Shown here: piece by piece, positions 1 through 64,000 of the stretch
Numbering within the stretch: position 1 is the first letter of the stretch
Layout: every line of letters begins with the position of its first letter
DNA from: a virus
Lineage: Duplodnaviria; Heunggongvirae; Uroviricota; Caudoviricetes
Length of the DNA stretch: 64,000 bases
Strand: one strand, 5' to 3'
Virus record (IMG/VR): IMGVR_UViG_3300038530_001701
The notes under the pieces: generated by a model
What the model saw: the letters and a program-made list of their open reading frames with translations, nothing else
What the model was told of the DNA's origin: nothing
The model's database searches: none
Made by a program: the position numbers and the translations under genes

Positions 1-31
1 TCGTGTTGAGCTTCAGCAAACAATTAAAGAC

Positions 32-1306
32 TTGATGCAGAAAAGAAGTCTGGAAACTGCCGAAGGGGAGCAATTGGATGTTCTTGGACGTATCTTAGGT
101 CAGGAAAGGCAACTTTTCGACAGTGTTATTATCAGATACTTCGGTTTTGATGGTGCCACTGGTGCTTCCCCTTATAAAAGCGTAAACGATACTGAAAGAA
201 CATACGGGCCTTGGAAGGGTACAAGAGATACCCTACTTGGTGTTCGTGAGCTTACTGACGCAGAATACAGAAGAATCTTGAGACTTAAGATTATCAAAAA
301 CACTTCTGACGCTAACATTACAGCGTTTAACGATGGTGTTAGAATTCTATTTGGTATTGATAACGTAGACTATCAGGAGATTACTCCTGCACAGTATTCA
401 GAAGGTGCTGCTACAATTACAATCAGCATCGGTCGTGACTATAACGACCCTGAGAAAGCGGCTTTCCCCGGTTTGGATGAGATTGCCCTAGCAAATAGAT
501 TCTTGAACACTCCTTTGGGTGTTGGTACAGCTTACCAAAATCCTATCACAATGTATGCAAACTTTGTAACACAGAACTATGAACAGTTTGTATTCGGTGA
601 GGACGGATTGAGCATCGTACCTTTCGATTATATGTTTGATTTCTCAAGACCTTACACAGCAGATTATTATGATTCTTCAGGTACATTGCAGACTGCTGCA
701 ATTGACGAACCTAGATTCACACACGATCAAACTACAAACGAGCCTCTAGGACTTCTTATCGAAGGCCCTAACGAGGTTTTGACGCACACTTGGGGTCTTG
801 AGCTTAATGATACTCAAGGCACTATGAGGGTCGTCTTAGAGCATTTCAACAGTGCAGCTACAGAAGTGGCTATGGTTACTGAAGGTAATGACTTTAAGAT
901 TGTTCTTTTTAGAGATAACACATACTGGAAAGTTAGAGTCGAATACGACACAACTGAAAGCTATGAAATGATTATCCCTCAGTATGCTGCTAATGATCGA
1001 ATTATCGCAAACATTTCGTACACACCTAAGAGTGTGTTCTTCAGAATTGAAGATGAAGATCGCTACACAACAATTGAAGTTCCTTTTGATGGTATGAACG
1101 CAAGAGGATTTGATTTAAGATTCGGTGGAGAGTTTACAACAAATGTTGGTGATACTTATGGACACTTCAACGGTCGTCTTGAAGAATTTATTTATCTGAG
1201 ACCTTATATCGGTGATAACCAAGATGCTGTAGTAGACGGTATGGCTATCAACACAGAAGACTATAACAAAATTCTAACAGAATTTGATGAAACAATCCTT
1301 ACCTAA
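32..1306 (+). CDS. virion structural protein (tail/baseplate-associated); TTG/ATG start at window edge, frame open upstream so may be 5'-truncated
   Basis: 424-aa ORF directly upstream of four tail-fibre genes in the same orientation; no upstream in-frame stop before window start. Confidence 0.5.
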   Translation: MMQKRSLETAEGEQLDVLGRILGQERQLFDSVIIRYFGFDGATGASPYKSVNDTERTYGPWKGTRDTLLGVRELTDAEYRRILRLKIIKNTSDANITAFNDGVRILFGIDNVDYQEITPAQYSEGAATITISIGRDYNDPEKAAFPGLDEIALANRFLNTPLGVGTAYQNPITMYANFVTQNYEQFVFGEDGLSIVPFDYMFDFSRPYTADYYDSSGTLQTAAIDEPRFTHDQTTNEPLGLLIEGPNEVLTHTWGLELNDTQGTMRVVLEHFNSAATEVAMVTEGNDFKIVLFRDNTYWKVRVEYDTTESYEMIIPQYAANDRIIANISYTPKSVFFRIEDEDRYTTIEVPFDGMNARGFDLRFGGEFTTNVGDTYGHFNGRLEEFIYLRPYIGDNQDAVVDGMAINTEDYNKILTEFDETILT

Positions 1307-1318
1307 GTTGAGGTTAAA

Positions 1319-3847
1319 ATGGCAGAATTTGAAGTAAGAATTAGTGATTTACCGGGTGGTAACCCCCTGTCTGGTATTGAATTAGTACCTATGGTACAGG
1401 ATGGGGTTACTGTCACTAGATCGGTAAGCGATATAGTACTTGATGGTGGACTTCAGGAACACATTGATGCTCCTGATCCACATCCTCAATATGCTTTCAG
1501 AGTTTTGAATAACCTGTACGCAACTAGAGACCCTCTACCTACCGATGACATTAATGATGGATATACTCCTACATCTCGTTGGGTAAATACAAACACTGGT
1601 GAGTTCTTTATCTGCGTAACTAATAACGCAGGTTCAGCAAGCTGGCAACAAATGACATTAACAGTGGACGAGTTAGGTTCCGCTGCGATGGCTGATGTTG
1701 GTACTGCTGCAACAGAACTACCAACAAACCAAACTACTGATAATAAATACCTACAAAAAACTGATAATCTTGCTTCTGTTTCTAATGCTCAAACCTCATT
1801 TGACAACATTAAACAGAGTGCTACAGACTCTTATGAAGGTGTTGTCGAGTCGGCTACAACCTCTGAGGCTAGGGCGGCAACCGCTGGTAAGTACCCAGAT
1901 GCTCAAAAAGTTCACGAGGCTTTTAATAAGTATGGGTTGGGTACTGATTCTCCAGATAACCTTAATAGTCTCGCTGAAGTTAATGCACAGATTACAACAG
2001 GTGTTTACGCAGTTAGCAATGTGCTTGTTGTTTCTGGTGAAGCTACTTATGGGCATTTGATCGTTTATTCTAATGCTCCCACAAGAACTACTCAGACATT
2101 TAGACCTTTAATCAGCACTGCATCCGAGTTTAAAGAATTCCACAGATATTCTCTAGATGGCGGTACAACTTGGTCTGACTGGGTAGAGATTTATCACACA
2201 GGCAATACTGGCGCTGGTAGTGGTTTGGATTCCGACCTTCTAGATGGTCAAGAAGGGGCATTCTACCAGAACGCTTCCAACTTGAATGCAGGTACTATCA
2301 GTGATGCTAGACTTCCTGCAACAATCTCTAGCGACATTACAGGTAACGCTGCTACAGCTACAAATGCAGATCAATTAGATGGTCAACATGGCGCTTACTA
2401 CTTAGATTGGGCAAATACTACTAACAAACCAGACCCACTTATTACCTTAAATGGTGATGTGTCTGGTAGCGGTACAATGACTAACCTAGGTAATGTGACT
2501 ATTGCTGTTCAGGTTCTTGATGATAGTCACAACCACACTATCAGCAATATCGACAACCTTCAGGGTGAGTTAGATAGCAAGTTTGATAAAGTCGGTGGAA
2601 CAATTAATGGTGATGTTACAATTTCTGGTGGTACAGGCCCAGTAGTTCTAACCGTTGCTGCGGATTCAGATAACGCAACAGAAACTGATACTGCTAAGAT
2701 TGTTTTATCTCAAGATGGTGGTATTGTAAATGGTGAGTGGGGATTTGATGATACCAACGCCATGTATTTCCAACACAATTACACTGGAAACATAGATTTT
2801 AGAACATCTAGTGGTGAGGTTAGGGCAAATAATAGTAGAGTTTTAACTGTCTCTGATGAAGGTTCAGGTAATGGTATTGATTCAGATACTGTAGATGGAC
2901 TACATGCATCTCAGTTCTTAAGATCAGATACCTCTGACACAATGAATGGTATCTTAACTGTCAATAACACTATCAAGGCTTCAGTAGGCCCTAGCAACTG
3001 GGGTCTACAAGGTGAGTCTAACGGGGTTAACTTTAGTGGTTTGTGGTTCTCTGGTGATACTGCACAGATACTGTTGAGGGATTCATCAGGTGCTATTAGA
3101 ACTACTATAAGTGCTGGAGGAACCTCTACAATTGCTGGTACAGTCAACGCTGGTGCATTTGGTGGTAATGGTGCTAACCTTACTAATTTAAACGCCTCTG
3201 AATTATCTTCTGGAACTGTACCTGACGCTAGACTACCTGCTACAATTACTAGTAGTATCACTGGTAATGCTGCTACTGCTACTAAATTAGCTACTTCTAG
3301 AACTATTACTTTAGGTGGTGATGTTACAGGTTCTGCAAGCTTTGATGGTTCCTCTAATATTACTATCACGGCCTCCGTTGGTGATGATAGTCACAACCAT
3401 GTTATCGGCAACGTTGATGGTCTTCAGACTGCACTTGATGGTAAACTAAATGTTGGTGCGAAAGCTGCTGATTCCGAATTACTGGATGGAATTAATTCCA
3501 CTCAGTTCTTAAGATCTGACGCCAACGATACGGCCACAGGGTTCTACACCTTTACAAACGCTATAAGACTAACTGACACTAGTATTCCATTGGAGTTTTT
3601 CGATGGTGCTCAGATTGGTTTTATAGAGCATGAAGGCACGTATGGTTTGCGCATTAGAACTAGAGAAGGAACATCTGGTGTCGGAATTCAAGAAACATTT
3701 ACAATATCTAATCAAGCAGGTGGTGGTGTTACCACTACCGGTGGGCTGACTACACCGAAAGTTAGCTATGAAAATGCGTCCAACACCGAAGGTTGTAGGG
3801 TAGAATATAACGAAACTTCAAAATCTTTGGAGTACAATTTTTTCTAA
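1319..3847 (+). CDS. tail fibre protein with internal repeats
   Basis: 842 aa; duplicated ~35-aa module (GTISDARLPATISSDITGNAATAT / GTVPDARLPATITSSITGNAATAT) plus repeated DDSHNH(T/V)I(S/G)N(I/V)D motifs typical of phage fibre repeats; Ser/Thr/Gly/Asn-rich. Confidence 0.75.
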   Translation: MAEFEVRISDLPGGNPLSGIELVPMVQDGVTVTRSVSDIVLDGGLQEHIDAPDPHPQYAFRVLNNLYATRDPLPTDDINDGYTPTSRWVNTNTGEFFICVTNNAGSASWQQMTLTVDELGSAAMADVGTAATELPTNQTTDNKYLQKTDNLASVSNAQTSFDNIKQSATDSYEGVVESATTSEARAATAGKYPDAQKVHEAFNKYGLGTDSPDNLNSLAEVNAQITTGVYAVSNVLVVSGEATYGHLIVYSNAPTRTTQTFRPLISTASEFKEFHRYSLDGGTTWSDWVEIYHTGNTGAGSGLDSDLLDGQEGAFYQNASNLNAGTISDARLPATISSDITGNAATATNADQLDGQHGAYYLDWANTTNKPDPLITLNGDVSGSGTMTNLGNVTIAVQVLDDSHNHTISNIDNLQGELDSKFDKVGGTINGDVTISGGTGPVVLTVAADSDNATETDTAKIVLSQDGGIVNGEWGFDDTNAMYFQHNYTGNIDFRTSSGEVRANNSRVLTVSDEGSGNGIDSDTVDGLHASQFLRSDTSDTMNGILTVNNTIKASVGPSNWGLQGESNGVNFSGLWFSGDTAQILLRDSSGAIRTTISAGGTSTIAGTVNAGAFGGNGANLTNLNASELSSGTVPDARLPATITSSITGNAATATKLATSRTITLGGDVTGSASFDGSSNITITASVGDDSHNHVIGNVDGLQTALDGKLNVGAKAADSELLDGINSTQFLRSDANDTATGFYTFTNAIRLTDTSIPLEFFDGAQIGFIEHEGTYGLRIRTREGTSGVGIQETFTISNQAGGGVTTTGGLTTPKVSYENASNTEGCRVEYNETSKSLEYNFF

Positions 3848-3856
3848 GGAGTTAAA

Positions 3857-6436
3857 ATGAGCTTAATATCTTACTACAAGTTAGATGGAAATGCTTTAGA
3901 TGAATTAAATAGGCTTGATGGGTCTCCTAGTGGCGTTGTCTGGAGCAATGGACTCTCTGGACAATGCGCAGAGTTTGATGGTGTTAACGACCTTATTAGC
4001 TTTGGTAGTGGGCCTGATTTCTTTCCTCATAAGAATTTTTCACTTTCTATCTGGTTTAAATCTTTTGGGACAACACCGACTACAGGGACAACACCAGCTA
4101 TCTTTGGATTTACCTATGGTGTTCTATTAAGAGTTCTATCTAACAGACTCCAGTTTGGTATTGACACAGGCTCAGATTTTCAATACATATTCTCACCATC
4201 TACATATGATTTTTACAACGATGATACTTGGCACAATGTAATCATTTGTGCATCTGCCAATGAAATGAGAATGTATCTTGATGGTGAACTTGTAGGTTCT
4301 GCTGCTACAACGTGGGCTGGTAATACAAGATGGACGAACAGTGTTGTAATCGGAAGGGATTTAAACAATAGTAATTACTTCTTCCGTGGTCTAATGGATG
4401 ACTTTAGAATCTACGATCACGTTGTTTCTGAGAAAGAAGCAAAAGATATCTATAGATTAAAAGTTCTCCATAAACTTCAAGAAGAACTTGATAATACCGC
4501 TGATTCTGGTAATACAATTACAGTGCCAGACTCTCCAACTATCTTAGGTGATACATCAATAGAGTTCTGGTTTTACCCAACTAACAATTCCAGAAGACAG
4601 ACTATCTGGAATAAAGGGTATGGGGGTGAAGGGACAATTAACTTTGAACCTACTACCAACTATTTGAGATTTTACTCAGGCCCAAATGGCGATAATAGCT
4701 CTGGATATGTAGCAATAGAAAGCTCTACAGGAATTGCTTTGAATCAATGGCATCATGCAGTCATTGTAAGGGATATGAAAAACCAAACATGGCAATGGTA
4801 TCTTGATGGAGTTCCTGATATTCAAGAATCATTCTCGTTTACTTCTGTTGGTGAAACTACTTTTGACCTGACTATTGGTACTGGATATACATCTGATTTT
4901 GTAGGTAAATTGCGTGGAGTTAGACAATACGCACGAGTACTTACTGACAGTGAAGTTGAAGCTTTGTATACAACAGGGCTTTCTATTGATAATTTTGGCT
5001 CAATACATAGTAACTACTTTGTTGAGTCTGGTGTAGTAACTCCTAACATTCTTGATTATAAAACTTGGGTGGTTGGTACTTCCGGTTCACAAGTTGGATT
5101 TTCTGCAAACGGGTCTGCATCTGAAAGTTATATTGTAGAAGATGTTGACCCATTCAGTAAATCTATTCCTGTTTGGGAAGCTAGACCAGACTCTGTTTCT
5201 GGTGCTGACGGTGGTTGGAATGGTGACCTTTTCTCTGTGGACACTACCAAATTTTACAGATTCTCTGTATGGATTAGAAGAACAGTAGTTGGGAATGGTT
5301 CTGCATATTTAGGTCTGAGTGACACTGGTGGTACTGTATTACAAAGGGCTGATGGTAGTGCAAACTCTAACCCATATTTCTGGTCTGGTGGTTGGTCTTA
5401 TGGCGCTGGAGAGTGGATTCTGTTTGTAGGCCACGTATGGCCTGAAGGTTCTGGTTTTGGTGCGTTTCACCCAGACTCAGGTATTTACAGTGTATCTGGT
5501 GGAAGACTTGGAGATATTCAAAGAGATTTTGTATGGGTTCCTGAAGTTACAAATGCACTCCACAGAACTTATCTATATTACTCTACAGATACATCCACAA
5601 GACAACAGTGGTGTTACCCTAGGGTAGATGTTTTGGATGGAACAGAGCCTTCTATAGAAGCTTTGTTGGCTGGATTTGATTCTATTAACGGTGATCGTAT
5701 TGACGAGTTAGGTGCGTCTGATGTTCCTGACAATTTCGGTGTTAAATATGAGAAGACTAATGTTGGTGAATTAAATGAAGTTGGTACTTATCGAGGTCTT
5801 GGTTGGTACATTCCATTTAAATACTCTGCAAAGTCTTTCTCAGAAACTCCAAACGTAGTCACAGATGTTGAAGGAGCAACTATATTCAATGGTGAGTCGG
5901 TTCATTTCTCGAACACAACAAACGAGACTGTTGAAGTTTCTGATCTAACAAATATCTTAGGATCATCAACAACATCAGCTACATTCTCTGTATGGATTAA
6001 TAGAACTGCTTCTAACAATACTTACAACATGTTCATGGGACAGGGGACATTGTATTTCTCTTTCAGGTCATCTAACCAAATACTTTGGTCTATGCCTACA
6101 ACTGCTGGTCAACAGACATTAACTACATCACAAACATATTCAAGCAATGAATGGTTACATTGTGTATTTGTTATTGATGGTACAACAGCAAAGGTTTATG
6201 TAAATGGTGAACAGAAGGCATCAAGAACAGTAGATTCTCCTGTATCTATAGCTAATACATTTTCTTTTGGTGATGGTAGAGATAGTGCATGGTATCCGTT
6301 CCAAGGATATGTTAAAGATTTTAAAGTGTTTAATGTTTCATTATCTGGCGAAGAAGTGTATAATGAATACTCATCTAACTTAAAGGCTTCTATCAATAAG
6401 AATACAGCCTTTGCTAAAGAATTTATCGAGGTATAA
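3857..6436 (+). CDS. tail fibre / receptor-binding protein with concanavalin-A-like (LamG-type) lectin domains
   Basis: 859 aa; N-terminal segment resembles LamG/pentraxin-like jelly-roll domains; lies in the fibre gene block. Confidence 0.6.
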   Translation: MSLISYYKLDGNALDELNRLDGSPSGVVWSNGLSGQCAEFDGVNDLISFGSGPDFFPHKNFSLSIWFKSFGTTPTTGTTPAIFGFTYGVLLRVLSNRLQFGIDTGSDFQYIFSPSTYDFYNDDTWHNVIICASANEMRMYLDGELVGSAATTWAGNTRWTNSVVIGRDLNNSNYFFRGLMDDFRIYDHVVSEKEAKDIYRLKVLHKLQEELDNTADSGNTITVPDSPTILGDTSIEFWFYPTNNSRRQTIWNKGYGGEGTINFEPTTNYLRFYSGPNGDNSSGYVAIESSTGIALNQWHHAVIVRDMKNQTWQWYLDGVPDIQESFSFTSVGETTFDLTIGTGYTSDFVGKLRGVRQYARVLTDSEVEALYTTGLSIDNFGSIHSNYFVESGVVTPNILDYKTWVVGTSGSQVGFSANGSASESYIVEDVDPFSKSIPVWEARPDSVSGADGGWNGDLFSVDTTKFYRFSVWIRRTVVGNGSAYLGLSDTGGTVLQRADGSANSNPYFWSGGWSYGAGEWILFVGHVWPEGSGFGAFHPDSGIYSVSGGRLGDIQRDFVWVPEVTNALHRTYLYYSTDTSTRQQWCYPRVDVLDGTEPSIEALLAGFDSINGDRIDELGASDVPDNFGVKYEKTNVGELNEVGTYRGLGWYIPFKYSAKSFSETPNVVTDVEGATIFNGESVHFSNTTNETVEVSDLTNILGSSTTSATFSVWINRTASNNTYNMFMGQGTLYFSFRSSNQILWSMPTTAGQQTLTTSQTYSSNEWLHCVFVIDGTTAKVYVNGEQKASRTVDSPVSIANTFSFGDGRDSAWYPFQGYVKDFKVFNVSLSGEEVYNEYSSNLKASINKNTAFAKEFIEV

Positions 6437-6441
6437 TAAGA

Positions 6442-7632
6442 ATGGCTAGATTAAGCGATTCAATTACGTATGGAAATCATGCAATAACTGGTGATGTTAC
6501 AGTAGGTCAAAATCTTAGAATCAACGGTACGTACATATTAGGAGACTCAAAAAGGATTTTGAGTTTTTATGATCCTTGGTTGAGATTAAACCCAAATAAT
6601 GATTTTGGGAATGGTATCTTCGCAGGTACGGGGATTTTTAGAACAGATGGTGAGCTTCAAGTAGGCCCTAATGGGTCTCAATTTAAAGTACCTAGTTCTG
6701 GTAACATTGTGGCTGGTGCAACTGTTGATGTTACTGGAAACATTACCATGACAGGTAGTTTGGTAAGTTCTGGTGATTCTAACACTTACGTACAGTTTCA
6801 CGCAGCAGATCAATTTAGAGTGGTTACTGGTGGGACTGAGAGGTTTGAAGTTACAAACTCAGGTGCGACACACTATGGCCCACTCTCTATAAACCATACT
6901 AATGTTCAATTGAATTTGGTCGATACCACATATTCAAACAACTATTGGCAATTAGATCACCAAAACGGTACACTGAATTTCAATTACAACGGTACAGCCC
7001 CTGACTTCATTATAGCTGAATCAGGTAACGCTACTTTCAGACACAACTTGACTGTAGATGGTACAATCTCTGGAGATGGTTCAGGTCTAACTAATCTACC
7101 TGCTGGTGTTGGCGTACCTTCTGGTGTTATTACCATGTGGTCTGGCAGTATTGCAAGCATTCCTTCTGGTTGGGTTTTATGTGATGGTGCGAACGGAACG
7201 CCTAACTTACAAGATAGATTTGTTGTAGGTGCTGGTAACTCTTATGCAGTCGGTGCCACAGGTGGTAGCAAAGATGCGGTTGTTGTATCTCACAGTCACA
7301 ATGGTATTGCAGACTTTTCTGGTGGGCACAGCCACACAATTAACTCTAACGGTAGCCACAGGCACATCGAAGGTGCTGCCCAAGGTAGTGCTTACAGCAG
7401 TGGATACTACCCTTATGGTCGAATCACAAGTCCAACACGCTCTGGTTTTACTTGGGGTAACTATGATAGTACTTCTTACGAGATTTACACAGATTACTCT
7501 GGTACTCACTCACACACAATGGCTTCCGCTCCTAACCACCAACACTTGTTGGATATTGACCCTAGTGGTGAATCAGGTGTGGATAAAAACCTACCACCAT
7601 ACTATGCACTGGCATTTATCATGAAGACGTAA
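6442..7632 (+). CDS. tail fibre protein with His-rich (HxH) C-terminal tip
   Basis: 396 aa; C-terminus SHSHNG..GGHSHTIN..GSHRHIEG..GTHSHTM..NHQH resembles metal-binding HxH repeats of T4 gp12/gp37-type tips; tail-collar-like segment LQDRFVVGAGN. Confidence 0.65.
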   Translation: MARLSDSITYGNHAITGDVTVGQNLRINGTYILGDSKRILSFYDPWLRLNPNNDFGNGIFAGTGIFRTDGELQVGPNGSQFKVPSSGNIVAGATVDVTGNITMTGSLVSSGDSNTYVQFHAADQFRVVTGGTERFEVTNSGATHYGPLSINHTNVQLNLVDTTYSNNYWQLDHQNGTLNFNYNGTAPDFIIAESGNATFRHNLTVDGTISGDGSGLTNLPAGVGVPSGVITMWSGSIASIPSGWVLCDGANGTPNLQDRFVVGAGNSYAVGATGGSKDAVVVSHSHNGIADFSGGHSHTINSNGSHRHIEGAAQGSAYSSGYYPYGRITSPTRSGFTWGNYDSTSYEIYTDYSGTHSHTMASAPNHQHLLDIDPSGESGVDKNLPPYYALAFIMKT

Positions 7633-7704
7633 GATTTTTCTTGCGTTTTTCATGATTGTCTGTTAAAATAGTATATACAACACTTAATATTTAGTGAGGA
7701 ACAC

Positions 7705-9003
7705 ATGGCATTTAACAAACCCAATGTAAACAATATTTGGGCAGCTACCGGGGAAGTTATTTCTCCGGCTACTGCTAAGATTGCACAGGGATGGATCGCT
7801 GAAATACCTGACTATGAGTTTGAAAACTGGATTCAGCAAAGACAAGACCAGTTTAACGCTCATATCAACCAATACGGTATCCCTGTTTGGGATTCTGTGA
7901 CAGAGTATATCGCAGGTAAGTCTTATGTGCAAGGTAGTGATGGTGAGATTTACAAAGCTATCACAACAAACACAAACAAAAACCCAACAGTAAGTTCAGC
8001 AGATTGGCAGAGAGCTTTCGATACATTCGATTCAAGCTATAGTAAAACTGAAGCTGATGGTCGTTTTGCTAAACAAGCTAGTAATCTATCTGATCTAACG
8101 AACATTGCAACTGCTCGTAATAACCTCTCAGTTTATTCAAAAACTGAATCAGATAGTCGTTATTTGAATGAGTCTAGTAACCTATCTGACCTTGCAAACA
8201 TTGCAACTGCTAGAACAAACCTATCTGTCTATTCAAAGGCAGAGGCTGATGCAGCTTATGTTAGAAAAGCTAACAACTTATCCGATCTTACAAGTGCCGC
8301 TACAGCAAGAACAAACTTGAATGTTTACGCTAAGACAGATTTGTACACTAGAACTGAGTCTGATGCAAGATATGTGAACTCTGCTGGTGACACAATGACT
8401 GGTAAGTTGACACTAGATGGCGACCCTACCAGTGCACTCCACGCTGTTACAAAACAGTACGTAGACGTTTCCCTAGCACCTATTGGCTCTGTTGTTGCTA
8501 TGGCAACTTCAACACTACCTTCGGGCTACTTGAAGTGTAACGGTGCTGCTATTAGTAGATCAACATACAGTGATCTATTCGCAACTATCGGCACTACTTT
8601 TGGTGCTGGTAATGGTTCAACTACATTTAACCTACCAGACCTTCGCGGTGAGTTTATTCGTGGTTGGGACGACAGTCGTGGTATAGACTCTGGACGTAAC
8701 TTTGGTTCTCAACAATTTGATGAACTTAAGTCACACAACCACACAGGTCTTGCTCTGAGTGCTGGTTCTCACAACCACCTAGGCGGTATTCCATACCCAA
8801 CAAGCTATGACCCTGCAAGGTATCCGTATGGTCAGGGTGGTACTACTAGACTAGGTTTCTCTGCTGGTAACTTTACAAACTCAGCTAAAAGTACATTTAC
8901 AAGCACTGAAGGTGCACACACTCACACCCTAAGCATTAACTCTACTGGTGGTACAGAAACAAGACCACGTAACGTAGCTTTGATGTATGTGATTAAATTC
9001 TAA
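7705..9003 (+). CDS. tail fibre protein with phage tail-collar domain
   Basis: 432 aa; FNLPDLRGEFIRGWDD matches tail-collar domain signature; repeated N(L/N)SDL(T/A)NIATARxNLxVYSK modules; HNH/HTH His motifs near C-terminus. Confidence 0.7.
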   Translation: MAFNKPNVNNIWAATGEVISPATAKIAQGWIAEIPDYEFENWIQQRQDQFNAHINQYGIPVWDSVTEYIAGKSYVQGSDGEIYKAITTNTNKNPTVSSADWQRAFDTFDSSYSKTEADGRFAKQASNLSDLTNIATARNNLSVYSKTESDSRYLNESSNLSDLANIATARTNLSVYSKAEADAAYVRKANNLSDLTSAATARTNLNVYAKTDLYTRTESDARYVNSAGDTMTGKLTLDGDPTSALHAVTKQYVDVSLAPIGSVVAMATSTLPSGYLKCNGAAISRSTYSDLFATIGTTFGAGNGSTTFNLPDLRGEFIRGWDDSRGIDSGRNFGSQQFDELKSHNHTGLALSAGSHNHLGGIPYPTSYDPARYPYGQGGTTRLGFSAGNFTNSAKSTFTSTEGAHTHTLSINSTGGTETRPRNVALMYVIKF

Positions 9004-9012
9004 GGAGGTTGC

Positions 9013-9414
9013 ATGGAAACTAAAGTAGTTTATCAACACGATGAGGATGGTTGGTTTCTAAATGAGGTTGAACTCAATGAAACCGATAAGTCTCCACTTG
9101 AAGAAGATGTTTGGTTGCTTCCTAGAAATTGTGTAGAGAAGGCTCCACGTAAATCTGCAAGAGGTAAGTGGCCTAAGTGGAACGGCTATAAGTGGGTTTC
9201 TACTGATCTTAAGAAAGAAGAAGCCGAACCTAAAGAAGAAGATCAAGAGGAAATTGATCCGATTATTCAACGTAAGGAAGCTTATAAAGAAGCTGATGCT
9301 CTGAAGAATGAAATTGAATTCGATGCTATGGTTTCAGGAGAGAAACCTAACTACGAGAGTTGGGTTAAACTTGTAAAGGAAATCAAAGAAAGGTATCCTA
9401 AAAATGAAATTTAA
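9013..9414 (+). CDS. hypothetical acidic protein
   Basis: 133-aa ORF with RBS (ggagg) 7 nt upstream; Glu/Lys-rich. Confidence 0.45.
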   Translation: METKVVYQHDEDGWFLNEVELNETDKSPLEEDVWLLPRNCVEKAPRKSARGKWPKWNGYKWVSTDLKKEEAEPKEEDQEEIDPIIQRKEAYKEADALKNEIEFDAMVSGEKPNYESWVKLVKEIKERYPKNEI

Positions 9415-9874
9415 TAAAACCTTTTTTGGTGTAGTTATATTTATCATTTTGCTTCTTTTTGCTGCTGACAATGCTTATAGTGCCAATGGCCCTAAAATAA
9501 GCTTAGGCAAAACTCTAATCAACTCCAATCTTGCTTATGGTGAGATTGGATATGAATATGAGAATTTTGAATTAACAGCCGCACAAATGGGTGAAGGTTC
9601 TACTAAGAACGGTGATCAAGGGGTGGTACAAATCTACTCCTTGTCTCATCTTGTTAGACCAGACTGGAATACATTTTTCGGTAAGAATTATTACAGAATT
9701 GGTGTAGCTTATATTGAGGATTCACCGCTGGTTGGCAATACAAACTTCAGGTTAGGTGTTGGTATTGATTATGGAGCTTTCTCTGTAGAGTATTTTCATT
9801 ACTCATCGTCAGGTATCCATAACCCTAACACTGGAATCGATGGAATCCAACTGAAATTAAATATCCCGAAGTGA
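9404..9874 (+). CDS. secreted / outer-membrane beta-rich protein
   Basis: 156 aa with N-terminal signal peptide (MKFNKTFFGVVIFIILLLFAADNAYS); alternating hydrophobic pattern. Confidence 0.45.
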   Translation: MKFNKTFFGVVIFIILLLFAADNAYSANGPKISLGKTLINSNLAYGEIGYEYENFELTAAQMGEGSTKNGDQGVVQIYSLSHLVRPDWNTFFGKNYYRIGVAYIEDSPLVGNTNFRLGVGIDYGAFSVEYFHYSSSGIHNPNTGIDGIQLKLNIPK

Positions 9875-9881
9875 GGTTAAT

Positions 9882-10115
9882 ATGATTGAAGGTGTAATCT
9901 TAAGACTTATTATTGCACTGGCTGCTTTGGTAATTGGTCTGATTGGTACATGGTTTGTTCTAAGAACATTCGATGCATCTAGTAAGATTGATTTCAAAAA
10001 AGCTTTTGATAGAATTGAAGGTGACGCTAAGGCAATGGCAGTCTACTATGGTCTGCGATTCATTGGTGTTGCATTTATGGTTGGCTTTGTTATTGGTAAA
10101 GCCGTGGGCTTCTAA
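9882..10115 (+). CDS. holin (class II-like, two transmembrane helices)
   Basis: 77 aa, two hydrophobic helices, charged C-terminus; immediately upstream of endolysin. Confidence 0.55.
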   Translation: MIEGVILRLIIALAALVIGLIGTWFVLRTFDASSKIDFKKAFDRIEGDAKAMAVYYGLRFIGVAFMVGFVIGKAVGF

Positions 10116-10126
10116 GGAGGCTCATC

Positions 10127-10714
10127 ATGAAAAGACCACTTAGAGAGGCACTACTATTCTTGGTAGTGCTTCTTTTCCTTGTATTTGCACAGGATGCAAA
10201 CGCAATATCTGATAGGTATGACAACTCATTTAGGAAGTGGTCTGCCTATTACCTTCCAGAAGTTCCTTGGTACTGGCTAAAAGCACAGTGCTGGCAGGAA
10301 TCCCGCCTAAAACCTGAAGCCGTTTCTCCTGTTGGAGCTAAAGGTGTTTGTCAATTCATGCCTCCAACTTGGAAGGATATGCAAACAAAACTTGGTTTTC
10401 AAGGTGACCCTTTTATCCCAGATTTAAACATTCAAGCTGCTGCTTCTTATATGAGTCAGTTGCGTGATGTATGGGATAGAAGACAACGAACAAACATTCA
10501 AGTGCATTCTCTTGCTCTTGCTTCCTATAATGCTGGTACAGGTAATATCCTTAAAGCACAGAAGGTAAGTGGTAACAAAAGACTTTGGTGTGAAATACAA
10601 CCACATCTTGTTGAGGTTACTGGTAAGCACAGTAAAGAGACTACACATTACGTAGAGGTTATATGGGACTATGTTAAAGAGCTTATTCAACGTGGCAACT
10701 TCCCCACTTACTAA
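10127..10714 (+). CDS. endolysin, lytic transglycosylase (SLT domain) with N-terminal signal/SAR sequence
   Basis: 195 aa; signal peptide MKRPLREALLFLVVLLFLVFAQDANA; SLT motif WQESRLKPEAVSPVGAKGVCQFMP (E-S...GxxQ). Confidence 0.75.
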   Translation: MKRPLREALLFLVVLLFLVFAQDANAISDRYDNSFRKWSAYYLPEVPWYWLKAQCWQESRLKPEAVSPVGAKGVCQFMPPTWKDMQTKLGFQGDPFIPDLNIQAAASYMSQLRDVWDRRQRTNIQVHSLALASYNAGTGNILKAQKVSGNKRLWCEIQPHLVEVTGKHSKETTHYVEVIWDYVKELIQRGNFPTY

Positions 10715-11117
10715 GTATATGGGAATTGCTATAATCGTATTGGTAGGTGCTTTGGGCGGTGCTATGTACCTTTCTTACAAATTCTATGGAGATAGAGCAG
10801 TAGCTGAAGCTGCAAATGAGCAACTAGAGGTTACTGTCGAAGAAGAAAGGAAGCAAACAGAAAAAGCTGTAGAAAGCATTGAACTGATCAATGAGGCTGT
10901 ATCGAAGGTAAGGAAAGGTGAGAAAGAGATCGACAAGGCTGCTGAGAGGCTGAAGGAAGAACTTTCTAAGCCAACCCCTACCCAACCTACAGGAGAACAA
11001 GAAAATGAAACAGAGGCTACTACAGACCCTTGTGATGATTTCCTTTCTGATGATGATATTAGGATGCTCCAGCAAGCGCACTGTCTTACAGACGGAGACG
11101 CAACTGATTGCTATTGA
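10671..11117 (+). CDS. i-spanin (Rz-like); true start possibly ATG at 10713
   Basis: N-terminal TM helix (GIAIIVLVGALGGAMYL) followed by Glu/Lys-rich coiled coil; position after endolysin. Confidence 0.55.
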   Translation: MLKSLFNVATSPLTKYMGIAIIVLVGALGGAMYLSYKFYGDRAVAEAANEQLEVTVEEERKQTEKAVESIELINEAVSKVRKGEKEIDKAAERLKEELSKPTPTQPTGEQENETEATTDPCDDFLSDDDIRMLQQAHCLTDGDATDCY

Positions 11118-11301
11118 GGAATCTTTGAGTCAACCCTGTGAGGTTGATGAGTTTCCAAATATATTCTATCAAACACAAAAAGAAAGAGTTGAAACTTTAA
11201 AGAAAGAGTACGTCAACGCTTTAGGTGTTATCGGAAAGTGTGAATTACAGCGCAAAGAATCCCTTAATTTAACTAATGAACTAAAACAATTATACGAGTA
11301 A
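11005..11301 (+). CDS. o-spanin (Rz1-like outer-membrane lipoprotein), overlapping the Rz 3' end in another frame
   Basis: Signal peptide with lipobox ILGC (MKQRLLQTLVMISFLMMILGCSS); starts inside the Rz ORF (+1 frame), classic overlapped spanin architecture. Confidence 0.5.
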   Translation: MKQRLLQTLVMISFLMMILGCSSKRTVLQTETQLIAIEESLSQPCEVDEFPNIFYQTQKERVETLKKEYVNALGVIGKCELQRKESLNLTNELKQLYE

Positions 11302-11312
11302 TTGGAGGATTA

Positions 11313-11972
11313 ATGACCGACCAAAAGAAGTCATGGTTATCAAATGTGGTAACATCGATCATTACTTCTTTAGCAGTTTTGGCCGGTGCTTGGTTCGCAT
11401 TTCAGGGTGATACTAGTAACGCTAATGCGAGTAGACTAGAATCTGCCTTCAAGAGAATTGAATATCTTGAGACAGAAATGAGACAACAGCAAGCCAACTC
11501 AAATGCCAAGATTATTGAACTAACAAGTCAAGTGTTTAGGTTGCAGAGTCAACTAGATAAAGACTTGAACATAATCGATATGTTTGAGAGTTTCATGGAT
11601 GGATTACCATTTGAGGCGTGGCTTAAAGAAGTTAAAATGGTTAATGGTTTACCAGAGTTTAAAATGTTGCTTATTAATAAGCGATATGAATTTGACTACG
11701 GTGTATCACGAAGTAGATATAGAGGCGCTACAGATCGGGAAATTTGGGGCAGAGACGTTGCAAATTCCTTTAAGGAAAACGATCTGAGAGTCTTGGCAAG
11801 TAAGGCCAGTCTAGTCACCTATGAAACATATCCAGCTAAAGTTTCAAATGGATTTCAAACGACAGATGGTGAAGTGACTAAGATGGTTGTTAAAGTCTAT
11901 CTAGAGTTGATAGATGGAAAGCAAATGATATTCGGTATGGCTATTGATATGCCCCCTGAATTAAAACAATAA
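11313..11972 (+). CDS. membrane-anchored coiled-coil protein
   Basis: 219 aa, N-terminal TM helix then coiled coil; RBS ggagg upstream. Confidence 0.45.
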   Translation: MTDQKKSWLSNVVTSIITSLAVLAGAWFAFQGDTSNANASRLESAFKRIEYLETEMRQQQANSNAKIIELTSQVFRLQSQLDKDLNIIDMFESFMDGLPFEAWLKEVKMVNGLPEFKMLLINKRYEFDYGVSRSRYRGATDREIWGRDVANSFKENDLRVLASKASLVTYETYPAKVSNGFQTTDGEVTKMVVKVYLELIDGKQMIFGMAIDMPPELKQ

Positions 11973-11999
11973 GAAACATTCCTCACACGCATAATTAAA

Positions 12000-12035
12000 C
12001 CCCGAAACCTGTAACAAGGTCTCGGGGCTTTTTTG
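12000..12035. terminator. bidirectional rho-independent terminator between convergent modules
   Basis: ccccgaaacc-tgtaacaa-ggtctcgggg hairpin followed by cttttttg; sits between + gene ending 11972 and - gene ending 12038. Confidence 0.6.
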
Positions 12036-12037
12036 TG

Positions 12038-12256
12038 TCACTTCAAATGTAAATAGAGGTCTTCATATCCACCGATATGCTTACCTTCAGAATCAAAAAC
12101 CTGTGGGACTGTCCTTAGTCCTAGTTTCTTGATATTCTCAAACATTTCAGGGTGATCGTCTAGACTGACGTAACTATACTCAATCTTCTTACGATCTAGC
12201 AAGTCTTTTGCTTTAACACAACTAGGGCATTGCTCAATTCCAAATACAGTATACAT
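12038..12256 (-). CDS. glutaredoxin / NrdH-like redoxin
   Basis: CPSC active-site motif (GIEQCPSCVKAKDLL); likely start MYTVFGIEQ at 12256 preceded by AAGGAG; adjacent to RNR genes. Confidence 0.7.
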   Translation of the reverse strand: MYTVFGIEQCPSCVKAKDLLDRKKIEYSYVSLDDHPEMFENIKKLGLRTVPQVFDSEGKHIGGYEDLYLHLK

Positions 12257-12266
12257 AGATTTCTCC

Positions 12267-13946
12267 TTATTGGCAAGCAGCACATTCACCTTTTGAAGCC
12301 TGAATACCAGCCTTAGAGTATACGTAATACAATCCAAGAATGTCAGGGTTCAAGAAAGCTTCTTTGTGAACTTGACTAATGTAGTCTTCATCTTCGCCTG
12401 CTGCAAAGAATAGGTTTAGTGATTGCCATTGATCAAGGTGTTTACCTCTAGCAGCAGCAAGTCGAATAACATCAAATTGATTGATTTCAAAAGCTGTCTT
12501 AAAGACTTCCTTTTCCTCATCTGTCAGCCAATCTACGTGCTGAACACTTCCCATGTTATCACGAATGTCCTCAACATTTGCTCTGTTGAAAACTCCACGC
12601 TCTTTCATCAATTCTAACAGCACGGGGTTAACTCTGTCAATCTCACCTGCTGGTGTTCTTTGAGTGTATACCATAGCTGTATCAGGATTGATACCTTCAG
12701 ACACACCACCCATAATCAAAGCAGTGGATTTTGTAGGAGCTACAGCAAGCAAGTGTGTGTTTGCTCTATTGTATCCCTTACACCAATCAGGTTCACCCCA
12801 CTGTTCTGCAAGCCACTTAGTAGCTCTTTCAGCTTCACTGCGAATGTTCTTGAAGATGGTGTTGTTAAGCATGTGTGCTTCCAAACCACCGAAAGGCAAA
12901 CGCTTCTTCTGAAATAATGTGTGTAGACCACAAACACCAAGACCAAGTGCACGACCTTTCTTAGTAGCAGCAATAGCTTTCTCAAGACCCGGAATGTTCT
13001 TACCTCTTTCAAGGAATTCCTGAACAACACAGTCAAGGAATACGATTGCTTGGAATACAGCATCAGTATCTTTCCAATCATCATAGAACATTAGGTTCAT
13101 AGATGCAAGTACACAAGTGTAAGTATAGTCAGGGCCTGAGTGTAGGATGATTTCATTACACAGTTGTGGAGCCTTAATATCAAGTCCATGATCAACATAC
13201 CACTGAGGGCGCTTCAGGTTAGCTTTGTCAGGGAAAAAGAAGTAACCCTTACCAGTCACCATCTTTGTTCTCATAGCTGTCTGGTAGCGATCTAGGGCGT
13301 CCCTATCTCCATCTAGGATTCGATCTATAAAATCAGCAGAAACATTCCAACCAATATTGTTACCATCAGGTTCCGTTTCAAGATATTTAGCAACCTCGTA
13401 AAAATCCCCATGATCAATAGGTAGATAACCAGCCCAACTTCCCCTACGCGCCGTGCCTTGGGCGACATATTCCATATCCTTTTGGAACAAACTGAGAACA
13501 GGGAGAACTCCACTTGTCTTGCCGCCGACACTAATATCGCTGCCCCTAGCACGAATATCACCAAGGTATCCAGCAGTACCGAAACCCATCTTCGTGAGCA
13601 TCGATGTTTCGTGTCTTGCTTTATAGATTTCATCAATACTATCCCCCACATAACTTCCAGCACAACTTACAGGAAGACCTCTATTTGTTCCGGTATTCGC
13701 CAGAACGGGAGTTGACGGTGACAGCCAACCTTTCCACATAAGATCAAAGAATATCTCTTTCCACTTAAGGGGGTCTGGTGTGTGTGCTGATAATGTTCCA
13801 GCGATTCTCATGTACTGTTCTTTGGGGTTATCTGCTTGATACAGGTACTTCTCTTTAAATAGCTGGTAGCCACCTGTAGACCACCAAGCGGGAGCTAACC
13901 CTTGTTCTTGTAATTTCTTTCGTTCTTCGGATAGTTTATCGTACAT
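12267..13946 (-). CDS. nrdA: ribonucleotide reductase class I alpha subunit (short form, no N-terminal ATP-cone)
   Basis: 559 aa; RNR large-subunit-like core, C-terminal redox pair ECAAC; followed by nrdB. Confidence 0.8.
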   Translation of the reverse strand: MYDKLSEERKKLQEQGLAPAWWSTGGYQLFKEKYLYQADNPKEQYMRIAGTLSAHTPDPLKWKEIFFDLMWKGWLSPSTPVLANTGTNRGLPVSCAGSYVGDSIDEIYKARHETSMLTKMGFGTAGYLGDIRARGSDISVGGKTSGVLPVLSLFQKDMEYVAQGTARRGSWAGYLPIDHGDFYEVAKYLETEPDGNNIGWNVSADFIDRILDGDRDALDRYQTAMRTKMVTGKGYFFFPDKANLKRPQWYVDHGLDIKAPQLCNEIILHSGPDYTYTCVLASMNLMFYDDWKDTDAVFQAIVFLDCVVQEFLERGKNIPGLEKAIAATKKGRALGLGVCGLHTLFQKKRLPFGGLEAHMLNNTIFKNIRSEAERATKWLAEQWGEPDWCKGYNRANTHLLAVAPTKSTALIMGGVSEGINPDTAMVYTQRTPAGEIDRVNPVLLELMKERGVFNRANVEDIRDNMGSVQHVDWLTDEEKEVFKTAFEINQFDVIRLAAARGKHLDQWQSLNLFFAAGEDEDYISQVHKEAFLNPDILGLYYVYSKAGIQASKGECAACQ

Positions 13947-14929
13947 TAGAATCTAAACCCTTCTTTATTCCAGTTTCTTACATATTGATTACCTTGCGAT
14001 GAAAAGAAGTCTTGCATCTGATAGCCGTTAATACCTTTGTAAAAGTAATCGGCAATTGGGTTATATTCAACTTTATAGAGTTTCTCATAACCTAAATTCT
14101 CAAGACAGTAGTTAATACGACTCTGAGCAAAATGCTCTAACTGAATCTCAGTTATTCCGTCGATCTTTCCTTTTTCAAAGATTTTTCGGATGATAACTCT
14201 TTCATGATCAAGTACTGTATTCGCCGCCTCGATAATGTCCTGTTTAAGACTTTCTTCTTCTTTCTCACTTAGTTCACCAGCCTCTTTCATTTCTTTCTTC
14301 AAGGTTCTAAACAACCATGCAGCAGCTTCTGCATGAAGGTTCTCGTCTCTTGCTGAGAAGTTAATACCGCTAACCACATTCAACAGTTTGTTCTTACCTA
14401 AACTTTGGAAATGCTTTAGGAAAGCAAATGAAGAATATAGAATAGCCCCTTCTCCGAATGTGAAAGCACCCAAAGATCGCAAATCATCTTTTCCGTGTAG
14501 AGTGTTTTCAAGAAAGTCAATTCTCGCTTTAAGCTCGGGATCATCTAAGTAGCTCCTGTAAAATTCATCGTTGGCAAGACCGAGTTCTTCATTAATCTTG
14601 GCATAGAACTTGGCATGTACCTGAAGTTCCATAGCACCAAACAGTGCTGCCATTGGTTGAATATCGGCTGGTCGTGGGAACTTTTTAAACACAAAGTTCA
14701 ACCAGAATTCATCACCGATAATCTGCTCGTATAGTGTAAAAAGTTTTAGTGTTGTGATTACGCCATGCCTTTCAGATTCAGACATATTGACAAGAATATC
14801 TTGCTTGTCTTTATGTACTTTCACTTCATCATGGGGCCAAAAATGTTGAGCCTGCTTATCGGCAAACTCAACAGCTTCTGGATAATCAACGGTAAATTCA
14901 TTTTTTGGTGTTCTAATTTGAACCGCCAT
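13946..14929 (-). CDS. nrdB: ribonucleotide reductase class I beta subunit
   Basis: 327 aa ferritin-like; conserved R2 motifs (FAFLKHF.., DENLHAEA). Confidence 0.85.
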   Translation of the reverse strand: MAVQIRTPKNEFTVDYPEAVEFADKQAQHFWPHDEVKVHKDKQDILVNMSESERHGVITTLKLFTLYEQIIGDEFWLNFVFKKFPRPADIQPMAALFGAMELQVHAKFYAKINEELGLANDEFYRSYLDDPELKARIDFLENTLHGKDDLRSLGAFTFGEGAILYSSFAFLKHFQSLGKNKLLNVVSGINFSARDENLHAEAAAWLFRTLKKEMKEAGELSEKEEESLKQDIIEAANTVLDHERVIIRKIFEKGKIDGITEIQLEHFAQSRINYCLENLGYEKLYKVEYNPIADYFYKGINGYQMQDFFSSQGNQYVRNWNKEGFRF

Positions 14930-14932
14930 TTA

Positions 14933-15331
14933 TTATTCTCCGTCAAATGATTGTTTTATTTTCTCAAAATAGTCAGACTCAGAGCGTCTGCTCATACGTC
15001 TCAAATCTTCTTTCATGAAGATGTCTTCTGTTGAGTAAAGGTAGGCACCAATTGAAGCTGCGCCTGATCGTCTCCATTCAAAGTCAGTCCTTTCACTGCC
15101 CTCTACTCTGTAAGTATCAACCACTTGATTTCGTAGATTTCTATGATTACATTTGACAACCTCATAAGGTCGTGTTATGTCCATGCCATTTGTAAATAGA
15201 ATCTTGGCAAATTGTGTTGGCTCTGGTTGTGGGTCAACCCAATCATCAAGTAGTTGCAAATCTGAAAAACTTAGGTAAAAGAAGTTCATATAGTTTGTTT
15301 CTCCGTAATCCTGTTGAAAAATCTTCTCCAA
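14933..15331 (-). CDS. hypothetical protein
   Basis: 132-aa ORF packed between nrdB and thyX. Confidence 0.4.
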   Translation of the reverse strand: MEKIFQQDYGETNYMNFFYLSFSDLQLLDDWVDPQPEPTQFAKILFTNGMDITRPYEVVKCNHRNLRNQVVDTYRVEGSERTDFEWRRSGAASIGAYLYSTEDIFMKEDLRRMSRRSESDYFEKIKQSFDGE

Positions 15332-15499
15332 ATATACCCACGAACAATAGAAATCATAGTGAAAATGATTGTTATTTCCATGTTCTGCATAAACGTGGTA
15401 TCCAATTCATATATTGGAGCGATTAAAAAAGTCCAGACCAGCAGCGATAGCAACCAGCCTGAACCTACATTCAATACTTGCTCAATTATAGAGTGAGTT

Positions 15500-16513
15500 T
15501 TACTCTGGCTCATAATCCCAACACGCATTTTCATCTATGAGTTGACGATGTTGAATCCAACCAAAGAAGTTACCAGAATAATAACCCAATCTATTATTAT
15601 AACCTGTCACTCCCTCTGTGTCAAGATCAGTTTCATCATCCATTGGACGAGCCTGATGTTCAAACGGAGACGCATGTACAGGCTTGCTGTTTACAAGCAT
15701 ATCGTAAATCTTCAAGGCTTTGTCAACACTATTATCTGTAAGTCGATAACTTACTTGAGCGCAACAGGATGCAGAGACCTTAATAGCATCTTCTTCAGAC
15801 AACCTTTGCTCATATTGCTGTCCATCGGGGTCTGAGTTATAGATGAAGTAGTAAGATTCATCAGAATCTTTGTAGAACTCTACATAAGGTAGGTGCCACT
15901 CGTCAACCCACAATCCATTAGGGCTTGATTGCTCCCTAGCTTCCCACATACAACGAGCAAGTTCTTTAATCTCAGGTTGAGCATCTTTATGATTACGCAA
16001 CCAGAAGAAGTTATCATACTCTGTAGCTGTACAAACTACTTTAATGAACTGGAATGGCTCTAGTAGTCTATTTACAATTTGTTTATGATAACCTGCTTCG
16101 TGGAAAGCTTCAGCGGTATAGACAGCATCTCCCATCGCCCTACGCCAAGCTTCAGCACGATCAACTTCATCATTAATTAATTGGAATAGACCTGAATCTG
16201 AAGGCTCATCAAACTCTTGGAGTGCTTCCAGAGAAATTGGCTCAACACACTCTGCTTCAGCCTGCATACCCCTCTGGTTAGCTCCCCAATGGATAGGCAT
16301 AGCAGTATTGATCTTAATATGTTCAATCATCTTTGGAACTGGAATAGCTCGGCTACTGGCAGCATTGCGACTGAACAATCTGTGAGTCATGAACTCACTA
16401 TGTATGAACCGAGGATACTCAAGCTCATACGTGGTAATTCTTTTACCTGAAGGAGATACACTATCTGCAACGATAGTAGCTGAAATACCACCCTTACCTT
16501 CAACTTTAACCAT
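15500..16513 (-). CDS. thyX: flavin-dependent thymidylate synthase
   Basis: 337 aa; ThyX-type (T/R)HRxxxxxxxS motif (THRLFSRNAASSRA); context of dNTP-synthesis genes. Confidence 0.7.
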   Translation of the reverse strand: MVKVEGKGGISATIVADSVSPSGKRITTYELEYPRFIHSEFMTHRLFSRNAASSRAIPVPKMIEHIKINTAMPIHWGANQRGMQAEAECVEPISLEALQEFDEPSDSGLFQLINDEVDRAEAWRRAMGDAVYTAEAFHEAGYHKQIVNRLLEPFQFIKVVCTATEYDNFFWLRNHKDAQPEIKELARCMWEAREQSSPNGLWVDEWHLPYVEFYKDSDESYYFIYNSDPDGQQYEQRLSEEDAIKVSASCCAQVSYRLTDNSVDKALKIYDMLVNSKPVHASPFEHQARPMDDETDLDTEGVTGYNNRLGYYSGNFFGWIQHRQLIDENACWDYEPE

Positions 16514-17093
16514 ATTTTATAATCTCCTGTGTAATTAGTCTTGCAAAGTTCTCTGGGATAATGTCTTCATTCTTCGTCCTCATTTTGATTGTATGTGCTT
16601 CCCTCACTTTTATGAAGTTCCTACTATCCCCTGAAAAGTCATTAGAGCCTTGCCCAGAAAACTGTACTATATAGATATTCTTACCACCAAATTCTGAAAT
16701 AAGTGGTAATACTTCTTCAACAAAACCTGAGTCAGTGAACACAACACCACGTTCAAAGTCTTTTAAAGAGATAGACTTAGCCGACTTCTGTCCAAAGAAA
16801 CGCTTACCAAAATGGGGTTTAGCAATTTCTTCACTAATGTAAATCAAAAACTCCCTTGGAGACATACCTCTGAACTGCGGCATCTTACTTTCCTTGTACT
16901 CACGATCTGTACAGAAGTGAATAAATTCTTCGTAACTTCTGCAATCAGAGAATGGATACGCGCATTCGTAAAGGGCCGTTTTAAAGGCCCTCAACTCACA
17001 CTGATACAGGTTTTTTAAGCAACGTCCGATGGTATCCTTACCAGCACCTTTTGGAGCATTGAGTAGTATGATTTTATTGCTCAGTGGGTTCAT
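16506..17093 (-). CDS. deoxynucleoside monophosphate kinase (T4 gp1-like)
   Basis: P-loop NAPKGAGKDT near N-terminus resembles T4 dNMP kinase SGVKRSGKDT; probable start MNPLS at 17093 preceded by GGGAG. Confidence 0.6.
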   Translation of the reverse strand: MNPLSNKIILLNAPKGAGKDTIGRCLKNLYQCELRAFKTALYECAYPFSDCRSYEEFIHFCTDREYKESKMPQFRGMSPREFLIYISEEIAKPHFGKRFFGQKSAKSISLKDFERGVVFTDSGFVEEVLPLISEFGGKNIYIVQFSGQGSNDFSGDSRNFIKVREAHTIKMRTKNEDIIPENFARLITQEIIKYG

Positions 17094-17598
17094 TTTCTTT
17101 AATTTTCTCCCAATTAGATTCAATATTCTCAACAAGATCGCTAAGAACAACACCAACAAAATCGTGTGGTTTCAATAGCTTACCAGATTCCTTGTTGATA
17201 ACACCATAATACTCTGTACCATCTTGCATTGTTACGAGACGAACGAAGGTCTCGATACCTTGCTCTTTGTAATACTCCAAAGTCTCGTTAGCATGTTCTG
17301 GGTCTCGATGGAATTTTGTGAGGTTATTGTCACAAACCCTTTCCAATGCCTCTGGTGTTTGATATCCAGAGAGAATCAATTTTTGGTAGAGACCGATAGC
17401 TGTTACCATGATATCTGCTACACCATCAAGGAGTTCTTGAGGGTCTTCGTCAATAGCTGCGTCCAAAGTCTCTTTGGTTTCTTCTAGAACCAGTTCAGTT
17501 TGACTGCGAATCTGCTCCCAGAATTCTTTAGTATTAGGCTCAACCGGCTGGTGACCGATCAAGGTATTCATCAAATAGATTTTATCGTATGCCGACAT
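17074..17598 (-). CDS. mazG: MazG-like nucleoside triphosphate pyrophosphohydrolase
   Basis: 174 aa; EExxE.L.D...E.LD..GD metal-binding helix (ELVLEETKETLDAAIDEDPQELLDGVADIM). Confidence 0.7.
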   Translation of the reverse strand: MSAYDKIYLMNTLIGHQPVEPNTKEFWEQIRSQTELVLEETKETLDAAIDEDPQELLDGVADIMVTAIGLYQKLILSGYQTPEALERVCDNNLTKFHRDPEHANETLEYYKEQGIETFVRLVTMQDGTEYYGVINKESGKLLKPHDFVGVVLSDLVENIESNWEKIKENEPTEQ

Positions 17599-17601
17599 TA
17601 A

Positions 17602-18540
17602 TTAACCTCCTGCTACGTTCATTAGAGTGTTTTCCATTTCTTCTTTTGTCTTCAAGTTTACACGACCACGGTTCCAGTGTCCACATTCTTTACACTGATA
17701 AGCGTCAAAAGTTGACAGGTTCGTGCTGACTGTTCCGTTCTTAACCAAGTCAGTTGAAGCGCACACTGTACAGGACTTCTGACCTGTCTGTACGTACTGT
17801 GCTACGTTTACATGTGTAGAGTACCACGGAGCCACTTTCTTGTAAAGTTTTTCAAGCAAAACAACATCGTACACATTATAGTCAAGCATTTCCTCGAAGG
17901 CTGATTCATCACCATTCATGCAACGTGACCAAAGGCTAAACCCACCAGTCTGTACCTTATTACCAATACCAAGATACTCACACACACTATCAAGCCTGTT
18001 TGAAGGGAATCTGAAGCGTTGCTTTAGAATCTTCAAAGTGTCAACTGTCTTATACGGCTTAGGTGGTTTGAAGCCATGATAGAGCATACGAGCATTCAAC
18101 GTAGGCATATCAAAACGATCACCATTATGAGCAATGATAATATCAGCTTCGTTGATCATATCATAGATAGATGCAATCAATGGTTGATCATCTTCATTTT
18201 CCATATTCTCAGGGTAGTAATGCAGCGAGTCAGATGCAACTGTATCATCGCCAAGCCACTTAGCAGCCCAAGTGAGAACGTAACCTTCTTGAGCTACCTG
18301 ATTCTGACCAACATTCTGCTTAAACCTTCCCCAAACCCATGCAAGTGTTGGTGCTGTTTCAATGTCAAGTACAAGAATCTTTGCTTTAGGTTTTTCCTGT
18401 TTGGTTGGTTCACTACCAAAAGCTTTCTTCCAATCCCAAGCAGTAGACTTAGGGATACCTGTGATCTTCTCAACTGCTCTGTAGGAATAACCATCAGCAA
18501 GCATTCCTAATACTCTTTCTTGAATTTCTGTCATTTCCAT
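17602..18540 (-). CDS. HTH-domain / DEDD-type 3'-5' exonuclease fusion with C-terminal zinc ribbon
   Basis: N-terminal HTH (YSYRAVEKITGIPKSTAWDW); DnaQ-like ExoI motif ILVLDIETAP; C-terminal CTVC...CKECGH. Confidence 0.5.
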   Translation of the reverse strand: MEMTEIQERVLGMLADGYSYRAVEKITGIPKSTAWDWKKAFGSEPTKQEKPKAKILVLDIETAPTLAWVWGRFKQNVGQNQVAQEGYVLTWAAKWLGDDTVASDSLHYYPENMENEDDQPLIASIYDMINEADIIIAHNGDRFDMPTLNARMLYHGFKPPKPYKTVDTLKILKQRFRFPSNRLDSVCEYLGIGNKVQTGGFSLWSRCMNGDESAFEEMLDYNVYDVVLLEKLYKKVAPWYSTHVNVAQYVQTGQKSCTVCASTDLVKNGTVSTNLSTFDAYQCKECGHWNRGRVNLKTKEEMENTLMNVAGG

Positions 18541-18541
18541 T

Positions 18542-18988
18542 TTATACCTCGTCTCTTTCAGTAAATACGTATGAAACTCTAGGATTATCTTTATCCACTT
18601 CAGTTTCGTGTAGGACTTCCATCTTCACATAATCATCATTATCGTCAATAAGAACACCAAGCTCTGTTAAAGCATCGTATAGAAACTTGGTGTTAGCAGC
18701 AATGAAGTTATGTTTATCTGATCTTCTTCTACTTTGCTTGTAAAGCTTTGCTGTAACATCAACTGGTTTTGTAAACTTAATATGATCTTGACCAGTATCT
18801 TTCAGTATTTGCTCTACCATATCTTTAAACAACTTCTTAGCTTTGTTGTACTCAAGATAGTGTGCATTGTTTGTATAATTTAGGTTTACTCGGAACTTCT
18901 TAGGTTCTTTTGTTTTCCTAGGGATAAGAACTACCACAGGGCAGTCTATCCTAAGAACCTTAGACACTAGGAATCTCCCAACGATCAC
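18542..18988 (-). CDS. RusA-like Holliday-junction resolvase (tentative)
   Basis: 148 aa, basic, with conserved acidic cluster IDDNDDY as in RusA family; among recombination/replication genes. Confidence 0.4.
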   Translation of the reverse strand: MIVGRFLVSKVLRIDCPVVVLIPRKTKEPKKFRVNLNYTNNAHYLEYNKAKKLFKDMVEQILKDTGQDHIKFTKPVDVTAKLYKQSRRRSDKHNFIAANTKFLYDALTELGVLIDDNDDYVKMEVLHETEVDKDNPRVSYVFTERDEV

Positions 18989-19961
18989 CTTTCATTCTTT
19001 GCATCCAAAGAAGATCAGCCTGCTCTTTGATAATCTCATCAATAGTTCTTTCGTATCTCACTTCATTCCAACCTTTGTAGTGGTATGTTTCAGTTTCTTC
19101 ATCCCAACCAGTCTGTGTTTTGTCGTCCCACTTTTGCTCAGAGTACCATGCGTGGTAAATCTCATAACAACGCTCATAAAGTTCCCTTTCAGAAACACAA
19201 TCCTCTAGAAGACTCTCAGCGCCTTTATCGCCAATTGTGGCAATCTTTCTGACACCATACTTACTAGCGATTGCTTTTGATAAGCCTTGACAGCCGGGAA
19301 TGTTATCTACGGTCTTATCACCTTTAAGAAGTTGTTGGTAAAAACCACGATTAGCTTCTTTAAGTGTTACAAGTTGTGGTTCATCATCTTTATCTAGATG
19401 ATAATGATAACCCGGAGTATTTCGTAAGTCTTTATCAACGGATGCACAAACTGTTGTTGGGTTCTGTGGGTTGGCGAGGTATCCTCGGTAGGCAATGACA
19501 GAACACGCATCATCAGCCTCGTTACCATCAACAACAATAGCCCCATACTTCTTAATAGCGTAGTCCCTTACATTGTAAAACCAATACGGTTTCTCTGTAT
19601 GCTCACGGTTGCCCTTATATTTAAGAACTGTAGCAACTTCCTCTCTATAGTTGCCCTTGCCAGTGAGATACAATTTGTACTTATCTGCTTTGAGGTTGTT
19701 TTTCAAAGCTTTCATTTGCATATCGAAAGCTGCTAATGCTTCCTTTTCTTCAAAGAAGACTGTTCTAGGTCTAATCTCATAAAGAGTTGTGTCAACCATA
19801 AAGAATTCTGATTGATCTTTCAAGTAACCTTTTGCTTCTTTACTATATTCAAATGTATCAACTAATTCTTCATCTTCATAAATATCGTAATAAACATGTT
19901 GTCCAACAGACGCTGCACGATAAACAAGAATATCACCATCAATTGCTACGGTATCAAACAT
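18960..19961 (-). CDS. 5'-3' exonuclease / flap endonuclease (T7 gp6 / T4 RNase H-like)
   Basis: PIN/FEN N-terminus MFDTVAIDGDILVYRAA; probable start at 19961 with AAGGAG RBS. Confidence 0.75.
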   Translation of the reverse strand: MFDTVAIDGDILVYRAASVGQHVYYDIYEDEELVDTFEYSKEAKGYLKDQSEFFMVDTTLYEIRPRTVFFEEKEALAAFDMQMKALKNNLKADKYKLYLTGKGNYREEVATVLKYKGNREHTEKPYWFYNVRDYAIKKYGAIVVDGNEADDACSVIAYRGYLANPQNPTTVCASVDKDLRNTPGYHYHLDKDDEPQLVTLKEANRGFYQQLLKGDKTVDNIPGCQGLSKAIASKYGVRKIATIGDKGAESLLEDCVSERELYERCYEIYHAWYSEQKWDDKTQTGWDEETETYHYKGWNEVRYERTIDEIIKEQADLLWMQRMKGDRWEIPSV

Positions 19962-20011
19962 ATTTTCTCCTTTGCAAAAGAAAAGGGGCAGCCGAAGCCG
20001 CCCCAAATCTA

Positions 20012-20674
20012 TTAGTAATCGCTGTCGTCTTCGTCAGGGTCAAACGGAGCGTCGTCGTCGTCACCTTCAGCGTCTCCGGCATCAGAGCCGAAATCATCGT
20101 CGTCAGCGTCTTCTGGTTCAGAACTGTAGTCGCCACCTTCAACGACCTCACCAAGTTCATCAACACTGTCAGCAGCTTGGTACTCGATAAGGTTGTCAAC
20201 GCGAACAGCCTTAAGTTTTGCGAAAGTACCAAATTTATTGGTGATAACATCGTACATTACCACACCAGTAGAACCGTTACTTACCAGTTTCAACTTAGTA
20301 ATGTCCTTCAGCAAAGGCTTACCGTCTTCGCTCAAACCAATCTTCTCGTACACCTTAACTCGATACTTCGGGTCAAACTGTTTCAGACGACCAGTTTCCT
20401 TATCTTTGTAGTGAGTATCCTTCTTAAGCTTCACAACATACTGTTCTTCTTGCTCAGGATACGGAGGGTCGATCTTAAAGACCTCCTTGAATTCTTTGTT
20501 GTCAAACTCCTTTGGAGGTTGTTTCTTGAATTCTTTTTTCCAGCGTTTAGCTGTCTTCTCATCGATAATACAATCAACAGTCCATTCGGTGTTTTGTGCA
20601 CCTTCAGTCTCATACTTCTGAGCGGGTTGTTGAATCTTAACGTAAGCCAGAACTACATCTTTCAATACTGCCAT
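20012..20674 (-). CDS. single-stranded DNA-binding protein with acidic C-terminal tail (T7 gp2.5-like)
   Basis: 220 aa; C-terminus DDDDFGSDAGDAEGDDDDAPFDPDEDDSDY ending in aromatic residue, hallmark of T7-type SSB. Confidence 0.65.
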   Translation of the reverse strand: MAVLKDVVLAYVKIQQPAQKYETEGAQNTEWTVDCIIDEKTAKRWKKEFKKQPPKEFDNKEFKEVFKIDPPYPEQEEQYVVKLKKDTHYKDKETGRLKQFDPKYRVKVYEKIGLSEDGKPLLKDITKLKLVSNGSTGVVMYDVITNKFGTFAKLKAVRVDNLIEYQAADSVDELGEVVEGGDYSSEPEDADDDDFGSDAGDAEGDDDDAPFDPDEDDSDY

Positions 20675-20728
20675 AATTAGCTTCTCCTATTTTGCTATTA
20701 AAGTTTTATGCTATTAAATGTTTAGCTT

Positions 20729-21127
20729 TTATTTTCGCTTTTTACCATTGCCAAAACTGGCATTATGACTGTGGACTTTTCGCGCCCTAGCGTAAAGAGA
20801 GGCGAATCTCTTTCTTTCTGCTTTAGTCATATCCTTTAGAGACTCAGCACACTCAGGAATAATAGTTTCCTTCTTACCATCATCACGCTTAATGGTGATT
20901 GGTGTAGTTTGTACCGGAGTCAGCAACTGATCCATCTTCGGAGTAAGCCAGCCAGAAACACTCTCAGGCTTCTTCAGACGGTAGGCAGTGCTACCCCCTT
21001 GCTTATCGTTTGGATGGTTCTTCTGGTGACGCTCAAGGCGCTTCTTGCGATTCTTCGCAGCCTTTGCCGGGTAAGAACCGTAGTAGTTCTTCTGAGCGTT
21101 ACCGTTACGACCTGTTTTACCTGCCAT
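20729..21127 (-). CDS. small basic (Lys/Arg-rich) protein, possible DNA-binding
   Basis: 132 aa, pI very basic, RBS present. Confidence 0.4.
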   Translation of the reverse strand: MAGKTGRNGNAQKNYYGSYPAKAAKNRKKRLERHQKNHPNDKQGGSTAYRLKKPESVSGWLTPKMDQLLTPVQTTPITIKRDDGKKETIIPECAESLKDMTKAERKRFASLYARARKVHSHNASFGNGKKRK

Positions 21128-21365
21128 AATTAATTCCTCCTATTAAATTTCCTCACACTGTATAGATAGTCTATCGTGAGAACCTATGAAAGTCAACCCC
21201 ACGATAGAATTTTTTAATTGAGATCACTCAATATAATCAACTTACCCTCGCGTTCCTCTATATCGGATTCTTCCAATTTGAACTCGGAGGTTTGCCCGCA
21301 GGAGTGAACTAAGAAGTAAACCTCTAAGTCTTCTCCATATTTTTCAATAAGTTCTTTTAGGTTCA

Positions 21366-23648
21366 TTAGTGACATTCTGCCCAATTAGTTCCAATGTCAT
21401 AGTCAGCGGCAAGATTGACACGGAAGTTGTAGTATTCACCAGCTTCTGCCATAGTTTCAGCAAATGTCTGACCAATAATTGACCAACCTCTCACAAACTT
21501 ACCATCCTTCTCATGCACGTTACTTAGAACTTTACCTTCAATTTCAAAAGCTTCAGCTTCTTCTTTGGTGTTAAACTCATACATATCGATAAGCTCTGGT
21601 GAGACCTGCCACTGACATTCGTCGTGATAGTGAATCATCTGTGAAGCTTTAATCTCAGAATCCCTGAAAGGATTGCTGTAAAGACCTTGCTTCTTAAGCC
21701 TACGCATGTAGAGAACCATCTGACGCTTCATTACGATAGCACCTGTACTTTGGAACAACACGTTCAACAGAGAGTGTTCTGAACGAGTCATAAGCTTACG
21801 ACCGTCGATACCTCTGATAAACACCTTACGTCCCTTGGTTTTCCAGTAAGTTGCAACACGTTCTTTCAAAATCTTGAGAGGCAGTGAAGCGTCCCAAAAG
21901 TCTTCAAAGATTTTCTCAGCTTCTGCCAGACTAACACCAAGGGTCTTGGCAATTTTTCTAGCCTGTGCGCCGTATGTTGTTGCATACTTCAGAGTTTTAG
22001 CTGTATCCCTTGTAACATCCATCTTTGCAGCGTTAACTGTGTGAATGTCATGAGGCTTCTCAGAAATCAAAGCCGTAGCATATTCATCACCACCTTCAAA
22101 TTGCTTAGTGAAGTGAGCCTCGACCCTAGCCTCTAAGCCAGCAGCGTCTGAACCAATCTGGTACTGTCCTTCAGGGACTCCGAATAACGCACGAATAAAC
22201 TCACCGTATGTACTGGATACCCTCGGGACGTTGGCAACATCCTTATGTGTATATCTGAAGGTATTTGTACCAGCGGTATCAGCCGGTGTCGATATACGTC
22301 CATCTTGATATATTCTGTCATCGTTCAACCATCCTGTACCTTTCTCAGACTTAATAGCATTACGTCTGTGGCGATATGTCAACCACAATACAAGATCGCC
22401 AATCCAGTCAAATTTACTCCCAAGCTCTACAAGGTTTGGACAGATTTGTTTGTCTGTACCAACAGTCAGAGACGGAGTTGAAAGTACACGCAAAGGTCTC
22501 TCTCGATCATGCTTTAGAAGCTTCTTACGGAACTCCTGTGGCTTAATCTTAAGATGCTTAAGCCTTGGCTTCATGTACTCACTTTCCATAGTCTGCTCGA
22601 TGTAACGCTCACAAGCAGCCTTGAACTTGACGAAGTTTTGCTTCTTCTTCTTAGAGTCGAGAGTCAAATCTTTCTCTTTCCAAGCAGAAGGTTCCCATCC
22701 TTGAGAGATCAAGTATTGCTTAATAGCATCCTGATCAGCCAACTTCATAGGTTCTGTGCCCAACACAGGTTCTTGTGGCATCGGAATCGACCACTCCTTT
22801 CCAAAACCTTTTGCCAACCAATCTCCATAATCATCTTGAGAATATTCCATTTCATGTTTCTCAAGGAAGTTAATCATGTGTTGTGACAACTCACCGCTTT
22901 TCTTAACCTGAATCTTAGGCGGTATAAACTTCTTAGCAGTGGTCTTAGTCATTGGTTTTGCAGGCAGCAGAGGTTCAATCTTAGCCTCAATTGTTGCCAT
23001 CTTCTCGTCAAGGTCTTCAACACACCACTCAGCAAGCTCTCGATTAAATCTAAAGCCAAAGTGACTTTGAATTGTCACATAGTAACGAATAGTTTGTTCC
23101 AACCAAAACGCTTCAGACCAATCCCAACTACGCCACTCTTGAATCATCAAGTGATCATAGACTTTATGGTTCAAGTTAACGTCCTGTACACAATACTTAA
23201 GCATTGCTTCAGAATACTCAGACCAATCAGACTGTTTACCAAAGTCGTCTTTGTGGAAAGAAAGTCGATCCCCCCAAGGTTCAAGACCATGACCACTTAA
23301 GCGATCTGGATTCAGCAATTTGCTTAGTACAAGTGTGTCGCAAATCTCTACTTCTTTACCATCGATTGTGAAAGGGTCTGCATCAAATTTCAGACCAAAT
23401 ACCAACTCAATTACAAGCAAGTCATAGTCAATAATGTTGTGACCAATTACCTTAGTACACTTCTTAAAGAACTCAGGAAAGTCCCAAAGGTTTTCTGGTG
23501 TGAATTTATAGATCATTCCAGACTTAACATCCTTTGCTACAATACAGTGAACCATAAATGTTGGTTTCAACTTGAAAGGATATTGGTTATAATTTATACT
23601 ACTGCTATCAAGTAAGCCAGTAGCTTCAATGTCAAATACTACTTCCAT
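21366..23648 (-). CDS. DNA polymerase, family A (T7-like) with 3'-5' exonuclease domain
   Basis: 760 aa; ExoI DIEATGL, ExoIII YCVQDV; pol motif A SDAAGLEARV, motif B RDTAKTLKYATTYG, motif C HYHDE. Confidence 0.9.
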   Translation of the reverse strand: MEVVFDIEATGLLDSSSINYNQYPFKLKPTFMVHCIVAKDVKSGMIYKFTPENLWDFPEFFKKCTKVIGHNIIDYDLLVIELVFGLKFDADPFTIDGKEVEICDTLVLSKLLNPDRLSGHGLEPWGDRLSFHKDDFGKQSDWSEYSEAMLKYCVQDVNLNHKVYDHLMIQEWRSWDWSEAFWLEQTIRYYVTIQSHFGFRFNRELAEWCVEDLDEKMATIEAKIEPLLPAKPMTKTTAKKFIPPKIQVKKSGELSQHMINFLEKHEMEYSQDDYGDWLAKGFGKEWSIPMPQEPVLGTEPMKLADQDAIKQYLISQGWEPSAWKEKDLTLDSKKKKQNFVKFKAACERYIEQTMESEYMKPRLKHLKIKPQEFRKKLLKHDRERPLRVLSTPSLTVGTDKQICPNLVELGSKFDWIGDLVLWLTYRHRRNAIKSEKGTGWLNDDRIYQDGRISTPADTAGTNTFRYTHKDVANVPRVSSTYGEFIRALFGVPEGQYQIGSDAAGLEARVEAHFTKQFEGGDEYATALISEKPHDIHTVNAAKMDVTRDTAKTLKYATTYGAQARKIAKTLGVSLAEAEKIFEDFWDASLPLKILKERVATYWKTKGRKVFIRGIDGRKLMTRSEHSLLNVLFQSTGAIVMKRQMVLYMRRLKKQGLYSNPFRDSEIKASQMIHYHDECQWQVSPELIDMYEFNTKEEAEAFEIEGKVLSNVHEKDGKFVRGWSIIGQTFAETMAEAGEYYNFRVNLAADYDIGTNWAECH

Positions 23649-23696
23649 ACTAACTCCTAGTTGATTCTAGTTGTGTTCGGATGAGTAGCCCCCTAA

Positions 23697-25547
23697 TTAA
23701 TAGGAGGCTGGTTCATCTACGTGTTCTTGAGTGTAGGCACCAAGCATTCCGAAGTCTTCCTCATCATCGCTATAGTCACCTTCAGGGTCATACCCTTCCT
23801 CAAGTCTTGCTGTTTGATTGTTGTAGAACCACCATCCAGCAGGGCCTGTATTACCAGTCCTACGGGCTTTACTTACAACAACCTTAGTTGTGTTACGAAC
23901 TCTCTCGTCAGGGTGTTCTTTGTCTCTCATCAAAAGAATGTTGACCATACCAACTTGGAAGATAGAACCTGAACCCTTAATATCTTCTTCGTGAATGTCA
24001 GCACCAGTTGAGTTAGCCTTAGCTCCAGAACCACTTTTACGAACGTGAGCTACGTTAATGTGAACAATCTTCTCACGCTTTACAAAGCGAAGTAGCCATG
24101 ACATAAACTCATCCATACCTTCGTTCTGTTTACCGCTTAAAGCGAGTGTCAGAGGGTCTAGAATGATACCCTTACAGTCACAACCCTTAACCATGTATTC
24201 AATCTTATTCTTAAGATCATCGTCACATACATCACCTTGATGGTCAAGAATAATAAATCTATCCTCACCATTAGGTAGCTTAGTAAGTTGATCATAAGCA
24301 TCCTTGAACTTCTCGGTCTGGTAAAGTTCGCGTTTTTCTTCATCATCCATGTTAGCAAGTTTGATGCCAAGGTGTACACTTACCAAGTTCTCGATAAGTT
24401 CACCCATATCACTCTCTAGAGGAATAACACCAATCTTATGCTCTGAATTGAAAACGAAATGATAAAGAAACTCATTTACAACCGTAGTTTTACCTACTGA
24501 ACTCGCAGCAACTACGTTGATAATCTCACCTAAAGCAAAACCACCATTCATCATTTGTTGAAGACGAGCAGCGAAAGCAGGCAAACCTAGCTTAACCCAA
24601 TTAGCTCTTTCCATCAAAGCGTCAAAAGTTTGACTACTACCTACAACACCAGCAGGAGTGTATTTACCATGCTGTGCAGCTTTCCAGAAGGCTTGGTATA
24701 GTTCGTCCTGAAGATCATCCTTTACGTAATCACAAGGGTCATTCAGTCGAAGATCAGCAATATGTGCTTGCCCCGGTTTCAATAGCTTTGCAACAGCTTC
24801 AGCGGCTTTTTTACCAGCTTCGTCATTGTCAAGCATGATGATAACTTTCTCGAAAGAAGTCACCCAATCATAGTTTGCTTTGACCTGCTTATCTGTAGAA
24901 GGTTCCCCTGTCACACCAGAAACTACAGGAGTTTCATACTTAGGGTTCTTCTCCATCATGGTTTGTTTCATAGCCATAGCATCTTCTTCACCACCTACGA
25001 TGATGAGGAACTTACCACCTTTCGGATAAAGATGTTGACCAAACATTTCACAATCATTTTTTACACTACCAATCGCTCGGAAGTGTCGTTTGTCTTTCTT
25101 AGGAACTGAGAGATTTCTGACTTTATAGCCGACGATCTCACCGCCTTTTGTTACTGGATAGTAACGCTTGAAGGGTTTGCCGTTTGCATCGAACTCTGTG
25201 CGTACACCATACATTTCGTTGATTGGCTTTTTCAGTTTACGCTTTCGATCACCACGACATTCTAATTCTAAAACATCATCTAATTCTTCTACCACTTGGT
25301 TATGATCCTCCCAACTATCATCTGCCTCTATTACTCCTTCAAAATCCTCACCATAGAAGGTCTCGACAAGTTTTGGTGGAATATAGCCCTTACCACCACT
25401 ATCACCACAGGCGAAGCAGTAACCGTCTATAAACTCATTACCTTTCTTGTCGAGCTTCTTGTAAAGGGTTACGGCATCCGAAGAACCGCAACCCTCATGA
25501 GGACAGGGAAGGTGTGTTTTATAAGTATCACCTTCTTGTTGACTCAT
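23697..25547 (-). CDS. bifunctional primase-helicase (T7 gp4-like)
   Basis: 616 aa; N-terminal Zn finger CPHEGCG...CFACG, TOPRIM region, DnaB-family Walker A AASSVGKTT. Confidence 0.9.
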   Translation of the reverse strand: MSQQEGDTYKTHLPCPHEGCGSSDAVTLYKKLDKKGNEFIDGYCFACGDSGGKGYIPPKLVETFYGEDFEGVIEADDSWEDHNQVVEELDDVLELECRGDRKRKLKKPINEMYGVRTEFDANGKPFKRYYPVTKGGEIVGYKVRNLSVPKKDKRHFRAIGSVKNDCEMFGQHLYPKGGKFLIIVGGEEDAMAMKQTMMEKNPKYETPVVSGVTGEPSTDKQVKANYDWVTSFEKVIIMLDNDEAGKKAAEAVAKLLKPGQAHIADLRLNDPCDYVKDDLQDELYQAFWKAAQHGKYTPAGVVGSSQTFDALMERANWVKLGLPAFAARLQQMMNGGFALGEIINVVAASSVGKTTVVNEFLYHFVFNSEHKIGVIPLESDMGELIENLVSVHLGIKLANMDDEEKRELYQTEKFKDAYDQLTKLPNGEDRFIILDHQGDVCDDDLKNKIEYMVKGCDCKGIILDPLTLALSGKQNEGMDEFMSWLLRFVKREKIVHINVAHVRKSGSGAKANSTGADIHEEDIKGSGSIFQVGMVNILLMRDKEHPDERVRNTTKVVVSKARRTGNTGPAGWWFYNNQTARLEEGYDPEGDYSDDEEDFGMLGAYTQEHVDEPASY

Positions 25548-25559
25548 TTTTCTCCCTAT

Positions 25560-27131
25560 TTAGAATGACTTAGAAACTCGTTCACGAATCTGTGACAGTG
25601 TTTGCAGACGTTTCATATCACCATCTTCAAATACAACTTTCAATTCGTTACTCTCTGAGTTTACATCAGACCAGCCAACTCTGTCAACTAGTTTCAGCAT
25701 GTTGCCTTGAATTTCCTCGTCTTTGATAACCATCAGTAGACCAGTAGCAGACTTCTTAGTCCCATCATCAGTCACAGGGTCTTTAAAAATTTCCTTACCC
25801 TCGCCGTTGATTTCACAGTAAGTTGCCTTCATAGCCATACCAAAAGTATCACGAGTAATCATCTGGTAAGTATATGAACCTACGCCGAAGACTACGTTAC
25901 CTGAACTAAAGCCTTTGTCTTTAAGACGCTGGCAGATTTGCTTACAGCGTTCCAAAGTAATAGAGTCACCATAGATCAATCCAACGTGGCTGTCAAGCTC
26001 TTTGTAACCTTTCTCGTTAACAGTGCCACCGAATTGCTCCCAAAGGATTTGAATAGCCCCTTTGATAACATTCTCGCTCAGAGGTTCGCAACCGCCTTTG
26101 AATGCAGCACCATCCCAAGCTTCCAGTGGGTAAGGCACACCGTCACGAGTACGGCGATAAGAGCCTTCTGGCAGACCACAGATGATATCAACAGGGTCTC
26201 CACTATCAGGACGAAAGACTACCTTACCGTCACGCTTCATGATTTCATCTTTCAATGCTGGTGCAATCTCAGTTAGAACCTTCCACAAGTCCCAAGTATC
26301 TGAAACGATACCTACAAGGCCATTCGGATACAGTTCTGTGATGAATCGCTTGTAGGTATTGAACTCGTCTTCCTTACCACCAGCACACATTACAGAGTGT
26401 TCTGAAGCAGGAATAGAAGTACCAATCAGTTCTTCTGTAGGCTCTGCTCCATAGTAACGCTCACAAGTATCAATAGCAGGAATGTTATCAGTTCCTACAA
26501 AACTCAGCAAGTGCCCTACACCACTGTTTGCAGCATCAGCACGACCAGACATACCACGCATAGAAAAGTCGTGTACGCTGAACGGGATCATTTCTTTAGC
26601 TGCGCCAGTTTCTTCTGCATACTTCTCAAGAATCTTACGATATTCCCGAGCAATGGTAGCGACAGTAGAGGGCTTCCAGATTTCAGCAGACATAACAGTT
26701 TCAATGTAGTTAGTCAACCAAAAGAATTCTGGCAGTGTATTCTCTACAGTAAACATTGGAACCTTGAAAGGAACAATTGTACCTTCAGGCAGCGCACGAA
26801 TACGCAGCGGCAGATAGCCAAGGTTGTGCAATTCTTCAATGTGTGAAAAATCAATGGCATCGGGGCCAAGTGAAGTTTCGATACGGCTGCGGTAATAACC
26901 AACAGCATTGTCTAAGGGAACATTAAAGAAGTTCTCGTTCCATTCTTCAATCAAGTGTTCCAGAATAAACTTCTGAAGACCTACAAATACAACTCCATCT
27001 ACATCACGACCAAAGTGCTTACCGCTACGTGGAGTAAAGTTAGAGAAAACTAGTTCAGTACCTTCAGGATACTGGAACTTGTGGTTTACTTTGTAAAAAT
27101 CTGTTTGCGTCATTGGGTGTTGTTTGTTCAT
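25560..27131 (-). CDS. nicotinamide phosphoribosyltransferase-like enzyme (NadV/Nampt family; possible Namat of NARP1)
   Basis: 523 aa; N-terminal TDFYKVNH matches NadV TDSYK.xH signature; size as NadV. Confidence 0.75.
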   Translation of the reverse strand: MNKQHPMTQTDFYKVNHKFQYPEGTELVFSNFTPRSGKHFGRDVDGVVFVGLQKFILEHLIEEWNENFFNVPLDNAVGYYRSRIETSLGPDAIDFSHIEELHNLGYLPLRIRALPEGTIVPFKVPMFTVENTLPEFFWLTNYIETVMSAEIWKPSTVATIAREYRKILEKYAEETGAAKEMIPFSVHDFSMRGMSGRADAANSGVGHLLSFVGTDNIPAIDTCERYYGAEPTEELIGTSIPASEHSVMCAGGKEDEFNTYKRFITELYPNGLVGIVSDTWDLWKVLTEIAPALKDEIMKRDGKVVFRPDSGDPVDIICGLPEGSYRRTRDGVPYPLEAWDGAAFKGGCEPLSENVIKGAIQILWEQFGGTVNEKGYKELDSHVGLIYGDSITLERCKQICQRLKDKGFSSGNVVFGVGSYTYQMITRDTFGMAMKATYCEINGEGKEIFKDPVTDDGTKKSATGLLMVIKDEEIQGNMLKLVDRVGWSDVNSESNELKVVFEDGDMKRLQTLSQIRERVSKSF

Positions 27132-27141
27132 AATTTCCCTC

Positions 27142-27372
27142 CTAATCTATGTATTTAACAAGTATGTGTACAAAAGACAGTACGATACTTACGAATAACA
27201 AAGATGTAAGTACAGCCTTTGTCTGAACAAATAGCCCTACAATAAATGCGAATATAAGGCCACAGACCATTGCGACTACTACAAATAGTACTACAACAGC
27301 ACATATCTTGTCAATTATTGGTACTTCTTGATTCCAGAACCAATCTCTTAAGTTGATCAGAGTATCTTTCAT
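27142..27372 (-). CDS. small membrane protein
   Basis: 76 aa, two hydrophobic helices. Confidence 0.35.
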   Translation of the reverse strand: MKDTLINLRDWFWNQEVPIIDKICAVVVLFVVVAMVCGLIFAFIVGLFVQTKAVLTSLLFVSIVLSFVHILVKYID

Positions 27373-27887
27373 TTGTCCTCCTTATAAATTACACAAGTAA
27401 GATCGCTAAATCCGATCAAATCAATAATCTCCTCAATCATATCCCAATTACCACCAGCAAGTCCAGCACCAATTTTAGGGATACCAATACGACAAGGTGC
27501 TTGTGGATTCATATCATACAGCAATTTAATCTGATTGAACACCTGACCAACAGCATCGTAATCAACGTGTACCAGATTTCTTGGAGCGAATCGGTATTGA
27601 GTATATGCGTTGATAACAGTGAAGTTGTATGGCTTGCTGTTAATTTTTGGAGGTACATTGTGTGAAACCCCCGACCAACCATTAACATGAGCCTGAGTAA
27701 ACATACCAAGCTTATACTTATCACCCTTCTGAGTCATTTGATCAATCAAATAAGCTTTAGGGTATCTCTGCCTTATTTGAGCAGCAATACCTGAACCCAT
27801 AGTGTTAAAACAGTTACAGCCGTGTACAATAATGTCGAACTTACCGGCTTCTGCCATGTCCAAAAGATTACCTTCCACATATTTCAT
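27369..27887 (-). CDS. macro-domain protein (ADP-ribose binding/processing)
   Basis: 172 aa; IVHGCNCFNTMGSGIAAQI resembles macro-domain Nx(6)GGGVxxAI loop. Confidence 0.55.
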   Translation of the reverse strand: MKYVEGNLLDMAEAGKFDIIVHGCNCFNTMGSGIAAQIRQRYPKAYLIDQMTQKGDKYKLGMFTQAHVNGWSGVSHNVPPKINSKPYNFTVINAYTQYRFAPRNLVHVDYDAVGQVFNQIKLLYDMNPQAPCRIGIPKIGAGLAGGNWDMIEEIIDLIGFSDLTCVIYKEDK

Positions 27888-28252
27888 TTAAACCTCCGGT
27901 CTTCCCAAGTTTCTGCTCTATCTGTACCATGATAAGGACAGGCATCTGTGATGATATTAAAGAATGTACCCATTCTATCACGATTATCCATCTTAGGACA
28001 AGTACAACCTTGTAATTCAAACCAGTAGCTATGGTACGACTTATCCAAAGGGAACTTCCAGATAAGTTGCATAGTATACTCAAGACCTCTCACAATATCT
28101 ACAGCTTGCTTTGGAGTGTCACACAGCATACTAGGTCTGGCTAGAATTTGATGGAGGTTTTTATACACAGAGTTAAGTCCATGCATATCCTCATCTGTCA
28201 ACCCCCTACTTTTTGCCAGAGCAACATTAAACTTAAACTCTGTGTTTTCCAT
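27884..28252 (-). CDS. hypothetical protein
   Basis: 122-aa ORF, start overlaps preceding gene stop (ATGA). Confidence 0.4.
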   Translation of the reverse strand: MENTEFKFNVALAKSRGLTDEDMHGLNSVYKNLHQILARPSMLCDTPKQAVDIVRGLEYTMQLIWKFPLDKSYHSYWFELQGCTCPKMDNRDRMGTFFNIITDACPYHGTDRAETWEDRRFK

Positions 28253-28260
28253 AAAACCTC

Positions 28261-28632
28261 CTAGTAAGTGTCATTTGGTATTTTCAGTGAATCAAGTAGG
28301 GATGATACACCAGAACTCCGACCAAGCCAACCTTCAAATTTACCAGTCCACTCGGGGATACCAAGCTCATCCATAAGGTCACAGTCAAAGACAACAGCAG
28401 TTTCATCGTTGTCAAGCATAACAGTGTAACCCAACCTTGTGTTCATCTTGACCAGAACCCAACGAAATTCATCATCATTCTTATCGAACATTCTTTGGAA
28501 TGATTTAACTTCTTTAATATACTGATCTTTTCCAATCAATTCTAGTTGATTAGTCACGGAACAACTCCACGGTAAACACTTTACCTTGATCTGATTTAGG
28601 GCCAGTATACTCGTAACACCATACTTCGTCAA
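28261..28632 (-). CDS. hypothetical protein (start uncertain; 83-nt overlap with upstream gene suggests a later start)
   Basis: 123-aa ORF. Confidence 0.35.
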   Translation of the reverse strand: MTKYGVTSILALNQIKVKCLPWSCSVTNQLELIGKDQYIKEVKSFQRMFDKNDDEFRWVLVKMNTRLGYTVMLDNDETAVVFDCDLMDELGIPEWTGKFEGWLGRSSGVSSLLDSLKIPNDTY

Positions 28633-29398
28633 TATGTTCGAGCAAAATATCTACACCTTTGGTAAACTTACCGTGAGTGACATACAGTAGAATCCTCTCA
28701 GCGCCCTTCTCACGAAGTTTCTTAGCCAGCCCTATGAACGTACCACCACCATCACAAATGTCGTCTAGGATGGTCACAGTAAGTCCTGTGAGGTCTTCTG
28801 CATACACTTCAAAGCCTGAAAGATCACCAGTCATTGTGTCACGAATTTTGTCAGCACGAATAAGATCGACACCTTTTGCTTGAGCAGCCTTCAAAACTTT
28901 CTTATAGGCACCTGCATCTGGTGAAACAAATGCATTACACATATCAAAAGGCCCTTCCTCAGTTGAGTAGACGATCTGATCCATTGTAAGTGCTTCAAAG
29001 TTATCAATAACACCTTCGATAACATCGCTGTGAGGGTCTACAACAAACACTTTGTCAAAGCCACAGGAGTTAATCAGACTACCGATAACACGCAGGCTAT
29101 GTGGCTCTCCAGCGTTTGCTACTCGGTCTTGACGACCATACGGGAAGTATGAAATCAAAAGCACAAAAGTTTTATAATTCAACCAGCTACAACGCTCAAT
29201 AGCATCTTTAAGAAGCAGAAGATCGATCAAATCTTGATCAGATTCATACTGGATTCTGATTGTCAGTTGGTCGTACAGAATATTTGCAGGCGCTCTCATC
29301 TTCTGGATGGTAAGTTTACGCTCACCACACGGAAAATAAGACATTTCAATAGGCACTGTGCCTGCACTGCTATCCGCAATTACACTTACTCCAATCAT
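28550..29398 (-). CDS. ribose-phosphate pyrophosphokinase (Prs)-family enzyme; possible ADP-ribose pyrophosphokinase (Adps) of NARP1
   Basis: 282 aa; FPYGRQDR (cf. Prs PYYGYARQDRK), VVDPHS (cf. DLHA), ILDDICDGGGTF (cf. IDDIIDTAGT). Confidence 0.7.
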   Translation of the reverse strand: MIGVSVIADSSAGTVPIEMSYFPCGERKLTIQKMRAPANILYDQLTIRIQYESDQDLIDLLLLKDAIERCSWLNYKTFVLLISYFPYGRQDRVANAGEPHSLRVIGSLINSCGFDKVFVVDPHSDVIEGVIDNFEALTMDQIVYSTEEGPFDMCNAFVSPDAGAYKKVLKAAQAKGVDLIRADKIRDTMTGDLSGFEVYAEDLTGLTVTILDDICDGGGTFIGLAKKLREKGAERILLYVTHGKFTKGVDILLEHIDEVWCYEYTGPKSDQGKVFTVELFRD

Positions 29399-29628
29399 TT
29401 TACGTCCTCCGGTGTCAAATAAATTGCCTCAAAAGAACTATCGTTAAGTTCAGCGAGGGCTTTAAGTTCCATAAGCTCAGTCTTCAGCGTCTCATATTCA
29501 AGACGAGTGATGGTTGCTGTAACCCGCTTGTGTGTAAATTTTGGGCGGGGGTGCCTATCTTTGTTGATAATAGGGTTGAACCTCTCATCAAGCTTTTCAA
29601 AAATCTCAGTTACTGTTGGTTGATTCAT
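29395..29628 (-). CDS. hypothetical protein
   Basis: 77-aa ORF, stop/start overlap with Prs-like gene. Confidence 0.35.
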   Translation of the reverse strand: MNQPTVTEIFEKLDERFNPIINKDRHPRPKFTHKRVTATITRLEYETLKTELMELKALAELNDSSFEAIYLTPEDVK

Positions 29629-29821
29629 AACAAATCTCCAGAAAATATGGCTTTGCCTTCTCTTTTACTTCTTCAGCTACCTCTACTGAACCCAACTCAT
29701 GAGTCCATACAGGTCTCCCCATAATTTCTTCAATAAATTCATGAAGATCACTGAAGGGGCCACACAAAATTCCTGTGTATGCTCCAACGATTGCTGCTTG
29801 TCTTTTATCTAATCTACTCAT
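29606..29821 (-). CDS. hypothetical protein
   Basis: 71-aa ORF; GGAGG RBS directly downstream of a GGTCTCGACAGATTTTCA repeat copy. Confidence 0.35.
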   Translation of the reverse strand: MSRLDKRQAAIVGAYTGILCGPFSDLHEFIEEIMGRPVWTHELGSVEVAEEVKEKAKPYFLEICYESTNSN

Positions 29822-29823
29822 CT

Positions 29824-30069
29824 TTACCTCCTAGGTCTCGACAGATTTTCAGCCCCATACATGGTCTCGGCAGCTTTTCTAATCTCATCGATAGAGTAAA
29901 CTCCCGGTAGTCTCAGTCTCAGATAACTATCAGAGACGTACAAGATTGGGCCAGACAGGGCTACCATACCACAAGCGTAGTCTCTACCCAACTCATCTTT
30001 TGGGCCATCTTGATTGTAAATTCCAGCAAGACGCTTAAGGTCTCGACAGATTTCTACAGATTCACTCAT
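29824..30069 (-). CDS. hypothetical protein (N- and C-terminal codons lie inside repeat copies)
   Basis: 81-aa ORF; start MSESVEICRDL and end MYGAENLSRPRR both encoded by copies of the 18-bp repeat. Confidence 0.35.
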   Translation of the reverse strand: MSESVEICRDLKRLAGIYNQDGPKDELGRDYACGMVALSGPILYVSDSYLRLRLPGVYSIDEIRKAAETMYGAENLSRPRR

Positions 30070-30395
30070 ACAAATTTACCTCTTATTGCGTCCCAAGACC
30101 TTACAATAGTTTCAGGCTCGTCGTCAACCCAAATGTCAACCTCGATACCTTCTTCTCTCATAAACTCAGCCTTACCTTTGTGACCTGTGAAGTATACCTT
30201 GTAACCTTTTTCTTTAAGGAAATCAAGGTCTTCTGGAGCTACATGAGACTTCCTGTATGTTACCACAATTACATGCCAATTGAAATGCTCGAATACTTCC
30301 ATCACACTTGTAAAAAGATGTGGATGGTCACTAATTGTTTGGTCGAAATCGAAGGCTATTGTCTTAGGTCTCGACAGATTTTCAGTTCCATACAT
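30066..30395 (-). CDS. small HAD-superfamily phosphatase-like protein
   Basis: Likely start MYGTENLSRPK at 30395 (GGAGGA RBS); HAD motif I FDFDQT; N-terminus encoded by repeat copy. Confidence 0.45.
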   Translation of the reverse strand: MYGTENLSRPKTIAFDFDQTISDHPHLFTSVMEVFEHFNWHVIVVTYRKSHVAPEDLDFLKEKGYKVYFTGHKGKAEFMREEGIEVDIWVDDEPETIVRSWDAIRGKFV

Positions 30396-30428
30396 AGAAA
30401 AATCCTCCCTAAAGTATATGTACATCGA

Positions 30429-30458
30429 AGTATACACACACTCGGGGAGGATTGTCAA
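30429..30458 (-). promoter_or_regulatory. sigma70-like promoter for leftward (minus-strand) module
   Basis: On minus strand TTGACA-18 nt-TATACT about 35 nt upstream of the ATG at 30395. Confidence 0.5.
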
Positions 30459-30688
30459 TAAGTTCTCGACAGATTTTTATAGAATACCTTTTATGGGTAC
30501 AAAGATACCCAATCTGGTTTTTCACGGTTAGTCCATTCAACTCTCATAGGACGTTCACGACTACGCCATTCTACAAGAAAAGTTGCAGGATAGTAGAATA
30601 TCTGTACAATAATTGCAAGTATTCTTTCACAATAATTCTCCAATAACCTATAGATATTAATAGATAGTAGAAGATAGTAAATTAACCT

Positions 30689-30708
30689 TATAGAATATCT
30701 ATAGAATA
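30689..30708. promoter_or_regulatory. direct TATAGAATA repeats (half-sites of ATTCTATAGAAT palindrome) in divergent control region
   Basis: ccTTATAGAATAtcTATAGAATAc between divergent promoters; same palindrome family recurs at 63379 and 63435. Confidence 0.45.
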
Positions 30709-30783
30709 CTTACAAGGTTATTGTAAGGATAGGATAGCATGGCTACTCGCCTGCTGTCAAGCTTAGATTCTAGAAAAATTTAC

Positions 30784-30812
30784 TTGACACCTACCTTTGT
30801 TGTGCTTACAAT
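30784..30812 (+). promoter_or_regulatory. sigma70-like promoter for rightward early region
   Basis: TTGACA-17 nt-TACAAT, 35 nt upstream of ATG 30848. Confidence 0.6.
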
Positions 30813-30847
30813 GTGCACACATTGAGAGAACACAAGGAGATTATTTT

Positions 30848-31075
30848 ATGTTGCTTAACAAAGGTGATGCGTTCGTTCTCACCAAAGACTACCTTGCACT
30901 TGATGCAGGTACTGTGTGTCTTTGTGAGGAATCTGAGGCAGACACAGATGCAGAGTTTTGTATTTTCGCTGCAACACCTATTGGACTTCTACTAGTGCCT
31001 TGTGACAGTATTCGTGCTTACACAGTGGAAGATCACATAAAGTTTATGGAGGTTTACAATGAGTCTGCACAATGA
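30848..31075 (+). CDS. hypothetical early protein
   Basis: ATG with AAGGAG RBS 8 nt upstream (start inside listed ORF 30797..31075). Confidence 0.45.
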   Translation: MLLNKGDAFVLTKDYLALDAGTVCLCEESEADTDAEFCIFAATPIGLLLVPCDSIRAYTVEDHIKFMEVYNESAQ

Positions 31076-31328
31076 GATTATGAACATCCCATGCAAGACA
31101 GGTGATCCACGTTTTATGTCTATGGCAGAGGAAGCTAACCAGTATCAATACAAAGAAGGTCACCGTGATGCTCGTCATGCTGCTGCTGAATTATCTCTAA
31201 AGTATGAACGTGCCTTAGAACAGGCTATGGAAGCCCTCAAGGAAATTGTAAGGGGTGGTTCTGATTATGATTCTCATTACTGTGAGTTGAGTCTGAAAGG
31301 GATTGAAAATATTTTAAAAGATGGTTGA
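31059..31328 (+). CDS. hypothetical protein
   Basis: 89-aa ORF translationally coupled to previous. Confidence 0.4.
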   Translation: MSLHNEIMNIPCKTGDPRFMSMAEEANQYQYKEGHRDARHAAAELSLKYERALEQAMEALKEIVRGGSDYDSHYCELSLKGIENILKDG

Positions 31329-31478
31329 CACAAGTAGAAGTAATCAGTAAACTGTAATTCCAGTGTTGAGAAACACTTTCTAGAAACTTTAACCACTAGC
31401 GGAGGGTAGCTCTATGTAACACTTAAATCCTAAACTTTTTAAGACTAAATAGAGACTAGATAAAATTAGAAATTAGAG

Positions 31479-31507
31479 TTGACAAAATAGCGAGGGTCAC
31501 ATACAAT
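31479..31507 (+). promoter_or_regulatory. sigma70-like promoter
   Basis: TTGACA-17 nt-TACAAT upstream of 31545. Confidence 0.6.
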
Positions 31508-31544
31508 TTGGCCCTCGTTTCTAAAAACAGGTGGAGGAAAATTT

Positions 31545-32513
31545 ATGGAAAATGTGAAAAAAGGTTGGTCTACAGGTAAGATCGTTGGATGGGTAGGTGT
31601 CGGTATTATGTCCCTATTCCTTCTGGTTGCTGGTCTGAGTTCGTTCTATGTTCTTGAAGAATATGAGCGTGGTGTTGTTACTCGTCTCGGTAATGTAAGC
31701 CATGTGGCTACTCCCGGTCTGAATTGGAAGGTGCCATTCGTTGACTCTGTACATGTTGCCGATACTCGTGTAGAATCATTCTCACGTAACCAATCGGTAG
31801 GTACAAAGGATGGTCAGGCTTTTGAGAATGTGAACTTCACATTTACTCATAAAATCTTGACAGACAGTGATAGTATCCTTAAACTGTATGAACAGTTTGG
31901 GCCTAACTTTGACTACGAAGGTCGGGTACTTTCTGCACTAGCACTTGATCGAGCTAAGGCTGTAGTTGGTCAGTATCCTATGGAAGAATTCATGCCCAAA
32001 CGTGAAGAAATCCGTATGAAAGCTTTTAACGCTGTTCGTGAGGCTGCTGAACAATATGGCGTAACTGTTCAAGAAGTTCAATTGGCTGATGTGCAGTTCT
32101 CTAGCAAGTATAAGGCTCGTTTGGAACAGGTAGCTGCTGCTCGTGCAAGAGCTGAAGAAGCTAAACAGCAAGAACGTGAAGCTGCGTTTGTAGCTGCAAA
32201 AGAGGTTGAGCTTGCTCGTGGTCGTGCTGAAGCCAAAGAACGGGCTGCTGATGCTCAGGCTTATCAGACTCGTGTAGAGTCTACTGAGACTGCTGCTGCT
32301 ATTCAGCGAGAGGGTGAGGCCAAGGCTGCTGCTCTTAAGGCTCAGGCAAGCGTTCTGGCTAATTCTAAGGGACTTGTAGAGTTTACTCAGGCTGAAGCTA
32401 TGAAGAATTGGGATGGTAAGTTTAACCCCAACGTAGCAATGTTTGGCGGTGATGGTGGTGGAGCAGGTCTGCTTCCTTTCCTAAACGTGAGTGATCAAAT
32501 CTCAAAAAAGTAA
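31545..32513 (+). CDS. SPFH / band-7 (prohibitin-HflK-like) membrane protein with Ala-rich coiled-coil C-terminus
   Basis: N-terminal TM helix then YVLEEYERGVVTRLG..PGLNWKVPFVDSV matching SPFH-domain start; long Ala/Glu/Lys C-terminal coiled coil. Confidence 0.65.
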   Translation: MENVKKGWSTGKIVGWVGVGIMSLFLLVAGLSSFYVLEEYERGVVTRLGNVSHVATPGLNWKVPFVDSVHVADTRVESFSRNQSVGTKDGQAFENVNFTFTHKILTDSDSILKLYEQFGPNFDYEGRVLSALALDRAKAVVGQYPMEEFMPKREEIRMKAFNAVREAAEQYGVTVQEVQLADVQFSSKYKARLEQVAAARARAEEAKQQEREAAFVAAKEVELARGRAEAKERAADAQAYQTRVESTETAAAIQREGEAKAAALKAQASVLANSKGLVEFTQAEAMKNWDGKFNPNVAMFGGDGGGAGLLPFLNVSDQISKK

Positions 32514-32524
32514 TTGAGAAGCCC

Positions 32525-32553
32525 TTGACACAAAAGCCCTGTAGAGGTATGCT
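32525..32553 (+). promoter_or_regulatory. sigma70-like promoter
   Basis: TTGACA-17 nt-TATGCT upstream of 32589. Confidence 0.55.
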
Positions 32554-32588
32554 TTGCAGGGCAAATCGAAACAAAGGAGAATGGAATT

Positions 32589-32834
32589 ATGGCATTTGGA
32601 AAAAGTAAACAACCAAAGACTGTAGCTCAGATTACTCAGGGTCTTCAAACAATGTTGGATGATCTGAGTGTAGCTGAAGCACAGTTTCAAGAAAAACAAC
32701 GCAAAAACGAGGAAGAAATTGCTCGTCGCGCTGCTGAAAACAAGGACATTGAATCTGAACTAAAAACCAATGGCCGTGTCTCTGCAAAATTCAAAGAACT
32801 TTTGGGTATGGAGGTTGACAAAGATGGCGAATGA
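32589..32834 (+). CDS. hypothetical protein
   Basis: 81-aa ORF with RBS. Confidence 0.45.
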   Translation: MAFGKSKQPKTVAQITQGLQTMLDDLSVAEAQFQEKQRKNEEEIARRAAENKDIESELKTNGRVSAKFKELLGMEVDKDGE

Positions 32835-33171
32835 TCCTACAATGGAAGAAATCCTAGCAGCAATGCAGGAATTTACAGGTCAGGCATCTGCTGGTGGTGG
32901 TTCACTTGAGCAGTATCGGGAGATTCTTCCGATTCTTTTCAAAGAAGGTGATATTGCTACTGAAATGCTTGACGAAGTAGTTGAGAAGTTTGGGCCTAAG
33001 CTTGGTGAATACCTTGACAAAATCCGTGAGTTTATGGTTAAAGGTCAGGTCAACACTTACAAACAGTTGACTGAAGGTGGCATTTCACCGGATAATGCAA
33101 TTCGCCTGATGATTCATCAGCAAGATGTTTTGAATCAAGCTTTCAAGAATATCGAAATTAGTCGAAAATAA
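32824..33171 (+). CDS. hypothetical protein
   Basis: Likely start MANDPT at 32824 (overlaps previous stop); 116 aa. Confidence 0.45.
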   Translation: MANDPTMEEILAAMQEFTGQASAGGGSLEQYREILPILFKEGDIATEMLDEVVEKFGPKLGEYLDKIREFMVKGQVNTYKQLTEGGISPDNAIRLMIHQQDVLNQAFKNIEISRK

Positions 33172-33247
33172 TACTTGACTTAGGTTGCCTACAGCACTTA
33201 AAATACTTCAACGGTAAAGTAAGAGCAACCTGATAGTAGGAGATTAT

Positions 33248-33718
33248 ATGGAAATTGGTGATTTATTTGTTGCAACAAGACCTATTGTTAATGGATTAGG
33301 TTGTGTAAGTGCAGGTAAAGTCTTTAAGTTGGTAGAAATTCTTAAATCACAACCTTGGTATCATGCCCCCATCTACAGATTTGACCACAAAGATAGTCGT
33401 ATGGTATTCTCTACATTCTATCCTGAGAAGTGGTTTGAAGCTATGGGCGTTAACGCAAGTCAAGAACAAAAGAAGGAGAAAATTATGTACGAACAAATGA
33501 AACGAGCATTGAAATTGAAACGTGGTGAGCATATTGTTGGTAGTATCGACAAGCAAACTGGTTCGTTGAGCTTTTCAACTAATCCTAGTAACCACGGTAC
33601 AAGCTTCCACAAGGCTTTGGCAGAAGCTAAACGTCTTGCAGGTATTGAGACAGGTAAGAAATTTGTAGTAGTTGAAGTAAAAGCTATTGCATCTGCTGTC
33701 GATATCGTGGTAGAGTAA
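33248..33718 (+). CDS. hypothetical protein
   Basis: 156-aa ORF, RBS ggag. Confidence 0.45.
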   Translation: MEIGDLFVATRPIVNGLGCVSAGKVFKLVEILKSQPWYHAPIYRFDHKDSRMVFSTFYPEKWFEAMGVNASQEQKKEKIMYEQMKRALKLKRGEHIVGSIDKQTGSLSFSTNPSNHGTSFHKALAEAKRLAGIETGKKFVVVEVKAIASAVDIVVE

Positions 33719-33742
33719 CACAATCAAGTCCTCTACGGAGGG

Positions 33743-33864
33743 CTTATTGAAAGATAGCCTGTGGCCCTGCAAACTGACTACAAAACTTGAGCGGGGTATG
33801 TGGTTAGCTCTGAGTCAGCAGAGAAAGGTAGCCCAATCTGCCTCTCAGGCTGTCTTTCAATAAG
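33743..33864 (+). ncRNA. ~120-nt structured element closed by a 19-bp inverted repeat (cttattgaaagatagcctg / caggctgtctttcaataag)
   Basis: Near-perfect 19-bp IR (one G-U) enclosing GC-rich internal hairpins; non-coding; first element of the structured-RNA cluster. Confidence 0.3.
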
Positions 33865-33868
33865 TTTT

Positions 33869-33925
33869 AGGATGATTACAGCAATTTATACACTAGACTC
33901 TTAATCTAACCAGTATATTCATCCT
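33869..33925 (+). ncRNA. minimal hairpin carrying conserved UUACAGCAAU motif
   Basis: aggatga-...-tcatcct 7-bp closing helix; motif ttacagcaat immediately 3' of the 5' arm as in elements A-D. Confidence 0.35.
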
Positions 33926-34096
33926 GTATAAATAGACTTTACTTTTCAACTGCTTTAGGGTACTCTGAGAATCCTAATGGGAACCGTCAGAGATAGTTAG
34001 CATAGGTTTGAAGATTGATCACTTCAAGAACTACCAAGCCCTGACAAATTCTAGATAACTGTCGATAAAAACAAAGCAGTTGAAAAGTAAAGTCTT

Positions 34097-34192
34097 AGAA
34101 TGTGTCCAGCAAACTAAAAATTTTTCCGCCGAAATTGGAAACGAAGGGTTCGACTCCCCCGTACTAGGCTAGTGGTAGCCGAAAGACATTCT
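34097..34192 (+). ncRNA. Y-RNA-like / tRNA-mimic element A (degenerate)
   Basis: Closing helix agaatgt/acattct; variant motif gtccagcaaact; T-loop-like ttcgact; D-arm-like ggc-tagtggtag-cc. Confidence 0.4.
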
Positions 34193-34215
34193 GTTTAATA
34201 AATGAGGAGACAATC

Positions 34216-34674
34216 ATGAGTAAGATTCTTGAACAAATTAAAAAAGATCGCTTGCAAGCACGTAAAGATCGTGATACCTTTACTGCTGTAACACTGACAA
34301 CTCTGCTTGGTGAAGCATCACCTTCAGGTAACGATACTATCAGCGATAAGGAAGTTCAGAAAGTGATTGAAAAGTTTGCAAAGAACCAGCGTTCAATGCT
34401 TGCTCATGATCTTTCAACACTTCAGCGTAGTGAAATCAACCGAGAGTTGAAGATTTACGAAAAGTATTTGCCAAAGCAGTTGACAGAGGATGAGATTAAG
34501 CGTATTCTCTGCACTGAATACACAGTATATGTGGATGGAAATGGTAAAGGAAACCTTAACGTAGGCTCTGTCATGCGTTATCTGTCTAGCAACTATGCTG
34601 GACAATACGATGGTAAGGTGGCAAGTAAGGTTGCAAAAGAATTTGTTGACAGCATCGGCAACGGTGTGGTTTAA
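34216..34674 (+). CDS. hypothetical protein
   Basis: 152-aa ORF with strong RBS (aggag), between structured RNA elements. Confidence 0.45.
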   Translation: MSKILEQIKKDRLQARKDRDTFTAVTLTTLLGEASPSGNDTISDKEVQKVIEKFAKNQRSMLAHDLSTLQRSEINRELKIYEKYLPKQLTEDEIKRILCTEYTVYVDGNGKGNLNVGSVMRYLSSNYAGQYDGKVASKVAKEFVDSIGNGVV

Positions 34675-34682
34675 TAAGCTTT

Positions 34683-34790
34683 AGGTTCACTTACAGCAAT
34701 AACTTACTAAAGCCAATCGGGAGGGTTAGGTTCGATTCCTAAATAGGTAGTGTAGTGGTAGCACGCCCGACAAAAAGTAAATGTGAACCT
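34683..34790 (+). ncRNA. Y-RNA-like / tRNA-mimic element B
   Basis: 8-bp closing helix aggttcac/gtgaacct; bulge ttacagcaataa; ttact/agtaa helix; tcggg/cccga helix; canonical T-arm ttagg-TTCGATT-cctaa; D-arm gtg-tagtggtag-cac. Confidence 0.5.
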
Positions 34791-34820
34791 GCTCTAATTT
34801 AAACTAAGGAGGTATCAACC

Positions 34821-35150
34821 ATGAACGAACAAATAAGTCTAGAAGGTTTCAAGAAATTTGTTTCAGAACAACCTGAAGGTGAATCGATTGATCATTGGGG
34901 TGGTGGCTGGTGTTCTTGTGCAGTCGGTGCCTATGTTAAAACAACCCTTGGAAAACCTGTTGACAAATCTTGGGATGATGAGGTACAGTACGTATCAAAG
35001 TCGTTCATGAGAGACACTGATAAGGTTCCCTCTGGTTTAGAGAGACTTCTTGCAAACGCTGACCAAGCCACTTATAAGTGTCCAACATACGGAGCTTTGA
35101 ACAAACTACTGGAAAAATATACAGTAGTAGAGGAATTTGAAGTAAGTTAA
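34821..35150 (+). CDS. hypothetical protein
   Basis: 109-aa ORF with RBS aaggagg. Confidence 0.45.
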   Translation: MNEQISLEGFKKFVSEQPEGESIDHWGGGWCSCAVGAYVKTTLGKPVDKSWDDEVQYVSKSFMRDTDKVPSGLERLLANADQATYKCPTYGALNKLLEKYTVVEEFEVS

Positions 35151-35155
35151 GAATT

Positions 35156-35286
35156 AGATTGATTACAGCAATCCTACTATTCCATCCAAAGGACGAGACG
35201 CCGTGTTCGATTCCGGCACTCCCCGCCAATTAAACTATGTTATGGGGAGTTGGTGTAGTGGCAGCACACGTAAGTAATATCAATCT
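35156..35286 (+). ncRNA. Y-RNA-like / circularly permuted tRNA-like element C
   Basis: Closing helix agattgat/atcaatct; bulge tacagcaatcc; T-loop ttcgatt; acceptor-like 7/7 complementarity actcccc (3') ... ggggagt (5') with encoded discriminator+CCA (gCCA); D-arm gtg-tagtggcag-cac. Confidence 0.55.
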
Positions 35287-35305
35287 GTTGAACTAGGAGC
35301 TTATT

Positions 35306-35524
35306 ATGAAAAAATTGACTGTAGAGGTTTATGAAATTCACGAAAAACTGCCGGAATATGAGTGTGAGAATGTTTTGGTATTCACAAGTCATTTTCTAAA
35401 AGGTGTAGACGCATTTTATCAAGATGGCAAGTTTTGGTTGGATGATGAACTTGATACGTTTTTCAAGGAAGATACAATAATTGGTTGGTGTTATTACCCA
35501 AAAAAGGAACAAATTATTAAATAA
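35306..35524 (+). CDS. hypothetical protein
   Basis: 72-aa ORF with RBS. Confidence 0.4.
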   Translation: MKKLTVEVYEIHEKLPEYECENVLVFTSHFLKGVDAFYQDGKFWLDDELDTFFKEDTIIGWCYYPKKEQIIK

Positions 35525-35529
35525 GTTTT

Positions 35530-35658
35530 AGATTCACTACAGCAATTCTTACTAATGGGGACTGAAGGTCGCTGGTTCGAATCCAGCCCTGCCGCCCAAC
35601 TAACGATATGCGGCGGGTAGCTCAGTGGTAGAGCGTCAGTATAAAGTAATGTGAATCT
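35530..35658 (+). ncRNA. Y-RNA-like / circularly permuted tRNA-like element D (best-formed)
   Basis: Order 5'->3': closing helix agattcac (pairs gtgaatct at 35651); bulge tacagcaattc; ttact/agtaa; anticodon-stem-like actga (pairs tcagt at 35636); variable aggtc; perfect T-arm gctgg-TTCGAAT-ccagc; acceptor 3' cctgccg + c + CCA; 12-nt linker; acceptor 5' cggcggg; ta; D-arm gctc-agtggta-gagc. Confidence 0.6.
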
Positions 35659-35672
35659 GTTAAATAAAAGTT

Positions 35673-35705
35673 TGCTTACAGCACAAAATTTTGCTAAAGT
35701 AAGCA
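35673..35705 (+). ncRNA. small hairpin containing the TTACAGCA motif just upstream of the vWA gene RBS
   Basis: tgcttac-agcacaaaattttgctaaa-gtaagca, 7-bp stem. Confidence 0.3.
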
Positions 35706-35733
35706 TTATCGCAAACTGAAAGGAGGAAACAAT

Positions 35734-37146
35734 ATGTCTAGACTAATTAAAGGTATTCAGCAAGGCAACGCAACAGCACGTACTGCTAACGGTGCCAAAA
35801 CTCATGCAACCTCACACAATGCCTGTGTAGACTTGTTTGGTGTTGTTGGTTCAGCACGTAACATGGATAAGGGTACTCTGGTACGTATGTTTGATAACGC
35901 ATACGGTGAGAATCCTGAAGTAGCTGTACGTATCATGCAGTGGCTTCGTGATGTTCGTGGTGGTGCTGGTGAGCGTCAAGCTTTCCGTAACCTGTTCGCT
36001 GATCTGATCGAAAACCATCTGGAAATTGCCAAGCGTGTTGTGGTGAAAGTTCCTGAGCTTGGTCGTTGGGATGATGTTCTGGTTGCTGTTGGTACTCCTT
36101 TGGAGCCTGAAGCATTTGAACTGATTCGTGCAGGTCTGAACACACCTGAAACTGCTGGTCTCTGCGCTAAGTGGATGCCGCGTCAAGGTGAAGTAGCTTA
36201 CAAGCTGCGTAAAGCATTCTCTATGACTCCGAAAGGCTGGCGTAAGATGCTTGTAAGCCTCTCTAACACTGTTGAGCAGAAAATGTGTGCAAAGCAGTGG
36301 CATGAGATTGAGTACGGCAAACTGCCTTCTAAGGCTGCTGCAATGTACCAGAATGCATTCAAGCGTAACGACGAGGCACGTTACAACCGTTATGTAGAAG
36401 GTTTGCAAAAAGGTACTGAGAAAATCAATGCCGGTGCGATTTTCCCTCATGATGTTGTAGTGTCTGCACGTAAGGGTAATGATAAGGTTGCTACTGAACA
36501 GTGGAAGGCTCTGCCAAACTACATGGAAGAATCTGGTGAGAACATCTTGCCAATGATCGATGTATCTGGTAGTATGTCTTGGACTAATGTCGGTGGTAAT
36601 CCGAACCTGACTTGCCTTGACGTTGCTCTGGCTCTTGGTATCTATACCTCTGAGCGTATGGGTGGAATGTTTGCAAATCACTACATTTCATTCTCTGAGC
36701 GTCCTGTACTTGGTAAGGTTCAAGGTACTACCCTGAATAGCCGTGTACATAACGTAATGGGTAAGCATGTTGGTTACAGCACTAACTTCCAAGCTGCTTT
36801 TGAGTTGATTCTGCGAACAGCGGTTGACAACGATCTGGCACAGGAAGAAATGCCAACTATGATTCTGGCTCTGTCTGATATGGAATTTAACGCTGCTGGT
36901 CGTGGTAATACTAACTTCCAAGCAATCAAGCGTAAGTTCGAAAATGCAGGCTACAAGATGCCTAAGTTGGTTTTCTGGAATCTGAATGGTCGTGAAGGTA
37001 ACATGCCTGTCACTGTTCATGATTCAGGTACAGCACTGGTTAGCGGGTTCTCGCCTGCAATCCTGAAGTCTGTACTTTCAGCGAAAACTGTAACTCCGGT
37101 TGATATTATGCTTGACACGGTAATGGTTGATCGGTACAATTTCTAA
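35734..37146 (+). CDS. vWA-domain protein (MIDAS DVSGSM) with N-terminal alpha-helical domain; candidate Ro60/TROVE-like RNP protein
   Basis: 470 aa; MIDAS motif LPMIDVSGSMSW followed by vWA-like beta-alpha pattern; Ro60 = TROVE + vWA architecture; directly downstream of tRNA-mimic RNA cluster; strong RBS aaaggagg. Confidence 0.55.
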   Translation: MSRLIKGIQQGNATARTANGAKTHATSHNACVDLFGVVGSARNMDKGTLVRMFDNAYGENPEVAVRIMQWLRDVRGGAGERQAFRNLFADLIENHLEIAKRVVVKVPELGRWDDVLVAVGTPLEPEAFELIRAGLNTPETAGLCAKWMPRQGEVAYKLRKAFSMTPKGWRKMLVSLSNTVEQKMCAKQWHEIEYGKLPSKAAAMYQNAFKRNDEARYNRYVEGLQKGTEKINAGAIFPHDVVVSARKGNDKVATEQWKALPNYMEESGENILPMIDVSGSMSWTNVGGNPNLTCLDVALALGIYTSERMGGMFANHYISFSERPVLGKVQGTTLNSRVHNVMGKHVGYSTNFQAAFELILRTAVDNDLAQEEMPTMILALSDMEFNAAGRGNTNFQAIKRKFENAGYKMPKLVFWNLNGREGNMPVTVHDSGTALVSGFSPAILKSVLSAKTVTPVDIMLDTVMVDRYNF

Positions 37147-37153
37147 ACCTGAA

Positions 37154-37191
37154 GCCCTCTTGAGTAATTCAGGAGGGCATTTTTTCGTTTT
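37154..37191 (+). terminator. rho-independent terminator
   Basis: gccctc-ttgagtaattcag-gagggc hairpin + attttttcgtttt. Confidence 0.6.
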
Positions 37192-37203
37192 AAAGGAGGC
37201 ATC

Positions 37204-37524
37204 ATGAAAAATTTATTGCTAGTAGTTGTTCTTGTTTTTGCATCTTGCGCTGTTGCTCCTGCTACTGCTAACATGATTAGCCACACAGGGAACGTAAAAG
37301 AATGTGCAGCAAGTACGTATAAATATACGTTGCTTGTTAAGTATAAAGATGCTAACATCATTCCTCAAGATGTGATTAACATCATCGCTCCACAATTGGA
37401 ATTACCTAAAGGTTGGGAAAACTCAATTGAAAGAGTTGTTTACGAAATCTACGAAAATGACTTGACTGAAATGCAGGTTTATGAGAGACTTTACCTACGC
37501 TGCATTCACGGATACTCTATATAG
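37204..37524 (+). CDS. putative lipoprotein
   Basis: Signal peptide with lipobox-like VFASC (MKNLLLVVVLVFASCAVAPA); 106 aa. Confidence 0.45.
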   Translation: MKNLLLVVVLVFASCAVAPATANMISHTGNVKECAASTYKYTLLVKYKDANIIPQDVINIIAPQLELPKGWENSIERVVYEIYENDLTEMQVYERLYLRCIHGYSI

Positions 37525-37533
37525 GAGGTAGGT

Positions 37534-37761
37534 ATGGACGGTGAAAATGCAACAACACTGGCAGGGTTTGTTACAGAACATAATGTCAGTAACGATGGGC
37601 AAAGATTAGGCGAAAGGTTTGTTAATCTGTATATTTCTCAGCCTTGGCATAAACTTTTTTACGAAGAATCTGACAGGAAGGCATTAAAAATGATCGGAGA
37701 TTGGTTGACAGATAATCAGTACTTCGGTACAATGCCACCACTAGCTAAGAAAAGGAGTTAG
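37534..37761 (+). CDS. hypothetical protein
   Basis: 75-aa ORF with RBS ggagg. Confidence 0.4.
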   Translation: MDGENATTLAGFVTEHNVSNDGQRLGERFVNLYISQPWHKLFYEESDRKALKMIGDWLTDNQYFGTMPPLAKKRS

Positions 37762-37932
37762 CTATGTTGAATATACTTATGGCAATCGGCTGGTTGATTT
37801 ATATGTTTGTAGTAATACGTCAACCAAGAATTCGTCAAATTGACTTGATTTTGCCGCTAGTTGTGCTTATAATTCACCACACAGTAATCGGACTTAACAA
37901 CTTATTTGTAATCGACTAAGGAGACTTACACT

Positions 37933-40077
37933 ATGCGATTGGATACAGCACGAGAAGAAACTATCACCAATCTGAGCGGTTCACAGAAGTTCAAGATGAA
38001 TGCCTCTGCAAAGGCTTTCCAGATTCTTTCTTCTGGCATCTATGAGCGTAAGATTGAAGCTATTGTTCGTGAGCTTTCATGCAATGCGTATGACAGTCAC
38101 GTAATGGCTGGTAAGGCTGATGTGCCTTTCCGTATTCAACTGCCGACACCTATCAATGACTTCATCTTTGCCATTGAAGATTTTGGTGTAGGTCTGTCTG
38201 AAGATGAAGTTTACAATGTTTATACAACTTACTTTGAGTCTACCAAAACCGACAGCAATGATGTTATTGGTGCTTTGGGCCTTGGTTCTAAGACTCCTTT
38301 CAGCTACACTGACAGCTTCACTGTCAAGGCTCGTAAGCATGGTAAGGAATGTGTGTTCTCAGCCCAAATCAGCGCCTCTGGTGAGCCTGAAGTGGTTAAG
38401 ATGTACGAACGTCCGTGGAACGGTGAAAATGGCGTAGAGGTCTCTGTAGAGGTCGCCAGCAAAGACGTTACTGAGTTCCGTAACTGTGCTGACAAGGTAC
38501 TTAGCTGGTTTGATGTTAAGCCAGAATGTAACCGTGATCTTTGCTTTGATATTGAAGCAGACGCTGTTGCAAATGTTCGTCAATACGGTTATCATCTGGA
38601 ACCTAAGCAGGGTTTTGGTCGTTCTGTTGACTGTAAGGTTGTTATGGGCAATGTTGCCTACGACCTTAACCTGAAAGACCTGAAGGTTGATGATCAATCT
38701 GACACTGGAAAGTTCATTACGCAACTTTACAACATGCGCGCTGATGTTTACTTCTCTATTGACATTGGCGATGCTGATGTGGCAGCAAGTCGTGAAACTC
38801 TGTCTTTGGATGATAGAACCAAAGAAAATTTGATTCAACGTCTTGATTTTATTCGCACAAACTTTGAAGCAACTACCATTGCCAAAGTAGGTAGCTTTGC
38901 GAATGTTATGGAAGCTTACAACAAGTTGACTTCCTATGAGCGCAGTGTGGTTATGGACTACACTATCAATGGGTTTTCTATCGCAGACCTTCGTACTCGT
39001 CGGGGTTGTATCCGTACTTTCGTTGGCCTTGCTGATCAGGATAATCCAACAGCAACCGAACTTGAAGTTAGAAAAATTCTGGAAGACTATGACATTGCTA
39101 TCTATGGTAACTTTGGTAGCTGGAGGACTAAGCCACGCTCTAAGCGTGAAGTGTCCACTGACTATGGCAATCTCATGGAAAGTGATTACGTAATTCCTGT
39201 GGTCATTAACGACTGTGAACGTAAGATCGGTCTTAAAGATGCTCTGATGAATAACAGCAACCTTCGTGACAAGGTTGTGGTTATCTCAGACAAGAAAACA
39301 ACCTTGACTGCTGATCTTGAAAAGGCGCTTAACTTCTTGACTTTCAACAGCTTTAAGGTAATCTATGCCTCAAGCTTTTGGGATGGTAAGCTGAGTAATA
39401 CTCGCTCAAACACTGGTGGTTTGGCAGAAGAAACTGTTAAGTGTAAGGTAATGACAAAAGGTAGCCGTTATTTTGTCAATAAAAAGGTTGACTTGTCTTC
39501 AGAAAATAAGGCAAAATGGGCTTATGTTGATTCAGGGTCTTATTTCTTTGACGTAGAGTTCTCTGATAAGATTCGCAACACAATGTCTGACAGTGAACTG
39601 CGTAATATCATGACTGAGCTTGACCTTGACGGTGTTATCGCTTACAATGGCAACAACAAAGGTAAGGTAATTCGCATCCTTGGAGAGTCACAGGATATGG
39701 CAAAGCTTATTGAAGCTAACGCCAGTAAAGCTTGCTACCTTCATGCTCAAACTGTCGATGTTATGAAGAACATGCATGAAAGACGTTACATGATCTTTGA
39801 AGCTTATGAGAGCATGTATAATAGCTTGACTCAGCTACCTACAACTGGTAAAGTACAATGCTCTAAGATTCGATATGAGCGTGACTACTCTACTCATGTA
39901 GACACTCGTAAGCTTGAACAGGCTATCGAGAAACGTAAGGAAGTTTTCGCAGAGCAAATTAAAGTTATTGTTCAAAACAGTCCAATGTTGGACGAACTGT
40001 TGACAACACACGGATTTAACGATAAGATTATTCCTGAAGTCAGACAGTACATCAAAATGAAAAGGAAGGGGGTTTAA
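37933..40077 (+). CDS. rIIA: rIIA-like protein (GHKL/histidine-kinase-like ATPase fold)
   Basis: 714 aa; N-terminus (NLSGSQKFKMNASAKAFQILSSGIYERKIEAIVRELSCNAYDSH.. GLGSKTPFSYTDSFTV) closely parallels T4 rIIA ([54 protein letters not shown]). Confidence 0.75.
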   Translation: MRLDTAREETITNLSGSQKFKMNASAKAFQILSSGIYERKIEAIVRELSCNAYDSHVMAGKADVPFRIQLPTPINDFIFAIEDFGVGLSEDEVYNVYTTYFESTKTDSNDVIGALGLGSKTPFSYTDSFTVKARKHGKECVFSAQISASGEPEVVKMYERPWNGENGVEVSVEVASKDVTEFRNCADKVLSWFDVKPECNRDLCFDIEADAVANVRQYGYHLEPKQGFGRSVDCKVVMGNVAYDLNLKDLKVDDQSDTGKFITQLYNMRADVYFSIDIGDADVAASRETLSLDDRTKENLIQRLDFIRTNFEATTIAKVGSFANVMEAYNKLTSYERSVVMDYTINGFSIADLRTRRGCIRTFVGLADQDNPTATELEVRKILEDYDIAIYGNFGSWRTKPRSKREVSTDYGNLMESDYVIPVVINDCERKIGLKDALMNNSNLRDKVVVISDKKTTLTADLEKALNFLTFNSFKVIYASSFWDGKLSNTRSNTGGLAEETVKCKVMTKGSRYFVNKKVDLSSENKAKWAYVDSGSYFFDVEFSDKIRNTMSDSELRNIMTELDLDGVIAYNGNNKGKVIRILGESQDMAKLIEANASKACYLHAQTVDVMKNMHERRYMIFEAYESMYNSLTQLPTTGKVQCSKIRYERDYSTHVDTRKLEQAIEKRKEVFAEQIKVIVQNSPMLDELLTTHGFNDKIIPEVRQYIKMKRKGV

Positions 40078-40079
40078 TT

Positions 40080-41480
40080 ATGGCCGTAACAATCGTATCA
40101 AATGAAGACAAGGTAGAAATGCTGTACTGCTTTACGCAGCATGAGGACACTCTGACCTCTATCGGTGAGGACTTTGGAGTGAGTCGAAAAACTGTTCGCC
40201 GCTGCATTGACGAGGTTAATAAATTCCTCGCTGGAATTCAGGTAGGTGATACTATCAATCTGAAGACTGATGAGGGGCTTCTGGAAGTCACTGTAGCTCT
40301 CGAAGACAAAGAGCTTGAAGACACTATGCCTGTAGCTGTTCGCTTCCCTGATGGTGTTGTGGACTATGTAGAACTTCATCAGCTCATGGATGGTGAGCAA
40401 ATGAACGAAGTGGCTGAACGTGTCACTGAAGAAGTTGAAGCAAGTGAAATTGTAGAGACAGTTGCCAACAAAGGTCTGTCTGTAGGTGATAGTGTACGTA
40501 TCCGTAAGGACTCTCACTTCTATGGTGATGGTTATGGTAATCCAATCGATCAAGTCGGTACGGTTGCCTCAATAGAAAACGGAGTTATTCTGCCAATACT
40601 TGTACGTTGGGAGGAAGACGGTCTTAACAGCTACGATGAATCTGATCTGTATGTTGTTGAACCTGAGCCTGAAGTTGAGGAAGTTACTGAAAACGCTCAG
40701 TATTTTGTAACTGCTCCACAGGATTCATTGACAATTGTTCGCATTGATCAGGACACTGGCGAAGTTAGTCAGCGTCAAACAAACAAACACAATGAGAACT
40801 TTGGCAATCTTCGTGATATGATCAAAGCAGACCAGTCACAAGAATGTCTGAAAGTTGTCTACGAGGCTCTTGACACCACACGTATGCTTGAGTCATACTC
40901 TGTTGGTCGGGTTAAGGTGAACCCACAAACTGAAAGTGTTGTGTTTGTTCGTCAAGATGGTTCAGAACGTGCAGTTCCAGACGACATTGCAATGGACATT
41001 ATCACTACTGTTCGTGAATATGGTCGTGACAGTGGCGAGAAACTTGTTAAGTTCCTTGACAAGCTTATGACTAACGTGAGCTTCAAAGCTATCGAAGGTC
41101 TGTATCGCTTCATGAAGCACAACTGTATCGAAATCAATGACGATGGTTCAATTCAGGCTTGGAAAGGTGTTGCAGAAGACTTGCATAGCATTAGCTCAGG
41201 TAAGATTGCAAACAGCCCAACTTGCCCTGTTCGTGCAGATGGTCGAATCGACAACAGCGGTTTCGGAACTGAGATTCGAGTAGATCGCAGTGAAGTTGAC
41301 GACGACCCTGATGCTACCTGTTCACATGGTCTGCATGTTGGTAATCGCAGCTACGCAGAGAGCTTTGGTCGCACCCTACTTTCTGTTAAGGTAGAGCCAC
41401 AGGACGTTGTAGCTGTTCCAAAGGATTACAATGGTGCTAAGATGCGCTGTTGTGCATACACTCCGCTCTTTGCGGTTTAA
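40080..41480 (+). CDS. rIIB: rIIB-like protein (extended, 466 aa) with N-terminal HTH
   Basis: C-terminal region AWKGV..DDDPDATCSHGLHVGNRSY..VKVEPQDVVAVPKDYNGAKMRCCAY parallels T4 rIIB YAWKVV..DDDTQTCSRGLHVCSKSY..VKVHPRDVVSIPIDYNDAKMRTCQY; immediately follows rIIA. Confidence 0.75.
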   Translation: MAVTIVSNEDKVEMLYCFTQHEDTLTSIGEDFGVSRKTVRRCIDEVNKFLAGIQVGDTINLKTDEGLLEVTVALEDKELEDTMPVAVRFPDGVVDYVELHQLMDGEQMNEVAERVTEEVEASEIVETVANKGLSVGDSVRIRKDSHFYGDGYGNPIDQVGTVASIENGVILPILVRWEEDGLNSYDESDLYVVEPEPEVEEVTENAQYFVTAPQDSLTIVRIDQDTGEVSQRQTNKHNENFGNLRDMIKADQSQECLKVVYEALDTTRMLESYSVGRVKVNPQTESVVFVRQDGSERAVPDDIAMDIITTVREYGRDSGEKLVKFLDKLMTNVSFKAIEGLYRFMKHNCIEINDDGSIQAWKGVAEDLHSISSGKIANSPTCPVRADGRIDNSGFGTEIRVDRSEVDDDPDATCSHGLHVGNRSYAESFGRTLLSVKVEPQDVVAVPKDYNGAKMRCCAYTPLFAV

Positions 41481-41489
41481 GTAATCGCA

Positions 41490-41520
41490 GCCTGTCAGGT
41501 AATTCTGGCAGGCTTTTTGT
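41490..41520 (+). terminator. rho-independent terminator (overlaps next promoter)
   Basis: gcctgtcag-gtaattc-tggcaggc + tttttgt. Confidence 0.55.
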
Positions 41521-41548
41521 TGACAAGGAAACTGAATCTAAGTAAGAT
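41520..41548 (+). promoter_or_regulatory. sigma70-like promoter
   Basis: TTGACA-17 nt-TAAGAT upstream of 41578. Confidence 0.55.
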
Positions 41549-41577
41549 ACTTAAAACTTAGAAATGGAGGGGATTTT

Positions 41578-41826
41578 ATGTACGGTAAAATGAAGTATGT
41601 TCGTTTTGTGGATTTTAACGAAATTGAGTGTATCATTGTTTTTTCTACTCACATGAACCACAGAGAGACTGTCAGAGGAATCGGGCATATTAAAGTAGTG
41701 AGTGCTGGTTTTGTTTATCAGTCTTCTGGCCTTTTATTCTGTGAAGGTCGCTCTGAATCGCTGAATGTTGACAGTAATCCAGAAGCCGATACAAAATTAC
41801 TACGAAAGCAGCTTCAAGGTCTATGA
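41578..41826 (+). CDS. hypothetical protein
   Basis: 82-aa ORF, RBS ggagggg. Confidence 0.4.
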   Translation: MYGKMKYVRFVDFNEIECIIVFSTHMNHRETVRGIGHIKVVSAGFVYQSSGLLFCEGRSESLNVDSNPEADTKLLRKQLQGL

Positions 41827-42146
41827 AAGTTGATGTAGAATTACTCAGAAGACTCAGAGCACAAATGTTGATCCATTGTTACCTGTATTACTGGATGGAC
41901 TCACCAATCTGGACTGATGGGTTCTGGCAGAGTAAAGCAGACGCCCTTCAGAAGCTTCAGGAAGGCTATTTAGAGGCTGGCCTGAGTATTGATATAGGTT
42001 TCTACGATGATGCCTTCAGGGACTTCACAGGAGCTACAGGAGCACACTTACCAAGAGATGATTATGTAGTTAGTAAAGCTATTTATATTTATCGTCTGCA
42101 CACAAAAGAAAATGTTGACTTCAACAGCCTTGCTGGTGTAAAGTAG
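41823..42146 (+). CDS. hypothetical protein
   Basis: 107-aa ORF, ATGA overlap with previous. Confidence 0.4.
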   Translation: MKVDVELLRRLRAQMLIHCYLYYWMDSPIWTDGFWQSKADALQKLQEGYLEAGLSIDIGFYDDAFRDFTGATGAHLPRDDYVVSKAIYIYRLHTKENVDFNSLAGVK

Positions 42147-42173
42147 CTTCATAGTAAACGAAAGGAGATAAAC

Positions 42174-42473
42174 ATGCGGGTAATCATTAAAAGCAATATC
42201 TATGAATTATCAAACCTTGAGGGTAAGATACTGATTGCAACAGAGTGTCTACATTCCTCTGTACAGATCAGAACCAGTGAGCTTCTCCGTGTAGGTGTTC
42301 CTAGAGAGGAACTTGATGAAGAAGACTTAACAGAGCGTTGGCTTTTCTTACCAGATGAGTATGAAATTGTCAAGCCTGAGTTTGAAAATTGTTCAGACTC
42401 AAACGTAGGTAAAGGTTGGGAGGGCTTCTATGAGCAAAAGCCAATTAAAAAGTCAAAATTCAGGAACCACTGA
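42174..42473 (+). CDS. hypothetical protein
   Basis: 99-aa ORF, RBS aaggag. Confidence 0.4.
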   Translation: MRVIIKSNIYELSNLEGKILIATECLHSSVQIRTSELLRVGVPREELDEEDLTERWLFLPDEYEIVKPEFENCSDSNVGKGWEGFYEQKPIKKSKFRNH

Positions 42474-42654
42474 AGAATATCGGATGGTTGAGCATGGCCC
42501 TTGGATTACAACTGGTGGTAAGCAGTGGTGTTTTTCATGTGGTCATGTAGCTCTCAACAATGATATTTCACGTTGGGCTACTAGAGTTGGTTGTTATTTC
42601 AAAGAGCATCCAGCATATAAAAATAAAATGAAAAAAGCTGGTGGAAGGTGTTGA
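42430..42654 (+). CDS. hypothetical protein (possible small zinc-binding protein; start uncertain)
   Basis: 74-aa ORF overlapping previous by 44 nt; CFSCGH motif. Confidence 0.35.
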   Translation: MSKSQLKSQNSGTTEEYRMVEHGPWITTGGKQWCFSCGHVALNNDISRWATRVGCYFKEHPAYKNKMKKAGGRC

Positions 42655-42679
42655 CACACTAACCAAACTTCGATAATAT
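42651..42679 (+). promoter_or_regulatory. sigma70-like promoter
   Basis: TTGACA-17 nt-TAATAT upstream of 42717. Confidence 0.55.
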
Positions 42680-42716
42680 ACTCCCATCATAAACGAAAAC
42701 AGAGAGGTAAGACATT

Positions 42717-43046
42717 ATGTGTGATCAAAAGAAACTGGCTCGTGTTAAGCAACTGATCGGTGACTCTACTCAGTTTGTTTCAGTGACTTTCATCAAAGCG
42801 AATGGTCAACCGCGTACCGTCACTTTCAACAAAAAGGTGACTGCCGGTATCGTCGGTGAAGCAGCAGCAGAGCAGTACCAGAAAGCTGTACAGACTCGTA
42901 AAGAGAAACATCCAAACCTGATTCCAGTGTTTGATTCTCAACTGGCAGCACAAGGTACTCCGACCAAGGATTGCTGGCGTTCAATCAACACCGACACTAC
43001 TATCAAAGTGGTAGCAGATGGTGTAGAATCTAAGTTTAAGCGTTAA
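42717..43046 (+). CDS. hypothetical protein
   Basis: 109-aa ORF, RBS. Confidence 0.45.
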   Translation: MCDQKKLARVKQLIGDSTQFVSVTFIKANGQPRTVTFNKKVTAGIVGEAAAEQYQKAVQTRKEKHPNLIPVFDSQLAAQGTPTKDCWRSINTDTTIKVVADGVESKFKR

Positions 43047-43052
43047 TTTACA

Positions 43053-43076
43053 GGGGGCTTCGGCTCCCTTTATTTT
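43053..43076 (+). terminator. rho-independent terminator with UUCG tetraloop
   Basis: gggggc-ttcg-gctccc + tttatttt. Confidence 0.55.
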
Positions 43077-43087
43077 AGGAGGATATT

Positions 43088-43513
43088 ATGAAAGTTATTA
43101 TTGATTTTATTTCAACATTGGATAATGATGATTATAACGGTATCTTTATCGCATTTCCTTTTATCACTTTGGTGATACTAGGCATCGCTGGAGGTATTGA
43201 GGCAGCGATTGTTGGCCAACATGCTTGGATTACGGCTGTATTTGTTACCACAGGCTTCTACTTGATTGGTGGAGCGGCAGCAATTTCAATAGCTTGGGTA
43301 GGCTCTGTTTCAAAATCTGAAAACTACTTTGTAAAGAACGTGGGTTTTTATCTGATAGTCGTAGGTTTTCTCTTTACAGTTGTCACAATTTTGATTACAC
43401 TGTGGCAAATACATTGGATTTTGGGAGGGGTTGTTACACTTGTTGGCCTAATTTTAGGTACAGGTTTGGTAATCTCAATTATTATTGAATCTAAAAAGGA
43501 GGAATCAGAATGA
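43088..43513 (+). CDS. integral membrane protein (4 predicted TM helices)
   Basis: 141 aa, highly hydrophobic. Confidence 0.45.
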   Translation: MKVIIDFISTLDNDDYNGIFIAFPFITLVILGIAGGIEAAIVGQHAWITAVFVTTGFYLIGGAAAISIAWVGSVSKSENYFVKNVGFYLIVVGFLFTVVTILITLWQIHWILGGVVTLVGLILGTGLVISIIIESKKEESE

Positions 43514-44040
43514 ATTGGTTGATTAAACTTCAAGATTACATATTTGTAACCCAAAGGGATTCTTTATATCGTCAGAACAGTGATTACGTTAGGCAGTATG
43601 ACGGGGTTCGTGACCATGATGGTTATGTATTCATTTTCATAGTGTTTGGAATTATCGGAACCTGTGTTGGTCTGGTGTTTACACCGTTAGCCATACATAT
43701 TAACGATTTAGTTAATCCGTTTACTGTACTGACTTCTGTAGTTGTACTGACTGGCATTGTATTTGCTTTATCCTGTATTCTATCTAAGGTGTGGTTCATG
43801 TTGGTGGACGAGGATAAAAATAAAAGCCTAATGATCAGCTTCAATGAGAAAATTAATGGACAATTGTTCTACGAACTGGTAACATTACTTTATCTTGTTG
43901 GTAACTCTGTCATTCTTATCGGAGTTCTATCAATAATTGGAGCTATCAGTTATATTTTACTTGGAGTTATCCTGCTAAGTGTGGTAGGATTCATTACAGC
44001 AGTGGTTATTGCACGTAAACGGAAAGCGGAGGCAATTTAA
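43510..44040 (+). CDS. integral membrane protein
   Basis: 176 aa, multiple TM helices, ATGA overlap with previous. Confidence 0.45.
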   Translation: MNWLIKLQDYIFVTQRDSLYRQNSDYVRQYDGVRDHDGYVFIFIVFGIIGTCVGLVFTPLAIHINDLVNPFTVLTSVVVLTGIVFALSCILSKVWFMLVDEDKNKSLMISFNEKINGQLFYELVTLLYLVGNSVILIGVLSIIGAISYILLGVILLSVVGFITAVVIARKRKAEAI

Positions 44041-44042
44041 GA

Positions 44043-44492
44043 ATGAAGTACATCATCCTTAGTCTTATGGCAGTGTTCAGTACAATAGCTTCAGCAGACT
44101 CTGACGAGGAACATTGCCTAGCTTTGAATATTTATCATGAGGCTAGGGGTGAGGGTATAGAAGGTTGGTTGGCTGTAGCTTTTGTTACAGTCAATCGCTT
44201 GCAAGATCGTAGGTTTCCTGATACCATTTGTGGAGTTGTCTATGACAGTTATCAATTCTCATGGACACATGATCATCTACCAGATGAGCCAAAGCTTGAC
44301 AAGTATGCAGACAGGAAGGCATGGGAATACATACAGTGGTTTTCTGAAGGTTTCTTAGAAAACAGTGAATTTATTGTTGACCCGACAGAAGGAAGTCTGT
44401 ATTATCATAGTCATAAGGTTGCACCATATTGGTCAAAACACTTTAATGAGGTAGCAACCATTGGTGATCACATTTTCTACTCGGAGGATTGA
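44043..44492 (+). CDS. SleB/CwlJ-family cell-wall hydrolase with signal peptide
   Basis: Signal peptide MKYIILSLMAVFSTIASA; ALNIYHEARGEGIEGWLAVAFVTVNR matches Hydrolase_2 (SleB) signature AxxIYxEARGE...AVAxVVxNR. Confidence 0.65.
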   Translation: MKYIILSLMAVFSTIASADSDEEHCLALNIYHEARGEGIEGWLAVAFVTVNRLQDRRFPDTICGVVYDSYQFSWTHDHLPDEPKLDKYADRKAWEYIQWFSEGFLENSEFIVDPTEGSLYYHSHKVAPYWSKHFNEVATIGDHIFYSED

Positions 44493-44496
44493 CAAA

Positions 44497-44862
44497 ATGT
44501 TGAAGGGTTTGAGAAACTATGTATCTGATTTCTTTGAAGCTATTTTCTATGAGGGGCCTGTAGGTATGACACCAGAACAAGAAAACTACCAACATTTGAT
44601 TGAAGAACGTGAGCAAATGATTCACACTACTGTCAAGGGTATTCTCTATGAAGTCGAGAAGGTTTGTAGGCAGGAAAATTCTGTAGAGATTACGGGGTAT
44701 GGTTTCAATCAGGTATCCCCAATTCTTTATGAAGATAGCTGGTACGAAATTGTTGTAAATCGCTTGCAAGACCTAGGGTATCGTTGTAGAATGAACTTCG
44801 ATTACAGCAACGGCAAGCTACAAAGTTCACTTACAGTTTCATGGTGGGGGTTGGACAAATGA
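44497..44862 (+). CDS. hypothetical protein
   Basis: Probable start MLKGL at 44497 (RBS ggagg); 121 aa. Confidence 0.4.
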   Translation: MLKGLRNYVSDFFEAIFYEGPVGMTPEQENYQHLIEEREQMIHTTVKGILYEVEKVCRQENSVEITGYGFNQVSPILYEDSWYEIVVNRLQDLGYRCRMNFDYSNGKLQSSLTVSWWGLDK

Positions 44863-45509
44863 GTAAAGCTATTTTTGACGGTTTGAATCAGGAAATTACA
44901 GTTGGTGATGTTGTCGCTATGGCTAATGGTAGTTACGTCAGGCAGGAGTTTGGCATTGTAACTAAACTTGGCAACAAGAATAATGCAAGGGTTGCTAGTG
45001 TCTTCAACTATAGCTGTGAAGGTGGCACCTATATTGATGCTTCTGGTCTTGTAGTTATTACTAACTTGGTTGATAAACTCCCTCAAGAAAAGCTTGACAA
45101 AATCAGGGAATTTAAATCTAAGGTTGTCCTTGATTATACTCGACCAAAGACTAGTAATGCACCTAAGTTTTGTGTTAAGATTAGCCCTAATCTTGGTCGT
45201 GGTTGGGTAATTAGTTTTCAAGATCAGCAGGAATTGAGGGACAAAGCAGCGGCTATTGAAGAAATCATTGGTGGTCGCTTTGAAGATCGAGCAGGATATG
45301 TCCACAGAGACTCACGTAGTCACTTCTATCGTAAAGAGGGAGACCCTGCATTCATGCTGCAAAGGTATATGGGAAGAAAAGCAGAGTATGAATTGAGTAT
45401 GAAATCTGTTAAGATGCTTGGACTTGATGGGTTGATTGACGACGACAACGGATTTGAGTTTGTGAACGGAGAGAACCCCGAACTAGCACCTATTGACAAA
45501 TATTGGTAG
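44859..45509 (+). CDS. hypothetical protein
   Basis: Probable start MSKAIF at 44859 (ATGA coupling); 216 aa. Confidence 0.45.
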   Translation: MSKAIFDGLNQEITVGDVVAMANGSYVRQEFGIVTKLGNKNNARVASVFNYSCEGGTYIDASGLVVITNLVDKLPQEKLDKIREFKSKVVLDYTRPKTSNAPKFCVKISPNLGRGWVISFQDQQELRDKAAAIEEIIGGRFEDRAGYVHRDSRSHFYRKEGDPAFMLQRYMGRKAEYELSMKSVKMLGLDGLIDDDNGFEFVNGENPELAPIDKYW

Positions 45510-45739
45510 AGGTAGTCATGGCAAAACCAACAAATGAAAGTCAGGTAAAACGTGAACTTCGTACTCCTAAGTATCGTAGTCGTGTTGAGACTGATGAGAA
45601 AAAGGAATCAAAAATCCGTGGCATGGAAGTCACTGAGGTTTTTGTCGATGAAGAAATTAATCTTAACGAAGAACTGGCACTGTGCGATCATGGTTATCTC
45701 GCAGGTTGTCCATTCTGTAGGAGGAAAATTGGAAACTAA
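45503..45739 (+). CDS. small zinc-ribbon protein
   Basis: 78 aa; CDHG..CPFC. Confidence 0.4.
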   Translation: MVEVVMAKPTNESQVKRELRTPKYRSRVETDEKKESKIRGMEVTEVFVDEEINLNEELALCDHGYLAGCPFCRRKIGN

Positions 45740-46000
45740 AAGCAAGGTAACAAAAGTGATTTCAAATCAAAGAGTTGTCTTCTTTGAGTTGAATAACAAC
45801 CCTAAAAAACTTTTTGGATTTGGTAATCAACAAGTTGCAATGGTTGGTGGGATAAGTTATGTTATTGTACAACTTGAGTCGAAAACACTTTCAGCTAATG
45901 AGCGTGTATTTACAGCTTTAAGTGAAGACTATGCTAGGCAAATCTATACAGATTTGAAAGATTACACCCAACACTATGTTACAAAATAAGGGGAGGGAAT

Positions 46001-46237
46001 ATGTCAGAAATGATTGAAGTTGATGTTATAAACATCGATAATCCAGAAGTAGGTTTTAACGGTAAGGTCAAGAAGTCTGGCTTTATCAGTAAGGTTGAGA
46101 ACAGAAGTCCAATTGTTCTTCACATGATGTTTGGTAATCAAATGATTGTGACTTCAGAAATGCAAAACAAATTTACTTTCATTATTCTTGGTCAAGAAGA
46201 GATTAAGAAACGCAAGGAAGTTGAGGCACAACAGTAA
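46001..46237 (+). CDS. hypothetical protein
   Basis: 78-aa ORF with RBS ggggagg. Confidence 0.4.
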   Translation: MSEMIEVDVINIDNPEVGFNGKVKKSGFISKVENRSPIVLHMMFGNQMIVTSEMQNKFTFIILGQEEIKKRKEVEAQQ

Positions 46238-47496
46238 TGGATTTACAACAGGAAGCAATACGTCGAATCAATGGCGGTGAGAGTATCTTCCTGACTGGCT
46301 CTGGTGGTGTTGGTAAAAGTTGGGTGATTGATCAGGTAAATGATGAAAACACACTTCTATGCGCCCCTAGTGGTATTGCTGCTTTAAATATCGGCGGTAT
46401 CACTTGTCACAGAGCTTTTGCATTGCCTTTAGGAATTCCAACAGACGAGGATTTCTATAAAATTCCAAGATATATGTGGGATACCTTTTCAGGTAACGCT
46501 GTAAAGCGTATAATCATTGATGAAGTTGGTATGCTCCGAACAGATTACTTCGTGCTAATTAGCCGGAGATTGCAGAGGATCAGGGGAAATGACCTACCTT
46601 TCGGGGGAATTCAAGTAGTTCTTGTTGGTGACTTCTACCAGCTTGAGCCTATTCTTAAGCACAGTGAGCAGGAATACTTTGACTTTGCATCTAAATTCTG
46701 TTTCGGTAGTAAGCTATGGGATTTCCCAACAATTGAATTAACTGATGTTAAAAGGCAATCAAATAAACGTCAGGTATTGATGCTTAACTCAATCCGTAGG
46801 AAAGATAAACATTATAAGAAGGCTCTTGAATATATCCAAAAGGAATGTAAACCTTACGAGCCTGATGATAATACACTTCACCTATGTTGTTATAATAAAG
46901 ACGCTGATTATATCAATCAGTTATATTACAGCAAGATGGAAGGCGAAGAACGCTGTTTCTATGCAAAGATACCGCCTAATTGGGGTAAGGAAAGACCTGT
47001 AGATGAGGTTGTAAGGCTGAAGGTAGGGACTAGGGTTCTTATCGCTCAGAATTGCCCTCAAGGCACCTACGTAAACGGCGATAGGGGTGTTGTGGTAGGT
47101 TTCAGAACACTTCCTGATGGTAATGAGGCAGTAGAGGTAGAGAAAGACGACGAAACAATCTGTTACGTTGTTGAAGGTACATGGGAGAAGTATTCTTACA
47201 GCAAAGTCAAGGATATATGGAATCCAGACGCTAAGGAAAAGCTTGTCAAGGCTGTAGACTCTCGATACATACAAATGCCAATCAAATTAGGTTGGGCTGT
47301 CTCTGTACATAAGTCACAGGGAATGACGTTGGATGATGTAGCCATTGATGTAGGTTCTGGTTGTTTTTCACATGGTCAGGCATACGTAGCTCTTAGCAGA
47401 ATCAAGGACTTACGTAATCTTTCCTTTGTGAAGCCTATGCTTCCAGAGGATATCATCGTTAACAATGAAGTGAAAAAATTCTACGGGGATGCTTGA
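46237..47496 (+). CDS. SF1 DNA helicase, PIF1/RecD/Dda-like
   Basis: 419 aa; Walker A LTGSGGVGKSW; motif II IIDEVGM; C-terminal VSVHKSQGMTLDDV and AYVALSR typical of RecD/PIF1 family. Confidence 0.75.
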   Translation: MDLQQEAIRRINGGESIFLTGSGGVGKSWVIDQVNDENTLLCAPSGIAALNIGGITCHRAFALPLGIPTDEDFYKIPRYMWDTFSGNAVKRIIIDEVGMLRTDYFVLISRRLQRIRGNDLPFGGIQVVLVGDFYQLEPILKHSEQEYFDFASKFCFGSKLWDFPTIELTDVKRQSNKRQVLMLNSIRRKDKHYKKALEYIQKECKPYEPDDNTLHLCCYNKDADYINQLYYSKMEGEERCFYAKIPPNWGKERPVDEVVRLKVGTRVLIAQNCPQGTYVNGDRGVVVGFRTLPDGNEAVEVEKDDETICYVVEGTWEKYSYSKVKDIWNPDAKEKLVKAVDSRYIQMPIKLGWAVSVHKSQGMTLDDVAIDVGSGCFSHGQAYVALSRIKDLRNLSFVKPMLPEDIIVNNEVKKFYGDA

Positions 47497-47521
47497 CAGC
47501 GTTCCCGTATTTTTATATGAT
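47493..47521 (+). promoter_or_regulatory. sigma70-like promoter
   Basis: TTGACA-17 nt-TATGAT upstream of 47545. Confidence 0.55.
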
Positions 47522-47544
47522 ACTTCAAAAGTTAAGGAGTTAAT

Positions 47545-47769
47545 ATGAAACTGACACCAGAACAAGCCTACAAACTTTCAAAGCTTTGTAAGAAATACTA
47601 CAAAGCTGTCTACAAATACAGTGACCACTTGGACGATGAATACTTTCAAGACTGTGATGAGGCATGGGAAGAAGAAGCTTATGATCTTGAACAGAAGAAG
47701 TTAAAAGCTCAGGAAAAACTTGAAAAACACTTGGATAAATTGATTGACACAAGACAGGTAAAGCTTTAG
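47545..47769 (+). CDS. hypothetical protein
   Basis: 74-aa ORF, RBS aaggag. Confidence 0.4.
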   Translation: MKLTPEQAYKLSKLCKKYYKAVYKYSDHLDDEYFQDCDEAWEEEAYDLEQKKLKAQEKLEKHLDKLIDTRQVKL

Positions 47770-47804
47770 TATACTTCCAACGTCAACGAAGAAAGGAGAA
47801 CACT

Positions 47805-48002
47805 ATGTTCCAGAGTTCAGAAGATATCTACCGAGGTTACAACAAAATCACTGAGACTGAGTTTGTAATGACTCGGGGCTACCACAAGGGGCCTGATGGG
47901 GATGCACTTCAAGGTCAGTGGTGTGTATATGACCTAAATACTGGAGAACTTCTTGACAATTCTCCCTTCCGTCATGATCTGATTGCCAACTGGTTTGTAT
48001 AA
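47805..48002 (+). CDS. hypothetical protein
   Basis: 65-aa ORF, RBS aaggag. Confidence 0.4.
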   Translation: MFQSSEDIYRGYNKITETEFVMTRGYHKGPDGDALQGQWCVYDLNTGELLDNSPFRHDLIANWFV

Positions 48003-48012
48003 GGAGAATACG

Positions 48013-48228
48013 ATGAAACAGCCAGCTATCTTTTCCAACATGAATGCTGTTGAATGTCAGTCCCTGATCTTTCAACTGGAAGACGAGCTAGAAATGCTTG
48101 AAATCCACTACAAGAATGCTGTAAACTATGGAGCAACACTTGTAGCAGAGCAATTGAATGAAGAAATTGCTGAAATGAGGGGTTGGATTAAAGAAGCTGA
48201 AGAACATCGTGATAAGAAGGGGGTTTGA
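48013..48228 (+). CDS. hypothetical protein
   Basis: Probable start MKQPAIF at 48013 (RBS aaggag); 71 aa. Confidence 0.4.
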   Translation: MKQPAIFSNMNAVECQSLIFQLEDELEMLEIHYKNAVNYGATLVAEQLNEEIAEMRGWIKEAEEHRDKKGV

Positions 48229-48245
48229 AATGAATTACTGGTATC

Positions 48246-48275
48246 TTGACACATCGATCACTATTCTGGTAATGT
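48246..48275 (+). promoter_or_regulatory. sigma70-like promoter
   Basis: TTGACA-18 nt-TAATGT upstream of 48325. Confidence 0.5.
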
Positions 48276-48324
48276 TTCGATTGAACGTAAACGAATTTGA
48301 AGCAATTATGTAGGGAGTTTGATT

Positions 48325-48714
48325 ATGCGAACTGAGACAACTGTTAAGTACATTACAAATGATGGTCGAGAGTTTACTGACGAAACTTTGGCAAAAGAGC
48401 ATGAAAATGCTATATTGCATAAAGTCAGGGCGTTCAAGGTTAGGCACCGGCCTGATCTGACGGAAGGTAGGGGTATGCAGGCAGAATCCTACATTTTAGT
48501 TCATGCTAATGGTATGCATGGTATGTTTGCAGAACACGAATGCTATAAAAGATTCGGAAATAAGGTTGAATTTTGTATGGGTGTTTACGGCAGTAATGCT
48601 ATTGTGTATAATTGGGTTCTACTAGAGCTTGAAAATGCGTCTGACATACCTGAGAGTAAAATGGATAGTGTTATTAAACTAGAGGAAAGGTTTGTAAAGA
48701 AACTTTGGGAATAG
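48325..48714 (+). CDS. hypothetical protein
   Basis: Probable start MRTETT; 129 aa. Confidence 0.4.
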   Translation: MRTETTVKYITNDGREFTDETLAKEHENAILHKVRAFKVRHRPDLTEGRGMQAESYILVHANGMHGMFAEHECYKRFGNKVEFCMGVYGSNAIVYNWVLLELENASDIPESKMDSVIKLEERFVKKLWE

Positions 48715-48717
48715 GTG

Positions 48718-48746
48718 TTGACAAAGCACAGGGAAGTGCGTAGAAT
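48718..48746 (+). promoter_or_regulatory. sigma70-like promoter
   Basis: TTGACA-17 nt-TAGAAT upstream of 48781. Confidence 0.55.
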
Positions 48747-48780
48747 CCTTCATATAGTCAAAGATTAAGAGGAGCATCTT

Positions 48781-48987
48781 ATGAGTATCATTCAAATCCG
48801 TGACCTGAACACTGGCAAACTTCTGAGAAGTCAACAGATCAGTGATGATGCTGGAATTTACCAAAAAGAGTGCTTAGCAGAAAAACTGGCAGACTCTACA
48901 GAGTGTCATGATGAGTTCATCTATGCTGTGGAAGTGGTGAATGGTGTTGCCAAAAACAAATGGTCTGTGTATGGAGGTATTCTATGA
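48781..48987 (+). CDS. hypothetical protein
   Basis: 68-aa ORF, RBS agaggag. Confidence 0.4.
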   Translation: MSIIQIRDLNTGKLLRSQQISDDAGIYQKECLAEKLADSTECHDEFIYAVEVVNGVAKNKWSVYGGIL

Positions 48988-49132
48988 ATTATATGGTTTA
49001 TTCTACTCGCGGTAACATGATTGTCTTTACTATCGAAATGCAAGCCAGTTGTGTCTCTGGTACTGACTTTAAAGCTAATCTTGCCGACATTATCGAGCAT
49101 TACGAGGTTTTTCAAATCGAGAGGATTGACTG

Positions 49133-49372
49133 ATGTTTACACCAGACGAATCTAACCTAACACCATACCAGAAGGCTCAGAATGCTCTAGAGTACGAGAT
49201 TGGGCGTAATGGTTTGGAATACGTTGACAATGTTCGTATCGCCAGAGAAGGCGATGAGGCTGCTTGGAAGCAATACCACAGACAAATCGAACAAGGTTGT
49301 TGTGGATTTTTCGACACAACTGTTGTAATCGATGGCGTGAAGTGGTATATTGGTTGCAATCACGGACACTAA
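49133..49372 (+). CDS. hypothetical protein
   Basis: 79-aa ORF; CCGFF..C..H. Confidence 0.4.
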   Translation: MFTPDESNLTPYQKAQNALEYEIGRNGLEYVDNVRIAREGDEAAWKQYHRQIEQGCCGFFDTTVVIDGVKWYIGCNHGH

Positions 49373-49381
49373 GGAGGTCTT

Positions 49382-49675
49382 ATGTTTGATTGTAATGGTA
49401 AACCACTTGAGGTTGGTGATAAGATCATCATGGTTAAAGCACACAAACCGTTTAACAGAAAGTATAACGGAACCTTAACAAAGGTCGTAGATATCGTAGA
49501 CTACTTTAGTGAGTTAGCTATAGTGACTGATATTCCAAACCCTAGAGGGTTAGGTTTTAGTACTTTTATTTGTCATGGAGACCAAGTAAAAAAGGTTGAC
49601 AATGGCTCTGATACCCGTATAATGTCATTCCATGAACTGATGAATAACTTGAAAAAACAACCAGCGGAGGTTTAA
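49382..49675 (+). CDS. hypothetical protein
   Basis: 97-aa ORF, RBS aaggagg. Confidence 0.4.
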   Translation: MFDCNGKPLEVGDKIIMVKAHKPFNRKYNGTLTKVVDIVDYFSELAIVTDIPNPRGLGFSTFICHGDQVKKVDNGSDTRIMSFHELMNNLKKQPAEV

Positions 49676-49676
49676 T

Positions 49677-49907
49677 ATGAAAATCACAGCAGAAAACATT
49701 ATGTCAAATCTTAACAGCGGTGATTCGGTTATTATCAATGGCAACGGGCCTTTTAAGGTTACCTATTGTTACTGGCACGACGATCGCAACGCAATGTTCT
49801 CAGATACCCCTGACTTGGGTTTCTATATCGACTCCGATTTTGAAGCAGGGTTGATCTCTAACACTGAAGTACGTGAGAATCTGTTCAACATTGAAAAGGT
49901 GGATTAA
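49677..49907 (+). CDS. hypothetical protein
   Basis: 76-aa ORF, coupled. Confidence 0.4.
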   Translation: MKITAENIMSNLNSGDSVIINGNGPFKVTYCYWHDDRNAMFSDTPDLGFYIDSDFEAGLISNTEVRENLFNIEKVD

Positions 49908-49909
49908 TT

Positions 49910-50140
49910 ATGGCACAAGTAGAAAAGATTTATCAAAGTGTAGACGGTCTGACTTACTTCTACATCAATAACCGTTACATCCCAATCCCAACCTGTGCGG
50001 TTGATAATAAGGGCGGTGCCTTTTTCATCAAACAGATTGAGGAAAAACACCACGTACTGTTGGAATCTACAGAATCTAACACCGGAGGATTCTTCGATAA
50101 CCTGACTGACGTTACCAACAGATACATCATGACAATTTAA
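49910..50140 (+). CDS. hypothetical protein
   Basis: 76-aa ORF, coupled. Confidence 0.4.
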   Translation: MAQVEKIYQSVDGLTYFYINNRYIPIPTCAVDNKGGAFFIKQIEEKHHVLLESTESNTGGFFDNLTDVTNRYIMTI

Positions 50141-50151
50141 TCAATTGTAAG

Positions 50152-50181
50152 GCTCTCAGATAACTTCTGGGAGCTTTTCTC
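50152..50181 (+). terminator. rho-independent terminator
   Basis: gctctc-agataacttct-gggagc + ttttctc. Confidence 0.5.
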
Positions 50182-50248
50182 TACCTAACTGGTAGGGTAA
50201 CCTACCTAACAATTTAAAAGCCTTGTAGGGCTTCTAAGGAGGTTTAAA

Positions 50249-50689
50249 ATGGCATTAGCATTCGCAATCTACATGATCGGAATTCTTCACTCAATCGATA
50301 GCGGTGGTTGGGTATTTGCCCTACTTATTGGTATGTTTATCTATACTGGAATTAAGGTAGGTATCAAACACGATGAGTTACATTCAAGGGATGCTACTAG
50401 TAAACAAGAAGATGAAAGGGATTTCTATACCTATTCTGGTAAGTGTGTAACTAACTTTGCTATTGTATTTACATGTGCTATTGCAGCAACATGGTTAGCA
50501 CCAGACAAAGAAACATCTTATACAATGTTAGCAGCCTATGGCCTGTCAGAAGCCTACGAATTCGCTTCAGAGAATGAAGACGTTCAACGTATCGCAACAA
50601 AGAGTCTCAAATTAATCGAAAAACATATTGACGAGTACACAGAGAATATGGATAATGAAACTCAAGATACACAAACAGAAGGAGAGTAA
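50249..50689 (+). CDS. membrane protein
   Basis: 146 aa, 3 hydrophobic helices, acidic C-terminus; RBS aaggagg. Confidence 0.45.
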   Translation: MALAFAIYMIGILHSIDSGGWVFALLIGMFIYTGIKVGIKHDELHSRDATSKQEDERDFYTYSGKCVTNFAIVFTCAIAATWLAPDKETSYTMLAAYGLSEAYEFASENEDVQRIATKSLKLIEKHIDEYTENMDNETQDTQTEGE

Positions 50690-50691
50690 CT

Positions 50692-51237
50692 ATGAGCATA
50701 AATAAAATGACAGCAGACCAAAAGATGAATCTTCTACTTCTTAAAGACTTCATCAAGTCAATTGACCCTATTAATTTCGATATGGGTACATACTGTGAAG
50801 TAGAGTCAGACAATGAAATTGTTATGGAAACCCTAGGTGATTATGTAACTGAAGACGATGCATCTTATGGTGGTAGTCTTCAACTTACACCATTCTTACT
50901 ACAGAAATTACAGGAAAAGACTAACCCTCATACCTGTGGTAGTCATATGTGTCTTATGGGATGGTCTTACAGTGTACCAGAACTACAAAAGAAACTATCT
51001 AAAGACCGTTATAGATCATGGTCTGATGTGAGTGAAGAACTATTCGGAACACATGATAGTGATGGTGTAGGAGTAGGTAAATATCTATTCGGAGTAGATT
51101 GGGAAGCTGGTATAACCCCTGAAGGTAACTCTACCAATACAATTGAACATGCTCTATACCGTATTGACAGAGTATTAGCAGCAGTAACAGATGAAGACTA
51201 TAAGGCTCTTAGACAAGAGTATACAGACCTAACATAA
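50692..51237 (+). CDS. hypothetical protein
   Basis: 181-aa ORF, ATGA coupling. Confidence 0.45.
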   Translation: MSINKMTADQKMNLLLLKDFIKSIDPINFDMGTYCEVESDNEIVMETLGDYVTEDDASYGGSLQLTPFLLQKLQEKTNPHTCGSHMCLMGWSYSVPELQKKLSKDRYRSWSDVSEELFGTHDSDGVGVGKYLFGVDWEAGITPEGNSTNTIEHALYRIDRVLAAVTDEDYKALRQEYTDLT

Positions 51238-51254
51238 CAACCAAGTAAACCATA

Positions 51255-51290
51255 AAGCCTATAGGAGAAATCTTATAGGCTTATTTTATG
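51255..51290 (+). terminator. rho-independent terminator
   Basis: aagcctata-ggagaaatct-tataggctt + attttatg. Confidence 0.55.
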
Positions 51291-52760
51291 TATACTGACA
51301 ATATAATGACAGTATACAAACAGATTATTAAAGGTATAGTGACAGTATATTGACAATAATCTATGGCGAGGAATTAGAATAAGTTATTAAATAAACTATT
51401 CAATAAAGGATACCGGAGGAAGACGAAGGAGGTATCCAAGAAAGGGAAACTAATAGGAACCTAACAGTATACAAACAATATACTAACAATAATTCTACAG
51501 ATTATTATATAGTATATATGGTTAGTATGTAATACTATTATATAGGGTATTATTCCTGCGGAGCGTATAATTTATTTTAACATGGAAATTCCAGTTTGTC
51601 AATAGCCAAACTTCATTTCTTTTCTAATTTCCTTCGGAAATGTAGAAATTCTCTGCTTAATAATAACAGGGCAACGTGTAAGGCATAACAGGGCAGAAGA
51701 AAAAGGTCGGCAGGCTTTACTTTAAGGGCGGCAGGGGCTTCTGTGAGGCTGTCTGAGAAGACTTGGACTTTGGCTAGAGGCATTGTACCAGTTGAGATAG
51801 AGCATCATTGTAGGGCTTCTGAGAGCGTCCTAAAGCTATAGTAGAAAATGATCTAAAAAGTAGGCTATAATGCTCCCCGCGACATATATACATCTGATAG
51901 TCTATTTTTAGGGTGAATAACACTCGTATCTGTCATAATCTGTATGAATACACTCAAGAATGTTTATTTGTTAGGCTCGGCAATTTCCATGCCAAGGTCT
52001 CGACAGATTTTCACATATAATTTCTAGGTCTCGATAGATTTTTACAAGGTCTCGACAGATTTTCACATAGAGGGAGAGATTTTTGTGGAGAGATTACCAG
52101 ATAGGATAAGATATGCGGAGAATACTTCTTTAGTAAATCACTGGGTTTTTATACAGTACTATAGATAGCAACCTAATAGGTCAGCAATGCATCTAAATTT
52201 TCATTCAGGCAGGAGCGGTGATTGTCTCGTCCGTCGAAACAGACCACTCCCTAGAAGTCAAGTGTTTTATTTAAAATTCCTCAATAAGATTACCTCTCTA
52301 ATCTTTGACTATGCACATAGAATAGCACAACCAGAATTAATGTCAATTGTTTTTCGCTATACTGAATAGAAAATCGATAGTTATTTTTGTATTGACTCAT
52401 AGCTTGTCAATAGTGTAAAATTCCGAGGGTGGGTAAGGGGTTACCCTGAAATTTCTATATGCAAATCTAAATGAGAATAGTTATCAGAACTATTAGCAAT
52501 GGCTTATCGTTCGCATTACCTAACAATCGCGCAGGTTCGGTGTTTATCTCCTACCTTGTGTTTCGCAGCCTGTACAAACAATTATACAGACTTCAAAGAT
52601 AAATACAAGAGGTTGCAATAAAAATTTTTATGTGTTACTCGCGCCTGTGTACGCGATTAGAAGGAAGCGAGAAAAATAATTGAAAATAATGCTTGCAATG
52701 ATGTTTGTGTGTGCTAATATGTAATCACAGTCAAGGGCAACGCAGCCCATAGCCAAAAAG
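51291..52760. repeat. ~1.5-kb non-coding AT-rich region with iterated motifs (CTAACAGTATACAAACA x2, GACAGTATA variants, TATAT-rich tracts, three tandem GGTCTCGA(C/T)AGATTTTCAC copies at 51996-52069); candidate replication origin / genome terminus
   Basis: No ORF of 60 aa or more on either strand except dubious 52187..52369; direct repeats read from sequence. Confidence 0.5.
52693..52720 (+). promoter_or_regulatory. sigma70-like promoter with conserved leader (paralogous to 54126)
   Basis: TTGCAA-16 nt-TAATAT; leader ...caaaaaggtgctaGATATG shared with gene at 54200. Confidence 0.5.
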
Positions 52761-52769
52761 GTGCTAGAT

Positions 52770-52982
52770 ATGAAATATGCAGGCGACAAAAAATCATTCG
52801 TTATCCCCAAACAAGCTTTCCAAAAATTTCGCCGTGATTTAATTGCTCAGGGTGTGCCAGTGAAACCGACTGTTGACGGTAACGGATATGAGGCAAAAAC
52901 AAAGAATGATCTGTTAGTATTGAAAGCAATGCGCGGCAATGCTGGCTATCTGGTAACGATTGTAAAGGATTTACTTAAATAA
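52770..52982 (+). CDS. hypothetical protein
   Basis: ATG 52770 with AAGGTG RBS (listed ORF begins at upstream GTG 52761); 70 aa. Confidence 0.4.
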   Translation: MKYAGDKKSFVIPKQAFQKFRRDLIAQGVPVKPTVDGNGYEAKTKNDLLVLKAMRGNAGYLVTIVKDLLK

Positions 52983-52986
52983 AGTG

Positions 52987-53015
52987 TTGACATGGCCCAC
53001 GGAAGGGCCTACACT
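52987..53015 (+). promoter_or_regulatory. sigma70-like promoter
   Basis: TTGACA-17 nt-TACACT; followed by leader motif ccacagtcaaagagaaaagggcaacgcc also seen at 52726. Confidence 0.5.
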
Positions 53016-53047
53016 GTAACCACAGTCAAAGAGAAAAGGGCAACGCC

Positions 53048-53197
53048 ATGAAATCCGAATTCTCAGCAAACCAGATTTTCGCTCTTGAAGCTCAAAAGGA
53101 AGAAGTAGAAGCAAAAATCAGAAATCATGTTGGAATTGTTCCCGCATCATGGTATGATGAATTGGACGCAATCGAAATTAAACTTGTAAAGGTGTAA
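53048..53197 (+). CDS. hypothetical small protein (49 aa, below ORF-track cutoff)
   Basis: ATG at 53048 directly after shared leader motif; MKSEFSANQIFALEAQKEEVEAKIRNHVGIVPASWYDELDAIEIKLVKV. Confidence 0.35.
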   Translation: MKSEFSANQIFALEAQKEEVEAKIRNHVGIVPASWYDELDAIEIKLVKV

Positions 53198-53436
53198 TGA
53201 GAATGATTACCACAACAAGCTTGACTCATCCCACAGTAGCCAACAAGCTCCGCGTTGCATGCTTCAATGTATTGCGTAAAGGCTACAGCGTTGACCACGT
53301 TAGAAACAGTCAGGGAAGGGCCTATATCGCTGTAAGAAAGGATCGCGGTTTTCTAGTATTCACAGACCGCGACAATAACGAAATTACCAGAAAGGTAGCA
53401 AAAACACTTAAACGTAATAAGGTGAAGTTCTCATGA
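53197..53436 (+). CDS. hypothetical protein
   Basis: 79-aa ORF overlapping previous stop. Confidence 0.4.
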   Translation: MRMITTTSLTHPTVANKLRVACFNVLRKGYSVDHVRNSQGRAYIAVRKDRGFLVFTDRDNNEITRKVAKTLKRNKVKFS

Positions 53437-53801
53437 TCATATATTACTCTAGCCGTAGCAAGGCGCGTTCCAATAGAGGCAACAAGGGTACAGTAGTTGA
53501 TTGCAAATCAAATCCAAGTGTTAATGGTTCTCGTTGGGGAGTAAAAACCAAATGAAAAACAATCTCAATAAGCAAGAGAAGAAACAGCATAAAGAATTCC
53601 GTAAGTCAAGAAAAAATTCACGCGGTAAACAATGGAGTCCAGCGGCATGATGAGATCAATTCGCATTACCAAACGACTCATCCGAGCTAACATAAATAAA
53701 GCTGAAGGTCAACAAAAAGTTCACTGGCAAGAAAAATGGAACGACCTAGCAGAATTTGAAAGGGAAAGCAAGACAGACAGATAATAAAATAAATATTGAA
53801 G

Positions 53802-53827
53802 GGGCCTTGACTGGCCCTTTCTTTTTG
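53802..53827 (+). terminator. rho-independent terminator
   Basis: gggcc-ttgact-ggccc + tttctttttg. Confidence 0.55.
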
Positions 53828-54125
53828 TGTAGTCTATAAGTGTAGGCTGCGAAAAACGAAGCAGGAGACAAACACCACACCTGCATGAAATTTGACCAAC
53901 AAGCAACTATCGTGCCATGTGCATTATGCAACTAAATTTCTTCAATGTTTTCAGTTACTTACACAGAACGAATTTTAGAGGCATACCCTAGGCCCTAGTA
54001 TTGATCAGACCTAAAAGCTTATACAGGCGTTCTCAGAGCCTTCTAGAAGCATGATAAATATACAGTGTATAAGTTACTGAAAATAAACGAGAAAAATAAT
54101 TCAAAATTTTTTTTTTAAAAATCGC

Positions 54126-54153
54126 TTGCATACTCTGACCAGTTTGCTATTAT
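54126..54153 (+). promoter_or_regulatory. sigma70-like promoter with conserved leader (paralogous to 52693)
   Basis: TTGCAT-16 nt-TATTAT; upstream gagaaaaataattcaaaat matches gagaaaaataattgaaaat at 52672. Confidence 0.5.
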
Positions 54154-54199
54154 GAACCCATCGAAAGGCAATCAAGCCAACCACGAAAAAGGTGCTAAA

Positions 54200-54427
54200 A
54201 TGACAGATTCAAATATGATTATCCGCGTTTCTGGTATCAATGTTGAAAATGACTTGACTTTCTATTCAATCCTTTCTGATCACGGTTTTAGTGGTAGCGG
54301 CTCTTTTGTCGAGTCTACTGTGTGGGAAGATGCAGATAACAACAATTGCCCTCATGCGCGCGCATTGATTGCCGCACTTGTTATTGAAGGATTCGATGTT
54401 AAAGTCGAGCCTTTTAATTTCAATTAA
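54200..54427 (+). CDS. hypothetical protein
   Basis: ATG 54200 with AAGGTG RBS (inside listed ORF 54152..54427); 75 aa. Confidence 0.4.
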   Translation: MTDSNMIIRVSGINVENDLTFYSILSDHGFSGSGSFVESTVWEDADNNNCPHARALIAALVIEGFDVKVEPFNFN

Positions 54428-54496
54428 GGCATTGACATTTAAAACGGGGCCTGTAAAATAGGCCCTACATTAAACAAACAAGCCAACAGGTGACTT

Positions 54497-55180
54497 ATGC
54501 AAGCTTTCCGTTTTCACGTAACCCGCGTATCTGCTAACGCCAAAACAGGCCCTATTCCTGTAACCACTACTAGCGAGAATTCCTGTCCAACTACTTGCCC
54601 ATTGTATGATAGCGGCTGCTATGCTAAGGCAGGCCCATTAGCTTTACATTGGAGAAAAGTTAGCGATGCTAACGAAAAACGTTCGATTGACTTTGATCAG
54701 TTTTTGAGCGAAATCAAAGCATTGCCAAAAGGTCAATTGTGGCGGCATAACCAAGCCGGTGATTTACCGCACGTTCATGGCTACATTGAAGAAAACGCTA
54801 CAATGGCAATCATTAAAGCCAATAAGCATAAAAAAGGCTTTACTTATACTCACCACGTAATGAATCCGCACAACATGAAAATGGTTCAAATTGCTAACCA
54901 AAAAGGTTTTACAGTGAACCATTCGGCGGATAACGTGAGCAATGCTGTAACAGCCTATAAGGCGCTTTCAGGGATTCCAGTAGTTACCCTATTGCCACTG
55001 GATGCACCTAACGTGCAGACCGTTAGAGGCGTCAAGGTTGTCGCTTGCCCTGCTGAAAAGAGTAAGCAAGTCAATTGCGCTAACTGTGGATTATGTGCAG
55101 ATTCAAATCGTTCTTATGTGATAGGCTTTCGTGTTCACGGCACACAAAAGAAATCAGCAAATATCATTGCGAAAGGTTGA
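54497..55180 (+). CDS. Cys-rich hypothetical protein (possible metal/Fe-S binding)
   Basis: 227 aa; cysteine clusters CPTTCPLYDSGCY and CPAEKSKQVNCANCGLC. Confidence 0.4.
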   Translation: MQAFRFHVTRVSANAKTGPIPVTTTSENSCPTTCPLYDSGCYAKAGPLALHWRKVSDANEKRSIDFDQFLSEIKALPKGQLWRHNQAGDLPHVHGYIEENATMAIIKANKHKKGFTYTHHVMNPHNMKMVQIANQKGFTVNHSADNVSNAVTAYKALSGIPVVTLLPLDAPNVQTVRGVKVVACPAEKSKQVNCANCGLCADSNRSYVIGFRVHGTQKKSANIIAKG

Positions 55181-55236
55181 AATATAGCGCCCTTGGGTTA
55201 TACTGAGGGCGTATTCAATCAAACGAGGTAACAAGC

Positions 55237-55479
55237 ATGAATAAGGTAACAGCTATCTATATCGGCAATTGCATGGACTCTGACAATGATGTTGTTCTTG
55301 TGTATGTTGGAAAAATTGTTGTACCTTTCGAGGAATACGCGGGAAATTTCAATTCAGAAACTTTTAATGATTTCAAGCAATATGTTGAAAAAACGCCGCT
55401 CGAATCCTTGTTTACAGAATCCTATAAGACTATAGGCCAAAACTATTACAATCTTGTTTCTGTTTCTGATCAACTATGA
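55237..55479 (+). CDS. hypothetical protein
   Basis: 80-aa ORF, RBS. Confidence 0.4.
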   Translation: MNKVTAIYIGNCMDSDNDVVLVYVGKIVVPFEEYAGNFNSETFNDFKQYVEKTPLESLFTESYKTIGQNYYNLVSVSDQL

Positions 55480-55832
55480 GGAAGCTAACTATGTGCGATT
55501 CTGTATATCAAGCAATTACCATGCCAGTTAATCAATGCAATCTGACGGGTGTTGAAAAGGTTATTAAGAGCGAGGTGTTAGGTCAATATCGAATAACGCT
55601 AATGCTTGACAATTTCAAACAATATAGGGTGATTCTTACAGACCGTGAAAATGGTTTAGTTGTTTCTGCTATCTTGTTTGATCAATTCAGAACGGTAAGG
55701 TTTAAATATACATTGCCAGCATATCGCTCTCAGAAGCTTACTAGACAGCTTTTTGCTTATACATGTAGTGTGACACGTAAAACTTTTAGACACAGCGACA
55801 ATCTAACGACAGCGGGCGCTATGAGCATTTAA
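55476..55832 (+). CDS. hypothetical protein
   Basis: 118-aa ORF, ATGA coupling. Confidence 0.4.
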   Translation: MRKLTMCDSVYQAITMPVNQCNLTGVEKVIKSEVLGQYRITLMLDNFKQYRVILTDRENGLVVSAILFDQFRTVRFKYTLPAYRSQKLTRQLFAYTCSVTRKTFRHSDNLTTAGAMSI

Positions 55833-55862
55833 AAGCATAGCTCAAAAGGTTTAACCCGATAC

Positions 55863-55903
55863 CCTGCTAGTTGACTTACAATTGACTAGCAGGTTTTTGT
55901 TTA
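55863..55903 (+). terminator. rho-independent terminator ending rightward module
   Basis: cctgctagt-tgacttacaattg-actagcagg + tttttgtttatc. Confidence 0.65.
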
Positions 55904-55977
55904 TCTGTAAAGATGTATCTCATAGATATTTTAAAATTCCAGAAGTCAGTCTAATCGGCCTATGTTATTTGTTAAGC

Positions 55978-56058
55978 ACCGCAGCGTAAGAGACAGGATT
56001 TTCCCAATTTTTCTAGGCTGTACCGCAGCGTAAGAGACAGGATTTTCCCAATTTTTCT
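55978..56058. repeat. two 37-bp direct repeats (accgcagcgtaagagacaggattttcccaatttttct) separated by 7 bp, in convergent intergenic region
   Basis: Identical copies at 55978-56014 and 56022-56058; followed by 9-bp inverted repeat ggggtaata...tattacccc at ~56131-56167. Confidence 0.7.
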
Positions 56059-56183
56059 CCCCGATATTTAGGATATTTCTATATAAATCAATAACTTACT
56101 ACAATCCATACCTAGATATTTTGTGGGGGTGGGGGTAATATTTCGAAGTTACTCTACGTATTACCCCGTATATAGAGTAGAAC

Positions 56184-56582
56184 TTACCCCCAATTTACTC
56201 TAAAGCCAATGTTTCTAGGCTCAACAGTGAAGCCTTTGGATTCTAAGTCTTCCACGATGAAACTATAGATGTTATGGATAGCCATATCTAGGTCTAGGTC
56301 GTTAGTGTCTATAACTAAACCTGATTCACCCTTAGAGGCTGCTTCGTTAAGTAAATCCATGATTTGAGGGTAGACTTTTGAAGCTTCTTTGCGGGCTTCC
56401 GCCTCTTTCTCATATCTGGCTTTCTCTGAGATTTCTTTTAGAATGTCTGCTGGTGGTTGTTTATAGTCTATTGTAGTTGTAGTTAGTTCTACTAAACCGG
56501 GGCCTATGAAGGTTCTATCTCCACAGATACCTCTATAGTGGCAAGAGCCATCACAGAAGCAGGCTTTGTGTTGTGTACTCAT
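56184..56582 (-). CDS. hypothetical protein with N-terminal Cys cluster
   Basis: 132 aa; CFCDGSCHYRGICGD. Confidence 0.4.
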   Translation of the reverse strand: MSTQHKACFCDGSCHYRGICGDRTFIGPGLVELTTTTIDYKQPPADILKEISEKARYEKEAEARKEASKVYPQIMDLLNEAASKGESGLVIDTNDLDLDMAIHNIYSFIVEDLESKGFTVEPRNIGFRVNWG

Positions 56583-56824
56583 TGTTGAATCTCCTTTAGG
56601 TGTTTACAGTGTTCTTTACAGTATCTTAGACGTTCCATGACTTCATCTATTTGTTCTGGTTCCATAGCTACAGATATTCCTTTGAAGTCTAGTATGAAGA
56701 CTCCTGAACCATCTGAAAAGGCTCCTACATATAAATCGTCTTCTTTATACCTAGTCTTTAGGGGATATGCTAATACTTTTGGAAGACCGGGGATTACCTC
56801 TACCTCTACTTGTTTCATTTCCAT
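56579..56824 (-). CDS. hypothetical protein
   Basis: 81-aa ORF, overlapping stop/start. Confidence 0.4.
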   Translation of the reverse strand: MEMKQVEVEVIPGLPKVLAYPLKTRYKEDDLYVGAFSDGSGVFILDFKGISVAMEPEQIDEVMERLRYCKEHCKHLKEIQQ

Positions 56825-57051
56825 TCACTCCTTATGTGTTTAGCTTCTTCTAAGCTTTGTGTTAATGGGAACAACATTCTCTTTAGTTCTTCATTCATTC
56901 GTATTAGATTGTACTGCATGTAGAGATTGGGGTCAAGAGAGTGATATAAATCGTTCTTATTTATTACTCTGACAACATGAACATCCCCGTAGACTAACTC
57001 TACGAGGTATCCATAAGCTACTTCACAACAGAACCATTGACGCTTCATCAC
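56815..57051 (-). CDS. hypothetical protein
   Basis: 78-aa ORF. Confidence 0.4.
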   Translation of the reverse strand: MMKRQWFCCEVAYGYLVELVYGDVHVVRVINKNDLYHSLDPNLYMQYNLIRMNEELKRMLFPLTQSLEEAKHIRSEWK

Positions 57052-57233
57052 TCTTTCTCCAAAGTCTCTAAGGCTTCACCTAAAGCTTTAATCAACCTAT
57101 TGAACTCTTTAGGTGTAATTGTTTTAGCTTTATAAGGTGTTAGTGTAGCAACTAACATTCTATCACCTAAACTAACTTCAATGATTGTGTGTCCAGTTGT
57201 TCTGTCTTTTGAAGCTTCCCAAGTGTATTTCAT
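57048..57233 (-). CDS. hypothetical protein
   Basis: 61-aa ORF, coupled. Confidence 0.35.
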   Translation of the reverse strand: MKYTWEASKDRTTGHTIIEVSLGDRMLVATLTPYKAKTITPKEFNRLIKALGEALETLEKE

Positions 57234-57433
57234 TCTTTTGCCTCATTCTGTGGTCTAACACTGTATGCTTGTACAGGTATAGCTGCTGTAAGTTCATCAC
57301 CATCAAAGCTGATAGTTACCTGAGAAGGACGTTTCATATTCAAGTAACCAATCATGATAGTGTAGCTATCGAATTCAACAAGGTACATATCCTCTTTTCT
57401 ATCGATTTTCACACCTTTCATCCATACCTCCAT
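57230..57433 (-). CDS. hypothetical protein
   Basis: 67-aa ORF, coupled. Confidence 0.35.
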   Translation of the reverse strand: MEVWMKGVKIDRKEDMYLVEFDSYTIMIGYLNMKRPSQVTISFDGDELTAAIPVQAYSVRPQNEAKE

Positions 57434-57600
57434 AACTCAAGAAAATAGAATGTCCAGAACACACCCCCAAGAGTTAGTAAACCAATGCTAAGCAACCTAG
57501 GTACTGTGTTCATAAACGTGTCATATTCATTGTAATGCTTGGCAAGCTCCTGTTGAAAGAAGATGCCAAGGCAAGTACACATTATAGCAAGAGCTACCAT
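57418..57600 (-). CDS. small membrane protein
   Basis: 60 aa, two hydrophobic helices. Confidence 0.35.
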   Translation of the reverse strand: MVALAIMCTCLGIFFQQELAKHYNEYDTFMNTVPRLLSIGLLTLGGVFWTFYFLELWRYG

Positions 57601-57812
57601 AGCAAGTCAATCTCCAATTCACCATTTTCTGAGAAATAGTGGATTTGTTGTAGTGCTTCTTCAACCTCAGAGTAGTGGTCTTCACAACAGATATACTCAT
57701 CATCCTCTTTAGTGACTTCACACTCCATAGAGTCTTTTGTGAAATACCAGAGGTTATCTACAAGAACTGTTCCACCATTCTCTAGGTGTTCTTTAATCTT
57801 TTGAATATCCAT
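57594..57812 (-). CDS. hypothetical protein
   Basis: 72-aa ORF. Confidence 0.4.
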   Translation of the reverse strand: MDIQKIKEHLENGGTVLVDNLWYFTKDSMECEVTKEDDEYICCEDHYSEVEEALQQIHYFSENGELEIDLLW

Positions 57813-58195
57813 TAATCCTCCAAAGCTTCAATGAAGATATTGGCACCTTTTTTGACTTGAACAAACTCGCAGATAAGGTACTCACCATCACATTCAATAG
57901 TTTTACTGATAAGTTGCTTAACGAGATCAAAACCACCCTTCAGTGTCATAATATATTCAAAGCCCTGTTCGTCTTCAAAGATCATATTAGCAGAGCTACG
58001 ACCTGTAATTGTGTATCTAGGTGTAAGTTTTAGTTGTCGAACCTCATGTGGATATTTAGAGGTTTTGACTTTCTCACCAGTCTGTCTTTCATAATAATTA
58101 GTTTGATCGTAACCTGTATACCACTTACCAGTGCTTTCGACAATCCAAGGTTGCCAACTACGTTTAACCAATGTCTTTAGATTTTCTCTTTTCAT
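57812..58195 (-). CDS. hypothetical protein
   Basis: 127-aa ORF. Confidence 0.4.
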   Translation of the reverse strand: MKRENLKTLVKRSWQPWIVESTGKWYTGYDQTNYYERQTGEKVKTSKYPHEVRQLKLTPRYTITGRSSANMIFEDEQGFEYIMTLKGGFDLVKQLISKTIECDGEYLICEFVQVKKGANIFIEALED

Positions 58196-58431
58196 CTTTC
58201 ATCCTCCGGTAGTCTACAACTCTCACCTTTGTCGTTCTTCTTACGAATCTTAAAGTCAGAGCTATCAAATTTATGCCAACCAAAACCCATACCACGACCA
58301 TGATAGCGTAATTGCATATCATCGAATTGTGCTAGGATGTTGTTATCCTCATCATATCGGATAAGGGCTGTATGGCCTTTAAGTTTCTCAATATCACCTA
58401 CATAGGTGCCTACAGTTATCCTTTTAGCCAT
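58192..58431 (-). CDS. hypothetical protein
   Basis: 79-aa ORF. Confidence 0.4.
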   Translation of the reverse strand: MAKRITVGTYVGDIEKLKGHTALIRYDEDNNILAQFDDMQLRYHGRGMGFGWHKFDSSDFKIRKKNDKGESCRLPEDER

Positions 58432-58721
58432 TAATCCTCCTTTAACATGCTCTCAAGGACTTCCACTAGGCTTCCCCCACCATTGTAGTGCATTGTGTGA
58501 AAATGAATAGTACCATAAAAGTCTATGTGGTAATCTGCAAAGAACGAACAATCCTGATCTGACTTTACTTCGTAGTTTACTTTGAAAATTCTCTGACCAA
58601 CCCTAATCAAACTTCTATCTGAAAGCCAGTCAGAGAATTCACATTCATCCATACCACCTATATAGTCTGGTACAGAGCCTACGTAGTTTAAGGTTCCTTT
58701 ATTTCTTTCTAATGAACTCAT
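58431..58721 (-). CDS. hypothetical protein
   Basis: 96-aa ORF. Confidence 0.4.
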   Translation of the reverse strand: MSSLERNKGTLNYVGSVPDYIGGMDECEFSDWLSDRSLIRVGQRIFKVNYEVKSDQDCSFFADYHIDFYGTIHFHTMHYNGGGSLVEVLESMLKED

Positions 58722-59296
58722 CCTCTACCTCCAATTTCGTGCATATCTGGTGCGTGAATTTCAAGATTACTTGCGTAATTGATAACATCTTCCTGTGTCC
58801 AGAATCTCCACTCACCTAGACGTTCTTTAGCTCCATCCAGACCAACATCAATAGACTTACCGAAGTTGTGAAGTGTTCCATGACAATGCCCGTGAAGCTG
58901 AATGCTACCTCTGTGAGATTGGTTCCATACTACCATAGGGTAGTGACACATGACAATCTTAATCTTGTTGTATTTAATTTCCTTAACCTTATCGAGACTG
59001 AAGATGTGACCAGAATCTAGAAGATCAACCATCAGTTTCTTGGGGTCATGATTACCTTGAACACAGCGGATAGTTCCATTAAGTTGCTCAAGAACTTCTC
59101 GACACTTGCCAGCCTTATTAGCACCAACAAAGAAGAAATCTCCTAGGTGCCATACAGTGTCCTTTGGGCCTACTTGCTTGTTCCAGATTTCAATAAGCTT
59201 GTCTGTGTTTTCCTCGAAAGTCCAAGGTCTGTTAGCGAAATCGCAGATATTCTTATGAAAGAAATGCAAGTCGCTTGTGAAAAATACTCCTGACAT
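58718..59296 (-). CDS. calcineurin-like metallophosphoesterase (Ser/Thr phosphatase family)
   Basis: 192 aa; SDLHF, GDFF, GNHD(P) and GHCHG motifs of the metallophosphatase fold. Confidence 0.7.
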   Translation of the reverse strand: MSGVFFTSDLHFFHKNICDFANRPWTFEENTDKLIEIWNKQVGPKDTVWHLGDFFFVGANKAGKCREVLEQLNGTIRCVQGNHDPKKLMVDLLDSGHIFSLDKVKEIKYNKIKIVMCHYPMVVWNQSHRGSIQLHGHCHGTLHNFGKSIDVGLDGAKERLGEWRFWTQEDVINYASNLEIHAPDMHEIGGRG

Positions 59297-59298
59297 AG

Positions 59299-59772
59299 TT
59301 AACCTCCATTTACAAATTCTTTTAATTCTTCGTATGCATCTTCATTCTTAAGATTGAATACAGGTATATAAAAATATTCAGCAATTCTGATAGCTTGGCC
59401 TGTGCCGCCTGAATCTTTACCATCTTTTGTCCAGCATACCACAAACTCTACAGGTGTGTCACCATCTTGTCCTAAGATTTGCATGGCATTTCTACACATT
59501 AGTCTTTTACCATAATCTTTAAGATTGTGTGGTGCTGGATGGAAGTATTCCGTAAATACATGAGTCCATCTAGGAAGATCGTCGTTAGCTATAAAGATTT
59601 CCTTCAATGCTCTAGGAATACCTTTTTCAAAAGCACTGTCAGCACCTTTAGCACCGCCTGAGCGAAGCTTGTAGCCCTTTTTCATAAGACCTCTACCAAT
59701 CCTAGTCATAAGCCTTAAAACATCATCAGGAGTCTCTCTCGCGCCCACACCACAGTAAAAATTATTACTCAT
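59299..59772 (-). CDS. Rossmann-fold SLOG/DprA-like nucleotide-binding protein (tentative)
   Basis: 157 aa; RSGGAKGADSAFEKG glycine-rich loop resembling DprA/LOG/YpsA-type SLOG motif. Confidence 0.4.
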   Translation of the reverse strand: MSNNFYCGVGARETPDDVLRLMTRIGRGLMKKGYKLRSGGAKGADSAFEKGIPRALKEIFIANDDLPRWTHVFTEYFHPAPHNLKDYGKRLMCRNAMQILGQDGDTPVEFVVCWTKDGKDSGGTGQAIRIAEYFYIPVFNLKNEDAYEELKEFVNGG

Positions 59773-60319
59773 CTTTAAACCTCCTACCTATAAGTTTACA
59801 GGTTTTAATAAAACAATCTAAATTGAAGTCGTTTTTCATTCGATTAACGTAGTATGCACACCAAACAACATTACCTTTTGTATATCCAAGTTTTGGATCA
59901 ACCCTGTCAACTGACGGTGTAAGGTGGTGTGGGGTTGTTCCACAATCAGATATATTTTCAAAAGAAATCTCGTCACCTGTATAGAAGCAAAAACCTCCTT
60001 GAGACTCAAACAATTCAATAAGATAATCTGAGTCCAAGTCAAAAGGAACACCACACTCCTGTGCTCTATACTTGTAGGATGTTAGTTTACTTTTTATAAA
60101 CAACTTCGGATTTTTTCTATTTTTAGCCGTTCTAACTCTGTTTATCTTATTCGCACAATTTTTACAGTTTACATTCCAAGAAATACCACTTTTTGTTTTC
60201 TTTTTAATATGAAAGTTGTCAGATATTCCCTTAAAAATAACTCCACAAGAACTGCACATCCTCTTGTCTTTTGGGTGTAGTTTATATCTATTTAAGGTGC
60301 GTAACTCTAGCGGTGTCAT
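59765..60319 (-). CDS. HNH endonuclease-like protein
   Basis: 184 aa; N-terminal CSSCG...CKNC zinc motif; C-terminal SVDRVDPKLGYTKGNVVWCAYYVNRMKND resembling HNH core. Confidence 0.5.
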   Translation of the reverse strand: MTPLELRTLNRYKLHPKDKRMCSSCGVIFKGISDNFHIKKKTKSGISWNVNCKNCANKINRVRTAKNRKNPKLFIKSKLTSYKYRAQECGVPFDLDSDYLIELFESQGGFCFYTGDEISFENISDCGTTPHHLTPSVDRVDPKLGYTKGNVVWCAYYVNRMKNDFNLDCFIKTCKLIGRRFKDE

Positions 60320-60320
60320 T

Positions 60321-60749
60321 TCAAGTCCTCCTAAAAACAGAATATTCTATTCCAAGTTCCTCAAGGTACTCTATAGTATCGTTTAAATTCCAACGAGAGG
60401 CAAATTGAGGGTCTGGTTCTTCAAAACACACTTTTGCAATACCGTATTGATTCATAATTGCACAACAGTGTAAACATGGTGGTTTTGTTACGTAAATTAT
60501 GGCATCACGAACATCTGCGGCACAATTCATTAGGCAATTGTGTTCTGCATGTATAACCATCTTATACTTTTTCTCACGAATGTTCAAGCGTTGATCATCT
60601 TTTGTATTCCGGCTGAACCCATTAAACCCAATCCCCAAAACTCTATTGCATTTATCGACGCACACGACCCCTATTTTAGTGGATGGATCTTTCGAGAATG
60701 AAGCCACAAAGGTTGCCATTTGCATAAACCTAATATCCCATTTATTCAT
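60321..60749 (-). CDS. dCMP deaminase
   Basis: 142 aa; zinc-binding HAEHN and PCLHCC motifs of the cytidine/dCMP deaminase family. Confidence 0.75.
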   Translation of the reverse strand: MNKWDIRFMQMATFVASFSKDPSTKIGVVCVDKCNRVLGIGFNGFSRNTKDDQRLNIREKKYKMVIHAEHNCLMNCAADVRDAIIYVTKPPCLHCCAIMNQYGIAKVCFEEPDPQFASRWNLNDTIEYLEELGIEYSVFRRT

Positions 60750-61045
60750 CGTGCATTTACCTCCCTACCAATTGGTTCAAGACCCATGAAGCGAATCTTG
60801 TAAAATCCTTTCCCATAAACTTCGTCAATAATGGCCTGTGCCTTAGCCCTCTCCCGAATTTTGACAAAAATATAGTGGCCGAAAGCATCGATCACGTAAT
60901 AACGCGAAGGAGGCGTTCTAGCCACTTGAACTTCGTCCTGAAACTTGACGACAAATTTTTCATGCTGGTTCTGCACTTGTTTCCGATAAAACTCTTTTAG
61001 ATTCTGATCAATCATCACGACCTCCTGACATAACCCATTCGTCAT
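60746..61045 (-). CDS. hypothetical protein
   Basis: 99-aa ORF. Confidence 0.4.
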   Translation of the reverse strand: MTNGLCQEVVMIDQNLKEFYRKQVQNQHEKFVVKFQDEVQVARTPPSRYYVIDAFGHYIFVKIRERAKAQAIIDEVYGKGFYKIRFMGLEPIGREVNAR

Positions 61046-61289
61046 TTACACGACGACTTTTCATATCGTATCTGACGAAATATGTCTTAACACGATTACC
61101 CTCTTGTTTAGCGCACTTCCTGAACATATAGATAAAATCTCCCATCTTGTATGCTTCGAAAGCTTGATCTACTTCAGGGATGTGAAGGGCTGCGGAATAC
61201 AGCCCCTTAATCTTAACTGAATTAGGATTCTTCGCTATCCTCACAAACTTGTGGACACTGATCTGTTTCTTCCAACTCGGATTCTTCAT
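61008..61289 (-). CDS. hypothetical protein (start uncertain; overlaps upstream gene)
   Basis: 93-aa ORF. Confidence 0.35.
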   Translation of the reverse strand: MKNPSWKKQISVHKFVRIAKNPNSVKIKGLYSAALHIPEVDQAFEAYKMGDFIYMFRKCAKQEGNRVKTYFVRYDMKSRRVNDEWVMSGGRDD

Positions 61290-61884
61290 TAAGTAATTCC
61301 TCCTGCTCTTTGGTTCTAACTTCGATTACAGTGTCTAGCCTATCAAGAATTTCCTTCTGTGTAAAGTGATAATCTTTACCTTCCAAGACAAGCTCAATTT
61401 CTTCTTCAGTTAGGAAGCCTTCGTAGACCTCTTTAACAACCTCCCTGAACATAGATTCTGTGTGTTTAACCCTAGAAGCTACCTCGTGGCTCTTACCCAT
61501 AGTGCCATAAGATGCGTTGTGAATCATCATTTCACCATAAGGCTGTACCTGCCATTGGTTACAAGTCAAGAAGATCATTGTAGCGGCACTGGCGCACTCC
61601 TGTTCAATTACACCAACAACACCACCCTTACACTCACGAATAGCATTCATAATCTGCGCTGCAATGTCGAATCGACCACCACCAGAATTGATACGGATAA
61701 TCACTGTATCATGTTCTTCAGCACCACGAAGTAGTGTGCAAAGAGGTCTAGCCATATCGAAGTCTTCTAGTAAATAATCTAGGTAGTACTCATAAACCTT
61801 ACTAGTAATCTCGGAGGCTACGAAAGCCCTTGGCATTAGTGCATTACCACCACTGTCATTACCTTCAAAGTATACTGCTTCCAT
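61222..61884 (-). CDS. ClpP-family serine protease-like protein
   Basis: 220 aa; INSGGGRFDIAAQIMNAI...ASAATMIFL...MIHNASYG parallels ClpP INSPGG...ASMGA...MIHQP pattern; acidic C-terminus. Confidence 0.55.
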   Translation of the reverse strand: MEAVYFEGNDSGGNALMPRAFVASEITSKVYEYYLDYLLEDFDMARPLCTLLRGAEEHDTVIIRINSGGGRFDIAAQIMNAIRECKGGVVGVIEQECASAATMIFLTCNQWQVQPYGEMMIHNASYGTMGKSHEVASRVKHTESMFREVVKEVYEGFLTEEEIELVLEGKDYHFTQKEILDRLDTVIEVRTKEQEELLNEESELEETDQCPQVCEDSEES

Positions 61885-62570
61885 TACTTACCTCCTATCT
61901 CATCGAAAATTTTAACAAATTGTGCTGTAATACCTGAGCGAACAACATCATCAGGCCCAAATTCAACTACGTCAGCACCATGTACGTTGTATTTGAAAAT
62001 GATTCTTGTGATGAAGTCAAGACCATTCTCACCTTTGATATCAGTCTGTGCGGGGTCACCACACAAAATCAACTGACAATTCTCACCAATCCTTGTAACG
62101 ATTGATTTCATTTCTTCTTTGGTTGTGTTCTGAGCCTCATCGATGATCAATACACAATCCTCGAAGCTCATACCACGGATAGCTTCCATAGGTTGAATAG
62201 CAATTCTACCCTGACGTAGACGAGAGTTGTAATCATTCTCACCTAACTTGTTTGAAAGCACCTTAAGCATTGGCTTTAGATACGGCTCAAGCTTCTCATG
62301 AACTGTACCCGGAAAGAATCCACTAGAGCGTCCCATAGCCACGTAGGGGCGTGAGAGAACAACACTATCGACCTCACCCTTGACTAATCTGTTTGCTGCA
62401 TGAGAAGCAGCCACAAACGTCTTACCAGTACCTGCACTTCCTGTACCAACAATCAAAATCTTGCGTTGCAAAGCTGCCAAGTAAAGTTTCTGGCTGTTAG
62501 TCTTAGCAACGATTGGTTGTGCTTTTTCTTGACGTTCCTGTTCGAACTTCGGATTCTTTTTTCTAGCCAT
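61884..62570 (-). CDS. phoH: PhoH-family ATPase
   Basis: 228 aa; Walker A GTGSAGTGKTFVA; IIDEAQN; overall PhoH-like length/organisation. Confidence 0.85.
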   Translation of the reverse strand: MARKKNPKFEQERQEKAQPIVAKTNSQKLYLAALQRKILIVGTGSAGTGKTFVAASHAANRLVKGEVDSVVLSRPYVAMGRSSGFFPGTVHEKLEPYLKPMLKVLSNKLGENDYNSRLRQGRIAIQPMEAIRGMSFEDCVLIIDEAQNTTKEEMKSIVTRIGENCQLILCGDPAQTDIKGENGLDFITRIIFKYNVHGADVVEFGPDDVVRSGITAQFVKIFDEIGGK

Positions 62571-62571
62571 A

Positions 62572-62889
62572 TTAAGCCTCTCCTTCCTGTTCCACCAGTA
62601 GCTTCAGTGTTTCAAAAATTCTCTTGTCAACAACACGAAGGCTATCAGCTAAAGCGTCTTGGTATCTTTTGTAAATATCTGTGTCAATTAGTTTGAGGAA
62701 GAAAATTAATTCTTGCTCAGAAATATGCTCAAGCATGATTTCCAAACACTTATCAACATCCTCATCCGTAACACACTGCTTAGACACATCGTAAGCTAGA
62801 GTCTCATCTTTGCTGTGATGGTACAAGTTACTCTGAACTACAGTCTCTAAGGTTTCTCTAATCGATTGCTTGAGCATATTGAACCTCAA
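62572..62889 (-). CDS. hypothetical protein
   Basis: 105-aa ORF. Confidence 0.4.
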   Translation of the reverse strand: MRFNMLKQSIRETLETVVQSNLYHHSKDETLAYDVSKQCVTDEDVDKCLEIMLEHISEQELIFFLKLIDTDIYKRYQDALADSLRVVDKRIFETLKLLVEQEGEA

Positions 62890-63171
62890 TTACTTAGATG
62901 ATTTTCTACGTGTACGACGAGCAGGCTTTTCCTCTGTAGTCTCTACAGGAGCCTCAGTAGTGCCTTCCTCTGGCTCTTTCGGAGCCTCTACAGGTTTTTC
63001 TGTAGCACCACTTGACTTCTCTACGTCACACGTATACAATCCCGGCCCCCAAGATTGAGGGTAACCAGCGTTGGTTTCACTAATCTGGTAACCTTCTTGC
63101 ACCTTCTCGACAATCTTATCGATAAAGTCTTTTAGGTTGTAACCAGTGATCTTTTCAATTTGTTTACTCAT
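62890..63171 (-). CDS. hypothetical protein with Pro/Glu/Thr-rich, basic C-terminal tail
   Basis: 93-aa ORF, first gene of leftward module (RBS aaggag). Confidence 0.4.
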   Translation of the reverse strand: MSKQIEKITGYNLKDFIDKIVEKVQEGYQISETNAGYPQSWGPGLYTCDVEKSSGATEKPVEAPKEPEEGTTEAPVETTEEKPARRTRRKSSK

Positions 63172-63216
63172 AAATTTCTCCTTTGTTGTTAGTGGGATTT
63201 CTCAACCACATGAATA

Positions 63217-63244
63217 AGTTTAGCACAAGAAGGCGAAAAGTCAA
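63217..63244 (-). promoter_or_regulatory. candidate sigma70-like promoter for leftward module
   Basis: Minus strand TTGACT-16 nt-TAAACT upstream of ATG 63171. Confidence 0.35.
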
Positions 63245-63315
63245 TAGTTAAAATTTATACAACGCTGTAAGTTGCTGATACTTATAGATATTCTAAAAAA
63301 GTTTATTTTTAGGGG

Positions 63316-63343
63316 TTGACAACGGTGGAAACCGTGGTATGCT
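63316..63343 (+). promoter_or_regulatory. sigma70-like promoter for rightward genes
   Basis: TTGACA-16 nt-TATGCT. Confidence 0.5.
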
Positions 63344-63378
63344 GTATTTACAAATTAATTATAATTATTCTATAAATT

Positions 63379-63446
63379 ATTCTATAGAATAACTATTTCT
63401 AGTATTCTATTAGTCTTCTATTACTATAATTCTTATTCTATAGAAT
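63379..63446. promoter_or_regulatory. two copies of perfect 12-bp palindrome ATTCTATAGAAT (63379-63390, 63435-63446) plus half-sites, candidate operator sites
   Basis: Read directly; lie between promoter 63316 and ATG 63473; same half-site TATAGAATA repeated at 30689-30708 in the other divergent control region. Confidence 0.5.
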
Positions 63447-63472
63447 ACTTATAAATTAACTATAGGTATATT

Positions 63473-63667
63473 ATGGCAAGATGCAAAGCATGCGATACTC
63501 CGTTCTCAGAGTCAGACTTCTCTGATCAACATCAGGAGTTGTGTTCTTACTGTAGATTTGTTTCAGACAATCCAAATTACCTCTCTCAGAGGGAGTATCA
63601 GTTTGAATCTATTACAGAAGTTCCAATTTATGCAGAAAATTATGAAAACACTATTGACAAATCATAA
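63473..63667 (+). CDS. small zinc-ribbon protein
   Basis: 64 aa; CKAC...CSYC. Confidence 0.4.
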   Translation: MARCKACDTPFSESDFSDQHQELCSYCRFVSDNPNYLSQREYQFESITEVPIYAENYENTIDKS

Positions 63668-63712
63668 TTTTATGGTAAACTATTAGTACAGTTAAAGATT
63701 TAAGAGGTTTAA

Positions 63713-64000
63713 ATGTCTGATTCAACTAAGTTTAAACCGGGACAGTCTGGTAATCCTAAAGGGCGACCTTCAGGAACTAAGAAAACAGCCAGACAGCTTG
63801 GTGCTGATAAGTTAAAGAAATTGCTGAAGGCACTTGAAGGTTACGCTGATGATGCTATACTGACTGCTGCTAATATTATGCAGGACGAAGAAGCGTCTCA
63901 AGCTACAAGGCTTAAAGCTGCAATGACACTATTGCAAAAGTATACAGAGATAACCGGAGAGGTCTATTTCAATCAACTTCCGAAAGATGAGGAAAAATCT
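63713..64000 (+). CDS. partial ORF running off window end; N-terminus with GNPKGRP motif seen in some phage small-terminase/DNA-binding proteins
   Basis: ATG 63713 with RBS taagagg; open to window end (96 codons); FKPGQSGNPKGRPSG. Confidence 0.4.
   Translation, partial: MSDSTKFKPGQSGNPKGRPSGTKKTARQLGADKLKKLLKALEGYADDAILTAANIMQDEEASQATRLKAAMTLLQKYTEITGEVYFNQLPKDEEKS

Follow-up and report, generated by a model that had tools for sequence, protein, structure and literature searches.

NAD+ reconstitution pathways described in phages

NAD+ reconstitution pathway 1 (NARP1) is already characterised both biochemically and structurally, and the trio of Adps, Adpp and Namat has been described as NARP1-AP, NARP1 with an associated phosphatase (bioRxiv 10.64898/2026.01.28.702374). 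The described systems used for comparison were NARP1-AP of the Vibrio phage Gary (Osterman et al. 2026, the same preprint), NARP1 of the Bacillus phage SPbetaL1 and the E. coli phage Bas63 (Osterman et al. 2024; PMC12774641), Adps of the Vibrio phage ICP1, for which crystal and cryo-EM structures exist (PMC13586617), and NARP2 of the Vibrio phage KVP40, which consists of the Nampt NadV and the NMNAT/Nudix protein NatV. Two further proteins were considered: RyDEP, a cADPR glycosidase that has an RyR domain and occurs as an insertion in NARP1 operons, and aRad1, a small aRES inhibitor of ~70 aa with the motif W.EGY.ATG...TYWGC.(L/F)FDN.

We analyzed a 64-kb stretch of DNA (the window) from a Tara/GOV marine phage MAG, in which six genes on the minus strand, at 25560-29398, encode a Prs-like and a NadV-like protein with four small genes between them. 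The locus is very probably a NARP1-AP operon, with activities and an anti-defence effect predicted from characterised homologues; what was observed directly is the family and clade of the proteins, their diagnostic residues, and the order and linkage of the genes. It adds one more clear, if ordinary, case to an already described counter-defence. According to the proposed mechanism, a host SIR2, TIR or SEFIR-type defence would cleave NAD+ into ADP-ribose and nicotinamide. Adps would then pyrophosphorylate ADPR at its terminal ribose, using the beta-gamma pyrophosphate of ATP, and Namat would exchange the pyrophosphate of the resulting ADPR-PP for nicotinamide, directly regenerating NAD+. Where a RES-type NAD+ phosphorylase (aRES) leaves ADPR-1''-phosphate, Adpp would first strip the phosphate and thus allow the product to enter the pathway.

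As in Gary, the macro phosphatase gene lies between those for Adps and Namat, and all three enzyme families share a strand. Every residue mutated in the Gary study is present here (Adps K192 corresponds to K184, Adpp H24 to H22, and the Namat catalytic His, H243 in Gary, lies in EHSVMC), and the variable insertion of Namat falls in the matching place. The two operons differ in sequence (~32-35% identity for Adps and Adpp) and in the three extra small ORFs interleaved here (98, 122 and 76 aa); 1,418 nt separate Adps from Namat, compared with a median of 378 nt across 78 loci. The catalytic core and the Namat-type SCH motif are shared with SPbetaL1 and Bas63, 57% identity with SPbetaL1 Namat was found over the trimmed alignment, and the Lys at the third position of the Bas63-type SCL loop (PMC12774641) is also in common. 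SPbetaL1, in contrast, has a tight two-gene operon without a macro gene, carries Y396 where Met is found here, and its Adps is just 31% identical. KVP40 shares Nampt-fold catalytic chemistry and the presumed NAD+-restoring purpose, but KVP40-type Nampt is only ~33% identical to the Namat here and belongs to another clade, and the present locus has a Prs-like partner instead of a NatV homologue.

Gene layout and genomic setting

The operon and its surroundings contain the following features:

28550..29398, minus strand: Adps (predicted ADP-ribose pyrophosphokinase, Prs-like), 282 aa; from clade and diagnostic residues
28261..28557, minus strand: orf98, small conserved protein, 98 aa; GTG start overlapping the Adps stop codon
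27884..28252, minus strand: orf122, CxC...CxxH small protein, 122 aa; phrog_16704
27369..27887, minus strand: Adpp, Poa1p-like macro-domain phosphatase (predicted activity); Pfam Macro, phrog_335
27142..27372, minus strand: protein with two hydrophobic segments, 76 aa; from its Kyte-Doolittle profile
25560..27131, minus strand: Namat (predicted nicotinamide ADP-ribose transferase, Nampt-like), 523 aa; from clade and motif
23697-25547, minus strand: primase-helicase, directly downstream of the operon
21366-23648, minus strand: family A DNA polymerase, after the primase-helicase
30731..30760, minus strand: candidate sigma-70-like promoter in the strand-switch region; pattern match from a consensus scan

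The coordinates and sizes of the 282-aa Prs-family enzyme (FPYGRQDR, VVDPHS, ILDDICDGGGT) and the 523-aa NadV/Nampt-family enzyme (TDFYKVNH) agree with the original prediction. It had counted three small genes between them, including one for a macro-domain protein; the macro domain was recovered (Pfam Macro, E = 8.7e-5), but the genes number four. In addition, orf98, which had been read from a TTG at 28632, starts instead at the GTG, as it does in the public gene calls (P0005). The start and stop codons of the macro gene overlap those of both neighbours. Public annotation names the Adps and Namat genes Prs and Nampt.

The expected position inside the replication module holds, as the primase-helicase and family A DNA polymerase follow on the same strand. 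GC skew switches sign at ~30 kb, and structural genes fill the 10 kb past the right end of the window. In the consensus scan, the candidate promoter has an extended TG and reads TTGACA-18-TATCCT; another promoter-like site on the minus strand lies at 30458-30429, and both are pattern matches. Judging by this pattern, the leftward unit with the NARP1 operon may begin at the strand-switch candidate. The operon is situated near the start of this leftward replication transcription unit, together with the primase-helicase and DNA polymerase, and the NARP1-AP genes are therefore probably expressed early.

Linkage was assessed among Namat relatives in IMG/VR. All 78 of the 78 relatives located off contig edges are accompanied by a same-strand Adps-like gene no more than ~3 kb away, which reproduces the published Adps-Namat association of 97% (10.1101/2024.02.11.579819). 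Osterman et al. 2024 look for a Namat homologue at most 10 genes from adps; here four genes, all on the same strand, lie between the two.

Adps and Namat weighed against nicotinamide salvage

Pfam, NCBIfam and public annotation name the two enzymes Prs and Nampt, which would favour a NARP2-like or host-assisted nicotinamide salvage: a true Prs would produce PRPP, a true Nampt would produce NMN, and an NMNAT of the host, or an unseen one of the phage, would complete NAD+. We consider this explanation extremely improbable in view of the evidence from both proteins. The Prs-like ORF matches Pribosyltran_N, Pribosyl_synth and Pribosyltran in Pfam. In a neighbour-joining tree of 54 sequences it clusters with 45 Namat-linked Prs-like proteins, among them the validated Adps of SPbetaL1, FADO and Gary, and this group splits from a small outgroup of 9 Prs or Prs-like proteins in 196 of 200 bootstraps (98%), a placement that argues against salvage. 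Its phrog_619 score of 257 bits lies within the range of validated Adps (248-285) and above that of E. coli Prs (193).

Adps-specific features have been defined from the ICP1 structure: the catalytic Lys, a remodelled PP loop and the loss of alpha11-12 (PMC13586617). Alignment with Adps and Prs sequences, suggested by the original prediction as a check, recovered the Adps-specific residues and none of the Prs hallmarks, again at odds with a true Prs. The catalytic Lys, K184 (ICP1 K185), is on the beta-hairpin, whose sequence KIRDTMTGD contains the 2-aa insertion TG; in the PP loop, DDICDGGGTF, G217 replaces the Prs Thr; the lid residue is F221, where Prs has Leu/Ile; and the motif DPHSDV is present. 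F18, R87, H121, D161, D212, D213 and D216 are likewise shared with ICP1 Adps, as are the PP loop, the lid residue and a length of ~280 aa. The two proteins differ at F92 (Ala here), F223 (Gly) and V195/C197 (Ser/Phe), positions that also vary in SPbetaL1 and FADO, with neither F92 nor F223 kept in SPbetaL1. Overall identity to biochemically validated Adps is only 28-35%. These features support the assignment of 28550-29398 as an Adps, predicted to convert ADPR and ATP to ADPR-PP and AMP.

A canonical Prs identity of 28550-29398 is contradicted by sub-cut-off scores and by the missing N-terminal helix and C-terminal alpha11-12. The specific PRK Prs models of NCBIfam (equivalog and subfamily) give 58-103 bits vs cut-offs of 296-536, the best case being 103 vs 297, and the broad TIGR01251 subfamily model is the only NCBIfam Prs model that the protein passes (121 vs 113).

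The NadV-like ORF matches NAPRTase and NAMPT_N in Pfam. A phmmer search against the PDB gave 580.7 bits to the crystallised SPbetaL1 Namat (9w5x/9w5w), vs 255 bits to Xcc Nampt and ~240 to mammalian Nampt. Neighbour-joining placed it in a group of 40 Adps-linked proteins, itself included, separated from an outgroup of only five NARP2-type phage Nampt in 200 of 200 bootstraps, a second clade placement that counts against salvage. Alignment with Namat, also proposed beforehand, showed an intact catalytic core (D11, Y13, F189, R192, D215, A242, SEHSVMC, R307, D309, G388-D389, R427 and D428, with the catalytic His and the Arg equivalent to R306 included) and a Namat-type clamp. The SCL loop contains K38-H39-F40, and the SCH adenine clamp, GSYTYQMITRD at residues 418-428, follows the Namat motif GS-X-Phi-X-Phi-X-Phi-TRD (PMC12774641). 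In each of the five Nampt sequences this stretch reads GG[GA]LLQ....RD (Nampt pattern GGGLLQxLxRD), and the lack of GGGLLQ here is a further point against a true Nampt.

Within the clamp, position 3 is the aromatic Y420 (SPbetaL1 F392), while position 7 is the non-aromatic M424 in place of SPbetaL1 Y396, the second adenine-stacking aromatic. Met at position 7 is a minority variant, found in 7 of 84 Adps-linked sequences. It might weaken adenine recognition, and Namat enzymes keep residual PRPP-to-NMN activity in vitro (PMC12774641); both points would lean towards salvage. Single clamp mutations carry a cost of just 1.3-1.7 fold (PMC12774641). A change of donor selectivity in this Namat subclade through the Met-for-Tyr variant is conceivable but unlikely. 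Taken together, clade and motif support 25560-27131 as a Namat, predicted to form NAD+ from ADPR-PP and nicotinamide.

The search for an NMNAT covered the 64-kb window and the adjoining 10 kb of the ~86.7-kb genome; the ~12 kb outside this range leaves some room for salvage. In keeping with the original prediction that no NMNAT is evident in the window, its 60 larger ORFs (~100 aa or more) gave no CTP_transf_like or NUDIX Pfam match among the 25 strongest of 28 families, no KVP40 NatV homologue was found among the window ORFs, and no NMNAT annotation occurs in the 10 kb beyond its right end. The absence of an NMNAT or Nudix protein from these regions counts against salvage, as does the finding of Osterman et al. 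that no phage has both pathways. PnuC and NadR were also not found in the window. Phylogeny, diagnostic residues and linkage thus bear out the proposed NARP1-type Adps/Namat pair rather than a plain Prs with NadV.

The macro-domain protein as a probable NARP1-associated Adpp

Among solved structures, the macro protein is closest to 6lfu (E = 1e-8), that of yeast Poa1p, which is an ADP-ribose 1''-phosphate phosphatase. Against phrog_335 it scores 171 bits, as does the validated Gary Adpp, and direct comparison with the Adpp proteins of Gary and phiAbaA1 gave 60 and 106 bits, respectively; identity to validated Adpp is 32%. The protein agrees with seven Table-S1 Adpp sequences at all 12 of the 12 columns that are invariant among them. 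One of these is the catalytic His, H22, which corresponds to H24 of Gary Adpp; an H24A mutant is listed in the primer table (bioRxiv 10.64898/2026.01.28.702374). In contig L003, Adps and Namat directly flank a 62% identical homologue, with stop and start codons overlapping, and this contiguous Adps-macro-Namat order is that of the tested Gary operon.

A plain NARP1 whose macro protein has a separate job, with no feeding of ADPR-1''-phosphate, is a very unlikely alternative. Such a protein would de-ADP-ribosylate protein or DNA (DarG-like or anti-ART), deacetylate O-acetyl-ADP-ribose, or clear RNA-repair by-products. The JGI name, O-acetyl-ADP-ribose deacetylase, points this way, as does a weak NCBIfam match to the DarG N-terminus (32.7 bits), although the latter spans only residues 2-49 and is far under the 250-bit cut-off. 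The L004 homologue, which has Gln in place of the catalytic His, and the presence of phrog_335 macro genes in many NARP1-less phages, such as Pseudoalteromonas phage J2-1, also favour a separate job; against it stand the Poa1p relationship, the complete set of invariant residues, and the place of the gene within the operon, with its overlapping codons and the L003 arrangement. Because phrog_335 comprises 2,898 phage records, far broader than NARP1, the ADPR-1''-phosphate specificity rests on context and conserved residues. These support a NARP1-associated Adpp, predicted to dephosphorylate ADPR-1''-phosphate to ADPR, consistent with the suggestion that the macro domain belongs to the NARP1 theme.

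Interleaved small ORFs

The other ORFs at 27142-28632 had been put forward as candidate pathway components, a proposal that found no support. No tie of the 98-, 122- or 76-aa ORF to NARP1 was detected, and the three are treated as cargo within the operon. For orf98, a homologue with 55% identity (P0006) was found, and the syntenic contig L004 gave a weak match (26 bits); no match was obtained in Pfam, PHROG or phage tblastn, and its AF2 model has a mean pLDDT of 55.8.

The orf122 protein matches phrog_16704 (E = 2e-30), and E58, Q62, W65, F67, C83, C85, D89, N90, C105 and H108 are invariant across 23 homologues. It has no match in the PDB or by fold (AF2 mean pLDDT 60.7). Neither Adps nor Namat was present within 6 kb of its relatives at any of 25 loci; a macro gene was nearby in 4 of them. 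Relationship to RyDEP was rejected, as an hhalign comparison with the orf122 family gave a probability of 0.1%. The RyDEP HMM had no match among the window ORFs (best E = 2.5), and no operon ORF has a Pfam match to the RyR domain (PF02026; SHESW...GWxYG...THP motif). An aRad1 identity for orf122 or another window ORF was likewise rejected with an HMM of seven published aRad1 sequences (best window E = 0.23).

The 76-aa protein has hydrophobic stretches at residues ~22-48 and ~53-72 and no family match in Pfam or PHROG. It is not conserved, an unrelated 64-aa ORF occupying that slot in L004. It is far too small for a PnuC transporter.

The wide Adps-Namat gap could be read as a cargo slot, with orf98, orf122 and perhaps orf130, a HAD-like neighbour, as further accessories of the Adpp and RyDEP kind, an idea we regard as unlikely. 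If true, the accessories would supply NARP1 with other non-canonical NAD+ breakdown products or with immune signals, or would directly inhibit a defence protein. In Pseudoalteromonas phage J2-1, a phrog_335 macro gene adjoins an orf122 homologue.

Genomic organization of the predicted NARP1-AP locus

At 25560-29398, the marine phage window is predicted to carry a NARP1-AP operon, i.e., the NAD+ reconstitution pair Adps and Namat (NARP1, which restores NAD+ using ADPR together with nicotinamide) extended by the phosphatase Adpp. The NARP1-type reading of the original prediction is supported by family membership, diagnostic residues and linkage, all of which could be shown for this locus. By analogy with its well-characterised homologues, the operon would act through the NARP1-AP mechanism; the system is already known, and the locus adds no new mechanism to it. 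Both enzyme ORFs lie on the minus strand at the coordinates originally predicted, and the small genes between them number four, one more than had been counted.

Genes of the predicted operon (coordinates, strand, description)
28550-29398, minus: Adps gene, 282 aa, with the motifs FPYGRQDR, VVDPHS and ILDDICDGGGT; Pfam Pribosyltran_N, Pribosyl_synth and Pribosyltran
28261-28557, minus: orf98, with a GTG start overlapping the Adps stop codon; the same start appears in public gene calls
27884-28252, minus: orf122, phrog_16704
27369-27887, minus: macro gene (Adpp), Pfam Macro domain
27142-27372, minus: 76-aa ORF with two hydrophobic segments
25560-27131, minus: Namat gene, 523 aa, with the motif TDFYKVNH; Pfam NAPRTase and NAMPT_N

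There is little space between the genes: of the five junctions from Adps to Namat, four are stop/start overlaps or gaps of no more than 10 nt. Directly downstream, a primase-helicase gene and then a family A DNA polymerase gene continue on this strand. Upstream, four small ORFs lead to a strand switch at ~30.5-30.8 kb, a region marked by divergent promoter-like sites and a change of sign in GC skew. One of these ORFs, two genes upstream of Adps, encodes a 71-aa DUF7736 protein (29606-29821, minus strand; E = 1.2e-21; phrog_13999). Another, orf130, located four genes upstream of Adps (30066-30458, minus strand; phrog_4256), displays FDFDQT, a DxDxT motif of the HAD type, together with weak hits on PHROGs for polynucleotide kinase and for phosphoheptose isomerase, and may be a nucleotidase or phosphatase. 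It is kept in L004, a syntenic contig (152 bits), with a weak match upstream of Adps in a further locus, L010.

Identical proteins were found in GenBank (QDP60398.1, QDP60401.1, QDP60402.1 and QDP60403.1) under GOVbin1096, a MAG of the Global Ocean Virome ('Prokaryotic dsDNA virus sp.'), and the proteins recur on 20-27 Tara, JGI and Logan contigs, the longest of 86.7 kb. A megablast search of 25000-30000 against 50,697 phage records (INPHARED) returned no DNA-level match. The annotation of these genes predates NARP1: the enzymes are publicly named 'putative ribose-phosphate pyrophosphokinase' and 'putative nicotinamide phosphoribosyltransferase', and in JGI the macro protein appears as an O-acetyl-ADP-ribose deacetylase and the 76-aa ORF as an ABC permease subunit. 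The presence of NARP1-AP in an abundant, uncultured marine phage suggests that NAD+-depleting defenses, including those of the RES type, may act on its marine host.

The Prs-like protein as a predicted Adps

Sequence identity of the Prs-like protein to validated Adps was modest (35% for phage Gary, 31% for SPbetaL1 and 28% for FADO), and 19-27% to Prs. In a tree of 54 sequences, the window protein fell within the clade of Namat-linked proteins, split from the Prs set (six canonical enzymes and three paralogues from plasmids) in 196/200 replicates (98%). Its phrog_619 score of 257 bits lies within the range of validated Adps (248-285 bits; E. coli Prs, 193 bits), and it misses the specific NCBIfam Prs models widely.

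Structures of the ICP1 Adps have shown that ADPR fills the ancestral groove for ADP and ribose-5-phosphate, that the PP loop and beta-hairpin are remodelled for binding of the ATP donor, and that the regulatory C-terminal alpha11-12 is lost (PMC13586617). Mapping of these features onto the window protein revealed that F22, R89, H123, D161, K184, D212, D213 and D216 are kept. The PP loop, DDICDGGGTF, carries Gly in place of the Prs Thr and a lid Phe in place of the Prs Leu/Ile, and the hairpin, KIRDTMTGD, contains a two-residue insertion that is present in Adps and absent from Prs. DPHSDV stands where Prs has DLHAxQIQGFF, and the protein has neither the N-terminal helix nor alpha11-12. On these residues and its position in the tree, the protein is assigned as a predicted Adps.

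The NadV-like protein as a predicted Namat

Against all PDB sequences, the NadV-like protein matched best the two structures of SPbetaL1 Namat (580.7 bits), followed by an unidentified phage-like entry (435 bits), bacterial Nampt (255 bits) and mammalian Nampt (~240 bits). Since phrog_448 takes in both Namat and Nampt, so that PHROG families do not separate the two, the distinction was drawn from a tree and from the clamp motif. The neighbour-joining tree comprised 40 Adps-linked sequences and five NARP2-type phage Nampt (KVP40-like PVA8, KP27, Aes012, RSL1 and LucasX, the last encoded next to a NadM/Nudix gene). The window protein was placed in the Adps-linked clade in 200/200 bootstraps, sharing 52-57% identity with Namat of SPbetaL1, FADO and ICP1 against 32-36% with the Nampt group.

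The 'selectivity clamp' of Namat combines a helix motif, GS-X-Phi-X-Phi-X-Phi-TRD, with a variable loop (third residue Arg, Lys or Tyr) (PMC12774641). The window protein displays GSYTYQMITRD and the loop ...PRSGKHFG...; all five Nampt sequences read G-G-[GA]-L-L-Q at the clamp position. The alignment also shows an intact Nampt-like catalytic core. One deviation concerns the second stacking aromatic (Y396 in SPbetaL1), replaced by Met at residue 424; the same Met occurs in the closest relatives, from loci L003 and L004, and in 7 of 84 Adps-linked sequences in total. A 27-residue insertion (residues 325-351) follows DPVDIICG at a hypervariable site, where the validated Namat of Gary and those of L003 and L004 carry different, longer insertions. 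Taken as a whole, the protein is predicted to be a Namat.

The comparisons provide worked sequence rules for Adps versus Prs (PP-loop Gly/Phe, hairpin insertion, missing alpha11-12) and for Namat versus Nampt (GS[FY]TYQ clamp versus GGGLLQ), and both sets could be used for re-annotation.

The macro-domain protein as a predicted Adpp

A Poa1p-like macro gene is reported to lie in the operon of 15% of NARP1 phages, and Adpp of the Vibrio phage Gary to dephosphorylate ADPR-1''-phosphate, the three-gene operon overcoming the RES-type defense aRES (bioRxiv 10.64898/2026.01.28.702374). Poa1p was also the closest solved relative of the window macro protein, which scored 39-106 bits against the Table-S1 Adpp sequences of that study (60 bits for Gary) and matched the same PHROG as Gary Adpp (phrog_335) with an equal score. 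Of the columns that do not vary among seven Adpp sequences, it keeps 12/12, one of them H22, equivalent to H24 of Gary. The macro protein is a predicted Adpp; since phrog_335 macro genes are far more widespread than NARP1, we infer its specific substrate from context and conservation. A 74% identical macro homologue in the nearest syntenic relative (L004:5309-5809) has Gln at the H22 position, which corresponds to the catalytic H24 of Gary Adpp, and may be inactive or work differently.

Linkage and variability of the locus

An Adps-like gene was found on the same strand within ~3 kb in 78 of the 80 IMG/VR loci with Namat relatives, and in the other two Namat lies at the contig edge. The median Adps-Namat gap in the IMG/VR loci is 378 nt; the window gap of 1,418 nt is attained in only four, making the split arrangement uncommon, though not unique. 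L004 repeats the window order of orf130, Adps, orf98-like, orf122-like, macro, Namat, primase-helicase and polymerase genes. Its Adps gene and orf98 homologue are separated by an additional 128-aa ORF (L004:4314-4700), and the 76-aa membrane ORF is replaced by an unrelated one of 64 aa (L004:5776-5970), so the Adps-Namat interval behaves like a slot for variable cargo. In L003, the Adps, macro and Namat genes follow one another directly, their stop and start codons overlapping. Directly upstream of them lies a larger ORF (L003:2140-4176), by eye possibly similar to a 470-aa window protein with DUF2828 and DUF7788 (35734-37146, plus strand).

The original prediction had regarded the interleaved ORFs as candidates for further components; nothing supports orf98, orf122 or the 76-aa ORF as additional NARP1 accessories, and we treat them as cargo. 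The 76-aa ORF is not conserved, and orf98 has only two close homologues, with no tblastn match in phage records. In a 23-sequence alignment, the orf122 family shows an invariant C-x-C...C-x-x-H pattern (CTCPKMDN...C..HG) that looks like a metal-binding motif. Its relatives occur in 25 other loci, adjoining Adps or Namat in none and lying near a macro gene in four. In one of the four, Pseudoalteromonas phage J2-1 (L083:4929-5813), the orf122 homologue gp55 is directly followed by the macro 'phosphatase' gp54, and neither Adps nor Namat lies within 5 kb; the orf122-macro pairing is recurrent.

AF2 models were of low confidence for both orf122 (pLDDT 60.7, 4-sequence alignment) and orf98 (55.8, 3-sequence alignment), and a Foldseek search of the former against the PDB gave no match at E <= 0.001. 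The 23-sequence orf122 profile retrieved only helical-hairpin noise from PDB sequences (methyl-accepting chemotaxis protein, E = 0.0014). An H-x-x-W spacing in orf122 recalls H75/W78 of RyDEP, the RyR-domain NARP1 accessory; the family does not conserve this His, the hhalign probability was 0.1%, and this identity was rejected. No RyR-domain protein was found by Pfam among the operon ORFs or by profile search of the window.

Other NAD+ routes and NAD-linked genes

NARP2 would pair Nampt with an NMNAT, and the earlier observation that none is evident holds for the Pfam families listed for the 60 ORFs of ~100 aa or more. Nudix, PnuC and NadR were likewise absent from those families, and the window has no homologue of KVP40 NatV. 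NARP3 (PnuC and NadR) was rejected on the same listed families, the 76-aa membrane ORF being far too small. No homologue of the aRES inhibitor aRad1 was found in the window. The 10 kb past its right end encode terminase, portal, protease and capsid proteins; as tail genes open the window, the rest of the genome is most likely structural.

A rich nucleotide-metabolism and auxiliary set lies within 12267-20006 and 56184-63171 (both minus strand), including both ribonucleotide reductase subunits, ThyX, a YqeY-like protein, a PRA-PH-like pyrophosphohydrolase, PhoH, Clp protease, dCMP deaminase, glutaredoxin and a calcineurin-like phosphoesterase. At 41823-42146 (plus strand), a 107-aa Nlig-Ia protein stands alone (Pfam PF22745, E = 1.4e-22). 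It corresponds to domain Ia, the NAD+-binding domain of NAD+-dependent DNA ligase, and no catalytic module of a ligase was detected in the window. Nlig-Ia proteins of this solo type have been reported from 81 phages and proposed as NAD+ sensors (PMC9503650); here, the protein co-occurs with NARP1-AP, 12.5 kb apart and on the opposite strand.

Follow-up and report, generated by a model that had tools for sequence, protein, structure and literature searches.

The origin of phage lambda lies in gene O, oriL and oriR of SPP1 are bound by G38P, and ori and crr of P4 are bound by the primase-helicase alpha. The C1 operators of P1 are asymmetric sites of 17 bp. Iterons are repeats of 17–22 bp, present in 2–7 copies, that are bound cooperatively, depend on helical phase, and often lie beside DnaA boxes (PMC4980987). 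The promoter-early-stem-loop (PeSL) elements of T4-type phages are composites of ~100 bp that consist of a sigma70 promoter and a G+C-rich stem-loop terminator. About 50 are present per genome, in intergenic positions upstream of ORFans in hyperplastic regions (PMC2839356).

The DNA analyzed here, referred to as the window, is a stretch of 64,000 nucleotides from a marine Felix-O1-like phage of ~87 kb that appears to be lytic. We know of no replication origin or stage-specific regulator for Felix-O1-like phages, a group that includes the therapeutic and biocontrol phages PAK_P3, KPP10, and phiPsa374. The window contains a short repeat that, as judged from sequence comparison, most likely represents a docking site for a DNA-binding protein at a probable origin, a mobile promoter cassette being less likely.

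The repeat unit and cluster A

A search of the window for GGTCTCGACAGATTTTCA with up to three mismatches reveals eight copies, all of them on the plus strand. The chance expectation from shuffled sequences is 0.05, and eight copies were reached in none of 100 shuffles. Five copies form cluster A (29834–30479), and three form array B (51996–52065). This confirms the preliminary description, which had reported at least five copies of one orientation within 650 bp and three more near 52 kb. No further copy was found in ~81 kb of the ~86.6-kb genome, which includes flanks of 8.7 kb (left) and 8.6 kb (right) that adjoin the window in the same phage.

The repeat unit is a discrete, asymmetric site of 19 bp, A-GGTCTCG-A-Y-AGATTTT-Y-A, and for 37 distinct copies the information content outside these 19 bp is close to zero. 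There is no −35/−10 pair with a usable spacing (16–18 bp) inside the unit, and the flanks are also uninformative. Nor does the unit form a stable hairpin, with a minimum free energy of −0.5 kcal/mol for the sense strand and −1.5 kcal/mol for the antisense strand. A scan of the window showed no terminator-like match at any copy and no complementary copy on the opposite strand. Several copies (three by count) are situated inside ORFs.

Cluster A, which heads the replication operon, coincides with a divergence point and with the minimum of the cumulative GC skew. This minus-strand operon starts from a promoter, TTGACA-18-TATACT (30429–30458, minus strand), and runs from a HAD-like gene to genes that include RPPK, NAMPT, primase-helicase, PolA, and RNR. 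The copy at 30462–30479 (GTTCTCGACAGATTTTTA, two mismatches) lies 3 bp upstream of the −35 box, in agreement with its earlier placement just upstream of that box. The same arrangement is present in the relatives L008, L009, and L014, and more weakly in L013. Five lineages keep this copy next to the −35 box, and the other cluster A sites shift among gene junctions and first codons. L008 and L014 contain an additional copy between the −10 box and the Shine-Dalgarno sequence, and the L025 promoter has no site at all. Upstream of the window promoter is a gene remnant (30491–30643, minus strand), the C-terminal part of a 169-aa gene that resembles a pyrimidine-dimer glycosylase. L008, L013, and L014 have an intact version of this gene, and an unrelated gene takes its place in L009.

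The HAD-like phosphatase gene (30066–30395, minus strand, with its ATG at 30395) contains a DxDxT motif and carries an exact copy at 30367–30384 in codons 5–10 (ENLSRP), so that its N terminus reads MYGTENLSRP, as had been described. The synonymous positions of this copy are identical in 16 of 16 pairwise comparisons, compared with 38–62% elsewhere in the gene, and are thus under constraint at the nucleotide level beyond that of coding. Close homologues of the gene also carry the repeat, including that of L015, which has a different phage backbone.

The next ORF, of 81 aa (29824–30069, minus strand), has copies on both flanks. A copy with two mismatches at 30039–30056 lies inside codons 5–10, is read in a different frame as SVEICRDL (codons 4–11) near the N terminus, and marks the 5′ boundary of the inserted ORF. 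A degenerate copy with three mismatches (29863–29880) lies in the 3′ part. The 3′ boundary is marked by an extended unit of 34 nt (29829–29862, plus strand) that contains the exact copy at 29834–29851. This unit duplicates the 5′ end of the HAD gene, and the copies at 29834 and 30367 share it with 91% identity. At the C terminus of the ORF, the copy at 29834 encodes MYGAENLSRPRR followed by the stop codon and leads directly into the Shine-Dalgarno sequence and start codon (ATG) of DUF7736 (29606–29821, minus strand), the following gene. The readings given to these copies in the preliminary description all hold.

It had also been proposed that insertions and deletions in related phages would be bounded by the repeat, and this is true in part. 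The 81-aa ORF is found only in the window and in L009, as a 112-aa version, and is absent from L008, L013, L014, L015, and L025; relative to these five it is an insertion with copies on both sides. The gene that precedes the −35-abutting copy has been exchanged, and homology ends at the border of the site. The repeat does not bound the HAD/DUF7736 junction in L008, nor the insertions and deletions that surround array B.

In all marine relatives the cluster A copies have the same orientation relative to transcription, and ~60% of them occupy one of two registers near start codons. In the first register, 12–15 nt separate the end of the copy from the downstream ATG, with the Shine-Dalgarno sequence directly adjoining the copy. 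The second, which is observed in two unrelated genes and in different frames, places the copy at +12 to +31. Many copies overlap stop codons, with TAA or TGA within the site, or fill short intergenic spaces. Among the phages compared, cluster A is specific to the marine clade. No cluster-A-like targets were found in the whole genome of phiPsa374, or in the regions of PAK_P3 that were scanned (the array locus, the primase/helicase region, and 84.0–87.5 kb).

Array B and its relatives

Array B is located in a non-coding region of ~1.5 kb (51238–52769), which contains blocks conserved among relatives and is bounded by a terminator (51255–51282) and by the next gene at 52770. All three copies are on the plus strand. 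Copy 1 (51996–52013) is exact, copy 2 (52027–52044, GGTCTCGATAGATTTTTA, two mismatches) follows 31 bp after copy 1, and copy 3 (52048–52065), again exact, 21 bp after copy 2. An A+T-rich stretch (51280–51560, 22–25% G+C) is found 440–700 bp from the array, the flank of which has 31–39% G+C. A sigma70-like promoter, TTGACA-16-TATTCT (52319–52346, minus strand), fires leftward toward the array, which is situated ~250 nt downstream of it and ahead of oppositely oriented genes. Both the −35 and the −10 box are kept in L020 and L019 (alignment A4).

Between this promoter and the array is a conserved block of 75 nt (52172–52248, minus strand) with a hairpin that folds better as minus-strand RNA. PAK_P3, Epa18, and ventosus share its core, GGTG(A/T)TTGTCTC. 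There was no Rfam match in the window at the gathering threshold; a sub-threshold microRNA match in the non-coding region is regarded as chance, and the window contains no tRNAs. Beside the array region is a hypervariable insertion/deletion (52440–53911) that is absent from L004.

Every marine relative recovered contains an array of three or four copies within a conserved non-coding region of 1.5–2 kb, and homologous non-coding gaps are present in all relatives. Copy 1 is conserved in L003/L004/L020, L018, and L019, and its core also in PAK_P3, Epa18, phiPsa374, and ventosus. As an array of three copies, the core CGAYAGATTTTYA is present in phiPsa374, in PAK_P3, KPP10, and Epa18 (48 records), and in ventosus. 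In the cultured Pseudomonas phages, the array sits in a non-coding gap of the early/helicase region, at ~50.6 kb in PAK_P3 and ~89.8 kb in phiPsa374. Between the window and the L001/L005 lineage, protein identity is ~43%, and the sites alone have been conserved across ~900 bp of intergenic DNA. Similarly, in alignment A4 the sites are invariant and the spacers differ. The copies are spaced by 21–23 or 31–33 bp in the marine clade and in Nankokuvirus (PAK_P3). The spacings in phiPsa374 (22 and 28 bp) and ventosus (18 and 29 bp) are not well phased.

In L019, six exact DnaA boxes of one orientation lie 70–250 bp from the array. This is the only such cluster in the 1.59 Mb of loci examined, and no DnaA boxes were found by the array in the window, L018, or L020. 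Weak DnaA-like boxes in L032 were set aside, as they are inside a gene. In a more distant relative, L039, the homologous non-coding region contains a different array, of ~10 copies, as would be expected if the sites evolve together with a binder encoded by the phage. The phiPsa374 array and one extra copy are oriented opposite relative to the neighboring genes, and the array is ~8 kb from the 526-bp direct terminal repeats (mapped with PhageTerm) and far from the terminase gene. PAK_P3 sRNA1 and sRNA2, considered as array homologues, are not homologous and are located near the terminase gene.

A scan of 185,579 genomes with the 19-mer gave only two identical matches, both within coding sequence of Patescibacteria MAGs, and these are probably due to chance. 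L002, L006, and L007, which came from the metagenome scan, look like chance matches of eukaryotic-transposon type.

Possible functions of the site

The explanation we favor, with a rough probability of 40%, is that the copies are iteron-like sites for a putative phage-specified protein and mark an origin or a replication-control locus. The 19-bp site would be bound by a sequence-specific protein, most likely phage-encoded, and several molecules would dock side by side in the same orientation, which would make the sites iteron-like. The array of three or four copies in the large non-coding region would be the ancestral, essential locus. There it may seed the assembly of a nucleoprotein complex in the region from which phage replication starts or is controlled, and the conserved promoter firing toward the array would feed that region. 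The cluster at 30 kb may be an addition of the marine clade, in which the promoter and leading genes of the replication and nucleotide-metabolism operon acquired copies of the site; the same protein could then also dampen or couple the expression of this operon. As the repeats are short and identical, they probably recombine with one another and shuffle genes, and the gain, loss, and swapping of genes at these junctions would be a by-product. Protein binding, origin function, and operon control are all inferred here from the arrangement of the sequence. A binding site for a phage regulator, which the preliminary description had named as an alternative, belongs to the class of explanation best supported by these data, with binding itself as the predicted part.

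Several observations argue for iteron-like sites. Each lineage has three or four direct repeats of 19 bp, within the range of 17–22 bp, in one orientation and with close, regular spacing. The discrete site, its phylogenetic footprint, its deep conservation, and the constraint independent of coding point in the same direction. So do the DnaA boxes of L019, the geometry of the array, the leftward promoter, and the position of cluster A at the skew minimum. The distance of the phiPsa374 array from the terminal repeats indicates that the array is not a genome terminus, and this also counts in favor.

Other observations count against it. Scans of ~50 ORFs with Pfam and PHROG, which have limited sensitivity, revealed no Rep-like or regulator-like protein that could be an initiator or DNA-binding candidate. 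The replication module is T7-like, with a primase-helicase and PolA, and a module of this kind does not necessarily require an origin-binding protein. DnaA boxes are present in one lineage only, the A+T-rich stretch is remote, and the arrays of phiPsa374 and ventosus are poorly phased. The many cluster A copies near a Shine-Dalgarno sequence or at +12 to +31 hint at a link to translation or transcription and not to replication. The search for a binder yielded only an HTH_23-exonuclease fusion (17602–18540) and weak HTH signals in the rIIB N terminus. For a 122-aa protein that is conserved beside the sites in L005, the AF2 model has a pLDDT of 60.7, and Foldseek gave no match below E = 1.

It is possible, although we consider it rather unlikely, that the sites are operators or roadblocks of a phage transcription regulator, similar to stoperators. 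A monomer beside the −35 box would repress the replication-operon promoter, and bound sites would halt RNA polymerase at gene junctions and downstream of the leftward promoter, thereby timing or capping early and middle transcription. This agrees with the asymmetry of the site and the uniform orientation of cluster A copies relative to transcription, with the −35-abutting copy in five lineages and the L008 and L014 copy between −10 box and Shine-Dalgarno sequence, and with the position of array B past a conserved strong promoter and before opposing genes. The many copies that overlap stop codons or lie in short intergenic spaces resemble L5-type stoperators (PMC9283540). However, there are two clusters only, with no genome-wide spread, and other strong sigma70-like promoters in the window have no site, nor does the L025 promoter. 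The opposite orientation of the array and extra copy in phiPsa374 does not fit, and the DnaA boxes of L019 are unexplained. Instead of at least 20 dispersed sites and an immunity repressor gene, eight sites and, in the scans of ~50 ORFs, no repressor-like gene were found in a phage that is apparently lytic.

An operator at the RNA level is unlikely. The sequence UGAAAAUCUGUCGAGACC in leftward mRNAs would be bound by a translational repressor at initiation regions, and the non-coding leftward transcript with its three or four copies would serve as a decoy (sponge), as in the CsrA/CsrB system; one variant would have plus-strand array RNA pair as antisense with the mRNA sites. The two start-codon registers, one of them used in two unrelated genes, would be explained, as would the location of all copies on one strand and the transcribed-looking region of the array with its conserved promoter and a hairpin that is better as minus-strand RNA. 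Yet the motif is unstructured as RNA, the transcript of the replication-operon promoter does not include the copy that precedes its −35 box, and there is no complementary copy on the other strand. The array is kept in phiPsa374 and PAK_P3, where no cluster-A-like targets were found in the whole genome and in the scanned regions, respectively. The RNA-seq-based annotation of PAK_P3 contains sRNAs and 20 antisense RNAs, none of which is over the array, and the DnaA boxes and the roughly helical spacing are given no role.

Similarly doubtful is a dual-use element, in which an ancient origin or control iteron of Felix-O1-like phages gained additional copies in the translation-initiation regions of the marine clade, next to the Shine-Dalgarno sequence or in codons 5–10. 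One factor, or an array-RNA decoy, would couple replication status to expression of the replication operon, and the copies would be portable junctions of stop codon, site, and Shine-Dalgarno sequence that move genes from one phage backbone to another.

The proposal of the preliminary description that the repeat is a PeSL-like mobile cassette, or more generally a selfish recombination module with portable homology that moves ORFs between phages, is very improbable. It lacks the defining features of a PeSL, with a unit of 19 bp and not ~100 bp, no promoter or stem-loop, and eight copies in ~81 kb. The 81-aa ORF between copies that is absent from five relatives, the swapped gene with homology ending at the site edge, the duplicated 34-nt unit of HAD 5′ end and site, and the HAD gene that brings a copy into the backbone of L015 are in its favor, and L025 has two copies at the same junction without the ORF. 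Against this, the most conserved copies, in several genera, are those of a non-coding array that flanks no cassettes, and the exact sequence is kept far beyond the needs of recombination homology.

A packaging or DNA-injection signal, either a terminase recognition site or a T5-like injection-stop site, is hardly credible. The strand-specific array in a large non-coding region and several metagenomic contigs ending within ~0.7 kb of it would fit, and DnaA boxes have also been reported near the T5 injection-stop region; but the array of phiPsa374 is remote from both the mapped ends and the terminase gene, the contig breaks coincide with the hypervariable insertion/deletion, and the 86.6-kb ENA contigs break elsewhere. 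Other readings were rejected: a promoter for a phage RNA polymerase or sigma factor (copies too close in the arrays, no consistent partner hexamer, copies inside ORFs downstream of start codons), sites for known host factors (no convincing match to CRP, LexA, Pho box, sigma54, sigma32, sigmaE, or IHF, compared by eye), and nick sites (tf and Rembedalsseter nick motifs unrelated, tandem arrays unfit).

As a short cis-element shared by uncultured marine and cultured phages, the repeat provides a directly testable handle, and the cultured carriers are already genetically manipulable systems. The loci also suggest how clusters of binding sites may be gained and lost, come to lie in the 5′ ends of coding sequences, and favor gene shuffling as a side effect.

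Comparison with known systems

Like the PeSL of T4-type phages (PMC2839356, PMC4122927) and the 41-nt promoter repeats of PAK_P1- and KPP10-like phages (PMC4309531), the repeat is a short repeated DNA in early regions, lies at the boundaries of variable ORFs, and is a probable substrate for recombination. Both of these elements are promoters, whether or not a terminator is attached, and each genome contains many of them. In contrast, the 19-mer has neither, and its best-conserved copies flank no cassette.

The stoperators of Cluster A mycobacteriophages (L5, TipsytheTRex; PMC9283540) are also asymmetric, with an orientation that follows transcription, as cluster A does here. They too lie in short intergenic gaps, overlap stops and starts, and are found next to promoters. 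They differ in that more than 20 sites are spread genome-wide in a temperate phage with an immunity repressor; here there are eight sites in two clusters, and conservation is highest at a non-coding tandem array.

The predicted recognition without dyad symmetry is shared with the C1 operators of P1. The origins of lambda, SPP1, and P4 also have repeated sites of ~18–20 bp, some of them in coding sequence and indifferent to frame, and, as predicted here, two separated clusters for one protein and transcription toward the origin. Unlike in these origins, clusters A and B are separated by 21.5 kb. The lambda iterons are palindromic and the present site is asymmetric; the binder is known and encoded nearby in lambda, SPP1, and P4, and it is putative here.

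The iteron origins P1 oriR/incA, F oriS, RK2 oriV, and pSC101 (PMC4980987) differ in that no gene for a Rep (winged-helix) initiator was found among the ~50 ORFs scanned here, in an apparently lytic myovirus of ~87 kb with a T7-like replisome. There is also no clear DNA-unwinding element (DUE) adjacent to the array, and the second cluster is partly in coding 5′ ends. A distant second group of sites overlapping a replication-gene promoter is nevertheless a feature in common with P1 incC/incA and Rep autoregulation. The array itself resembles these origins in having 3–7 repeats of 17–22 bp, ~21–23 bp apart and in one orientation, with adjoining DnaA boxes in the case of L019.

The 19-bp site and its copies in the window

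A search of the window with GGTCTCGACAGATTTTCA, allowing up to three mismatches, reveals eight matches, all on the plus strand, compared with a mean of 0.05 in shuffled sequence. Five of these form cluster A (29834, 29863, 30039, 30367, and 30462) and three form array B (51996, 52027, and 52048). No extra copies were found in 17 kb of the same genome beyond the window. The repeat is real, far from chance, and functionally constrained. The preliminary description was correct throughout on the frames and positions of the copies. The copy at 30367 is translated as MYGTENLSRP at the N terminus of the HAD-like gene (30066–30395, minus strand). The copy at 29834 is read as MYGAENLSRPRR followed by the stop at the C terminus of the 81-aa ORF (29824–30069, minus strand) and continues into the following gene's Shine-Dalgarno sequence. 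Close to the N terminus of the same ORF, the copy at 30039 is read in a different frame, and the copy at 30462 lies 3 bp upstream of the minus-strand promoter TTGACA-18-TATACT.

The consensus of 37 distinct copies, taken from the window and eleven relatives, is A-GGTCTCG-A-Y-AGATTTT-Y-A, a discrete 19-bp site with an information content of about zero in the flanks on either side. No dyad symmetry, usable promoter hexamers, or stable RNA fold were found within the 19-bp site.

The window comes from an uncultured marine phage of ~86.6 kb, whose proteins are identical in contigs of 86,602–86,744 bp. The gene set is Felix O1-like (rIIA/rIIB, NAMPT, ribose-phosphate pyrophosphokinase, T7-type primase-helicase, PolA, RNR, and a Dda-like helicase), and the nearest PolA from a cultured phage is only ~41% identical. 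Genes run on the minus strand from 12.3 to 30.46 kb and on the plus strand from 30.8 to 55.8 kb, so that cluster A is situated where the two blocks diverge, at the start of the operon for replication and nucleotide metabolism. Array B lies inside a non-coding region of ~1.5 kb (51238–52769). Other repeats are also present. Divergent promoter regions (63378–63447, 30475–30486, and 30697–30708, also 51489–51521; six matches versus 0.5 expected) are marked by the palindromic TTCTATAGAATA and by related A+T-rich repeats (TCTATAGA/ATACTA), with similar stretches in three other loci (L001, L008, and L019); these may represent UP-like elements or a second regulatory motif. At the convergent junction of the plus- and minus-strand gene blocks (55978–56058), a 37-nt sequence (ACCGCAGCGTAAGAGACAGGATTTTCCCAATTTTTCT) occurs as two perfect direct repeats 44 bp apart, and one 86.7-kb ENA contig from this phage terminates there.

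Cluster A in marine relatives

Relatives were gathered by scanning JGI metagenomes with the 19-mer, and then through homologues of the HAD-like protein and the helicase. Five lineages retain the copy next to the -35 box, at a distance of 2–3 bp, whereas the other cluster A copies shift position. They are found within codons 5–10 of the HAD gene (window, L009, and L015) or of the 81/112-aa ORF (window and L009), between the -10 box and the HAD Shine-Dalgarno sequence and past the DUF7736 stop codon (both L008/L014), or as a tandem pair immediately 3' of the HAD stop codon in L025, whose promoter is without any site. In the HAD-internal copy, all 16 pairwise comparisons show identical synonymous positions, versus 38–62% elsewhere in the gene, which places the constraint on the nucleotide sequence and not on the protein. 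A HAD-like homologue (~48% identical) is encoded at 10001–10354 of a 161-kb T4-like contig (L012), beside gp33-like and gp32 genes; it lacks the motif.

The preliminary description had likened the repeat to the promoter-early stem-loop (PeSL) cassettes of T4-type phages. PeSLs are composites of ~100 bp that combine a stem-loop terminator with a sigma70 promoter and recur ~50 times per genome in front of ORFans (PMC2839356). None of these features is found here, and the repeat is not a PeSL. The 41-nt repeats of PAK_P1- and KPP10-like phages are promoters and distinct from this element. The related proposal that copies bound insertions and deletions is borne out in part, for the 81-aa ORF and for one boundary of the gene upstream of the -35-abutting copy, but not for array B, whose copies are the most conserved and are without flanking cassettes. 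Compared with five relatives, the 81-aa ORF is inserted, and it has copies on its flanks; L025, where the ORF is absent, carries two copies at the junction. Upstream of the -35-abutting copy, L008, L013, and L014 encode a 169-aa glycosylase-like protein and L009 an unrelated 155-aa protein, and homology stops at the site's edge. In the window, a truncated remnant of the 169-aa gene, which resembles a pyrimidine-dimer DNA glycosylase gene and is intact in those three loci, is present at 30491–30643 (minus strand). There is also a duplicated 34-nt unit consisting of the 5' end of the HAD gene and the site. We read this pattern as recombination between short identical putative binding sites, a by-product and not the purpose of the element.

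Array B from marine to cultured phages

Array B was found in every marine relative covering the region, in three or four copies with spacings of 31/21, 33/21, 31/23/23, or 21/23. It always lies within a non-coding region of 1.5–2 kb, in which the sites are invariant, the spacers vary, and several further blocks are conserved. Of the two kinds of hit from the 19-mer scan, the syntenic L003 and L004 (~75% nucleotide identity to the window) retain the three-copy array. In the other kind, the far more distant L001/L005 lineage (shared proteins ~43% identical), two copies 43 bp apart head its own operon of metallophosphatase, 122-aa protein, primase-helicase, and PolA, and the sites are all that is conserved with the window within ~900 bp of intergenic DNA.

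Using the array itself as a BLAST query, a three-copy array with the core (T/C)CGAYAGATTTTYA was detected in cultured Pseudomonas phages: phiPsa374 and other Otagovirus members, Nankokuvirus including PAK_P3, KPP10, and Epa18 (48 records), and phage ventosus. In each case it sits in a 0.5–0.9-kb non-coding gap in the early region. By sequence comparison, conservation of the array family extends from marine Felix-O1-like phages to cultured Pseudomonas phages. No equivalent of cluster A occurs in the whole phiPsa374 genome or in the PAK_P3 primase region, which makes array B ancient and cluster A a marine-clade-specific addition.

The surroundings of array B show further features. The non-coding region has hypervariable flanks (50204–51480 and 52440–53911): on the left, two ORFs (50249–51237) are missing in L003, on the right, ~1.5 kb of small ORFs is missing in L004, and several metagenomic contigs break there. 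A non-coding block of ~180 nt (52418–52610, plus strand), accompanied by the promoter TTGACT-18-TAAAAT (52392–52421), shows strong conservation in L018, L020, and L004 and is partly kept in L019, phiPsa374, and PAK_P3 (part GCATTACC...CTCC.ACCTTGT). The block may encode a small RNA, although covariation in RNAalifold is only weak (three compensatory pairs) and Rfam contains no match. A conserved 75-nt block at 52172–52248 contains a hairpin, in which G-U pairs and one-sided changes fit a minus-strand RNA. Its core, GGTG(A/T)TTGTCTC, recurs in PAK_P3, Epa18, and ventosus, and its arms bear a faint resemblance to the 19-mer's GGTCTCG half. L019 carries six exact DnaA boxes (TGTGGATAA) in one orientation at 14849–15028, directly beside the array, on a 150-bp insertion specific to this relative. 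The distant relative L039 (helicase 48% identical) has ~10 head-to-tail copies of a different ~20-nt unit (ACATAAGTACAGATATTTTGCC) at 11980–12320, in the homologous non-coding region.

Possible functions of the arrays

The discrete boundary, asymmetry, single orientation, head-to-tail arrays (mostly spaced by about two or three helical turns), and preservation across genera point to a predicted DNA site that a sequence-specific protein would bind as a same-orientation array. Our tentative reading, with a probability of roughly 0.4, is that array B would be an origin or replication-control locus carrying iteron-like sites. The array geometry matches that of plasmid and phage iterons (PMC4980987), a conserved strong promoter is directed at the array, and the sites of the marine clade surround the replication-operon promoter. 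The DnaA boxes of L019, a cluster with no counterpart elsewhere in the 1.59 Mb of examined loci, also favor an origin, as does the different array of L039, which is expected if the sites co-evolve with a phage-encoded binder. Against this, the replisome is T7-like, the DnaA boxes occur in one lineage only, no A+T-rich element abutting the array was found, phasing is poor for the spacings of phiPsa374 and ventosus, and Pfam and PHROG scans of about 50 ORFs yielded no binder. The sole DNA-binding-looking domains seen, which show no link to the repeat, are an N-terminal HTH_23 domain in a DnaQ-like 3'-5' exonuclease (17602–18540, minus strand) and an N-terminal HTH-like segment in the rIIB homologue (40080–41480, plus strand), with weak HTH_11 or Sigma70_r4 matches in relatives.

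Many cluster A copies adjoin Shine-Dalgarno sequences or fall in the first 10 codons. This placement fits equally well a transcription operator or stoperator-like roadblock (cf. PMC9283540), which we consider rather unlikely, and a translational operator acting at the RNA level, for which the non-coding transcript carrying the array would serve as a decoy; the latter is improbable. The RNA model is opposed by the motif being without RNA structure, by one copy lying outside the transcript of its promoter, and by the array being kept in phiPsa374 without cluster-A-like targets in a whole-genome scan; such targets were also not found in the scanned parts of PAK_P3, whose RNA-seq-based record annotates no RNA over the array. 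A PeSL-like role and one in packaging or injection are each less probable still, and packaging termini are made unlikely by the ~8 kb that separate the phiPsa374 array from the PhageTerm-mapped 526-bp DTRs.

The presence of the array in cultured Pseudomonas phages makes its function directly testable there. No paper mentioning the motif was found. The repeat is a previously undescribed family of asymmetric putative binding-site arrays, of a general kind that is already known.

Follow-up and report, generated by a model that had tools for sequence, protein, structure and literature searches.

A window of 64,000 nt from an uncultured phage (the whole stretch of DNA that was analyzed) carries seven RNA elements in the same orientation (33182-35718), directly upstream of the gene for a 470-aa Ro60-like protein. 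We consider it probable that a Ro60/Y-RNA-type ribonucleoprotein system is encoded here, belonging to a lineage separate from canonical Rsr/YrlA. The parts of this explanation that the analysis establishes are the RNA family, the covariation of its stems, the linkage of the family to the gene, and the protein's Ro60 fold. The RNA partner of this Ro60-like phage gene appears not to have been described before.

A family of small RNAs with a common base

The covariance model for the family, R1, has a seed of 20 short elements, 3 from the window and 17 from other phages. Run on both strands of the 64 kb, it returned exactly seven matches, all on the plus strand and clustered upstream of the gene; the tRNA-like elements Y2 to Y5, which are outside the seed, were recovered at E values of 4e-4 to 0.12, and the next best match had an E value of 1.3. 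The original prediction had described a Y-RNA-like module multiplied four to six times in a run of structured elements. All of the features described in that run are present in the sequence and the array is real, but its copies number seven, the first of which (Y0) lies outside the interval then described. The features of the region, all on the plus strand, are the following.

33182..33232, +: Y0, short ACAGCA-module RNA (AGGTTGC / cTACAGCAC / TACTT..AAGTA / GCAACCTG) without a tRNA part; R1, 46.1 bits; Rfam Dicty_Class_I_RNA, 20.5 bits over the full length
33743..33865, +: S1, 123-nt four-way junction with a 19-bp closing stem and three hairpins, without the ACAGCAA motif; MFE -53.1 kcal/mol, z -5.96, equally stable shuffles 0/200
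33869..33926, +: Y1, short module RNA (AGGATGA / TTACAGCAAT / TATAC..GTATA / TCATCCTG); R1, 56.4 bits; Rfam Class I model, 18.3 bits; ortholog in related locus L003 (4255-4325)
33934..34097, +: S2, long hairpin with a perfect 24-bp closing duplex around ~115 nt, without the ACAGCAA motif; MFE -56.2 kcal/mol, z -6.61; 94% identity to L003 4324-4492
34097..34193, +: Y2, module RNA with the degenerate motif CCAGCAAA; hairpin 34123-34141; T-like arm GGG-TTCGACT-CCC 34146-34158; D-like arm GGC-TAGTGGTA-GCC 34167-34180; R1, 25.8 bits, E 0.004, nonseed; orthologs in L003, L085, L086, and L087 retain ATACAGCAAAC
34216..34674, +: YqeY/GatB-tail-like gene, 152 aa, between Y2 and Y3; Pfam YqeY, E 3e-15; PHROG 1460
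34683..34791, +: Y3, module RNA with an inner 5-bp stem, TCGGG/CCCGA; T arm 34726-34742; D arm 34750-34764; R1, 18.9 bits, E 0.12, nonseed; ortholog L003 5489-5596, 85% identity
34821..35150, +: 109-aa ORF; no Pfam or PHROG match; homologs only in L003, L086, and L087
35156..35287, +: Y4, module RNA; V hairpin 35185-35193; T arm with a bulged U 35200-35217; acceptor 3' strand 35218-35224; GCCA 35225-35228; AT-rich spacer; acceptor 5' strand 35244-35250; D arm 35253-35267; R1, 30.7 bits, E 4e-4, nonseed; orthologs in L003 (95%), L086, and L087
35306..35524, +: 72-aa ORF; homolog in none of the fetched loci
35530..35659, +: Y5, module RNA whose permuted tRNA body is complete and runs as follows: anticodon-like stem 3' strand 35561-35565, variable loop AGGTC 35566-35570, T arm 35571-35587, acceptor 3' strand 35588-35594, C73 and CCA 35595-35598, spacer 35599-35609, G-1 35610, acceptor 5' strand 35611-35617, U8 A9, D arm 35620-35634, G26, anticodon-like stem 5' strand 35636-35640; R1, 19.8 bits; Rfam YrlA, 38.2 bits, E 4e-6; orthologs L085 4318-4458 and L086 3796-3938
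35669..35718, +: Y6, short module RNA (AGTTTGC / TTACAGCAC / ... / GCAAACTG) in the 5' leader of the Ro60-like gene; R1, 45.4 bits; Rfam Class I model, 18.5 bits
35719-35726, +: ribosome-binding site AAAGGAGG, immediately 3' of Y6
35734..37146, +: gene for the Ro60-fold protein, 470 aa, with an N-terminal helical repeat domain (DUF2828) and a C-terminal vWA/MIDAS domain (DUF7788)
37154..37178, +: terminator-like hairpin and T run of the intrinsic type, closing the unit

The base common to all seven RNAs comprises a terminal helix (an A-U pair, a G-C pair, and then five or six pairs that covary), the loop (U)UACAGCAA(U) on the 5' strand, and CUG at the 3' end. The predicted closing helix of 8 bp is found in every element, with a length of 7 to 9 bp (e.g., AGGATGA/TCATCCT and AGGTTCAC/GTGAACCT). 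The predicted 5'-strand bulge, (T)TACAGCAA(T) in DNA letters, is likewise general, though degenerate in Y2 and present as the variant TACAGCAC in Y0 and Y6. The UUACU/AGUAA helix held up in Y3 and Y5 (CTTACT/AGTAA) and is reduced to TACT/AGTA in Y4. Two further structured elements, S1 and S2, occupy the gap at 33719-34215, and both lack the motif; an Rfam search with S1 returned no match, and its conservation is limited to 70 nt in locus L088. S2 is possibly an RNase III site or a separate noncoding RNA.

In the 20 short elements, RNAalifold and pair counts showed a closing stem of 7 bp that is paired in 100% of them, with 5 of its pairs covarying, and a covariation score of 0.778 versus 0.183 in shuffles and at most 0.22 in slid registers. 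Because stem complementarity was one of the criteria for choosing seed elements, the pair counts on the seed alignment (A2) are partly circular, but the strand asymmetry of the model matches and the nonseed matches are free of this circularity. The T and acceptor stems also covary across 10 tRNA-like members.

tRNA-like apical parts

The claim that four elements mimic tRNAs is borne out by Y2 to Y5, each of which encloses T and D arms like those of tRNA in a permuted order. T loops of the predicted kind on 5-bp stems are found in Y3 (TTAGG-TTCGATT-CCTAA) and Y5 (GCTGG-TTCGAAT-CCAGC), while the T arm of Y4 has its bulged U and that of Y2 has a stem of only 3 bp. The D arms, including the expected AGTGGTA loop, are GTG-TAGTGGTAG-CAC, GCTC-AGTGGTA-GAGC, GTGT-AGTGGCA-GCAC, and GGC-TAGTGGTA-GCC. 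Y3 lacks an acceptor hairpin. A discriminator base, CCA, and a spacer of 9 to 15 nt come after the acceptor 3' strand in Y4 and Y5 as well as in the orthologs of both, and the acceptor stem of Y4 shows compensatory changes among its orthologs in L003, L086, and L087. Y5 is a full cloverleaf except for the anticodon loop, and ARAGORN called a tRNA in 71 of 358 constructs in which it was re-permuted. Rfam YrlA matches Y5 alone among the window elements, at a score below the gathering score of 69, and the base motif differs from that of YrlA; judged by curated thresholds, the elements do not belong to the YrlA family, nor does the protein to TROVE. Canonical tRNA genes, which would have spoken against mimicry, were found neither in the window, by ARAGORN or Rfam, nor in its close relatives.

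The Ro60-like protein

As predicted, the last element, Y6, abuts the gene for the 470-aa protein. The protein had been assigned a TROVE plus vWA composition; the vWA domain and a Ro60-like fold were recovered, but its Pfam match is DUF2828 plus DUF7788, TROVE is not matched even at an E value of ≤10, and the NCBIfam Rsr model scores only 14 bits. Its identity to solved Ro60 structures is 12 to 16%. The likeness to Ro60 is structural and not one of a Pfam TROVE sequence match. The MIDAS residues and many Arg and Lys residues are invariant, and mycobacteriophage homologs carry the annotation "Ro-like RNA binding protein."

Linkage of the RNAs to the gene in other phages

Across 843 kb around 84 homologous genes, R1 gave 71 matches (E ≤ 1), all 71 on the strand of the gene and mostly less than 1 kb away; in about 30 of the 84 loci it found no module match within 5 kb of the gene. 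Module density by pattern scan is 1.1 to 1.9 per kb up to 100 nt from the gene, versus 0.07 to 0.1 per kb elsewhere. In phages of Listeria, Staphylococcus, Campylobacter, Enterococcus, and Mycobacterium, manual and pattern scans place a module beside the homologous gene. The RNA/protein pairing recurs in most of the related phage loci examined. Close relatives have one to six copies each (one to seven counting all relatives), and HNH endonuclease genes are inserted between the elements in L004 and L085. Leader copies at most 100 nt upstream of the gene come from nine sources by pattern scan, and more by covariance model; they lie near the ribosome-binding site in many lineages, and in KVP40 the start codon is within the 3' strand of the stem. 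Other phages have the same modules downstream of the gene or within tRNA arrays, as in Silverhawkium (Mooglevirus locus L001), where candidate RNAs occupy gaps between tRNA genes. In the versions from Felix-O1-like phages and mycobacteriophages, the acceptor is closed by a short loop without CCA.

The small ORFs between the elements had been proposed as possible cofactors. They are confined to close relatives (YqeY in 4 of 7), and none was found in the other 87 loci compared; they are lineage specific, the 109-aa ORF included, and not general cofactors.

A proposed ribonucleoprotein system and alternative readings

The YrlA match, the re-permutation, and the co-occurrence and co-orientation with the gene uphold the core of the original prediction, namely, RNAs of a Y-RNA-like kind, a subset of them with a permuted tRNA domain of the YrlA type, beside a Ro60-like vWA protein. 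We further infer binding, processing, autoregulation, partner proteins, and a physiological role as follows. The 470-aa DUF2828 plus vWA protein is a divergent Ro60-fold protein whose proposed ligands are the seven paralogous RNAs, presumably cotranscribed with its gene. Each RNA forms its base from its own 5' and 3' ends, as helix 1, the asymmetric loop, helix 2, and an unpaired 3' G (of CUG). Since the Ro60 site on Y RNAs is a conserved bulged helix formed where their ends pair (PMC4201824, PMC12135203), this constant base would by analogy be the protein-binding site. The apical part may be a swappable cargo. For Y0, Y1, and Y6 this would be a simple hairpin, and for Y2 to Y5 a circularly permuted tRNA body, ordered T arm, acceptor hairpin, and D arm, with the base replacing the anticodon loop as in the YrlA architecture. 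Such a cargo would offer a tRNA elbow and acceptor end to tRNA-recognizing factors, tethering them to the protein or titrating them. Because a discriminator base, CCA, and spacer are encoded inside the acceptor loop, Y4 and Y5 could be cut by RNase P and 3' trimmed into two-piece RNAs. The position of Y6 against the ribosome-binding site of the protein gene suggests translational autoregulation. By analogy, the system probably acts in phage RNA or tRNA metabolism or in counterdefense; a Ro60-like protein of the Felix-O1 type, presumably a homolog, is reported to counter the defense system Ppl.

It is also conceivable, if unlikely, that the elements act in cis on a polycistronic transcript, as RNase processing or punctuation sites, stabilizers, or translational operators, and not as stable trans-acting RNAs of a ribonucleoprotein. 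Each gap between genes of the co-oriented run is occupied by them, no terminator-like site was found on the plus strand in between, S2 with its perfect duplex lies among them, and the abutment of one copy on the downstream ribosome-binding site and the KVP40 stem fit an operator; for the Y6 leader copy, that role is already part of the main explanation. However, modules elsewhere lie downstream of the gene or in tRNA arrays, with no ORF there to regulate, a processing hairpin needs neither a conserved loop sequence nor an elaborate tRNA-like cargo, and the architecture matches that of abundant stable RNAs (YrlA and Dictyostelium Class I).

Divergence might instead have hidden a canonical Rsr (TROVE)/YrlA locus from the sequence models, with no separate family involved, a reading that we regard as quite improbable. 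The Ro60 fold, YrlA as the top Rfam match for both Y5 and the Lolly9 element, and the mycobacteriophage annotation are in its favor; the separate Pfam families, the low identity to solved structures, a base motif that is not GNCGAA(N)G, the lack of a tRNA-like domain in most members, and YrlA scores about half the gathering threshold are against it.

Permuted tRNA genes occur in some red algae (Cyanidioschyzon merolae). Were Y4 and Y5 such genes, functional tRNAs would arise from them by joining of each transcript at the base and cleavage at the acceptor loop, and the presence in Y5 of every class I tRNA element except the anticodon loop, the encoded CCA and spacer, the ARAGORN calls, and the lack of canonical tRNA genes would fit. 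We nevertheless hold this to be very improbable: the anticodon loop is replaced by a conserved helix/loop/helix of about 40 nt that is the same as the base of elements without a tRNA body; the sequence allows neither a 7-nt anticodon loop nor a bulge-helix-bulge motif to be drawn; an acceptor stem is missing from Y2 and Y3; and the Felix-O1-like and mycobacteriophage versions have a short acceptor loop and no CCA. Remnants of a mobile or repeated element (e.g., homing endonuclease linked) or chance matches, without RNA function, would accord with the HNH genes and variable copy number, but deserve next to no credence given pairing preserved despite sequence change, strict strand bias, and conservation of the module in phages of different bacterial phyla.

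Comparison with known systems

With YrlA-type Y RNAs and Rsr (Rfam RF02553; PMC4201824), the proposed ribonucleoprotein system has in common a long stem, made from the RNA ends, that surrounds a tRNA-like domain in permuted order (V, T arm, acceptor-like hairpin, and D arm). In both, the gene for a vWA protein of the Ro60 fold is a neighbor of the RNAs, a locus has several paralogs of which some lack the complete tRNA part (compare YrlB), and phage examples are known. The proposed system differs in its DUF2828/DUF7788 protein, its motif and AG...CUG termini, the lack of a tRNA domain in most family members, up to seven copies interleaved with ORFs or tRNA genes, the copy in the gene's own leader, and the low Rfam score. 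The multiplied arrangement had been thought undescribed, but two to four Y RNA copies beside Ro60 are already known (PMC4201824), so the novelty is not in several copies as such.

Thermus phage phiLo likewise has a Ro60-fold protein with Y-like RNAs, Yrl1 and Yrl2, upstream (PMC12135203; PDB 9KOP, 9L5Y), but that protein is a TROVE protein, and its two RNAs are recognized by a CGAA motif, have no ACAGCAA motif, and are not reported to have a permuted tRNA-like body. Metazoan Y RNAs also have a conserved bulged helix of the RNA ends as the Ro60-binding site, a variable loop or cargo that recruits other proteins, and two to four paralogs, but they show no sequence similarity, lack a tRNA-like domain, and are unlinked to the protein gene.

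The Felixounavirus Bas63 protein gp130, structurally Ro60-like and encoded directly upstream of the tRNA array, counters Ppl (PhageMaP preprint, PMC11482910). To judge from genus, synteny, and the published description, it very probably belongs to the same family as the 470-aa protein, and the Mooglevirus L001 gene is likewise directly upstream of a tRNA array. Expression of gp130 on its own, from a plasmid or from T7, suffices to counter Ppl (PMC11482910), so this activity needs no phage RNAs. The authors proposed Y RNA partners, suggesting some annotated tRNAs, and identified no RNA (PMC11482910); the Silverhawkium candidates, in contrast, lie in the gaps between the tRNA genes.

Finally, Dictyostelium Class I RNAs (Rfam RF01414; PMC7919456) share 5' (A)AG and 3' CUG(U) ends, a short covarying terminal stem, the motif (CC)UUACAGCAA immediately after the 5' strand of the stem, an interior that varies, a length of ~50 to 65 nt, and many divergent paralogs. 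These eukaryotic RNAs have a DUSE promoter of the Pol II/III type, their known direct binder is the RRM protein Rnp1A (PMC7919456), and no Ro60-like partner is known. The Rfam Class I model matches 10 phage modules over their full length at 18 to 27.5 bits, below its gathering score of 41.5, and the base of the array closely resembles these RNAs, which were reported as unique to dictyostelids.

RNA elements in the window

The window encodes on its + strand seven RNA elements, Y0 to Y6, built on a common base, by which we mean the helix formed by the two ends together with the loop on its 5' strand. The original prediction of a structured RNA cluster in this region is borne out, and all of the elements that it described can be read in the sequence; its count of four to six copies was too low, and tRNA-like cargo is indeed carried by four of the seven (Y2 to Y5).

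RNA elements and neighboring features of the window (Y elements from sequence reading and feature mapping)
33182-33232, + strand, Y0, short element
33248-33718, small ORF
33743-33865, S1, 123-nt four-way junction with a 19-bp closing stem and three hairpins
33869-33926, + strand, Y1, short element
33934-34097, S2, 24-bp perfect duplex around ~115 nt
34097-34193, + strand, Y2, long element
34216-34674, small ORF, YqeY-like
34683-34791, + strand, Y3, long element
34821-35150, small ORF
35156-35287, + strand, Y4, long element
35306-35524, small ORF
35530-35659, + strand, Y5, long element
35669-35718, + strand, Y6, short element
35734-37146, gene for the 470-aa DUF2828/DUF7788 (vWA) protein
37154-37178, terminator-like hairpin

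Every Y element has the termini AG (5') and CUG (3'), and its first 7 to 9 nt are complementary to the last ones, a closing helix that was recovered by MFE folding in 7/7 cases. The loop right behind the 5' strand of the stem reads (T)TACAGCAA(T), with the variants CCAGCAAA in Y2 and TACAGCAC in Y0 and Y6. The elements occupy every gap in the run of small ORFs, and the end of Y6 is directly followed by the ribosome-binding site (RBS), AAAGGAGG, of the 470-aa gene. A terminator-like hairpin stands behind that gene, and no terminator-like site was found between the Y elements.

Two further structured elements lack the ACAGCAA motif of the base. S1 is very stable (z -5.96) and has no Rfam match, and its conservation is confined to 70 nt in one relative (L088). 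S2 (z -6.6) is 94% identical to positions 4324-4492 of the locus from a close relative (L003), though identity between the Ro60-like proteins of the two phages is only 83%; S2 may serve as an RNase III site or represent a noncoding RNA of its own. Behind the locus lie homologs of rIIA (37933-40077) and rIIB (40080-41480), and the nearest rIIA of a cultured phage is only 28-45% identical, which places the window in an uncultured phage lineage.

The interleaved small ORFs had been put forward as possible cofactors. In tblastn searches of all loci, they were recovered only from the close relatives of the window (YqeY in 4/7), and the remaining 87 loci of the comparison yielded none. They are confined to the window's own lineage and are not general cofactors. 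The free-standing YqeY/GatB-tail domain is, we presume, a reasonable candidate for a lineage-specific binder of the tRNA elbow.

Covariation of the base and covariance model searches

Alignment A2 comprises 20 short elements, of which 3 come from the window and 17 from other phages; A, G, TACAGCA, and CTG are invariant in it. The 7-bp closing stem, also predicted by RNAalifold, is paired in 20/20 sequences, a count that is partly circular because seeds were in part picked by complementarity, and compensatory changes occur at five of its pairs; it scores 0.778 for covariation, compared with 0.183 for shuffled alignments and at most 0.22 for slid registers. Searches with R1, the covariance model made from A2, are free of this circularity. 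Run on the window with filters off, R1 retrieved exactly seven sites, all on the + strand, among them the four long elements that were outside the seed (E 4e-4 to 0.12), and the next match had an E value of 1.3. In a set of 10 orthologs and paralogs, RNAalifold recovered the closing, T, and acceptor stems, with compensatory changes in 12 of 19 pairs; the T and acceptor stems covary.

The tRNA-like cargo

Y5 has the full set of class I tRNA parts in a permuted arrangement, with the common base in the place of the anticodon loop. The order is the 3' strand of the anticodon stem (ACTGA), the variable loop (AGGTC), the T arm (GCTGG-TTCGAAT-CCAGC), the 3' strand of the acceptor (CCTGCCG), C73-CCA, an 11-nt spacer, G-1, the 5' strand of the acceptor (CGGCGGG), U8 and A9, the D arm (GCTC-AGTGGTA-GAGC), G26, and the 5' strand of the anticodon stem (TCAGT). 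When re-permuted and given an artificial loop, Y5 was called a tRNA by ARAGORN in 71 of 358 constructs, and the same test was positive for elements of two other phages (L001d and L025); re-permuted Y2 to Y4 were not called. The cargo of Y4 consists of a V hairpin, a T arm in which a U is bulged, an acceptor hairpin of 7 bp with GCCA at the start of its loop, and a D arm. In Y3 the T and D arms occur without an acceptor, and in Y2 both of these arms are reduced. The permuted domain of the YrlA type, namely, a T arm, an acceptor-like hairpin, and a D arm within an end-formed stem, is accordingly present in Y4 and Y5. The Rfam YrlA model (RF02553) matches Y5 with 38.2 bits (E 4e-6), below its gathering threshold of 69, and does not match Y2 to Y4.

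The interval is free of canonical tRNA genes, as the original prediction required: ARAGORN reports 0 genes in the 64-kb window, the Rfam tRNA model has no match in 33000-36500 even at an E value of ≤10, and nothing in the window reaches an Rfam gathering threshold.

In the acceptor loops of Y5 (35595-35610) and Y4 (35225-35243), as in orthologs from four relatives (L003, L085, L086, and L087), a discriminator base and CCA are followed by a 9- to 15-nt AT-rich spacer, and a G-1:C73 pair, as in tRNA-His, occurs in Y5 and two orthologs. These sequence features suggest an origin from tandem tRNA genes, and the CCA-bearing loops may possibly be cleaved to yield two-piece RNAs. A different, conserved non-tRNA cargo (GAACCTTTCTGGAGGGGAAAGCAAAAACTCGCCAAAA), with no Rfam match, sits on the same base in six other loci (L006, 1260-1379; L008, 4247-4352; L014, 144-286; L021, 3128-3238; L052, 4673-4779; L056, 4735-4840).

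A Ro60-like protein adjoining the RNA elements

The 470-aa protein matches the Pfam domains DUF2828 (E 6e-30) and DUF7788 (E 6e-47) and has no match to the Pfam TROVE domain (PF05731) even at an E value of ≤10. Its only NCBIfam match is to Rsr (NF041674), with 14.4 bits against a cutoff of 900 and over the MIDAS segment only. A profile search of the PDB placed TROVE proteins on top, but only with an E value of 0.038; PHROGs labels the protein "RNA-binding protein," and the PADLOC library of defense systems has no match to it. An AlphaFold2 model computed with 33 homologs (pLDDT 86.5; pTM 0.87) retrieved only Ro60 among its top ten Foldseek matches in the PDB, all of them full-length alignments (E 1.7e-8 to 6.5e-6), and combines the helical-repeat domain and C-terminal vWA domain of the Ro60 fold. 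Ro60 itself holds Y RNA on its outer surface and takes the ends of misfolded RNAs into its central hole. The MIDAS residues (DxSxS...T...D), D276, S278, S280, T350, and D382, are invariant in the 33 homologs, as are many basic residues of the helical domain. Of the predicted TROVE-plus-vWA composition, the fold and the vWA domain with its MIDAS hold, and the TROVE assignment finds no counterpart in Pfam sequence matches.

Distribution and linkage of RNA and gene

Homologs of the DUF2828/DUF7788 protein were found in 710 of 50,697 phage records, with hosts including Escherichia, Salmonella, Vibrio, Mycobacterium, Listeria, Staphylococcus, Campylobacter, Enterococcus, and Bacillus, and a structure search also revealed homologs in giant viruses, which infect protists (see also 10.1101/033464). 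Across 84 homolog loci (843 kb), R1 gave 71 matches at an E value of ≤1 in roughly 54 loci, 71/71 of them on the strand of the gene. A pattern scan that did not demand the AG and CUG ends put the module density at 1.9 per kb in the first 100 nt downstream of the gene, 1.1 in the 100 nt upstream, and 0.07-0.1 elsewhere, a 10- to 25-fold enrichment within 100 nt of the gene, with 0-1 matches on the opposite strand near it. We propose to define the family by the base module together with a DUF2828/DUF7788 gene that lies close by in the same orientation, a description that fits all seven elements of the window.

Seven close relatives of the window phage carry 1-6 copies upstream of the gene, and five further phages from other host phyla have a module beside it. 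In Shigella phage Silverhawkium, four modules, one with tRNA-like cargo, fill gaps in the tRNA array just 3' of the gene, and in mycobacteriophage Lolly9, three tandem modules lie 3' of the "Ro-like" gene, the middle one being YrlA-like (37.7 bits with the Rfam YrlA model). Modules also adjoin the gene in Listeria phage LP-083-2 (three), Staphylococcus phage S-CoN_Ph11 (three), Campylobacter phage F355 (two), and Enterococcus phage VRE9_2 (one). In KVP40 (L002, 4464-4503), a module-like stem, GACATT / TTACAGCAA / ... / AATGTC, takes in the RBS and start codon of the homolog, the latter within the 3' strand. Of 94 loci, 34 have canonical tRNA genes flanking the gene, 191/191 of them on its strand, and there are none in the window's own lineage.

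Several side observations concern these neighborhoods. The number of elements among close relatives varies from 1 to 7, and HNH homing-endonuclease genes stand between the RNA elements of relatives (L004, 3098-3628 and 5472-5990; L085, 4472-4990). KVP40 has a 248-nt element on the same base behind a tRNA-Ser (L002, 1094-1341). In Listeria phage LP-083-2, a ROOL RNA match (L091, 1471-2022; 87.4 bits; E 3e-16; gathering score, 99.1) lies among tRNA genes ~650 nt upstream of the three ACAGCAA modules and the DUF2828 gene, and an RtcB ligase gene is 1.3 kb downstream. Genes for tmRNA (85-88 bits) occur a few kilobases downstream of the DUF2828 gene and modules in two loci (L023, 8729-9220; L033, 10751-11168). 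Of consequence for annotation, several deposited phage genomes have tiny "hypothetical protein" coding sequences over these RNAs, as in S-CoN_Ph11 (L092, 4519-4608 and 4738-4866; modules in 4532-4740) and Enterococcus phage VRE9_2 (L094, 2856-2972; module, 2887-2951), which are probably misannotations.

Resemblance to Dictyostelium Class I RNAs

The Rfam model of Class I RNAs (RF01414) matches ten phage modules over its full length with 18.3-27.5 bits, short of its gathering threshold of 41.5. All ten matches fall exactly on modules, those of the Listeria and Staphylococcus phages included.

Matches of RF01414 in phage loci
Window, 33183-33232, 33870-33926, and 35670-35718
L004, 4228-4279
L013, 10148-10200
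L033, 6728-6789
L069, 6689-6748
L086, 2055-2110
L091 (Listeria phage LP-083-2), 2666-2721
L092 (Staphylococcus phage S-CoN_Ph11), 4533-4595

Class I RNAs are ~42-65 nt long with many paralogs, start with AAG, end with CUGU, and have a 6-bp covarying terminal stem with CCUUACAGCAA beside its 5' strand; they have been described as "unique to dictyostelid social amoebas" (PMC7919456). An example is DdR-21, GTTGACCTTACAGCAAACC...GTCAACTG. The phage base has the same architecture of termini, covarying stem, and motif, and its short forms measure 50-70 nt; the CC prefix of CCUUACAGCAA, however, is not conserved in the phage modules. In Dictyostelia, a DUSE promoter lies ~60 nt upstream of Class I genes, whereas the phage loci presumably use bacterial or phage promoters, to which the DUSE does not apply. 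A motif search of the portion of the Kjellin 2021 proteome supplements (PMC7919456) that it covered gave nothing relevant, its single DVSGSM match being an unrelated vWA protein. Plants are reported to have DUF2828 proteins in published annotations, and a Class I candidate with a CM score of 40, ath_can_1, is on record from Arabidopsis (PMC7919456).

At somewhat less than even confidence, we suggest that the ACAGCAA RNAs could be ligands, ancient and shared across kingdoms, of the DUF2828 branch within the Ro60-like proteins. The Class I RNAs would then be members that act as Y RNAs for a Ro60-like partner, and the phage arrays would display the general design, in which a single protein-binding base bears exchangeable cargo that may be a tRNA mimic. 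The Class I link remains a lead rather than a result. As a testable hypothesis drawn from the match in architecture, it may explain RNAs that are abundant and developmentally important and whose mechanism has been unknown since 2004.

Proposed mechanism and alternatives

We propose that the 470-aa protein is a divergent Ro60 and that the common RNA base is its putative binding site, as linkage and the Ro60 precedent suggest, with the apical cargo being exchangeable. The tRNA-like cargo would show a tRNA elbow and acceptor end to tRNA-recognizing factors, as a tether or a decoy, and the NCCA and spacer encoded in Y4 and Y5 make RNase P cleavage and 3' trimming plausible; YrlA RNAs are characterized by tRNA-type modifications and as substrates of RNase P and CCA addition. 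The leader copy beside the RBS, Y6, suggests autoregulation, and the role of the system likely lies in phage RNA/tRNA metabolism or counterdefense. We infer all of this binding and function from sequence, structure prediction, and genomic linkage.

Among the other readings, purely cis-acting processing or regulatory hairpins fare best and are still unlikely; the position of Y6 and the KVP40 stem around the start codon are in keeping with them, and the elaborate tRNA-like cargo and the modules 3' of the gene are features for which they offer less of an account. We regard a canonical Rsr/YrlA locus as quite improbable: the YrlA match to Y5 and the Ro60 fold point toward it, and the subthreshold scores of both RNA and protein point away. 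Permuted tRNA genes that mature to real tRNAs are less probable still, with the ARAGORN calls for re-permuted Y5 on one side and the acceptorless Y2 and Y3 and the conserved base in the place of the anticodon loop on the other. Repeat remnants or chance, to which the inserted HNH genes and the varying copy number might point, can practically be discarded in the face of the covarying stem and the uniform strand of the R1 matches.

If the divergent-Ro60 proposal holds, the large uncharacterized family DUF2828/DUF7788 would gain an RNA partner, and a second lineage of Ro60/Y-RNA particles would be at hand. The elements show a modular design of constant base and variable cargo. Naturally occurring forms that have or lack each tRNA element stand side by side, which makes the long-standing question of the function of the tRNA-like domain of Y RNAs more tractable.

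Comparison with known Ro60/Y-RNA systems

Two candidate connections were rejected. The small stable RNAs of the T4 tRNA cluster, rnaC and rnaD, have no R1 match and no module. A T4-type MotA box, as which the motif might be read in reverse complement (TTGCTGTAA), would be oriented against all genes, and the module also occurs in phages of Gram-positive bacteria and in actinophages.

Neither Rfam 15 nor the literature covered by our searches yielded a description of the ACAGCAA RNAs, although some elements of cluster L mycobacteriophages may stand as YrlA in the Chen 2014 supplement, and on DUF2828/DUF7788 (PF11443, UCP015417) we found only incidental mentions apart from one report. This is the PhageMaP preprint, the sole functional report that we found for a putative DUF2828-type protein, Bas63 gp130, which is Ro60-like by structure, is encoded upstream of tRNA genes, and counters Ppl defense, an activity that it retains when produced by itself from a plasmid or T7; its authors guess that there are Y RNAs among the annotated tRNAs (PMC11482910). 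The modules offer concrete RNA candidates for this antidefense protein, and because its anti-Ppl activity works without phage RNAs, the RNAs may act as regulators of the protein or broaden its action. Another relative labeled "Ro-like," LeBron gp53, is moderately toxic when overexpressed.

Ro60 binds a conserved bulged helix made by the ends of Y RNAs, and YrlA, the Y RNA of bacteria and some phages, has a permuted tRNA-like domain and adjoins rsr, with two to four Y RNAs per locus (PMC4201824). The binding stem of YrlA is marked by GNCGAA(N0-1)G (PMC4201824), in contrast to the conserved base motif UACAGCAA of the phage elements, in which the sole GNCGAA string is a GCCGAA in the hairpin loop of Y2 that is not kept in orthologs. 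The Ro60 of Thermus phage phiLo binds two upstream Yrl RNAs with the CGAA motif (PMC12135203). The core of the original prediction, Y-RNA-like tRNA mimics beside a Ro60-like gene, is supported by the YrlA match to Y5, the tRNA call after re-permutation, the Foldseek matches, and the linkage. By curated thresholds, the RNAs are not YrlA and the protein is not TROVE; from sequence, structure prediction, and genomic linkage, we infer that the two work like YrlA and TROVE proteins, as a distinct and widespread variant.
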